A stretch of 64,000 nt of DNA, taken from NCBI GenBank assembly GCA_950097015.1, contig CATNEN010000033.1, positions 3,658,001 through 3,722,000 on the forward strand, in the 5' to 3' direction. The position numbers and the translations under genes were made by a program. Below the pieces are notes generated by a model. That model saw only the letters and a list, made by a program, of their open reading frames with translations, made no database searches and had not been told where the DNA came from. Source of the stretch: Macrostomum hystrix. Its lineage: Eukaryota; Animalia; Platyhelminthes. Position 1 is the stretch's first letter; each line of letters starts with the position of its first letter. Shown here in pieces: positions 1 to 64,000 of the stretch.

Positions 1-205
1 AGGATACAGGGCACATACAGAGGATACAGGAGACACACAGAGGATACAGGAGACACACAGAGGATACAGGAGACACACAGAGGATACAGGAGACACAGAG
101 GATACAGGGGACACACAGGACACACACAGAGGATACAGGGGACACACAGGACACACAGGATACAGGACACATACAGAGGATACAGAATGAACACAGAGGA
201 CAAAG
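1..205. repeat. Degenerate ~20-bp tandem repeat (AGGATACAGGAGACACACAG), truncated by window start
   Basis: Repeated aggatacagg/gacacacag units visible directly. Confidence 0.9.
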
Positions 206-1156
206 GAATGAGGTTTCTTAAGTGTCTGAAATCCGAATAAAGCTAAAAGTGCAAATCAGAACCAGACTCCATGCAAACCTACCATGCGTTTGTTGGAGGC
301 ATCTGGGACACCAGAGAGCCAATTGAGGCCTGTGATCTACCACAGAAAAAAGGCAAGAGCTCAAACTAAGCTGCTTCCACCACTGAAGGCAATTGCTCAA
401 TAAAAGCAGGTAAATACTCGTAGGTGTGAGTTGCAGACATTTGCGCCAATCAGGCAGTCCACTGGCTGCACTGCTGTACGGGTGGCCACTCTGCTCTGAT
501 CATGGTCTCTGCTCATTGGGATGCGGGCATTGCGATAGGAAATTAACCTCATTTTGGATAGGTTCTGCTCAAAATCCGCCAACTCAGTTCAGTTGATTTC
601 AAAAGAGCTTTCAGTTGAGCTCTTGTTCAAAGACCGTCTTTTCACGGTTTTAATTCGCAGTCCCTCTGTTCCCGCTGGTGGCAGCCTGACACGGCTGGCT
701 TCCGACCTTGACCTTGGCTGGGTCAGCCGACTACTTCGAGTAGTGACCTACTTCAAACTGAGCTTTCTCTTACCGCCGATCGAATTCGGCTGATGAAGTT
801 CTTGCCATTGGAGTTCAACCCCCTCAACCTCATCCGATGGTTCGGCTCGTTACAAACTACGCGAAAAAGTGTACTTCAAAAACTTTACCAAGACTTTAAA
901 CCAAAATTTGAAAGAGGAAATGGCATGCGCAAAATTTTATTTGATTTACTGTGGTAAATTTACAGCACAAAACAATGAAAACTGAGAAATACACGAATAA
1001 AAAGCTTTTTGAATAAAAATAGTCGAATCACTTAGCTCTATTCATAAATGAAATGATGTAAACATATGATGCATCACGTAATGAGCGTGAAAGAGCACGG
1101 AATTATTGAAACTTTGGATTATGCTTGGATTCGAGGTGCAGGTTCACACTTGTGGC

Positions 1157-2050
1157 TGGGTGTACACCAAGTGTGGGCTGCTGCTGGCTGGGTGTACACC
1201 GAGTGTTGGCTGCTGGTGGCTGGGTGTACACCGAGTGTGGGCTGCTGGTGGCTGGGTGTACACCGAGTGTGGGCTGTTGGTGGGTGTACACCGAGTGTGG
1301 GCTGCTGGTGGCTGGGTGTACACCGAGTTTGGGCTTCTGGTGGCTGGGTGTACACCGAGTGTGGGCTGCTGGTGGCTGGGTGTACACCGAGTGTGGGCTG
1401 TTGGTGGGTGTACACCGAGTGTGGGCTGCTGGTGGCTGGGTGTACACCGAGTTTGGGCTTCTGGTGGCTGGGTGTACACCGAGTGTGGGCTGCTGGTGGC
1501 TGTGTGTACACCGAGTGTGGGCTGTTGGTGGGTGTACACCGAGTGTGGGCTGTTGGTGGGTGTACACCGAGTGTGGGCTGCTGGTGGCTGGGTGTACACC
1601 GAGTTTGGGCTTCTGGTGGCTGGGTGTACACCGAGTGTGGGCTGCTGGTGGCTGGGTGTACACCGAGTGTGGGCTGTTGGTGGGTGTACACCGAGTGTGG
1701 GCTGCTGGTGGCTGGGTGTACACCGAGTGTGGGCTGTTGGTGGGTGTACACCGAGTTTGGGCTTCTGGTGGCTGGGTGTACACCGAGTGTGGGCTGCTGG
1801 TGGCTGGGTGAACACCGAGTTGGGCTTCTGGTGGCTGGGTGTACACCGAGTGTGGGCTGTTGGTGGGTGTACACCGAGTGTGGGCTGCTGGTGGCTGTGT
1901 GTACACCGAGTTTGGGCTTCTGGTGGCTGGGTGTACACCGAGTGTCGGCTGCTGGTGGCTGGGTGTACACCGAGTGTGGGCTTCTGGTGGCTGGGTGTAC
2001 ACCGAGTGTGGGCTGTTGGTGGGTGTACACCGAGTGTGGGCTGCTGGTGC
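1157..2050. repeat. Minisatellite of 32-bp (GTGTACACCGAGTGTGGGCTGCTGGTGGCTGG) and 28-bp variant units
   Basis: Direct inspection; explains the six overlapping repetitive ORFs at 1066-2231. Confidence 0.95.
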
Positions 2051-2080
2051 GTGGGTGTACATTGGGGTGCTGGCGGGTGG

Positions 2081-2392
2081 GAGTGGCAGAGCGGTTAACG
2101 CATTTGCCTCTCGCACCAATGTCGATTTCAGCTCGATTCCGCAACGAGGCCACATTCATTTGGGGCTTGCCGTGCAGTTTACGCCCTTGAGGGCCAACCT
2201 CCAAGGCACAGTGAGAGTGTACACTGCATGACGATGAGAAAGTCAGGGCAGATGTACACGTGCGGCATCTGTGCGCGTCTGTGCTCAGGAGTCAGCGAAA
2301 TGGGCAGAACTGCCTCCTCGCTGGCTGTAGGTCCAGTATCACCGAATGATGTGCCATTGCACACAGCCCTCCTGCATTTTTATATTGGTTTT
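2081..2392 (+). mobile_element. tRNA-derived SINE-like element, copy 1
   Basis: A-box-like TGGCAGAGCGG and B-box-like GAGCTCGATTCC; 2083-2244 matches 42743-42935 (-); T-rich tail; flanked by direct repeat TGCTGGCGGGTGG (2068-2080, 2393-2405). Confidence 0.7.
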
Positions 2393-3402
2393 TGCTGGCG
2401 GGTGGATGTACATTGGGGTGCTGGCGGATGGGTGTTCATTGGGGTGCTGGCGGGTGGGTGTACATTGGGGTTCTGGCGGGTGGGTGTTCATTGGGGTTCT
2501 GGCGGGTGGATGTTCATTGGGGTTCTGGCGGGTGGGTGTTCATTGGGGTGCTGGCGGGTGGGTGTTCATTGGGGTGCTGGCAGGTGGGTGTTCATTGGGG
2601 TGCTGGCAGGTGGGTGTTCATTGGGGTGCAGGCGGTTGGGTGTTCATTGGGGTGCAGGCGGTTGGGTGTTCATTGGGGTGCTGGCGGGTGGATGTTCATT
2701 GGGGTGCAGGCGGTTGGGTGTTCATTGGGGTGCTGGCAGGTGGGTGTTCATTGGGGTGCTGGCAGGTGGGTGTTCATTGGGGTGCAGGCGGTTGGGTGTT
2801 CATTGGGGTGCAGGCGGTTGGGTGTTCATTGGGGTGCTGGCGGGTGGATGTTCATTGGGGTGCTGGCAGGTGGGTGTTCATTGGGGTGCAGGCGGTTGGG
2901 TGTTCATTGGGGTGCTGGCAGGTGGGTGTTCATTGGGGTGCAGGCGGTTGGGTGTTCATTGGGGTGCTGGCAGGTGGGTGTTCATTGGGGTGCAGGCGGT
3001 TGGGTGTTCATTGGGGTGCTGGCAGGTGGGTGTTCATTGGGGTGCAGGCGGTTGGGTGTTCATTTGGGTGCTGGCAGGTGGGTGTTCATTGGGGTGCTGG
3101 CGGGTGGGTGTTCATTGGGGTGCTGGCGGGTGGGTGTTCATTGGGGTGCTGGCGGGTGGGTGTTCATTGGGGTGCTGGCAGGTGGGTGTTCATTGGGGTG
3201 CTGGCGGGTGGGTGTTCATTGGGGTGCTGGCGGGTGGGTGTTCATTGGGGTGCTGGCGGGTGGGTGTTCATTGGGGTGCTGGCAGGTGGGTGTTCATTGG
3301 GGTGCTGGCGGGTGGGTGTTCATTGGGGTGCTGGCGGGTGGGTGTTCATTGGGGTGCTGGCGGGTGGGTGTTCATTGGGGTGCTGTCGGGTGGGTGTACA
3401 TT
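2393..3402. repeat. 26-bp G-rich minisatellite (GGGTGTTCATTGGGGTGCTGGCGGGT)
   Basis: Direct inspection; explains ORFs 2228-3462. Confidence 0.95.
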
Positions 3403-3750
3403 GATAGCAAATATTTAAATTTTATTAAACCAATAATAACGCATAAACCAAAACCAAAATGAAAGTATGTCGTCATTTTGAATCGATACGAAAACCGATG
3501 GACTAAGGAAGGCGTTTAAAAAGTAAAATAAAGGCCACAGCGGGTATTTAGAGATGGCGAGATTCTGAAGCAATTGAATTGCTGGATAATAGGTAAGCAG
3601 TAACGAAAGTCACGGCATTGGGTAAAGTATAGAGTGGCATCCAAAATGTAAAAAAAACACAGAAAAAATGGTTTGGCTACTTCATTAACTTATTGGCGCT
3701 GAAAATGAGCCAGAAAATCAATCACCAAACATACAGACTTTCTATAAGCC

Positions 3751-6318
3751 TCATTCAACAAAGAAACTGCAGTCCTGCGAGCTAGAGTGCAGCTCAAACA
3801 CCAGCAACAGCTGGCTAAAGTCGGGACCGCCGTTGCGCAGGCAGCGCAGTTTGACCGCAGCCCGGCGGCCAATCAGCTGATCCAAGCTGGCCAGGCGCGG
3901 ACGGCCGAGCCGGGGCAGACTGGACAAGGCGGAGGAACCTGCGGCTTGCATGGAGACAGGGATTGAGCGCTGCTGCTGCTGCTGTTGCGGACTCAGCGGG
4001 TCGCAAACCTTAGGCAAGAAAAAAGGAGAATAAAAACAATGCTGGTAAGAACACACAGTTGCCATTATCAGACACAGTTGCCATTATCACACACACAGTT
4101 GCCATTGTCAGACACACAGTTGCCATTATCACACACACAGTTGCCATTGTCAGACACACAGTTGCCATTATCACACACACAGTTGCCATTGTCAGACACA
4201 CAGTTGCCATTATCAGACACACAGTTGACATTATCACACACACAGTTGCCATTATCACACACACAGTTTCCATTATCAGACACACAGTTGCCATTATCAC
4301 ACACACAGTTGCCATTATCACACACACAGTTGCCATTATCAGACACACAGTTGCCATTATCAGACACACAGTTTCCATTGTCAGACAAAGTTGCCATTAT
4401 CACACACACAGTTGCCATTATCACACACACAGTTGCCATTATCAGACACAGTTGCCATTATCACACACACAGTTGCCATTGTCAGACACACAGTTGCCAT
4501 TATCACACACACAGTTGCCATTGTCAGACACACAGTTGCCATTATCAGACACACAGTTGACATTATCAGACACACAGTTGACATTATCAGACACACAGTT
4601 GCCATTATCACACACACAGTTGCCATTGTCAGACACACAGTTGCCATTATCAGACACACAGTTGCCATTATCAGACACACAGTTGACATTATCAGACACA
4701 CAGTTGCCATTGTCAGACACACAGTTGACATTATCAGACACACAGTTGACATTATCAGACACACAGTTGCCATTATCAGACACACAGTTGACATTATCAG
4801 ACACACAGTTGCCATTATCAGACACACAGTTGCCATTGTCAGACACACAGTTGCCATTATCACACACACAGTTGCCATTATCAGACACACAGTTGCCATT
4901 ATCAGACACACAGTTTCCATTATCAGACAAAGTTGCCATTATCACACACACAGTTGCCATTATCACACACACAGTTGCCATTATCACACACACAGTTTCC
5001 ATTATCAGACACACAGTTGCCATTATCACACACACAGTTGCCATTATCACACACACAGTTTCCATTATCAGACACACAGTTGCCATTATCACACACACAG
5101 TTTCCATTGTCAGACACACAGTTGCCATTATCACACACACAGTTGCCATTATCAGACACACAGTTGCCATTATCAGACACACAGTTTCCATTATCAGACA
5201 AAGTTGCCATTATCACACACACAGTTGCCATTATCACACACACAGTTGCCATTATCACACACACAGTTTCCATTATCAGACACACAGTTGCCATTATCAC
5301 ACACACAGTTGCCATTATCACACACACAGTTTCCATTATCAGACACACAGTTGCCATTATCACACACACAGTTGCCATTATCAGACACACAGTTGCCATT
5401 ATCAGACACACAGTTTCCATTATCAGACAAAGTTGCCATTATCACACACACAGTTGCCATTATCACACACACAGTTGCCATTATCACACACACAGTTGCC
5501 ATTATCACACACACAGTTGCCATTATCACACACACAGTTGCCATTATCAGACACACAGTTGCCATTATCAGACACACAGTTGCCATTATCACACACACAG
5601 TTGCCATTATCAGACACACAGTTGCCATTGTCAGACACACAGTTGCCATTATCAGACACACAGTTGCCATTATCAGACACACAGTTGCCATTATCAGACA
5701 CACAGCTGCCATTATCACACACACAGTTTCCATTATCAGACAAAGTTGCCATTATCACACACACAGTTGCCATTATCAGACACACAGTTGCCATTGTCAG
5801 ACACACAGTTGCCATTATCAGACACACAGTTGCCATTATCAGACACACAGCTGCCATTATCAGACACACAGCTGCCATTATCAGACACAGTTTCCAATAC
5901 ACCGGAAATGAGTTCTTACTTGAAACTCCAACGCGAGTACATCGCCAAACAGGTTCCCGCCGCAGCGCTGGAACCTTCCAAACAGCAGGCCAGGCCAGTT
6001 CGCACAGGTCGGCAGCGAGGCCAGCAACTGCGGAGTCACAAACAACGCGGCCTGGCTGAAGTCGCTGGTGTCGATGTTGCCGGCGAGGCCGCGAAAGAAG
6101 GTCGCCCAACCAAGGACATCGGTCAGGCGGGCGCAGTCGAGCCGATGTCGTGGCCAGTCTGCCCGCTGACAGTCGCGGCTGCAGTACAAGGCGTTTCTGC
6201 ACCTACTGCAGAGCTGGCAATGGCACAGAGCTGAGCAGTTCAGGCAGGGCAGGAAGCCGGGCCGCGACAGGTCGTCGGGCTCCTGCTGCTGCTGCTGCTG
6301 CTGGTGTTTGGCAGCTTC
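3751..6318 (-). CDS. MYND zinc-finger protein, ZMYND15/MSS51-like; partial, 5' exon(s) not resolved
   Basis: Exons complement(5920..6318) and (3751..4008) with phase-0 junctions ctccag|GAA, CAA|gtaaga and cctaag|GTT; MYND motif CLNC...CSRCRNALYCSRDCQRADWPRHRLDC. Family assignment is from recalled motifs. Confidence 0.7.
4051..5895. repeat. 21-bp minisatellite (GACACACAGTTGCCATTATCA) filling the MYND-gene intron, with occasional 19-bp units
   Basis: Direct inspection; 7-aa periodicity in the spurious ORFs. Confidence 0.95.
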
Positions 6319-6464
6319 CTGGAGAACGCACAAGTACGCAATATTTGAGGAGTACAAATAAATTCAATAAATAAATTGGGAACTTCGGGATAATGTACTA
6401 TTAGTGTCCTGGTGGTGTGTACTAACTAGAGGAATTTACCTTCAATATGCGGTCTAATCAATCC

Positions 6465-7195
6465 CTAGGAATCCACCATGGGAAATCCTACTCCGTGGAA
6501 ACGCCATGGGAAATCACTCCCTCTGAATACGCCATGGGAAATCCCTCCCCTGGAATACACCATGGGAAATCCCTCCCCTGGAATACACCATGGGAAATCC
6601 TACTCCGTGGAAACGCCATGGGAAATCCCTCCCTCTGAATACGCCATGGGAAATCCCTCCCCTGGAATACACCATGGGAAATCCCTCCCCTGGAATACAC
6701 CATGGGAAATCCTACTCCGTGGAAACGCCATGGGAAATCCCTCCCCTGGAATACACCATGGGAAATTCCTCCCCTGGAATACACCATGGGAAATTCCTCC
6801 CCTGGAATACACCATGGGAAATCCTACTCCGTGGAAACGCCATGGGAAATCCCTCCCCTGGAATACACCATGGGAAATCCCACCCTTGGAATACGCCATG
6901 GGAAATCCCTCCCCTGGAATACGCCATGGGAAATCCCTCCCCTGGAATACGTCATGGGAAATCCCTCCCCTGGAATACGCCATGGGAAATCCCTCCCCTG
7001 GAATACGCCATCGGATATCCGACTCCGTGGACATCAACTTCACTTCATAATATCGATCTGTCACCCACTTCACTCAATTTTATCGATCTGCCACCCACTC
7101 CACTTCATTTTATCGATCTGCCACCCACTACACTATACGCCATGGGAAATCCCACTCCTAATATACTACATGGGAAATCCTACCCCGGTGATTGA
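6465..7195. repeat. 28-bp minisatellite (CCATGGGAAATCCCTCCCCTGGAATACA) with three unit variants, degenerate after ~7020
   Basis: Direct inspection. Confidence 0.92.
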
Positions 7196-7604
7196 TATGG
7201 GGTATCCCACTGTTTATCTGATCTAAGCTTAATATATAAATTCTTTGATGAGCAGATCGAATCAGGAAAAAAAAATTCTTGAAAAAAGGCAAGCTGCGAC
7301 AGCGTGTTTTTGTCTCACCAGATGTATAAAAGTCTCCCTAGAAAAGCTTTTATTATTTCAGCAAAGCAGCATCGAAAGGATGCGCGCCGATAGCTCCCAG
7401 TCCTGTCCATGAAAAGATGGCCAACAAAAAACTGTAACGACAAAAGAGAAACAGAAAATTCAGCCGACTTCATCGAGGCAGTGACAACAAATTCATGGGA
7501 ACACACAAAAGCATTAGGTTTCATTATATATGTTATAAAACACCGGACATTATATACTCGTACGTAACTATAGAAACCGGCTTAGAGAAGGAAAATTTGG
7601 ATTT

Positions 7605-8225
7605 CGAGCTGACAGGAATTGGGATCTCAACCTACAGGAATTGGGATCTTAACCGAACAGGAATTGGGATCTTAACCGAACAGGAATTTGGATCTCAACT
7701 TACAGGAATTTGGATCTCAGCCTACAGGAATTGGGATCTTAACTTACAGGAATTTGGATCTCAACCTACAGGAATTGGGATCTTAACTTACAGGAAGTGG
7801 GATCTCAACCTACAGGAATTGGGATCTTAACCGAACAGGAATTGGGATCTCAACTTACAGGAATTGGGATCTTAACCGAACAGGAATTGGGATCTCAACC
7901 TACAGGAATTGGGATCTTAACCGAACAGGAATTGGGATCTCAACTTACAGGAATTGGGATCTTAACCGAACAGGAATTGGGATCTCAACTTTCAGGAATT
8001 GGGATATCAACCTACAGGAATTGGGATCTCAACTTACAGGAATTGGGATCTCAACCTACAGGAATTGGGATCTCAACCTACAGGAAGTTGGGATCTCAAC
8101 CTACAGGAGTTGGGATCTCAACCTACAGGAGTTGGGATCTCAATCTACAGGAGTTGGGATCTCAACCTACAGGAAGTGGGATCTCAACCTACAGGAAGTT
8201 GGGATCTCATCCTGCAGGAATGGGG
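7605..8225. repeat. 22-23-bp minisatellite (AGGAATTGGGATCTCAACCTAC)
   Basis: Direct inspection. Confidence 0.92.
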
Positions 8226-8874
8226 AATTCAAACTATTAGGAAGTGAACTTTTATCAGCTGTAACTTCTCTACCTAGTAATTTACGTGAGATGAAACTCA
8301 ATAAAACTAAATTAACAGGTCGGGCCAGGCGGTTAATTAACAGGGCTCACGGCAGGTTAAGCAGTGAGCACGCAGTATTTACATGCAAATTAAGATTGGG
8401 ATAAACAGGACAACAAGCGGTGGGAGAACATGTGAAAAAAATAAATCGACCACTTGCGCCCTGGCGACAGTGGCGGGTGAAGCAACAACAGGCCTGCCTC
8501 CGAATACCCCACAATGCGACGCTTGACAATTGAAACCCCAGTAGATAAATGCGACACAGACAAGCATATTATTGTTAGTAGTATGTATACACTAACAGTA
8601 CAGGAATAAGCTTCAAGACATTAACAAGCTAATGGGAAATCGCTTTGAAATGAATTGTCTTTAATTTAAATGATAAAAACTAGAACAACACAGAGCTAGT
8701 TTCAGCAAAGAATTTTATTGCTATCAGATAATTAGAACAGTGTGATTATGAGTTTTCTTCATTATTAGTACATAGCTTATTAAAAACAACTAATTGCTGG
8801 AGCCAGGAAACAATTTTTACTTCAGATAGCGGCCGCTGTTGTCTTTCCGCATTGGTAGAACCCGCGGACCAGCA

Positions 8875-11800
8875 TCAGTTTGTGAAGATTTCTATGTAGC
8901 GAGAGCCTGCGATTTGGGAGTCGAATGTGGGAAAATTGTTACTATTTGTTTGGGAATTTTAGTAGATGGGAATCGGCATTTCTTAATAGACGGGCGATGG
9001 GATATTTTATTGAAGGGATTAGGGATTTTTATTGACGGGCGATGGGAAATTTATTAGACGGGATTAGGGATTTTTATAGACGGACGATGGGATATTTCAT
9101 TGAAGGAATTAGGGGATTTTTATTGACGGGCGATGGGAAATTTATTAGACGGGATTAAGGATTTTTATTGACGGTCGATAGGATATTGCATTGAAGGGAT
9201 TCGGGATTTTTATTGACGGTCGATAGGATATTGCATTGAAGGGATTCGGGATTTCTATTGACGGGCGACAGGATATTGCATTGAAGGGATTAGGGATTTT
9301 TATTGACGGGCGATAGGATATTTAATAAACGGGATTAGATACTTTTTAACACTCTTGCGATGCTTACATGTTGTATATTAAATAGAAGGAATAGGGATTT
9401 TAATAGGCGAGGTTGGGATTTTTAAATAGACGGGTTTGCCAAAGTTTTTAATGGGTGAGGATAGGTAATTCTGGAGTTTTGTACAGTACACTAGTTGAGA
9501 ATAGCACTTGAAACTCACCGATAACCTTGCCATTGTACTCCGCAGCCTCGCGAACCTCGTCGGCCGACTGAAAGAAGGCATCGGCCTCACCAGAGCTCCG
9601 CCCACTGGCGTCCCTGCCAATCTGAATCCGGACTGGCCGCAGCGGCGCGAAGAATTCTTGAATTTCGGGCTCGCCAGCCGACCAGGGCAGGCCGCGCAGG
9701 TGCACGCGGAAGCCGTCGCCAACGCCAGGCCCGACGCCGCCGCGGTAGCCGCCGGCGCCGCCTCCGCCGTGATGCGGCGGCCCCTGCTGCATGAGGTGAG
9801 GCGGTCCGCTGCGAGCCTTGTGCAGGAACAAATCCACGTACCGGCTGCCCAGGTGCTGCTTGTTCTTCTCCATGGCCCGCCGGCAGTCGGCCTCCGACTC
9901 AAAGTCGACTTCGGCTTCGCCGCTAGGCCGGCCGTCCGGATTGTAGCGAATCTCAACGTGAGCTGCGTTGAGGGGCGAGAAGAACTCGCGAATGTCGGCC
10001 TCAGTGGCCGAGTATGGCAGGCCGCGCATGTGCACCCAGAAGCCGGTGGTCGAGGCCCAGTTGCTGCCCGGCATGCCGCCGCCACCGCCGCCGCCGCCGC
10101 CCCCGCCGTAGTCACGACGCATGCCAGCGCCTGGGCCGCCGCCGTAGGGACTCGGCCTGGGTCCACCGTAGCCAGGGCCACCAGGGCCGCGGACGCCGCC
10201 TCGCATCGAACCGCCGCCGCTAGCCATGGCGCCTGAATAGTCGCCCATCGGAGCGCCGTAGTCGTAGCCGTAGCCGCCGCCGCCGCCGCCGCCGCCTCCG
10301 CCATAGCCACCATGGCCATAGTAGTCGCCGTAGGGAGCCGGGCCACCAGACGCGTAGGGGTCTCCTGAAAATAAAGATCAGGTAAAACTGATTCTGGAGG
10401 GTCGTGAGCCAAAGCTGAATATTAGGAGGGTCGGGAGTCAAACCTGAAGATTAGGAGGGTCGGGAGCCAAAACCTGAAGATTTGGAGAGTCGGGAGCCAA
10501 ACCTGAAGATTTGGAGGGTCGGAGCCAAAACCTGAAGATTTGGAGGGTCGGGAGCCAAACCTGAAGATTTGGAGAGTCGGGAGCCAAAACCTAAAGATTT
10601 GGAGGGTCGGGAGCCAAAACCTAAAGATTTGGAGGGTCGGGAGCCAAAACCTGAAGATTTGGAGGGTCGGGAGCCAAAACCTAAAGATTTGGAGAGTCGG
10701 GAGCCAAACCTGAAGATTTGGAGGGTCGGGAGCCAAAACCGAAAAATTTGGAGGGTCGGGAGCCAAAACCTGAAGATTTGGAGAGTCGGGAGCCAAACCT
10801 GAAGATTTGGAGGGTCGGGAGCCAAAACCTAAAGATTTGGAGGGTCGGGAGCCAAAACCTGAAGATTTGGAGGGTCGGGAGCCAAACCTGAAGATTTGGA
10901 GGGTCGGGAGCCAAAACCTAAAGATTTGGAGAGTCGGGAGCCAAACCTGAAGATTTGGAGAGTCGGGAGCCAAACCTGAAGATTTGGAGGGTCGGAGCCA
11001 AAACCTGAAGATTTGGAGGGTCGGGAGCCAAAACCTGAAGATTTGGAGGTCGGGAGCCAAAACCTGAAGATTTGGAGGGTCGGGAGCCAAAACCTGAAGA
11101 TTTGGAGGGGTCGGGAGCAAAACATGAAGATTTAGAGGGTCCGGAGCCAAAACCTGAAGATTTGGAGGGGTCGGGAGCCGAACCTGAAGATTTGGATGTG
11201 TTGGCAGCCAAACCTGAAGATTTGGAGGGGTCGGGAGCCAAACCTGAAGATTTGGAGGGTCGGGAGCCAAACCTGAAGATTTGGATGTGTTGGCAGCCAA
11301 ACCTGAAGATTTGGAGGGGTCGGGAGCCAAACCTGAAGATTTGGAGGGTCGGGAGCCAAACCTGAAGATTTGGAGGGTCAGGAGCCAAACCTGAAGATTT
11401 AGAGTGGTCGGGAGCCAAACATGAAGATTTTTAGAGGGTTCTGCCAGAATTTGCCAGCAGTTAAACTGAAGGTGTGAAAAACATGCAAAGATCATCAGCA
11501 AGCGACCGAAGGACTCACCGCCACTAGCCAGCATCTGCTGCCTATTGGCCTCAGCGTAGGCCTCGGCCATGGAGCTGGGGAACAGCTCAATGTAGCGGCT
11601 GCCCATGTTCTGCCGATTGCAGCTACTCAAAGCGTTGCTGGCGGTCTCTGGTGCGTCGAACTGCACGTAGGCCTCGCCGCTGGGCCGGCCGTCCTGATTG
11701 TACACCATCAAGATGCCGTCCTTCACCACGTGATGACCCCGAAAGAATTCCCTGATGCTGTCAAAGTCGGCGGAGAACGGCAGGCCGCGCATGCGCAGCA

Positions 11801-12194
11801 CCGGCTCGCGGTTTTGCCCGCCGTAGCCTGGCTGCTGGGGCCGGCCGGCCACGGCTGCGCCAGCGCCTCCGGGCACGCCGGCTCCGGGGACGGCCCGGCC
11901 GAGCTCGGCCTCGCTGGACTCGAACAGTTCAACGTATCGTCGGCCCATGTGCTGCCTATCGTGCTTCATAGCGGTCGCGGCGTCGTCGGGTGTTTCAAAG
12001 ACAACGTAGGCCTCGCCAGAGGGCCGGCCCAGCTGGTCGCGAGTCATATGGATGCCCCGCTCGCCCCGGCTGATGCTGCAGTCGTCAAAGAATTTCAAAA
12101 TGTCACCGGCTGTTGAGTCGAATGGCAGGCCGCGCATCCGAATGACACAGGTGGGGCCGCCGCCGGAGGAATTGTTGGCATTGTTGTAGCGCAT
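8875..12194 (-). CDS. HNRNPF/H: hnRNP F/H (glorund/GRSF1 family) RNA-binding protein with four qRRMs, 517 aa
   Basis: join complement(11519..12194, 9519..10364, 8875..8906) = 1554 nt, all GT-AG and phase-consistent; four RGLP[FYW]...GEA...G.RY[VI][ED][LI]F qRRMs plus GY-rich linker; 3' splice site ttttcag 8 nt before the ATG. Confidence 0.93.
8985..9345. repeat. Degenerate ~45-bp tandem repeat in the last intron of hnRNP F/H
   Basis: Recurrent gattagggatttttattgacgggcga units. Confidence 0.8.
10395..11440. repeat. 29-30-bp minisatellite (GGGTCGGGAGCCAAAACCTGAAGATTTGGA) filling an hnRNP F/H intron
   Basis: Direct inspection; produces the repetitive tail of ORF 10422..12368. Confidence 0.95.
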
Positions 12195-14131
12195 GGCTCT
12201 GGCTGAAAATTGATCACAATGTACATCAGTCCTATTGGAGGAGTATGCCGATAGTACCCTGCAAGACAAATAAACTAAACTACCTTGCAATGCATCGCCT
12301 AGTGACATATTAGATGGCCAAGTTTTTTTAATGCTGTAATGTATAGTATAATTACTCATGCTACCCAAGTGTTAGGAAGAATATCCACAACTTACAATGC
12401 TCCAATGTGTTACACTGTATCAAAGCAGTCTTATAAAAATATCTTTTTTTACCATTTGATATAAATAACAGTAATTTTTATTCTATGTGGTGTATGTACA
12501 TGAGATATGAATTGTCTTGTAATTTGTTTAATTGAATATTGTATTCTTATTTTCTTATATCTATGTTAAGTTATGAATATGCAGAATAAAAAATTTCCAA
12601 AGTATATTTTTATAAAGTCATTTAAAACTTTTCCTTAGTTGCTAAAATATACAAAATAGCTTTTAAGTATACAGTTCCCTTGTAGCTACAGATATAGCTA
12701 TCAGAAGTTACTATAGGAAACCAAAATGTACACTAAGGTCAATGCCAGCACAGCTAGACGAATATAAACAAGTTGTCACTATAGCACTTGATTACAAGAC
12801 CAAATGGCTAAACTAAATAATGGCCACACACATAATTTAATTTTAATGAAAGGAACCCATGTGCCATGTAGCTGGCAATTTTTCCTAATACTTGTGCAGT
12901 TTTTGTTTAAAATAACTATGCTCCTGCTGAGCTACACCCTGTAAAATAAATTTGCTAGAACATTTTTATGCTAGGAATGATAGAATTACTAACAAGCCTG
13001 GCTGCAAATGTGAGGCCCAAAAGTGTACATAGGCAAATTACCTTTGTTTGAATGCATCTATGAATTTCTGGACATTAGTATGAACTTAGCAGAATTTAAG
13101 TTTTATTTTTATACTTAACAATCGTATTGCCAGTAGCCACTATCTAGTTTGCTAGTTTAGTTTGATTACAATTGGTAAGTGTGGTTCAATAGCTCAGACT
13201 GGCCCCCAGCCACATGGTCAACATTGGATATGCCATTCAAACAAGAAAACTTTAAGGGTAGCAAAAAACACTATCAGTTTAATACCTTATTACACCTACC
13301 CAAACCTATTGGCATGGCCATGATGGGTTTTACTGGTTAACAAAACTGCTAGCCTTCAAGGCAGCCACTATTATTCTATAAGTTACTTATTTGATGTCTT
13401 GTATGCTACTTATCCTTAGGCTCTGAAATATCCTAAAAGTGTATGAAAGTTTGAATAGGAAACCAAAGTTATGTCCCCTACCCTAATGTACAAAGAAAAA
13501 AAACAATTAGCCATCAAGCTGTGGTTAAACAACATTTGATGAATGTTATACTAACAGGCTTATAGTACCATGCAGCACACATGCAAGTTCTAGGTTCATG
13601 GAATGCATTTTCTAAGTAGGTTTAAGAAAACTTAAATTCAAAGTCAGTTAGTGCTTGAGCATTCTAATTATTAGACTAGGGACCTATATTGCAATATACA
13701 TACTTAAGAATTCAGCTCCCACCATGTTTGCCAATCAGCGACAGCTTCTGATTGCCATCAGCTCATGTTTTTGGCAATTAGCTCCTACCATGATTGACAG
13801 GTAATTTTGTTACTACCACTATTATCTTTTGCTAACAATGATTTCATTTTCTATCTCCTTATTTCCAATCACCATTGTTGTGATATTTGTTAGTATTTGT
13901 GTGGCCACTTCTATTTCTTGCACCTATGTGCATCAATGTTTAGGGAACATCTCTCTTGGTCTTTTTAACTTTCAAATTAAACACTATCAAGACTTTTTTG
14001 ATAGTGCTAAATCTGAACACCTATAAGTTAACATCCTTATTATGTACCTTCTGTACTGCATAATAGTGTGCCACCCAGAAAATGTTCCCAAAGGTGTTGC
14101 ATGGGTGCGTGTACTATTATGCCGTCTGAGC

Positions 14132-14560
14132 GGTTCCTGGACACTTTGTCATCCTACAACTTCGTCATCCAGATGACGCTCTGTCCAATATCTCAGAGGG
14201 TGGATGATGACGAGACTTAGACTTGTGGACACTTTGTCATCTATAAAACAAAAGTTTTCAAAGTTAAAACAGAACCACCCCTCCTCACATCGTGTTGGCA
14301 CCTATCTTTCAACTCTTATAATGAAATCAGTTTTGACACCTCTTTTTGACAATTTAGAGTGTGAAGTGTGTTCACACCTCTGCCCCACCACCCACCCTCA
14401 CTTTATTGATGACGAACTTGCTTGCTTGTTATCAGTAGATGATGAACTGACCAAACTTTAAAGCATGCCAATTGGCTGGATGACAAAGTGTCCTACCTTC
14501 CAAGTGGATGACGAAGTTGTAAGATGATGAAGTTGTAAGATGACGAAGTGTCTAGGATCC
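14132..14560. mobile_element. 429-bp non-autonomous DNA transposon (MITE), probably Mutator/MULE-like
   Basis: ~40-bp imperfect TIRs GGTTCCTGGACACTTTGTCATCC... / ...GATGACGAAGTGTCTAGGATCC; direct repeat GTCTGAGC at 14124-14131 and 14561-14568; no ORF of note. Confidence 0.85.
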
Positions 14561-16061
14561 GTCTGAGCACACTACTAGGCCTATGACATCTGAGTAGGGG
14601 CCTAACATGCAATTGACTCAAAGACACTGTCAGTCATCTGTTCATTGGTTGTTAGTCACATTGTTTCTTGGTTGTTATACAAAACTGTCGTTAACTGTCG
14701 TTTTAAAAACAGTTTGAATTAAACGTGCGAAACTAGAAGATTGCCCAAGTCTGCTTTAGCTGAATCTATTGAAAACTGATAGCCCTTTGAGAAGCTCACA
14801 TTATCATGAAATCTAGTGACATTATTAATTTATATAACACTTAGGCATGGCTTTTTAGCTGGTTATATGCTCACCACATAACCACATATATATTTGTAAG
14901 TAAATTTTTTAACATTGGCAATGAGGATAATGCACAAATTTTAGCTCTTCTGGAATTACTTTAAATTCTGTCGATCGATTACTAATACGTCATTCAACCA
15001 CTTTGCTGATAAAGTCACATGTGCAGACTAAGATGAGCCATAGTTAAACTTTGAATAATTAGTTGAGTAGAATATATTACAAAGAATGGTAGAAACAATT
15101 TTAACTATAAAAAAGTTTAGTTAACGTCAATTTAAATAAGTAAAAACGTGAAGATCAATATATTTTCATTGCCATTCAATAAAAAATTTGGTTTAAGCAA
15201 GTTACAATTTTCTGATGACACATCACTTTCTGCGATTTTTTACCGTAATCCAATAAAAAAGTTTTTGTTAAATTGCTTTTGCATAAAAGTTTTCTACATT
15301 TTTAACTTTAACAAAATCGCTTTTTTACGCGCGAAGCGAAGCTTAATACGATTCATCATTAAATTATTAATTTTCTTATATGTTCGAACCATATCTCAGC
15401 ACATAATTAAGACAATAAATTTAAATATGCGTCTTCTTTACTTAATAGATTGCTTATGTAAAAATTATTTTTTTAAACATTTTAAGATTAAATGAGATTT
15501 AAAAGAATTTATTTAGTAACAATAACACTTATATTCTTAATATTAATTATTATTAATATAACAGTAATATAAGCTAACATCGTGTTTTTGTTAGCCAAGA
15601 CAGTTTTCTTTTTCCAAATGCTGATGCAAGTAAAACAATGCAAGCACAGCATGTAAAAGTAAATTTAAGCTGTCCAGAAAATAGAACTAAAAAATACCAA
15701 ATTACTGAGTGGCACTGGCAGTTGCTATAGGTAGATGTTTTTTGTCTGCTGCCTGTTCATCCTCTGCTCTATTTTCTGCTTAAATAAAAAAATTATTTTT
15801 GTCTGTTGATCAAATTCTCATGTATTTCCACTCATTTCTTGTTTGTTTAAATTAAAGGATCATAACATCTTTTTAGCTTGAGTTAGGGCCTCTAACTACA
15901 AAAATTCATGTACATATTGAATGAGTTTCTATATTACATTTAGAGTTGATTTTTAGTTTAAGTACTAGCAAGTTTTGCCCCCCTTCGGGGAGCAGAAATA
16001 CTTTTAATTCGTCTAGTATATACTTTTTAGCAGCTGAATTTACAGCTTTTTAAAGCTACAA

Positions 16062-16980
16062 TGAACCCCCAGTTGACAATGATCCCCCAGTTGATGATGA
16101 TCCCCTAATTGATGATGATCCCCCAGTTGACAATGATCCCCCAGTTGACAATGATCCCCCAGTTGACAATGAACCCCCAGTTGACAATGAACCCCCAGTT
16201 GACAATGATCCCCCAGTTGACAATGATCCCCCAGTTGTCAATGATCCCCCAGTTGACAATCATCCCACAGTTGACAATGATCCCCCAGTTGACAAAGATC
16301 CCCCAGTTCACAATGATCCCCCAGTTGATGATGAACCCCCAGTTGACCATGATCCCCCATTTGATGATGATTCCCCAGTTGACAATTATCCCCCAGTTGA
16401 CAATGATCCCCCTGTTGACAATGATCCCACAGTTGACAATGATCCCCCAGTTGACAAAGATCCCCCAGTTCACAATGATCCCCCAGTTGATGATGATCCC
16501 CCAGTTGATGATGATCCCCAGTTGACAATGATCCCCCAGTTGACAATGAACCCCCAGTTGACAATGAACCCCCAGTTGACAATGATCCCCCAGTTGACAA
16601 TGATCCCCCAGTTGTCAATGATCCCCCAGTTCACAATGATCCCCCAGTTGATGATGAACCCCCAGTTGACAATGATCCCCCAGTTGACAATGATCCCACA
16701 GTTGACAATGATCCCCCATTTGACAAATATCCCCCAGTTCACAATGATCCCCCAGTTGATGATGATCCCCCAGTTGATGATGATCCCCAGTTGACAATGA
16801 TCCCCCAGTTGACAATGATCCCCAAGTTGACAATGATCCCCCAGTTCACAATGATCCCCCAGTTGACAATTATCCCCCAGTTGACAATTATCCCCCAGTT
16901 TACCAAGATCCTCCAATTGACGATTATCCCCCAGTTTACCTTGATCCCCATTTTGATGATGACTCCCCAGTTGACGTTGA
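16062..16980. repeat. 18-bp satellite (GACAATGATCCCCCAGTT) inside Helitron A
   Basis: Direct inspection; occasional 17-bp units. Confidence 0.95.
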
Positions 16981-16984
16981 TTTT

Positions 16985-19150
16985 TCAAACGCTGGGTTAG
17001 CCATGATTCAAACCCAGGTTTCGCCATGTTTTAAACCCTGGTGGGCTATGATTCAAACTCTCGTTTTACCATGATTCAGACGCTGCTTTTGCAATGATTC
17101 AAACTCTGGTTTAGCCATGATTCAGACTCTAGTTTAGCCATGATTCAAACTCTGGTTTGGCCATGATTCAGACTCTGGTTTAGCCATGATTCAAACTCTG
17201 GTTTAGCCATGATTCAAACTCTAGTTTAGCCATGATTCAGACTCTCGTTTAGCCATGATTCAAACTCTGGTTTAGCCATGATTCAAACTCTGGTTTGGCC
17301 ATGATTCAAACTCGGGTTTCGCCTTGATTCAAATTTAGCCATGATTCAGACTCTGGGTTAGCCATGATTCAAACGTTGGTTTAGCCATGATTCAAACTCT
17401 GGTTCAGCCATGATTCAAACTCTGGTTTAGCCATGATTCAAACTCTGGTTTAGCCATGATTAAACTCTGGTTTAGCCATGATTCAAAGTCTGCTTTAGCC
17501 ATGATTCAAACTCTGTTTTAGCCATGATTTAAACTCTGGTGTAGCCATGATTCAGACGCTGGTTTAGCCATGATTCAAACGCTGGTTTAGCCATGATTCA
17601 AACTCTGGTTTAGCCATGATTCAAACTCTGGTTTAGCCATGATTCAAACTCTGGTTTAGCCATGATTCAAAGTCTAGTTTAGCCATGATTCAGACTCTCG
17701 TTTAGCCATGATTCAAACTCTGGTTTAGCCATGATTCAAACTCTGGTTTAGCCATGATTCAAAGTCTAGTTTAGCCATGATTCAGACTCTCGTTTAGCCA
17801 TGATTCAAACTCTGGTTTAGCCATGATTCAAACTCTGGTTTGGCCATGATTCAAACTCGGGTTTCGCCTTGATTCAAATTTAGCCATGATTCAGACTCTG
17901 GGTTAGCCATGATTCAAACGTTGGTTTAGCCATGATTCAAACTCTGGTTCAGCCATGATTCAAACTCTGGTTTAGCCATGATTCAAACTCTGGTTTAGCC
18001 ATGATTAAACTCTGGTTTAGCCATGATTCAAAGTCTGCTTTAGCCATGATTCAAACTCTGTTTTAGCCATGATTTAAACTCTGTTTTAGCCATGATTTAA
18101 ACTCTGGTGTAGCCATGATTCAGACGCTGGTTTAGCCATGATTCAAACGCTGGTTTAGCCATGATTCAAACTCTGGTTTAGCCATGATTCAAACTCTGGT
18201 TTAGCCATGATTCAGACTCTCGTTTAGCCATGATTCAAACTCTGGTTTAGCCATGATTCAAACTCTGGTTTAGCCATGATTCAAACGCTGGTTTAACCAT
18301 GATTCAAAATCTGGTTTAGTCATAATTAAAACTCTGATTTTGCCAGGATTCAAACTCTGGGTAAGCCATGATTCAAACGCTGGTTTAGCCATGATTCAAA
18401 CGCTGGTTTAGCCTTTATTCAAACTCTGGTTTAGCCATGATTCAAACTCTGGTTGGCCATGATTCAAACTCTAGTTTAGCCATGCTGATGATGATGGTTT
18501 TGCCATGATTCAGACTCTGGTTTAGCCATGATTCAAACTCTGGTATAGCCATGATTTAGTCTCTGGTTTAGCCATGATTCAAACTCTGGTTTAGCCATGA
18601 TTCAGACGCTGGTTTAGCCATGATTCAAACTCTGGTTTAGCCATGATTGAAACTCTGGTTTTGCCATGATTCAGACTCTGGTTTAGCCATGATTCAAACT
18701 CTGGTTTAGCCATGGTTCAAACTCTGGTTTAGCCATGATTCAGACTATGGTTTAGCCATGATTCAGACTCCAGTTTTGCCATGATTCAGACTCTAGTTTA
18801 GCCATGATTCAGACTCGGGTTTAGCCATGATTCAGACTCTAGTTTAGCAATGATTCAAGATCTGGTTTAGCCATGATTCAAACTCTGGTTTAGCCATGAT
18901 TCAAACTCTGGTTTTGCCATGTTTCAGACTCTGGTTTAGCCATGATTCAGAATCTAGTTTAGCCATGATTCAGACTCTAGTTTAGCCATGATTCAAACTC
19001 TGGTTTAGCCATGATTCAGACGCTGGTTTAGCTATGATTCAAACTCTGGTTTTGCCATGATTCAGACGCTGGTTTAGCCATGATTGAAACTCTGGTTTAG
19101 CTATGATTCAAACTCTGGTTTTGCCATGATTCAGACGCTTGTGTGCTATG
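16985..19150. repeat. 23-bp satellite (GCCATGATTCAAACTCTGGTTTA) inside Helitron A
   Basis: Direct inspection. Confidence 0.95.
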
Positions 19151-19326
19151 ATTTATGATATTTTATTTACGAAATGAAAAAAATAAATTAAAATAGTCTT
19201 CAATCACTACTGGCTGAAAATTAGTCTAAATGACTAGCAAGTTATGCCCCCCTTCGGGGAGCAGAAATACTTTTAATTCGTCTAGTATATACTTTTTAGC
19301 AGCTGAATTTACAGCTTTTTATAGCT

Positions 19327-20270
19327 ACAATGAACCCCCAGTTGACAATGATCCCCCAGTTGACAATGATCCCCCAGTTGATGATGATCCCCTAGTTGAT
19401 GATGATCCCCCAGTTGACAATGATCCCCCAGTTGACAATGAACCCCCAGTTGACAATGATCCCCCAGTTGACAATGAACCCCCAGTTGACAATGAACCCC
19501 CAGTTGACAATGATCCCCCAGTTGACAATGATCCCACAGTTGACAATGATCCCCCAGTTGACAATGATCCCCCAGTTGACAATGATCCCCCAGTTGACAA
19601 AGATCCCCCAGTTGACAATGATCCCCTAGTTGACAATGATCCCCCAGTTGACAATGATCCCCCAGTTGACAATGATCCCCCAGTTCACAATGATCCCCCA
19701 GTTGATGATGACTCCCCATTGATGATGATCCCCAGTTAACAATGTTCCTCCAGTTGACAATGATCCCCCAGTTGACAATGATCCCCCAGTTGATGATGAT
19801 CCCCTAGTTGATGATGATCCCCCAGTTGATGATGATCATCCAGTTGACAATGATCCCCCAGTTGACAATGATCCCCCAGTTGACAATGATTCCCCAGTTG
19901 ACAATGATCCCGCCCGTTGACAATGATCCCACAGTTGACAATGAACCCCCAGTTGACAATGATCCGCCAGTTGATAATGATCCCCCAGTTGACAATGATC
20001 CCCCAGTTGACAATGATCCCCCAGTTGACAATGATCCCCCAGTTGACAATTATCCCCCAGTTTACCATGATCCCCCAGTTGACGATTATCCCCCAGTTGA
20101 CCATTTCCCCCTAGTTGACAATGATCCCCCAGTTGACAATGACCCCCCAGTTGACAATGATCACCCAGTTGACAATTATCCCCCAGTTTACCATGATCCC
20201 CCAGTTGACGATTATCCCCCAGTTTACCATGATCCCCATTTTGATGATGACTCCCCAGTTGACGTTGATT
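19327..20270. repeat. 18-bp satellite inside Helitron B
   Basis: Same unit as 16062-16980. Confidence 0.95.
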
Positions 20271-20274
20271 TTTC

Positions 20275-22690
20275 AAACGCTGGGTTAGCCAAGATTCAAA
20301 CTCTGGTTTAGCCATGATTCAAACGATAGTTTAGCTGGTTTAGCCATGATGTAAACGATGGTTTAGCCATGATTCAAACGATGGTTTAGCCATGATTCAA
20401 ACGATGGTTTAGCCATGATTCAAACGATGGTTTAGCCATGATTCAAGATCTGGTTTAGCCATGATTCAGACCCTGGTTTAGCCATGATTCAAACTCTGGT
20501 TTAGCCATGATTCAAACGATGGTTTAGCCATGATTCAAACGATGGTTTAGCCATGATTCAAACGCTGGTTTAGCCATGATTCAGACTTTGGTTTAGCCAT
20601 GATTCAAACGATGGTTTTGCCATGATTCAAACTCTGGTTTAGCCATGATTCAGACTCTGGTTTAGCCATGATTCAAACAATGGTTTAGCCATGATTTAAA
20701 CGATGGTTTAGCCATGATTCAAACTCTGGTTTAGCCATGATTCAAACTCTGGTTTAGCTATGATTCAGACTCTGGTTTAGCCATGATTCAGACTCTGGTT
20801 TAGCTATGATTCAAACTCTGGTTTAGCCATGATTGAGACTCTGGTTTAGCCATGATTGAGACTCTGGTTTAGCTATGATTCAGACTCTTGTTTAACCATG
20901 ATTAAAACTCAGTTTTAGCAATGATTCGAACTCTGGTTTAGCAATGATTCAGAATCTGGTTTAGCCATGATTCAGACTCTGGTTTAGCCATGATTCAAAC
21001 AATGGTTTAGCCATGATTTAAACGATGGTTTAGCCATGATTCAAACTCTGGTTCGCTATGATTCAAACGATGCTTTAGCCATGATTCAAACAATGGTTTA
21101 GCCATGATTTAAACAATGGTTTAGCCATGATTCAAACAATGGTTTAGCCATGATTCAAACAATGGTTTAGCCATGATTTAAACGATGGTTTAGCCATGAT
21201 TCAAACAATGGTTTAGCCATGATTCAAACGATGGTTTAGCCATGATTTAAACTCTGGTTTAGCCATGATTCAAACTCTGGTTTAGCCATGATTCAAACAA
21301 TGGTTTAGCCATGATTTAAACGATGGTTTAGCCATGATTCAAACTCTGGTTTAGCCATGATTCAAACTCTGGTTTAGCCATGATTCAAACGATGGTTTAG
21401 CCATGATTCACACTCTGGTTTAGCCATGATTCAAACTCTGGTTTAGCAATGATTCAAACTCTGGTTTAGCCATGATTGAGACTCTGGTTTAGCCATGATT
21501 CAGACTCTGGTTTAGCCATGATTCAAACTCTGGTTTAGTCATGATTCAGACTCTGGTTTAGCCATGATTCAGACTCTGGTTTAGCTATGATTCAGACTCT
21601 GGTTTAGCCATGATTCAGACTCTGGTTTAGCTATGATTCAAACTCTGGTTTAGCCATGATTGAGACTCTGGTTTAGCCATGATTGAGACTCTGGTTTAGC
21701 TATGATTCAGACTCTTGTTTAACCATGATTAAAACTCAGTTTTAGCAATGATTCGAACTCTGGTTTAGCAATGATTCAGAATCTGGTTTAGCCATGATTC
21801 AGACTCTGGTTTAGCCATGATTCAAACAATGGTTTAGCCATGATTTAAACGATGGTTTAGCCATGATTCAAACTCTGGTTCGCTATGATTCAAACGATGC
21901 TTTAGCCATGATTCAAACAATGGTTTAGCCATGATTTAAACAATGGTTTAGCCATGATTCAAACAATGGTTTAGCCATGATTCAAACAATGGTTTAGCCA
22001 TGATTTAAACGATGGTTTAGCCATGATTCAAACAATGGTTTAGCCATGATTCAAACGATGGTTTAGCCATGATTCAAACTCTGGTTTAGCCATGATTCAA
22101 ACTCTGGTTTAGCCATGATTCAAACAATGGTTTAGCCATGATTTAAACGATGGTTTAGCCATGATTCAAACTCTGGTTTAGCCATGATTCAAACTCTGGT
22201 TTAGCCATGATTCAAACGATGGTTTAGCCATGATTCACACTCTGGTTTAGCCATGATTCAAACTCTGGTTTAGCAATGATTCAAACTCTGGTTTAGCCAT
22301 GATTGAGACTCTGGTTTAGCCATGATTCAGACTCTGGTTTAGCTATGATTCAAACTCTGGTTTAGTCATGATTCAGACTCTGGTTTAGCCATGATTCAGA
22401 CTCTGGTTTAGCTATGATTCAGACTCTGGTTTAGCCATGATTCAGACTCTGGTTTAGCTATGATTCAAACTCTGGTTTAGCCATGATTGAGACTCTGGTT
22501 TAGCCATGATTGAGACTCTGGTTTAGCTATGATTCAGACTCTTGTTTAACCATGATTAAAACTCAGTTTTAGCAATGATTCGAACTCTGGTTTAGCAATG
22601 ATTCAGAATCTGGTTTAGCCATGATTCAGACTCTGGTTTAGCCATGATTCAAACTCTATTTTTGCATTATTCAAACTCAGATTTGCAATG
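20275..22690. repeat. 23-bp satellite inside Helitron B, with an 827-bp higher-order repeat
   Basis: Variant ATTAAAACTCAG at 20901, 21728 and 22555. Confidence 0.95.
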
Positions 22691-23362
22691 ATGTATGATA
22701 TTTTATTTACGAAATGAAAAAAATAAATTAAAATAATCTTCAATCACTACTGGCTAAAAATTAGTTTAAAATTTTCAGTGCAGAATCGAACCCTAGCCTA
22801 GACTTACTTATTCCTAGTGCCTACACATCGGCTATTCCGACTGTTGGTTAGTGGGTGCGGAATTCAGCCTTATAAAATGAATTCTCAAAGTTCTGGCTTT
22901 GTACAATGAAGTAAGAAAATAGAGTACACTCAGTTGTGTACATTTATTTCCAATTTGTCTCCAGAGTGCAGGCTTCAAATTCAATCAGCTAGGGGTTGTT
23001 GCGCAATTTGACGATGCAATTCTAATTCAGTGGCAGTGAGTTAAAATTCTCAATAGGCCAAGATGGTTTGACCTTTGACAAAATCATGTTTTTCGAATAT
23101 TTAATCCCCTTAGCAATGGAGTTAAGCTTAATAAAAATACGTGTAAAATTCTGCCCATATTTCGCATATTTTGGTGAAGAAATGGTGAAAATCGGTTGAG
23201 CCGTTCGGGAGAAAATCAATTACAACCAAGTAAGTAAACAAGTAAACAGTTCATTTTTAGTATATTAGACTAGCAAGTTTTGCCCCCCTTCGGGGAGCAG
23301 AAATACTTTTAATTCGTCTAGTATATACTTTTTAGCAGCTGAATTTACAGCTTTTTAAAGCT

Positions 23363-24250
23363 ACAATGAACCCCCAGTTGACAATGATCCCCCAGTTAAT
23401 GATGATCCCCTAGTTGACGATGATCCCCCAGTTGACAATGATCCCCCAGTTGACAATGATCCCCCAGTTGACAATGAACCCCCAGTTGACAATGAACCCC
23501 CAGTTGACAATGATCCCCCAGTTGACAATGATCCCCCAGTTGAAAATGATCCCACAGTTGACAATGATCCCCCAGTTGACAAAGATCCCCCAGTTCACAA
23601 TGAACCCCCAGTTCACAATGTACCCCCAGTTGACAATGAACCCCCAGTTGACAATGAACCCCAGTTGACAATGATCCCCCAGTTGACAATGATCCCCCAG
23701 TTGACAATGATCCCACAGTTGACAATGATCCCCCAGTTGACAAAAATCCCCCAGTTCACAATGAACCCCCAGTTGACAATGATCCCCCAGTTGACAATGA
23801 TCCCCCAGTTGACAATGATCCCCCAGTTGACAATGATCCCCCAGTTGACAATGAACCCCCAGTTGACAACGATCCCCCAGTTGACAATGATCCCCCAGTT
23901 GACAATGATCCCACAGTTGACAAAGATCCCCCAGTTCACAATGATCCCCCAGTTGATGATGATCCCCCAGTTGATGATGATCCCCAGTTGATGATGATCA
24001 CCCAGTTGACAATGATCCCCAAGTTGACCATGATCCCCCATTTGATGATGATTCCCCAGTTGACAATTATCCCCCAGTTGACCAATACCCCCTAGTTGAC
24101 AATGATCCCTCAGTTCACAATGATCCCCCAGTTGACAATGATCCCCCAGTTGACAATTATCCCCCCAGTTTACCAAGATCCTCCAGTTGATGATTATCCC
24201 CCAGTTTACCTTGATCCCCATTTTGAGGATGACTCCACAGTTGACGTTGT
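23363..24250. repeat. 18-bp satellite inside Helitron C
   Basis: Same unit as 16062-16980. Confidence 0.95.
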
Positions 24251-24254
24251 TTTT

Positions 24255-26670
24255 CAAACACTGGGTTAGCCAAGATTCAAACTCAGGTTTCGCCATGTTT
24301 TAAACCCTGCTGGGCTATGATTCAAACTCTCGTTTTACCATGATTCAGACTCTGGTTGACTATGATTCAAACCGTGGTTTGGCCATGATTCAAACTCTGG
24401 TTTAGCCATGATTCAAACGCTGTTTTTGCAATGATTCAAACTCTGGTTTAGCCATGATTCAGACTCTAGTTTAGCCATGATTCAGACTCTAGTTTAGCCA
24501 TGATTCAAACTCTGGTTTAGCCATGATTCAAACTCTGGTTAGCTATGATTCAAACTCTGGATTCACCTTGATTTAAATTTAGCCATGATTCAGACTCTGG
24601 TTTAGCCATGATTCAAACGTTGGTTTAGCCATGATTCAAACCTTGGTTTAGCCATGATTCAAACTCTGGTTTAGCCATGATTTTAACTTTAGTTTAGCCA
24701 TGATTCAGACGCTGTGATGATTCAAAGTCTGCTTTAGCCATGATTCAAACTCTGTTTTAGCCATGATTTAAACTCTGGTGTAGCCATGATTCAGACGCTG
24801 GTTTAGCCATGATTTAAACTCTGGTGTAGCCATGATTCAGACGCTGGTTTAGCCATGATTCAAACTCTGGTTAGCTATGATTCAAACTCTGGTTTCGCCT
24901 TGATTCAAACTCTGGTTTTGCCATGATTCAAACTCTGGTTTAGCCATGATTCAAACTCTGGTTTAGCCATGATTCAAACTCTGGTTAGCTATGATTTAAA
25001 CTCTGGATTCGCCTTGATTTAAATTTAGCCATGATTCAGACTCTGGGTTAGCCATGATTCAAACGTTGGTTTAGCCATGATTCAAACCTTGGTTTAGCAA
25101 TGATTTTGAATCATCCTTCAAACTCTGGGTTAGCCATGATTCAAACGCTGGTTTAGCCATGATTCCAACTCTGGTTTAGCCATGATTTAAGCTCTGGTTT
25201 AGCCATGATTCAAGCTCTGGTTTAGCCATGATTCTAACGCTGGTTTAGCCATGATTCTAACGCTGGTTTAGCCATGATTCAAACTCTGGTTTAGCCATGA
25301 TTTAAGCTCTGGTTTAGCCATGATTCAAGCTCTGGTTTAGCCATGATTCAAACTCTGGTTTAGCCATGATTCAAACTCTGGTTTAGCCATGATTCTAACG
25401 CTGGTTTAGCCATGATTGAAACTCTGGTTAGCCATGATTCAAACTCTGGTTTAGCCATGATTCAGACTCCGGTTGACTATGATTTAGACTCCGGTTGACT
25501 ATGATTCAAACTCTGGTTTAGCCATGATTCAAGCTCTGGTTTAGCCATGATTCAAACTCTGGTTTAGCCATGATTTAAACTCTGGTTTAGCCATGATTCA
25601 TACTCTGGTTTAGCCATGATTTAAGCTCTGGTTTAGCCATGATTCAAGCTCTGGTTTAGCCATGATTCAAGCTCTGGTTTAGCCATGATTCAAACTCTAG
25701 TTTAGCCATGATTCAAACTCTGGTTTAGCCATGATTCAAACTCTGGTTTAGCCATGATTCAAACTCTGGTTTAGCCATGATTCTAACGCTGGTTTAGCCA
25801 TGATTCTAACGCTGGTTTAGCCATGATTCAAACTCTGGTTTAGCCATGATTCAAGCTCTGGTTTAGCCATGATTCAAGCTCTGGTTTAGCCATGATTCAA
25901 ACTCTGGTTTAGCCATGATTCAAACTCTGGTTAGCTATGATTCAAACTCTGGTTTAGCCATGATTCAGACTCTGGTTTAACCATGATTCAAACTCTGGTT
26001 TGCCATGATTCAAGCTCTGGTTTAGCCATGATTCAAACTCTAGTTTAGCCATGATTTAAACTCTGGTTTAGCCATGATTCAAACGCTGGTTTTGCCATGA
26101 TTCAAACTCTGGTTTTGCCATGATTCAAACTCTGGTTTAGCCATGATTCAAACTCTGGTTTAGCCATGATCCAAACTCTGGTTTAGCCATGATTCAGACT
26201 GTGGTTTAGCCATGATTCAAACTCTGGTTTAGCCATGATTCAAACTCTGGTTTAGCCATGATTCAAACTCTGGTTTAGCCATGATTCAAACTCTGGTTTA
26301 GCCACGATTCAAACTCTGGTTTAGCCATGATTCAAACTCTTGTTTAGCCATGATTCAAACTCTGGTTTAGCCATGATTCAAACTCCGGTTTAGCCATGAT
26401 TCAAGCTCTGGTTTAGCTTGAACTCTGGCTGGCTATGATTCAAGCCATAGTTTAGCCATGATTCAAACGCTGGTTTAGCCATGATTCAAACTCTTGTTTA
26501 GCCATGATTCAAACTCTGGTTTAGCCATGATTCAAACGCTGGTTTAGCCATGATTCAAACGCTGGGTTAGCCATGATTCAAACTCTGGTTTAGCCATGAT
26601 TCAAACTCTGGTTTAGCCATGATTCAAACTCTGCTTTTGCCATGATTTAAACTCTGGTTTGCTTTGAAAG
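24255..26670. repeat. 23-bp satellite inside Helitron C
   Basis: Same unit as 16985-19150. Confidence 0.95.
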
Positions 26671-27962
26671 ATGATATTTTATTTACGAAATGAAAAAAAT
26701 AAATTTAAATAATCTTCAGTCACTACTGGCTGAAAATTAGTCTAAATTATTTGACGCAGTGCAGAATCGAACCCTAGCCTAGCCTAAACTATTCCTAGTG
26801 CCTACACATCGGCTATTCCGACTGTTGGTTAGTGGGTGCAAAAATCAGCCTTATAAAATGAATTCTTAAAGTTCTGGCTTTGTACAATGAAGTAAGAAAA
26901 TAGAGTACACTCAGTCTTGCGGTTTGTTGTGTACATTTATTTCCAATTTGTCTCCAGAGTGCAGGCTTTTAACTCAGTCAGCTAGTGGGTGTTGTGCAAG
27001 TTGATGATGCAATTCTAACTCAGTGGCAGTCAGTGAATGAAATTCTCAATAGGCCAAGATAGTTTGACCTTTGAAATGGTCAAAAAACATGTTTTTCGAA
27101 TATTTAATCCCCTTAGCAATAAAGTTAAGCTTAATAAAAATACGTGTATAATTGTCCCCATATTTAGCATCTTTTGGTGAAGAAATGGTGAAAATCGGTT
27201 GAGCCGTTCGGGAGAAAATCAATTACAAGCAACCAACCAAGCATTTCATTTTTAGTATATTAGAAGATTTGACGCAGTGCAAAATCGAACCCAAGCCTAG
27301 CCTAACCTATTCCTAGTGCCTACACATCGGCTATTCCGACTGTTGATTGGTGGGTGCAAAAATCTGCCTTATAAAATTAATTCTCAAAGTTCTGGCTTTG
27401 TACAATGAAGTAAGAAAATAGAGTACACTCAGTCTCGCGGTTTGTTGTGTACATTTATTTCCAATTTGTCTCCAGAGTGCAGGCTTTTAACTCAGTCAGC
27501 TAGTGGGTGTAGCGCAAGTTGATGATGCAATTCTAACTCAGTGGCAGTCAGTGAATGAAATTCTCAATAGGCCAAGATAGTTTGACCTTTGAAATGGTCA
27601 GAAAACATGTTTTTCGAATATTTAATACCCTTAGCAATAAAGTTAAGCTTAATAAAAATACGTGTATAATTGTCCCCATATTTGGCATGTTTTGGTGAAG
27701 AAATAGTGAAAATCGGTTGAGCTGTTCGGGAGAAAATCAATTACAACCAACCAAGCAAGCATTTCATTTTTAGTATATTAGAAGAAGAATTTTATTAAAA
27801 AACAGTGCTGTTAATCTCAAATCCATTACTTTTTTTTATATTTCTCAAATGTGCAATCATTGATTTCTTCTTTTGATTTCATTGCATAATTTTTATATGG
27901 TCTTTTTATTATACTAAGTAGTAAGATTTAAGATAAGATAGCAAAGACTTAGTACTACTAAG

Positions 27963-29044
27963 GGTGATTTTCAACTTTCCCACTCTAAATTATTTTACGA
28001 TGAATTCGAGTATGGGGGAGTTAAGTAAGAAAACATAAAAATAAGGGAAGTCACACAGCAAGGTATTAGTGGGCGATCCAGTACAAGATGTTGCCGAACT
28101 GCTTAGTGGAGAACTGGTGGTGCCACACGAATTCCTGCAGGTATGTGTCGAACAGCTGATCAGACATACCATGCATGGCACAGAATTTGGCCTTGCAATT
28201 ACCCCACATTCCCTCGACCTGGTTGGTATGAATGGATGGGTCATTTGGGTCGCAGAAATGTAGCATGTGGTTCACGGTGGCATGGTTGCCAGGCTATGCA
28301 TGATAGCCAGCCCACTGATCTGTGATGACTCTCATTCCAGGTAGGACATGTTGGGCAATCAGCAGTAGGAGAGTATCGGCTCGGCAGTCAGTGACTGGGA
28401 TGAGGACACAGCAACTGGTACCACGCTCAACCATGCCAAGGACCCAGTGGCCCTTGTGATACGCACCACGGTGGTACTTGCAGTGCATGAATTTGGACTC
28501 ATCGAATACAACATCGATGCCAGGTCCACTGAGCTGCGTTGGGTAGTCAATGAGGTACTGGGCGCATATGTTGCTTACAAAGTTAAACCAATCGACAAGG
28601 TTGTCCCTGGTGACACGGGTCTCATGTGCTGTATCTGTCAGGCATATATTGGCAGCCCAGAAATAGATTATGTCGATCAGCTGCATAAGGCTCAGGTGGC
28701 TACCCTCGAAGAATGAGCCCAGCCTAATCAACCGGTGCCTCTTGCAGTTTTTGCAGGACCAGCAGACACCATCAGCATAGTCCCGCCCAGCTCGACATTG
28801 GTAACCACACTGCTGGCCTGGGCATGCCATGGAATTGCGCAGCAGGCCTTGGTTGCAAGCCATTCAATTCCTGTCTCACCAGTCAGCCTGTCAGCTCCCA
28901 TTGGTTTACGTCCAGGTCGCATAGCTCAATTGTGGGCCTCAGAAGGTCAGGGTTGACAATAAACTGTGTTGCCTGTGGTTGGCCAGCCATGATCAGCTGA
29001 AAAAACACATAAAATAATTTAGAGCAGGAAAGTCGAAAATCGCC
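27963..29044 (-). mobile_element. Merlin (IS1016/IS1595-like) DNA transposon, full-length 1082 bp, defective
   Basis: 18-bp TIRs GGTGATTTTCAACTTTCC (27963-27980) / GGAAAGTCGAAAATCGCC (29027-29044); 8-bp TSD CTACTAAG (27955-27962, 29045-29052); internal ISXO2-like transposase. Confidence 0.92.
28051..28990 (-). pseudogene. Merlin/ISXO2-like DDE transposase pseudogene
   Basis: Motifs GPG..V.FDESKF..KYHRG, WVLGMVER, ITDQWAGY, TVNH, HTNQVEGMW, YLQEFVW; in-frame stops at 28294-28296 and 28066-28068; frameshift(s) near 28850-28890. Confidence 0.9.
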
Positions 29045-31240
29045 CTACTAAGTATTAAGTATAGTGTGCTGATTATTTAGTTATTATAATAGTAAAGCAC
29101 ACAGATTATTAGATTTTTTAAATATTATTATTACTAAGTAATTTGAACAAAAACTTTTAAAACTTTTTAATTTGTAATTGTGTAAATAAATATAAAAAAC
29201 TGCTTTTAAATGATTTCTGCTGTAATGTATTTTCATTTGCTAAAATCAACATTTTTGTTGGCCACAATTTTGTTTTGCAAACAAAAATGGTACAAATAGG
29301 GCCTATTGAATGCACTAAGGTAAGCATTAAGCACATTTGCTAAAAGTGCTATAAAAGTTGCAAATGTACTTTATTAGCCTACTGAATTAATAAAAACACT
29401 CTTAAAATAAAACTCTTTTATTTTTCAACTTTTAAATCATTTTTTCTACTACTTTCTGTTAGGAAAAATAATAAAAATATATATGTCATGCTTTATGGTA
29501 TTTTGCTTTTGGGTTTTATTGTCATACAAATACTTGTTTTGTGACATAATGAATGAGAATAGAACTAGAAAATAAAAAGCTCTAGCCTGCCAGTAGTGTC
29601 TATGCTAAATATTTCTTTATATTGTACCATAATCATAGTATGCCAACAATATCTGGGCTAGAGCCCTATAGTTAAGGAACTGTTGATTATTATGTTAGAG
29701 TTCTGAAGATATGAAACAGTTATAAATGCTCAACATACAAGCGCAACCTCCCAAATCTTAGCTGGCGGTGCAACTTAGTTTTTGCTCTCATTTGCAACTT
29801 AGTTCGTTTCATTGCTCTATTTACGACTTAGTTTGCTCTCATTTGCTCTCTTTTTCTCTCCCCTTTTTCCTTTTCTTCACGCCTTCCTTTTTTGTCCCTT
29901 GGTCCCCCCTCTGATTTTTTTGTGCTTGGTTGATTGGTTTTTGCGACTTACCTTGCTTGGCCCTTGTTTCACCCGGCCAGTTCGGCCGGGTGTTGCGCAT
30001 GTATGATGCTTAAGTTAAAGTAGGCATATATATATATATATATTACAAAAACAGTTTTTATGTAAACCAATAGTTGATTGTAGTATATTGAAAAAATGTG
30101 AGTTGATATTAGTCAATTTTTACTTTAATCTTTAACTTAACAGGCAAGGTCTGTCTATCAGTATCCATGGACAAAAACTGACAATATAGGCAAAGGCAAA
30201 ATGTACTGAAAGCAATTATTTTCTGAGATACTGGGCAAATAACACAATTTGCCATAACAGTGAATAAAAAGTTGCTTAATAATTATTTTTTAATTAGGCA
30301 TGGTGCAGTATGGGGCACATAAAACATTTTATGCTGATTCTAATAGATTTTAATATCATTCTGAACCAATCTGAGTAGTTATTATTACAATTAAAATACT
30401 TTACAATTTAGAAACTTTGTAAGAAAAAAAAGAAAAAAAGAGTGCAAAAGTAGAAATATAGTAAAGCTATTAGGTATTAAATAAATAGATTATTTTTTAT
30501 AGCCCATTTATTTACATGTTTTGTTGTTAAAAGTTATGTATTTCTATAATTTTTTTTAAACAACAATGGTTGAGCACAATTGAAAGAAGGCTTGCAATTG
30601 AAAGAATCTCTAAGTCTGCCCTCCATTTGATTCTCAATGAACAGCCCACTTAAAATACATTTTAAATGTATGTATGTATTAATGTATGGTTGGTCTGGGT
30701 GAGGTGTAAGTAGGAGAGGGAAGATGTGACAAATTTGGTGCAAGATAGACTATATTTAACATATTGCCAATATGCCAACAGAGGGTTTGCAGAGAAATAA
30801 CAAATGGTTGTCATCTTAATCCATTAGATCTGCATATTGGAGTTGACATTTTGCTTAATCTAGCATGCTAGAGACTTAGCATTAGCATAAATCTAGCTGA
30901 TACAAAATTATAGTTGTACTGTGAGATAAGTTAACTTTTACAGTGCTTAACTCAATTGTATTAAGTTATTTTGTATTTAAATTGAAACATACAACTAGAA
31001 TAATCAATTGGGGTTTATTACTACAATGCCATGTAAAAGACACTTAAATAGACAAGACAGTACACCATTTAATTTATAATTCAGATCTTTGAGAATTGAA
31101 AGTACATATTAATTATACTCGTAAGTACTTTATAAGTAAGAATGAAAAATTGGTTCCAATCTGCATGTCAACATATTTGGTGATTGTGCATGCATGCACA
31201 ATGTTCCAGTATGTTCTAATGATTTCATCTGACTCTTCAG

Positions 31241-37821
<6,581 letters not shown>

Positions 37822-38519
37822 AGCCTGGAGTCCCAAAGATTGTGTTCGGATGTTGTATAGCGCCAGGATTTTGTAAGATGCTGTTAAGAAAATAATGGTT
37901 GCAATATGGCGGCTGTGCCTTTTTTTTTAGCTGAGAACTAAAATGTACTTTTTAATTGATCAGTTTTGTACAGTTGCACTGTCTCTCATCTCTCATTTGT
38001 GCCCGGTATGTTCAAACTGCTGCAGAATTAAAAAAAAATTCACAAAAATTCTGTACAGTGCATGCTCATTTGCATGTCATTGTTCCGTGTGTTTTGTTAA
38101 TATGCCCTTGTTTAAGCACAACTCCACAACCGGTTCTACGCAGACAATGCCCCTCTATTATTCATATTGTAGTTTTTATATTCTATTTTTTCATATTCCC
38201 GATTATTAGTTTTTCCTCGGATCCATTTTCCCGGCATTTAAAAGTTTGCTTTGGCATCTGTTGCAAAATGGTTGACTCCAATTTGAATGCAGCGTCAATT
38301 CAAAGTTTTCTCTGTTCGCACATTTTTAGTTTTCGAATGTGTTAGAGGCGCTGATTTTGTTGTACAGAACTGGGTATATGTTTATAGCTGTTAGTCATTT
38401 TTAATTTCTTTTACACTTCTACTTCTTTTATTTTAACTAAACTTTTCATCTCTTTTCCTGTTATTGTTTTATTGCATGCTCTTTCCTGAATTATTCTGCA
38501 CTTTTCATTGATAAAAAAT

Positions 38520-40560
38520 CTACCTAGATAGACCTACAAACCTACGTAGATAGACCTACAAACCTGCGTAGATAGACCTACAAACCTACGTAGATAGACC
38601 TACAAACCTAAGTAGATAGACCTACAAACCTAAGTAGATAGACCTACAAACCTGCGTAGATAGACCTACAAACCTGCGTAGATAGACCTACAAACCTGCG
38701 TAGATAGACCTACAAACCTGCGTAGATAGACCTACAAACCTGCGTAGATAGACCTACAAACCTACGTAGACAGACCTACAAACCTACGTAGACAGACCTA
38801 CAAACCTACGTAGACAGACCTACAAACCTACGTAGACAGACCTACAAACCTGCGTAGACAGACCTACAAACCTGCGTAGATAGACCTACAAACCTGCGTA
38901 GACAGACCTACAAACCTGCGTAGATAGACCTACAAACCTGCGTAGATAGACCTACAAACCTACGTAGATAGACCTACAAACCTACGTAGATAGACCTACA
39001 AACCTACGTAGATAGACCAGCAAATCTACGTAGACAGACCAGCAAATCTACGTAGACAGACCAGCAACTCAGTGTAGATAGACCAGCAAATCTACGTAGA
39101 TAGACCTACAAACCTACGTAGATAGACCTACAAACCTAAGTAGATAGACCTACAAACCTAAGTAGATAGACCTACAAACCTGCGTAGATAGACCTACAAA
39201 CCTGCGTAGATAGACCTACAAACCTGCGTAGATAGACCTACAAACCTGCGTAGATAGACCTACAAACCTGCGTAGATAGACCTACAAACCTACGTAGACA
39301 GACCTACAAACCTACGTAGACAGACCTACAAACCTACGTAGACAGACCTACAAACCTACGTAGACAGACCTACAAACCTGCGTAGACAGACCTACAAACC
39401 TGCGTAGATAGACCTACAAACCTGCGTAGACAGACCTACAAACCTGCGTAGATAGACCTACAAACCTGCGTAGATAGACCTACAAACCTACGTAGATAGA
39501 CCTACAAACCTACGTAGATAGACCTACAAACCTACGTAGATAGACCAGCAAATCTACGTAGACAGACCAGCAAATCTACGTAGACAGACCAGCAACTCAG
39601 TGTAGATAGACCAGCAAATCTACGTAGATAGACCTACAAACCTACGTAGATAGACCTACAAACCTACGTAGATAGACCTACAAACCTACGTAGATAGACC
39701 TACAAACCTACGTAGATAGACCAGCAAATCTACGTAGACAGACCTACAAACCTACGTAGATAGACCTACAAACCTACGTAGATAGACCTACAAACCTACG
39801 TAGATAGACCTACAAACTACGTAGATAGACCAGAAAATCTACGTAGATAGACCTACAAACCTACGTAGATAGACCTACAAACCTACGTAGATAGACCAGC
39901 AAATCTACGTAGACAGACCTACAAACCTACGTAGATAGACCTACAAACATACGTAGATAGACCAGCAAATCTACGTAGACAGACCTACAAACCTACATAG
40001 ATAGACCAGCAAATCTACGTAGACAGACCAGCAACTCAGTGTAGACAGACCAGCAAATCTACGTAGACAGACCAGCAAATCCACGTAGACAGACCTACAA
40101 ACCTACGTAGATAGACCAGCAAATCAGTGTAGACCGACCAGCAAATCTACGTAGACAGACCAGCAAACCTACGTAGACAGACCTACAAACCTACGTAGAT
40201 AGACCAGCAAATCTACGTAGATAGACCAGCAAATCTACGTAGACAGACCTACAAACCTACATAGATAGACCAGCAAATCTACGTAGACAGACCAGCAAAT
40301 CTACGTAGACAGACCAGCAAATCTACGTAGACAGACCTACAAACCTACGTAGACAGACCAGCAAATCTACGTAGACAGACCAGCAAATCTACGTAGACAG
40401 ACCTACAAACCTACGTAGACAGACCAGCAAATCTACGTAGATAGACCTACAAACCTACGTAGACAGACCAGCAACTCAGTGTAGACAGACCAGCAAATCT
40501 ACGTAGATAGACCAGCAAATCTACGTAGACAGACCAGCAAATCAGTGTAGACAGACCAGC
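38520..40560. repeat. 22-bp satellite (TAGATAGACCTACAAACCTACG) with a 528-bp higher-order duplication
   Basis: Rare variant AGCAACTCAG at 39063 and 39591. Confidence 0.95.
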
Positions 40561-41294
40561 AAGTCTTCGTAGATGAATCTAAATAGATAAACTTGTTTGA
40601 TAGACCTACGTAGGTCGATGTATTTATTGTTTTTTTGCACCCTCTGACCAAGCACCTCATGTTTTGCACGTTTTCTCTTTAACCAGTAAATCACTGCTCA
40701 ACTGATGCCAGCTCTTATATTTGAGCACATCAAATTTGGGTACTATATCTATTAGTTGTCAAAATCTCTTTCCATTTTTATTGATTTTTTGGTGAATCTC
40801 CGAGCCAGTGTTTTTAGCTACTGCGAGTAGTCAGTCTCGTATTGTTGCTATTGAAAGCTTTTTTTATTCCACTGACAATTTGTGTTTGTGCAAGTTTTTT
40901 ACTAACCGTCTTTATCGGATTCCATCGCGGGCTAACTCGCTGACACAATCTACCGCTGTGTACACTTGTCGTTTCCATGCTTGTTTTGTTTGGCTTGTCT
41001 TCGGTGGTTAGAATTTTCTCTGCTTTGAATGGATTGTGAAGTGTGTACTTGTGTGCTTAATCACTGCTGTCACAGTCTTCAGTCTTCTATTCTATAATTA
41101 CTGCTCTGTACTGTGCACCTCTTTTTGTTCTTTATTTTTAATTAGTAAATAAAATCTGTTTTAGCCATACCTGCAGCAGCTGTTTTAACGCGTCTGTCTT
41201 TACGCGACACCTCAGCAAAACTGTTGCCGCCCGCGCTACTTTGCGCACCTTTGCTTTGCTAATTTTGCTTTGCAATTCTCCGACTCAGTTGAGT

Positions 41295-41815
41295 CTGTAG
41301 GAGTGGGATTTTGGATCACAGCCTGCAGAGGAAGTGGGATTTGGGATCACAGTCTGTAGGAGTGGGATTTGGGATCACAGCCTGCAGAGGAAGTGGGATT
41401 TGGGATCACAGTCTGTAGGAGTGGGATTTGGGATCACAGCCTGCAGAAGAAGTGGGATTTGGGATCGCAGTCTGTAAGAGTGGGATTTGGGATCACAGTC
41501 TGTAGGAGTGGGATTTGGGATCACAGTCTGTAGGAGTGGGATTTGGGATCACAGTCTGTAGGAGTGGGATTTGGGATCACAGCCTGCAGAGGAAGTGGGA
41601 TTTGGGATCACAGCTTGCAGAGGAAGTGGGATTTGGGATCGCAGTCTGTAGGAGTGGCACAGCCTGGTGAAGGAGTGGGATTTGGGATCACAGCCTGGTG
41701 AAGGAGTGAGATTTGGGATCACAGCCTGGTGAAGGAGTGGGATTTGGGATCACGGCCTGGTGAAGGAGTGGGATTTGGGATCACGGCCTGGTGAAGGAGT
41801 GGGATTTGGGTTCGA
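41295..41815. repeat. ~28-bp tandem repeat (GGAGTGGGATTTGGGATCACAGTCTGTA) upstream of the ADCK5 coding exon 1
   Basis: Direct inspection. Confidence 0.9.
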
Positions 41816-41918
41816 AGCATGAGAAAATGAGGGATCTTGTGAGTTTTGATCAGTTTTAAGTCAGTGACATTCTTAGGCTTACATTTTTCAGCCAGTTATC
41901 CCCTGACCGAGTCATTTA

Positions 41919-44900
41919 ATGCCCGGCCGCGTGCGCTCAGTTGCCATAGCAACAGCTGGCATTGGCGCAGCCGTAGCGGCAGCCGTGTCGAGCTCTTCAA
42001 TCGGTCCACCGCAGAACGCCGGCTGGTTCCGCTTCGCCAACACCGCCAGGCACGGCGCCCTGGTTGCCATGGACTACAAGCTCAGCCTGCTGCTGTTGGC
42101 CGAGGACTCGCCCGAGTACGACGCCGCCCTGCACCGCTGCCACGCGCGCGCCGCAGATCGCATCCTGGCTGGCTGCCTGCAGAACGGCGGCCTCTATATC
42201 AAGCTAGGCCAGGGCCTGTGCGCAATGAACCACATCCTGCCTGTTGAGTACGGCGCCCGCCTCCGGCTGCTGCAGAACGAAGCGCTGAGGCGAAAGAAGC
42301 ACGACCTGGACCAGATCTTCGCCGAGGATCTGGGCGGCTCTCCGGAGACCACATTCGCCAGCTTCGACCGCAGGCCCTGCGCCTCGGCCAGCATTGCCGA
42401 TGTGCATCGGTTAGGCCTGGGTATTGTGCCGGGGCAGCTTGGGATCATTCCATACCACCAAATCCAATACCATCCAATTTCGTTCCATCCATCCATAAAA
42501 TCCCATCCCATCCCATCCCATCCCTTCCCTTCCTTCACCATTCCCATCCAATTCCATTCCCATCCCATCCCATTCGCATCCAATCCCATTCCCATTCCAT
42601 CCCATTCCCATCCAATCCCTTTCCCATCCAATCCCATTCCCATCCCATCCCATTCCCATCCAATCCCATTCCCATACAATCCCATTCCCATTCCATCCCA
42701 CCCTATCCCATTCCCATCCAACGCAGGCATACGCTCACACAGGACTTTCTCATCGTCAGGCAGTGTACACTTTCACTATGCCTTGGAGGTCGGCCCTCAA
42801 GGTCGTAAATTGCACGACCAGCCCCCAAGCCTTCTCTCCGCGACTGCGCACCAAATGAATGTGGCCTCACCGCGAAATCGAGCTCAGGGACCTTGGTGCG
42901 AGAGGCAAACGCGTTAACCGCTCTGCCACATCCCCTTCTGTCCTATCACATTCCATCCTGTCCCATGACTTCTCATCCCATTCAAACAAGCTATTCTCAA
43001 TCGATCCCTATAGCGCCGTGACCCACACCGGCCAGTCCGTGGCCGTTAAAGTGCAACACGGCGATCTGCGCGGCCGCTTCCACGCAGACATTCGAACCCT
43101 GGAGCTGCTGCTGCAGTTTGTGGGCATGCTGCATCCAGACTTCAACTTCTCCTGGGTGCTAGCCGAGCTCAAGGACACCTTGGCTCACGAGCTGGACTTT
43201 GAGAACGAGGCCGCCAATGCCGAGCGGTGCGCAGCCGACCTCAAAGGATTGGCGGCTGTGCCTCGCATCCACTGGAGTCTCACCAGCAAGAGGGTGCTCA
43301 CAATGGACTGGATTGACGGCGTCAAGGTAAGCTTTAGACTGGGACAATATTAGCAGTAGAAAGATCACGGCATTTTTCCATCTCGTTGAAGACCGTGGGG
43401 GCATTTCAAATACCAACTGCTACACGATAGCTCCCAAACCGAATGACCGATTCTCGTGTAAGTCCCCAATATGGGGAAATGATGGTGCGGAAAATTTTAG
43501 AAAGTGTTCTGCATTTTCAAATACTAATCAAGAGATATATTATTTCTAGTAGTAGACTAGGTAGATTCACAAGTTGGTATTTGAACTTCCCCCCGATGGT
43601 CTTTCTACTATTAAGAGATAAGGGGTGCAGGAAGAGTAGATGCGGAGTGGGAGAGAGTAGATACGGAGTTGAAGAGTAGATGCAGTTTGGGAGAGTAGAT
43701 ACGGAGTTGGAGAGAGTAGATGCAGAGTGGCAGAGTAGATGCGGAGTGGCAGAGTAGATGCAGAGTGGTAGAGTAGATGCAGAGTGGGAGAGTAGATACG
43801 GAGTGGGAGAGTAGATACGGAGTTGGAGAGAGTAGATACGGAGTGGTAGAGTAGATGCAGTGTGGGAGAGTAGATACGGAGTGGTAGAGTAGATGCAGTG
43901 TGGGAGAGTAGATACGGAGTGGTAGAGTAGATGCAGTGTGGGAGAGTAGATATGGAGTGGGAGAGTAGATGCAGTTTGGGAGAGTAGATACGGAGTTGGA
44001 GAAAGTAGATACGGAGTTGGAGAAAGTAGATACGGAGTTGGAGAAAGTAGATACGGAGTTGGAGAAAGTAGATACGGAGTTGGAGAAAGTAGATACGGAG
44101 TTGGAGAGAGTAGATACGGAGTTGGAGAAAGTAGATACGGAGTTGGAGAAAGTAGATACGGAGTGGAGAGAGTAGATACGGAGTTGGAGAAAGTAGATAC
44201 GGAGTGGTAGAGTAGATGCAGTGTGGGAGAGTAGATGCAGAGTGGTAGAGTAGATGCGGAGTGGCAGAGTAGATGCAGAGTGGTAGAGTAGATGCAGAGT
44301 GGGAGAGTAGATACGGAGTGGGAGAGTAGATACGGAGTTGGAGAGAGTAGATACGGAGTGGTAGAGTAGATGCAGTGTGGGAGAGTAGATACGGAGTGGT
44401 AGAGTAGATGCAGTGTGGGAGAGTAGATGCAGAGTGGTAGAGTAGATGCAGAGTGGGAGAGTAGATACGGAGTTGGAGAGAGTAGATACGGAGTGGTAGA
44501 GTAGATGCAGTGTGGGAGAGTAGATACGGAGTGGTAGAGTAGATGCAGTGTGGGAGAGTAGATGCGGAGTGGCAGAGTAGATGCAGAGTGGTAGAGTAGA
44601 TGCAGAGTGGGAGAGTAGATGCAGAGTGGGAGAGTAGATGCAGAGTGGGAGAGTAGATGCAGAGTGGGAGAGTAGATGCAGAGTGGGAGAGTAGATGCAG
44701 AGTGGGAGAGTAGATGCAGAGTGGGAGAGTAGATACGGAGTGGGAGAGTAGATACGGAGTGGGAGATAGATGCGGAGTAGAAGAAAAGATAAGAAGAGTG
44801 CAAAGGATTCCCTAATCGGCAGATAAACGACAAGGGCGGCATCCAGTCATTGGGTCTTTCGCTTCGCGACGTCGACAGCCAGCTGGTCCGCGTCTCCGCG

Positions 44901-46820
44901 CGCCAGATCTTCGAAACAGGCTTTGTGCACGCTGATCCGCATCCGGGCAACATCCTGGTGCGCCGTTCTCCACGGCAACCCAACAAGCCGGAGCTGGTGG
45001 TGCTGGATCACGGCCTGTACCAGCGGCTGAGCGAATCGGAGCGGCTCGGGCTGGCCAGGCTGTACTCTGCCGCGCTGTGGCAGGACGAGGTGGCGGCCAA
45101 GAAGTTCGCGGCGGAGCTGGGCGTGTCGGATTATCGGACTCTGTGCGAGATCCTGCTGCAGCGGCCCATGTTCAGTGGGTCCGGGGCTGCCAGGTAAGAG
45201 AGTGGAGTAGCAGCCGAAACATTAGGGTAGCAACAGACACATTAGGGTAGCAACTGATACATTAGGGTAGCAACAGACACATTAGGGTAGCAACAGACAC
45301 ATTAGGGTAGCAACAGACACATTAGGGTAGCAACAGACACATTAGGGTAGCAATCGACACATTGGGATAGCAACCGAAATATTCTGTTGCAGCCTTCGCA
45401 GCTGCTGACATCGATTTAATTCAGCATCAAATCCAATTAGCATTCCATAATGTCTGCAACTTCCCCTACCCGGCAGGCGCCTGTTCCGCGTGCACCATAT
45501 GACCCCCGAGGAGCGGCGCTACATGGTGCAGATGGCCTCAGAGCGCTTCGACCAGATCATGGCCACGCTGCGACAGATGCCCAGGTCACTGCTGCTGTGC
45601 ATTCGTAATATGAACACCGTGCGGTCTGTGCTGCAGGTGAGCTGGCGCCGTTACTGCCTCTTACCTGATCTTTCTCCCCAACTGTCCCCCTCTCCTCTTC
45701 AACTGTCTCCCTCTCCCCCCCAACTGTCTCCCTCTCCCCCCCCAACTGTCTCCCTCTCCCCCTCCAACTGTCCCCCTCTCCTCCTCAACTGTCCCCCTCT
45801 CCTCCTCAACTGTCTCCCTCTCCTCCTCAACTGTCCCCCTCTCCTCCTCAACTGTCCCCCTCTCCTCCTCAACTGTCCCCCTCTCCTCTTTAACTGTCCC
45901 CCTCTCCTCCTCAACTGTCCCCCTCTCCTCTTTAACTGTCTCCCTCTCCCCCCCCAACTGTCTCCCTCTCCCCCCCCAACTGTCTCCCTCTCCCCCCCCA
46001 ACTGTCTCCCTCTCCCCCTCCAACTGTCCCCCTCTCCTCCTCAACTGTCCCCCTCTCCTCCTCAACTGTCTCCCTCTCCTCCTCAACTGTCTCCCTCTCC
46101 TCCTCAACTGTCTCCCTCTCCTCCTCAACTGTCTCCCTCTCCTCTTTAACTGTCCCCCTCTCCTCCTCAACTGTCCCCCTCTCCTCTTTAACTGTCTCCC
46201 TCTCCCCCCCCAACTGTCTCCCTCTCCTCCTCAACTGTCCCCCTCTCCCCCCAACTGTCTCCCTCTCCCCCCCCAACTGTCTCCCTCTCCTCCTCAACTG
46301 TCCCCCTCTCCCCCCAACTGTCTCCCTCTCCTCCCCCAACTGTCTCCCTCTCCTCCTCAACTGTCCCCCTCTCCCCCCAACTGTCTCCCTCTCCTCCCCC
46401 AACTGTCTCCCTCTCCTCCCCCAACTGTCTCTCTCTCCTCCCCCAACTGTCTCCTGTTTTTCCTATTAATCTCCCCAGATTCCCGATAGTCCCCAATCTG
46501 TCTTTCATATCCCCCATCTGTTTCCTCTCTCAATGCCATCCTCGCATGCCATCCCCGGGCCGCAGGATCACGGTCACCCGGTGAACCGCTACCCCGTGAT
46601 GTTCGCCGCCGCGCTGCGTGGCCAGTTCCCGGACCGTCTGGGCTGGCGAGACAGCGTCCGCCTGGCCTGCCTGCTGACCGCGGCCTGGCTGCGGCTCCTG
46701 GTCGACAGGCTCGTGTCCGGCCTGGTCGCCCTCTATCTGGCCAGGTTTGTAGCTGATGAAGCTCGCGCCGTGATGGCCAAGACGGCCGACCAGGCCAGCC
46801 AGGCTTTGGGCGGAGTCTGA
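41919..46820 (+). CDS. ADCK5: AarF/ABC1 (UbiB) family atypical kinase ADCK5, 529 aa
   Basis: join(41919..42409, 43014..43326, 44823..45193, 45477..45636, 46566..46820) = 1590 nt, phase-consistent; [50 protein letters not shown]; the KLGQGLC signature points to the ADCK5 subfamily. Confidence 0.92.
42440..42720. repeat. Degenerate (CCATC/CCATTC)n array in ADCK5 intron 1
   Basis: Direct inspection. Confidence 0.88.
42743..42935 (-). mobile_element. tRNA-derived SINE-like element, copy 2, in ADCK5 intron 1
   Basis: Minus strand GGGGATGTGGCAGAGCGGTTAACGCGTTTGCCTCTCGCACCAAGGTCCCTGAGCTCGATTTCGC...; collinear with 2083-2244. Confidence 0.72.
43635..44780. repeat. 19-21-bp purine-rich minisatellite (GAGAGTAGATACGGAGTGG) in ADCK5 intron 2
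   Basis: Direct inspection; explains ORF 43517..44986. Confidence 0.95.
45205..45385. repeat. 20-bp tandem repeat (ATTAGGGTAGCAACAGACAC) in ADCK5 intron 3
   Basis: Direct inspection. Confidence 0.9.
45670..46455. repeat. ~21-bp pyrimidine-rich minisatellite (CAACTGTCCCCCTCTCCTCCT) in ADCK5 intron 4
   Basis: Direct inspection. Confidence 0.93.
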
Positions 46821-47149
46821 GTGAGGCCCGCCTGAATTTGCTGTGCATTTTGCTGATCTCCGATGCAAGGATGGCACAACTGGCTGCCTGGACTCAAATA
46901 GAATGTCTTTCCTGTCACCTTTGGGACTCAGCGAATATTAGCATTCTAGTAGTATTATTGTTGTGCATACTGCTATTAAATTGAATCGAGTACACAAAAT
47001 CGTGCTACCTACCATTTTTAAGTCTATACTTGAGCACAAGTTATATTGAGTTTACGAAAATAATTCGCAAGTGCCTAATTTGTTTTTCTTATTATCTGCC
47101 GTCACAGCACTACAATCTGAATCTCATATCCCTGTAACCCAATACAAAA

Positions 47150-47375
47150 TCTGTGCTCAATCCCTTACAAAGTCACTGCTCAATCACTTTCAGAATCACT
47201 GCTCAATCCCATACAGAAATCACTGCTCAATCCCATACTAGAAATCACTGCTCAATCCCACATAGAAATCACTGCTCAATCCCACATAGAAATCACTGCT
47301 CAATCCCACATAGAAATCACTGCTCAATCCCACTCAGAAATCACTGCTCAATCCCACATAGAAATCACTGCTCAC
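47150..47375. repeat. 24-bp tandem repeat (AAATCACTGCTCAATCCCACATAG)
   Basis: Direct inspection. Confidence 0.9.
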
Positions 47376-48349
47376 TATCTGCCTAAAATCCCTACTAAAT
47401 TCCACTCTGAATTCAGAACATTTACATGCTACTCGCAGTAGACAGTGGAGCCGAACGCAACTGTGACAGCCTGGGAGATTTTCTAAGAAGCTCGAACTGT
47501 TGGAGTGGGGCAACGGAATTAGTTTACCTGTCTTTTATCTTGCGGTTGCTAAGCTAAACTTTCTTTTTAAAAAGGAAGAAAGTGGACCAGGCTTTGAACT
47601 TGTGTTCACTCGCCCTGGCAACTAAAATTGTGCAGCACTGAGAGTGGGGGATCAGCGCTCGGCTCTCCGGCTAATCTTAGTGAATTCGTCGTGTTCCCCG
47701 CCCGCCTTGTTTGTGTTTACCCCCCTGGGTCTGCTTCGATAGCCGCTTCTGCCGTGTGCCCGGCTCCCAGTTTAAACACACTGGGATCAGTATTGCCATC
47801 CCCGAGGGCTGGGATAACAGTCAGCGAGTCCGGACACGATGGAAACAATTCCCAGCTCCCCGTGCGGCTTTCAAAGAAAGAATCTCTAAAAGCGGCAGGC
47901 AGATAGGCCATCAATCAATCATCCTTTTGGCTGGATAATATCCCACCATCAACCTGGCCGATCTGCAGCGGCTGCGTGTCTGCGCGAGCTTTCACAATCC
48001 ACTCTAGGCGCAGACTTTAAATCTGGGATTTTCGGGAACAATGAGAACAGTATCAGTTTGAAACTCTATTGCTCCGAGCGCTGAAGAGCCCTGCCTTACC
48101 TGAGGCACAAATTGCAAATTTGATGGTCTTTGCAAAAAGACTTGGACGGTCAGCAGTAGAGAGAAGTTTTTCAGAAGCTATAATAGCTCGTACGTATCGG
48201 GAACCGCAGCTGGAATCATTGCCAAGGGAGGGAGTCATGACAGGAACTATTGGACCCGCAGCTAGAATCGCAGCAGGAATCGAAGCTAAAATTGAAACGG
48301 GGAGCGTTGCTAAAATCATATCAAGAATCGAAGCTAGAATCGCTGTATA

Positions 48350-49720
48350 AGAGCCGCAGCTAGAAACTGATCAGGAATCGAAGCTAGAACCGCAGTAGGA
48401 GCCGCAGCTAGAAGTCTGATCAGGTATCGAAGCTAGAACAGCAGCTAGAAGTCTGATCAGGTATCGAAGCTAGAACCGCAGCTAGAAGTCTGATCAGGTA
48501 TCGAAGCTAGAACAGCAGCTAGAAGTCTGATCAGGTATCGAAGCTAGAACCGCAGCTAGAAGTCTGATCAGGTATCGAAGCTAGAACCGCAGCTAGAAGT
48601 CTGATCAGGTATCGAAGCTAGAACAGCAGCTAGAAGTCTGATCAGGTATCGAAGCTATAACCGCAGCTAGAAGTCTGATCAGATATCGAAGCTAGAACCG
48701 CAGCTAGAAGTCTGATCAGGTATCGAAGCTAGAACCGCAGCTAGAAGTCTGATCAGGTATCGAAGCTAGAACCGCAGCTAGAAGTCTGATCAGGTATCGA
48801 AGCTAGAACCGCAGCTAGAAGTCTGATCAGGTATCGAAGCTAGAACAGCAGCTAGAAGTCTGATCAGGTATCGAAGCTATAACCGCAGCTAGAAGTCTGA
48901 TCAGATATCGAAGCTAGAACCGCAGCTAGAAGTCTGATCAGGTATCGAAGCTAGAACCGCAGCTAGAAGTCTGATCAGGTATCGAAGCTAGAACTGCAGC
49001 TAGAAGTCTGATCAGGTATCGAAGCTAGAACCGCAGCTAGAAGTCTGATCAGGTATCGAAGCTAGAACAGCAGCTAGAAGTCTGATCAGGTATCGAAGCT
49101 AGAACCGCAGCTAGAAGTCTGATCAGGTATCGAAGATAGAACCGCAGCTAGAAGTCTGATCAGGTATCGAAGCTAGAACCGCAGCTAGAAGTCTGATCAG
49201 GTATCGAAGCTAGAACCGCAGCTAGAAGTCTGATCAGGTATCGAAGCTAGAACCGCAGCTAGAAGTCTGATCAGGTATCGAAGCTAGAACCGCAGCTAGA
49301 AGTCTGATCAGGTATCGAAGCTAGAACAGCAGCTAGAAGTCTGATCAGGTATCGAAGCTATAACCGCAGCTAGAAGTCTGATCAGATATCGAAGCTAGAA
49401 CCGCAGCTAGAAGTCTGATCAGGTATCGAAGCTAGAACCGCAGCTAGAAGTCTGATCAGGTATCGAAGCTAGAACTGCAGCTAGAAGTCTGATCAGGTAT
49501 CGAAGCTAGAACCGCAGCTAGAAGTCTGATCAGGTATCGAAGCTAGAACAGCAGCTAGAAGTCTGATCAGGTATCGAAGCTAGAACCGCAGCTAGAAGTC
49601 TGATCAGGTATCGAAGATAGAACCGCAGCTAGAAGTCTGATCAGGTATCGAAGCTAGAACCGCAGCTAGAAGTCTGATCAGGTATCGAAGCTAGAACCGC
49701 AGTAGGAGCCGCAGCAAGAA
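48350..49720. repeat. 37-bp minisatellite (GCTAGAAGTCTGATCAGGTATCGAAGCTAGAACCGCA)
   Basis: Near-perfect units; spacing checked 48481 to 48518. Confidence 0.96.
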
Positions 49721-50199
49721 GTCTTGGCTTGAATTTGCTGTCTGACTTAGTCGCACAGGACCTGGGCTAATTGACAAGTTCCATTGTTATCCTGTCTGTT
49801 TAGCCGACAAACGAGTACAGGCTATGGTTACAGAAGGCGCGAGTGAATCTTATTCCAGGAAAGGATTATTGCCTGGCAGGTCGCTGGCGGGTTTAATTAG
49901 CCGCCTCCCATCCGATCAAGGCTTAACTGAATCTCCACATATCGCTCACCTGCTCCGCCCAGTTTCAATCACGCCAATCTATTGCAGAAGCTCTTTTACA
50001 ACTCCGTTTCGGGGAGGAAATCCAGATCTTTTAGACTCGAAAATCTGCTTCATTTGGCATTTTTTCGCACAGAATTAAAGTCAAAGTTGCACCTGGCTCA
50101 GCTGTACATCCAGTGAAAGAGCCGCAGCTATTGTGCGGTGCATCCGAAAGCCGCGAAGGCCAATTCATGGACTGGGACAGTAGTCCGAAGCCCAACAAC

Positions 50200-52590
50200 T
50201 TGCCATAATCCTCCCAGATCCCAAGGCTTAGTCATAATCCTCCCCGATCCCCAGGTTTAGCCATAGTCCTTCCAGATCCCCATGCTTAGCCATAGTCTTT
50301 CCAGATCCCCAGGCTTAGCCATAGTCCTCCCAGATGATCAGGCTTAGCCATAATCCTCTTAGATCCCCAGGTTTAGTAATAATTATCCCAGATCCCTAGG
50401 CTTAGCCATAATCCTCCCAGATCCTCAGGCTTAGCCATAGTCCTCCCAGATGATCAGGCTTAGCCTTAATCCTTCCAGATGATCAGGCTTAGCCATAGTC
50501 CTTCCAGATCCCCAGGCTTAGCCATAATCCTCCCAGATCCTCAGGCTTAGCCATAATCCTCCCAGATCCTCAGGCTTAGCCATAGTCCTTCCAGATCCCC
50601 AGGCTTAGCCATAGTCCTCCCAGATCCTCAGGCTTAGCCATAGTCCTCCCAGATCCTCAGGCTTAGCCATAGTCCTCCCAGATCCCCAGGCTTAGCCATA
50701 GTCCTCCCAGATGATCAGGCTTAGCCATAATCCTCTTAGATCCCCAGGTTTAGCAATAATTATCCCAGATCCCTAGGCTTAGCCATAATCCTCCCAGATC
50801 CTCAGGCTTAGCCATAGTCCTCCCAGATGATCAGGCTTAGCCATAATCCTTCCAGATGATCAGGCTTAGCCATAATCCTCCCAGATCCCCAGGTTTAGCC
50901 ATAGTCCTTCCAGATCCCCAGGCTTAGCCATAGTCCTTCCAGATCCCCAGGCTTAGCCATAATCCTTCCAGATGATCAGGCTTAGCCATAATCCTCCCAG
51001 ATGATCAGGCTTAGCCATAATCCTCCCAGATCCTCAGGCTTAGCCATAATCCTCCCAGATCCTCAGGCTTAGCCATAATCCTTCCAGATGATCAGGCTTA
51101 GCCATAATCCTCCCAGATCCCCAGGTTTAGCCATAGTCCTTCCAGATCCCCAGGCTTAGCCATAGTCCTCCCAGATCCTCAGGCTTTGCCATAATCCTTC
51201 CAGATGATCAGGCTTAGCCATAATCCTCCCAGATCCCCAGGTTTAGCCATAGTCCTTCCAGATCCCCAGGTTTAGCCATAGTCCTTCCAGATCCCCAGGC
51301 TTAGCCATAATCCTTCCAGATGATCAGGCTTAGCCATAATCCTCCCAGATCCCCAGGCTTAGCCATAGTCCTTCCAGATCCCCAGGCTTAGCCATAATCC
51401 TCCCAGATCCTCAGGCTTAGCCATAATCCTTCCAGATGATCAGGCTTAGCCATAATCCTCCCAGATCCCCAGGTTTAGCCATAGTCCTTCCAGATCCCCA
51501 GGCTTAGCCATAGTCCTCCCAGATCCTCAGGCTTTGCCATAATCCTTCCAGATGATCAGGCTTAGCCATAATCCTCCCAGATCCCCAGGTTTAGCCATAG
51601 TCCTTCCAGATCCCCAGGTTTAGCCATAGTCCTTCCAGATCCCCAGGCTTAGCCATAATCCTTTCAGATGATCAGGCTTAGCCATAATCCTCCCAGATGA
51701 TCAGGCTTAGCCATAATCCTCCCAGATCCTCAGGCTTAGCCATAATCCTCCCAGATCCTCAGGCTTAGCCATAATCCTTCCAGATGATCAGGCTTAGCCA
51801 TAATCCTCCCAGATCCCCAGGTTTAGCCATAGTCCTTCCAGATCCCCAGGCTTAGCCATAGTCCTCCCAGATCCTCAGGCTTTGCCATAATCCTTCCAGA
51901 TGATCAGGCTTAGCCATAATCCTCCCAGATCCCCAGGTTTAGCCATAGTCCTTCCAGATCCCCAGGTTTAGCCATAGTCCTTCCAGATCCCCAGGCTTAG
52001 CCATAATCCTTCCAGATGATCAGGCTTAGCCATAATCCTCCCAGATCCCCAGGCTTAGCCATAGTCCTTCCAGATCCCCAGGCTTAGCCATAATCCTCCC
52101 AGATCCTCAGGCTTAGCCATAATCCTTCCAGATGATCAGGCTTAGCCATAATCCTCCCAGATCCCCAGGTTTAGCCATAGTCCTTCCAGATCCCCAGGCT
52201 TAGCCATAGTCCTCCCAGATCCTCAGGCTTTGCCATAATCCTTCCAGATGATCAGGCTTAGCCATAATCCTCCCAGATCCCCAGGTTTAGCCATAGTCCT
52301 TCCAGATCCCCAGGTTTAGCCATAGTCCTTCCAGATCCCCAGGCTTAGCCATAATCCTTTCAGATGATCAGGCTTAGCCATAATCCTCCCAGATGATCAG
52401 GCTTAGCCATAATCCTCCCAGATGATCAGGCTTAGCCATAATCCTCCCAGATCCTCAGGCTTAGCCATAGTCCTCCCAGATCCCCAGGCTTAGCCATAGT
52501 CCTCCCAGATCCCCAGGCTTAGCCATAGTCCTTCCAGATCCCCAGGCTTAGCCATAATCCTCCCAGATCCTCAGGCTTAGCTACAATCCT
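50200..52590. repeat. 29-bp satellite (CAGGCTTAGCCATAATCCTCCCAGATCCT) with 348/696-bp higher-order repeats
   Basis: Variant TTTGCC at 51185, 51533, 51881 and 52229. Confidence 0.96.
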
Positions 52591-53175
52591 CTCGGATTTC
52601 TCACCTCGCTACACCATCTTTCCATTCTGGTTCGCAATCCTCTAGAAAATTGAAATTCAGCACCCAAAGATTGACAGCTTGAATTAACAATATTTGTTTT
52701 TTTATTTCGCAGCAGAATTCTGGGGAGTCTTTGCATCGGATCTGCGTGCTCCATCTGCTTTTAGGGGTGAAAAAAACTAGTCCAGTGGTTTCCATGGAGT
52801 GACTGGCAGAAGTTGCTCAGCAGGATTTTTTGCTACATGGCGCGCTTTAAGGAGTTAAAACAAAATCACGAACTAATTCAAAATTAATTTACTTATATTC
52901 GCCAAAGTAAATGTGTTACGGCACTACTGTCCGTTTCTAGGAAATGAAAATCAACAAATAAAACATGGGCAAATCAATTTAAACAGATCTGTGATGCATA
53001 GCTGCTGCTGCTACAGTTCAAGAATAAATGGAATTTTCGACAAGTCTAGAATTGAAACACTGAATGCGCTGATATGAACAAAGTCATAGGCATGACAGAA
53101 ATTGAGCAACAGCTGCTTTTCTGTTTGACAATACCTGTTCTAGTAGCTGCTAGATGGTAACAATGCTAAAATATT

Positions 53176-62452
<9,277 letters not shown>

Positions 62453-62559
62453 CCCAGCTGTGCAACTTCGCAATCGCAGCGATGCTTTTCAACCTTGAAG
62501 TTTGATCCTACAAATAGCGGGGAGGGATTATAGACTCCCAGTCGGCAGCAGCTGTGGGA

Positions 62560-62650
62560 AATTCTCCCATAGCGTGTGGCCGGTGGGGTCCCAGCTGCCA
62601 CGCTCTCTGATTGGTCCAGACAACGGCTTAGCCAATGACAGCTGCCGCAG
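62560..62650 (-). promoter_or_regulatory. Candidate proximal promoter of the Ig gene with two CCAAT motifs
   Basis: CTGATTGGTC (~62587) and TTAGCCAATGAC (~62627) lie about 130-190 bp upstream of the ATG; position and motif only. Confidence 0.3.
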
Positions 62651-63254
62651 TTGGTAGCTCAACAGAGACCAAATCCCATGCCTAGAGGCAAAAGCTGAAT
62701 GCCCAATCATCCGCAGTCTATTGAAATTATCCCCAACTTTGGAATAGGAGCCTAGGATAAAGGATCGCTTGAATGCATCCCCAAATATATCGGCTCGCCT
62801 GCTGGTGTGCTGTTTGCCTTACAGCCAATTATGGCTCAGATTGGTAGCTGTTATGGCGGTGGGAGGGCTTTATTAACAGCGCTTGCTGCTACGCGGCTCG
62901 ACCACTACACATTTTTATAGCCTGACTGGCTAGGGAACAAGGCGCTTTCATTGATAAAGCACTGGGTGCCACTCGTGCGATATTCAATGCGAAAGTATAG
63001 AAACTGCGGCCAGTCACTATCTGTTATTTTTATGACATTTTTCGCGCTACTGATGCACGCAGTTGTTGCCATGCAAATCTAGATTAACTTCGCGCTAAAG
63101 GCGCCAACTTTCACGTTCTGCGATCTGAAGATAATAGAATAAGAACAACAGACACTGAAGCATTTGTTTGGGTGATAAATGGCTGTGAAGAGAAATGTGA
63201 GAGGAAGGAAGTGGAAAAATGAAAGCATAAAAGGAGACAGGAAAAATGGAATCA

Positions 63255-63385
63255 GAGGAGGGAGGGAAAGGAAGAGAGGCAGAGGAAGGGAGGCAGAGGA
63301 GGGGAGGGAGAGGAAGGAGGCAGAGGAGGGGAGGGAGAGGAAGGCCGGGAGGCAGAGGAACGGAGGGAGAGGGAGGGAGGCAAAA
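63255..63385. repeat. GA-rich low-complexity repeat
   Basis: Direct inspection. Confidence 0.8.
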
Positions 63386-63402
63386 GGGGTCAAAAGAAGG
63401 GA

Positions 63403-63735
63403 GGCATGTCACTCAAAGAGTCACTCTGCCGCATGTCACTCCATCAGACGAGTCACTCCGCCGCATGTCACTCCATCAGACGAGTCACTCTGCCGCATGT
63501 CACTCCATCAGATGAGTCACTCTGCCGCATGTCACTCCATCAGACGAGTCACTCTGCCGCATGTCACTCCATCAGACGAGTCACTCCGCCGCATGTCACT
63601 CCATCAGATGAGTCACTCTGCCGCATGTCACTCCATCAGACGAGTCACTCCGCCGCATGTCACTCCATCAGATGAGTCACTCTGCCGCATGTCACTCCAT
63701 CAGATGAGTCACTCTGCCGCATGTCACTCCATCAG
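63403..63735. repeat. 32-bp tandem repeat (CATGTCACTCCATCAGACGAGTCACTCTGCCG)
   Basis: Spacing checked 63432 to 63464. Confidence 0.94.
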
Positions 63736-64000
63736 CATACGCAAATTACTCATAGTATTGCCTCAGAGTATTATGTGTCTGTGATCTGGTGTACTTACCA
63801 GCTGCCGGCATGCATCATTATCTGTTCAGCTCACAGCCTAGGGGCTGGACCCGCTCCGATCTATAAAGATCATCGGCCTGCTCAAACTCAGCCCTGCCTC
63901 CTGACATTTCTGCTACTTTCGTCTTTAACTGCCTCGTGTGCCTTCGCTCCTCAGTTTGGGTTGGGGCAAATTATATTTATTTGAGTCCGTTTCTATGCTC

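Follow-up and report, generated by a model that had tools for sequence, protein, structure and literature searches.

Canonical Helitrons (HLE1), such as Helibat/Helraiser and HelibatN, begin with TC and end with CTAG, with a hairpin located about 8 nt before the 3' end. Their target is A^T and is not duplicated, a T follows the 3' end, and terminal inverted repeats are absent; HelibatN is mobilised in trans by a Rep-Pif1 transposase. To our knowledge, A^T and AT-richness are the only target features of canonical Helitrons documented so far. In the tandem Helitrons of bat, maize, rice, Drosophila and Metarhizium the end of one element is joined exactly to the start of the next, and one of the two origins proposed for such tandems is that an element inserts into the 5' end of a copy already in place (PMC5148889, PMC5876387). 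Moreover, satellite arrays lying between conserved ends and spread by rolling-circle transposition have been described in Crassostrea gigas, in the DINE-1/DINE-TR1 Helentrons of Drosophila and in Paramecium Helitrons (PMC7492417, PMC4067079, PMC13085455).

In this work we analysed a stretch of 64,000 nt from the flatworm Macrostomum hystrix (the window), in which an earlier note, made from the sequence alone, had proposed a nested cluster of satellite-carrying Helitrons. The block very probably consists of three non-autonomous canonical Helitrons of one abundant family, copied in trans and landing at targets that resemble their own start. What appears to be a satellite block is really a stack of mobile elements, as had been claimed: three Helitrons with minisatellite arrays as cargo. 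Calling the family undescribed also agrees with the literature consulted, in which the M. hystrix genome paper makes no mention of Helitrons.

Results

An exact-motif scan of the window found three 5' ends and three hairpin/CTAG 3' ends, all of them on the minus strand, to which all the features below belong. The 5' ends (TCTAATATACTAAAAATG) begin at 27782 (copy A), 27264 (copy C) and 23269 (copy B), and all three copies open with TCTAATATAC, that is, with the 5' TC of Helitrons. At the opposite end each has the hairpin GCTCCCCGAAGGGGGGC followed by 8 nt and CTAG, with termini at 15965 (A), 19234 (B) and 23270 (C). The units measure 3784 nt (A, with its two parts joined), 4036 nt (B) and 3998 nt (C), and each carries internally a 23-bp and an 18-bp minisatellite array. 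The proposed arrangement of three minus-strand units of 3.8-4.0 kb with shared ends, B and C forming a tandem within A, is therefore base-exact.

The 3' part of copy A (15965-19233) comprises the RTS tail with hairpin and CTAG (15965-16057), the 18-bp array (16058-16975), the 23-bp array (16984-19133) and a unique stretch (19134-19233) which ends at the break. Copy B is complete (19234-23269), with its RTS at 19234-19326, the 18-bp array at 19327-20263, the 23-bp array at 20272-22692 and the 5' unique region containing the LTS at 22693-23269. Copy C is also complete (23270-27267), the corresponding segments being 23270-23362 (RTS), 23363-24219 (18-bp array), 24253-26660 (23-bp array) and 26661-27264 (5' unique region with the LTS), with an extra TCT at 27265-27267. 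Its 3' end directly adjoins the 5' end of B (CTAG|TCTAAT). Beyond C, copy A resumes with a 5' part of 515 nt (27268-27782), which extends from the canonical start, TCTAATATAC, as far as the break. The earlier note had placed this missing piece at 27268-27789; its return after C is correct, but the canonical 5' end lies at 27782 and positions 27783-27788 are a TCTTCT extension in front of it. Similar (TCT)n heads recur across the family. At the 3' junction of the nest (19220-19241) the CTAG of B is joined to TCATTTAGACTAAT of copy A, and the outer 3' flank of copy A (15941-15964, TACTTAAACTAAAAAT...) carries T-N7-CTAAA.

No Rep match was found within the window and no Pif1 match either among the 150 listed (13 further matches exist), in agreement with the view that neither Rep nor helicase is encoded here. 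A generic scan detected no additional family 5' end in the window, including at its other minisatellites; its 3'-end part demanded a perfect stem and missed even the three known ends, and it is thus uninformative on 3' ends.

The head-to-tail C-B pair interrupts copy A at CGTCAAA^TCATTTAG. With its two parts joined, copy A is colinear across the break both with C and with more than 40 uninterrupted paralogues, which read CGTCAAATCATTTAGACTAAT. Since the site is intact in these paralogues, the insertion was precise between A and T, with neither duplication nor deletion, and the clean A^T empty site without target site duplication that had been deduced for this locus is upheld. The target TCATTTAGACTAAT has the layout T-N8-CTAAT, resembling an LTS, and it is the only site with a start-like motif in the first 620 nt of A. 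An identical internal junction is present at C1:16711972 and at C32:14157 (contig:position), and the start-like site in the 5' region of A has been hit independently at least three times. Most likely B would have entered A first, and C would then have been added onto the start of B.

Copies A, B and C are 92-96% alike, and the 5' regions of B and C share 93% identity, with several indels. The 5' region of B shares 99% identity with C2:7214723 and with C7:9642264, and for C there are copies with 98.7% identity on three other contigs; as these relatives lie on other contigs, B and C are not local duplicates.

Genome-wide searches returned 715 exact 5' ends (a 20-mer, TCYAMTATAC...) and 371 exact 3' ends, and none for the reversed control patterns of both termini, so that the termini occur far above chance. 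They are scattered over most contigs, confirming the prediction of dispersed copies with the same ends. The family layout consists of a 5' region of about 610 bp, the 23-bp array, the 18-bp array and a 3' tail of 93 bp with hairpin and CTAG; both arrays are found in essentially all sampled copies. The hairpin (GCTCCCC-GAA-GGGGGGC) folds at -7 kcal/mol (z = -2.1), and the CTRR end with a hairpin that is typical of Helitrons is present. The best inverted match between the 5' and 3' ends was equalled in 281 of 2000 shuffles, so no significant terminal inverted repeat was detected, and the similarity of the 5' end to the 3' region that seems visible by eye, inverted or direct, was not significant. 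A tRNA-like part of the 5' region (GGTTCGATTCTGCAC) was likewise discarded, since ARAGORN found no tRNA there and Rfam gave only sub-threshold matches, located inside the satellites.

In all 19 fetched free 3' ends the CTAG is followed by T. The base preceding the 715 5' ends is A in 171 and G (i.e. after a CTAG) in 377; A thus precedes 171 of the 338 ends without a preceding G (51%), and some of the rest are (TCT)n heads. The expectation of an insertion between A and T accordingly holds at the 3' flank, where T is constant, but at the 5' flank A is present in only half of the free ends. Taken together, the ends, the T at the 3' flank, the A^T site of the nest and the dispersal all agree with the Helitron identity originally suggested. 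An A at position -3 of the 5' flank was no more than suggestive in a set of nine sites.

There are 139 exact CTAG|TC (RTS|LTS) junctions in the genome, 93 of the 100 listed being precise, and about half of all family 5' ends sit in exact trains, which mix subfamilies and sizes. Genome-wide, T-N5-9-CTAAA follows 233 of the 371 exact 3' ends, a count which includes the 18 flanks that had been viewed before the CTAAA rule was drawn up. Among free 3' ends the motif is found in about 42% (first 100 listed) and in 8 of the 20 fetched loci, the figure for background A^T sites being 0.6-0.9%. The start of the element itself has the layout T-N8-CTAAA and the commonest spacing in free flanks is N6; despite this mismatch, 93% of the listed train junctions are exact and not displaced 2 nt inwards. 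The CTAAA motif is part of the target, not something brought by the insert, as it is already present in the uninterrupted paralogues. It is not sufficient, however, because the 23-bp satellite unit holds A^T-N5-CTAAA and yet was never a target among about 60 free flanks. On balance we lean, by a small degree, towards a transposase that chooses its integration nick by a T located 5-9 nt before CTAAA, the signal that marks its own 5' end. For the self-targeting originally ascribed to these elements, a more fitting description is that they target a short motif resembling the element's own 5' end.

Contig C1 contains at least seven same-strand series of LTS, Helitron_like_N (PF14214), PIF1 (PF05970) and RTS, spanning 14.2-30.2 kb and placed by coordinates only, as for example that at C1 10163711-10177944. 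Further RepHel-containing candidates lie at C1:3511283-3531437, at C1:16435991-16456938 and on C7 from 6741453. An autonomous RepHel element with the same termini, which had been regarded as a test of the family, is thus represented by these candidates. Between the 5' region of B and the 5' end of one candidate RepHel element on C1 the identity is 98%. A RepHel gene that lies, by its coordinates, about 8 kb upstream of a 3' end of the same type yielded a Rep fragment which matches Helraiser (7LCC) with an E-value of 7.5e-50. In a candidate autonomous element (L023) the open reading frames within the 5' part were rejected, as they are translated satellite with no real domains. Copies A, B and C encode nothing, and presumably they are copied in trans by the Rep-Pif1 protein of these candidate relatives of 14-30 kb, which according to their coordinates have the same ends.

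Discussion

Following the model established for Helraiser, Rep would nick before the 5' TC, the helicase would peel one strand off up to the hairpin-CTAG signal, and the freed strand would be joined into a target nicked by Rep before a T. The chosen T would mostly be followed by CTAAA at a distance of 5-9 nt, an arrangement also seen at the start of the element itself. The start of a resident copy would then be the best target, giving rise to exact CTAG|TC trains, and the same preference for a T before CTAAA would explain why the lone look-alike in the 5' region of A (TCATTTAGACTAAT) caught an insertion.

The C-B pair could instead have moved into A as a single dimer, if the transfer had begun at the 5' end of C within an existing train, the 3' signal of C had been bypassed and the transfer had stopped at that of B. 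Bypass of the end is an established behaviour of Helitrons (PMC4778049), trains are very common in this genome, so donor dimers exist, and one event would account for the single clean target site. However, the closest relative of B (99%, C2:7214723-7215304) also follows a CTAG and the junction there is absent from the AACTTGCTAG-type junctions listed, indicating that the C-B dimer is not seen at that locus; moreover, judging from the coordinates, a different pair of elements makes up the independent nest found on C1 at the corresponding internal site. We therefore consider the transfer of a dimer unlikely, while conceding it a real share of probability.

Satellite-carrying non-autonomous elements are best known from the Helentrons of oyster and Drosophila (PMC7492417, PMC4067079), and C or T, not A, stands in front of about half of the 5' ends without a preceding CTAG, which could place the family in Helitron2/Helentron (HLE2) and not among canonical Helitrons. 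This assignment is very improbable, since the elements run from TC to CTAG and have a hairpin only at their 3' terminus, the 5' end and the 3' region form no significant inverted repeat, the nested target is A^T and Helraiser, to which the linked Rep fragment shows its match, is a canonical Helitron.

Circular Helitron forms in which the two ends are joined do exist, and concatemers have been proposed as an origin of tandem Helitrons (PMC5876387, PMC5148889). The head-to-tail pair is nevertheless hardly to be expected as a rolling-circle concatemer of one circular intermediate, which predicts identical units, whereas the 5' regions of B and C differ as described above and each of these copies has far closer relatives elsewhere. 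As whole trains are tandemly duplicated elsewhere in the genome, with a period of 14,753 bp on C1 and an alternating spacing of 3689/5021 bp on C14, we also considered that a unit containing satellites had been duplicated locally, by segmental duplication or unequal crossover; this reading has very little to recommend it, given that A, B and C are closer to copies on other contigs than to each other, the ends are exact and the two halves of A join seamlessly. Finally, collapsed or mis-joined repeats would be conceivable in 12 kb of near-repeats from a long-read assembly, but an artefact is highly improbable when the units differ by 4-8% plus indels and so are unlikely to have been mis-joined, the junctions are precise to the base, the same site is nested at two other loci and the assembly is reported to be highly contiguous and polished.

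Read as three canonical Helitrons copied in trans, the nested block is ordinary for this genome, and its kind has already been published. Its value is that of a clean natural experiment, in which dozens of uninterrupted host paralogues give the exact empty site. The nest site and the genome-wide flank counts suggest that a eukaryotic Helitron has a defined target signal, and an LTS-like target motif offers a simple explanation of Helitron trains. If this is true, trains and nests would be a matter of target choice, by mimicry of the element's end, and not of rolling-circle concatemers, the origin of tandem Helitrons would have an answer at the sequence level that can be tested, and the family would make its own landing pads while spreading. 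Furthermore, much of the apparent dispersed minisatellite DNA of M. hystrix is Helitron cargo, which matters for the annotation of repeats in Macrostomum.

Compared with the satellite carriers known from other organisms, the M. hystrix family is distinguished by carrying two distinct arrays, of 23 bp and 18 bp, whose order is fixed. In addition, the elements of oyster and Drosophila belong to HLE2, have inverted repeats and target TT, whereas this family is structurally canonical HLE1. Its exact end-to-start junctions are like those of the tandem Helitrons already described, from which it differs in that its trains mix subfamilies and sizes; the LTS-like target motif in the flank statistics leads us to prefer targeted insertion over concatemers as their origin.

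Integration without target duplication is shared with the bacterial HUH single-strand transposons IS608 and IS91. In IS608 the target sequence matches the sequence at the cleavage site of the transposon end, and the target is read through base pairing with the element. Integration of IS608 is site-specific (PMC5876387).

The family is most similar to canonical Helitrons such as Helibat/Helraiser and HelibatN, with which it shares the 5' TC, the 3' CTAG with its hairpin about 8 nt before the end, the T after the 3' end, the A^T target, the lack of target duplication and of terminal inverted repeats and, presumably, mobilisation in trans by a Rep-Pif1 transposase. Unlike Helraiser and HelibatN, it carries two minisatellite arrays internally in place of captured gene fragments. 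In Helraiser the strongest target bias lies on the flank beside the 3' end (PMC4778049), as is the case here. That bias consists of AT-richness only, whereas in the M. hystrix family there is a defined CTAAA 5-9 nt downstream of the nick, which mirrors the element's own start.

A mobile family with satellite cargo

The satellite block consists of three units that belong to a mobile family. An exact-motif scan of the window, positions 3658001-3722000 of contig C33, confirmed that they share a TC start and a hairpin-8 nt-CTAG end, as the earlier note had proposed: the 5' starts TCTAATATACTAAAAATG lie at 27782 (copy A), 27264 (copy C) and 23269 (copy B). The hairpins GCTCCCCGAAGGGGGGC, which 8 nt separate from CTAG in each unit, lead to ends at 15965 (A), 19234 (B) and 23270 (C), and both motifs are on the minus strand only. 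Copy A measures 3784 nt when its two parts are joined, B 4036 nt and C 3998 nt. Tandem Repeats Finder detected in every unit an 18-bp array (~50 copies) and a 23-bp array (~100 copies), the latter at 16984-19133 (A), 20272-22692 (B) and 24253-26660 (C). Nearly all sampled copies of the family have the same layout of 5' region, 23-bp array, 18-bp array and 3' tail, and thus the satellites are a constant cargo of variable copy number. The computed 3' hairpin folds, and no terminal inverted repeat was significant when the 5' end was compared with the 3' region. In C (TCT, 27265-27267) and in A (TCTTCT, 27783-27788) the canonical start is headed by additional TCT units; such heads were also seen at loci L005, L011, L015, L019 and L025 and at C1:10799360 and C1:19905157, both free and inside head-to-tail trains.

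Genome-wide counts refer to the 220,453,370 bases in 42 contigs of the assembly of M. hystrix, a free-living flatworm (PMC10468722, Table 1), whose genome paper makes no mention of Helitrons or satellites (PMC10468722). Searches with the 522-bp 5' piece and the 93-bp 3' tail returned more than 600 candidates each, on most contigs. The predicted dispersed copies with identical ends were found in number, with 715 exact matches to a 5' 20-mer and 371 to a 3' 22-mer against none for the reversed controls. In the fetched loci, T follows the 3' end at 19 of 19 free ends, that is, termini outside trains. The base before the 715 5' ends is G in 377 (these are preceded by CTAG), A in 171 and C or T in 167, and at 139 junctions genome-wide a 3' end of this family lies no more than 14 nt from a 5' end. 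Among the 100 junctions listed 93 are exact; the other seven are TC-less or shortened.

Candidate autonomous partners

Helitron_like_N has 67 matches genome-wide and PIF1 has 163, and none of those listed falls in the window. On contig C1, coordinates place a 5' terminus, Rep, Pif1 (2.5-2.9 kb beyond Rep) and a 3' terminus in succession on one strand seven times: C1:10163711-10177944 (14.2 kb), C1:10780544-10799369 (18.8 kb), C1:3511283-3531437 (20.2 kb), C1:12987223-13007695 (20.5 kb), C1:16435991-16456938 (20.9 kb), C1:8283404-8305135 (21.7 kb) and C1:2772588-2802840 (30.2 kb). The 5' end of the 20.9-kb candidate is 98% identical to the 5' region of B. Another RepHel gene (loci L069/L070), whose Rep fragment matches Helraiser (PDB 7LCC) with E 7.5e-50, lies ~8 kb upstream of a 3' end of the family's type. 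These seven co-located series, with putative Rep and Pif1 frames, are candidates for the RepHel element with the same termini that the earlier note expected. The Helitron reading of the block is supported by the ends and anatomy, the dispersal, the flank statistics and this co-location, all of them observed.

Origin of the nest

On the element strand the order is the 5' part of A (515 nt), C, B and the 3' part of A. In alignment, C is colinear with the joined A over the break point, where more than 40 uninterrupted copies on other contigs carry the intact site CGTCAAATCATTTAGACTAAT. This places the insertion exactly between A and T, with neither duplication nor loss, and bears out the claim of a B+C tandem inserted in A without target site duplication. 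The C-B junction is CTAG|TCTAAT, without gap.

The 5' regions are 95.7% identical between A and C, 93.1% between B and C and 92.4% between A and B. Elsewhere in the genome, copy B has relatives at 99% identity on contigs C2 and C7, C has relatives at 98.7% on three further contigs, and the best identity of A is 96%. These sequence comparisons fit A as the older host and B and C as younger guests from different subfamilies. Most likely A is the oldest, B entered A next and C was finally added at the start of B. That the gapless C-B pair entered A as a dimer in one insertion, through end-bypass, seems rather unlikely. A rolling-circle concatemer is ruled out by the 93.1% identity of B and C and their closer relatives on other contigs, which likewise exclude a local duplication, the refutation that had been envisaged for the Helitron reading.

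Target choice

Free 3' flanks resemble each other: T, 5-9 mostly A/T bases (most frequently 6), then CTAAA. The element's own start, T, 8 nt and CTAAA, has this layout. With the CTAAA rule framed after the first flanks were viewed, exact T-N5-9-CTAAA occurs at 8 of 20 free ends (fetched loci and window) and after 233 of 371 exact 3' ends genome-wide. Of the first 100 listed matches, counted by hand, 42 stand at free ends and 2 are ambiguous, with the remainder in trains; the projection is ~100 of ~238 free ends, roughly 42%, against a background of 0.6-0.9% at A^T sites. Since all uninterrupted paralogues have it at the nested site, the motif belongs to the target.

The nest occupies the sole A^T-N5-9-CTAA[AT] site within the first 620 nt of A. 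The same junction, CTAG followed by TCATTTAGACTAAT, occurs at C1:16711972 and C32:14157; judged by coordinates, the guests in the C1 nest are another pair (5' ends 16705857 and 16706187, host start 16705358). At the hot-spot position, a subfamily forming a train of 3.4-kb period (L043-L045, C5:5156556-5163491) reads CGTCAA-TCTAATATAC-TTTTAAACTAAT, and the 10-nt TCTAATATAC resembles what a previous insertion would leave behind. The motif by itself does not suffice, because every 23-bp satellite unit (TCATGGCTAAACC after A, element strand) has the layout A^T-N5-CTAAA and none was a target in ~60 sampled free flanks.

In the Helraiser model, Rep nicks before TC, the helicase unwinds up to the hairpin-CTAG signal and the single strand integrates where Rep nicks the target before T (PMC4778049, PMC5876387). 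We infer from it that this family would transpose by similar steps, and we propose that sequence 3' of the nick may guide its position. A resident copy's start would then be the best target, generating trains, and an internal look-alike of the start would be a hot spot.

Other arrays and neighbours

Whole trains are duplicated in tandem at C1:25816456-25848518 (three elements of 4902 + 4773 + 5078 bp that form a 14,753-bp period, present twice) and C14:695496-720891 (spacings alternating 3689 / 5021 bp), indicating that trains also grow through unequal exchange. Satellite-like arrays of ~337-bp period (L058:1904-3093, C2:7234547-7238160, C38:7546760-7551970, C7:10001544-10007471) are complete mini-Helitrons joined exactly end to start, each with a family-type 5' end, ~180 nt homologous to the family's 5' region and a distinct hairpin, GGCTACCC-AGA-GGGTAGC, then CTAG.

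More than 25 different minisatellite arrays of 14-45 bp units occupy window 1-12000 and 31800-63800 (for example 4051-5889, 38516-40535, 48402-49702, 50202-52591 and 54981-56870); a scan of the window found no 5' terminus of this family in them. Host exons on the plus strand (32025-37821) encode a guanylate-kinase domain at 32025-32468 and PDZ domains at 34086-34841 and 36871-37821, which points to a gene of the MAGUK/MAGI type whose introns contain minisatellites; an ABC1 kinase-like host exon lies at ~42.3 kb (41919-42917, plus strand). Directly past the 5' end of A, a minus-strand DDE transposase fragment (28294-28863) matches an IS1595/ISXO2-like domain (E 1.4e-6), which fits the Merlin-type transposon suggested earlier; the wider stretch 27963-29044 has 16 in-frame stops.

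Comparison with known systems

Tandem Helitrons are known in bat, maize, rice, Drosophila and fungi, and insertion at a resident copy's 5' end is one of two proposed origins (PMC5148889, PMC5876387). Satellite cargo has been described in oyster and Drosophila Helentrons and Paramecium Helitrons (PMC7492417, PMC4067079, PMC13085455). Helraiser prefers AT-rich targets, most strongly at the flank adjoining its 3' end (PMC4778049), and a literature search of limited scope turned up no published case of a defined motif in the 3' flank that mirrors the 5' end. What this locus adds is the internal hot spot and the 3'-flank motif.
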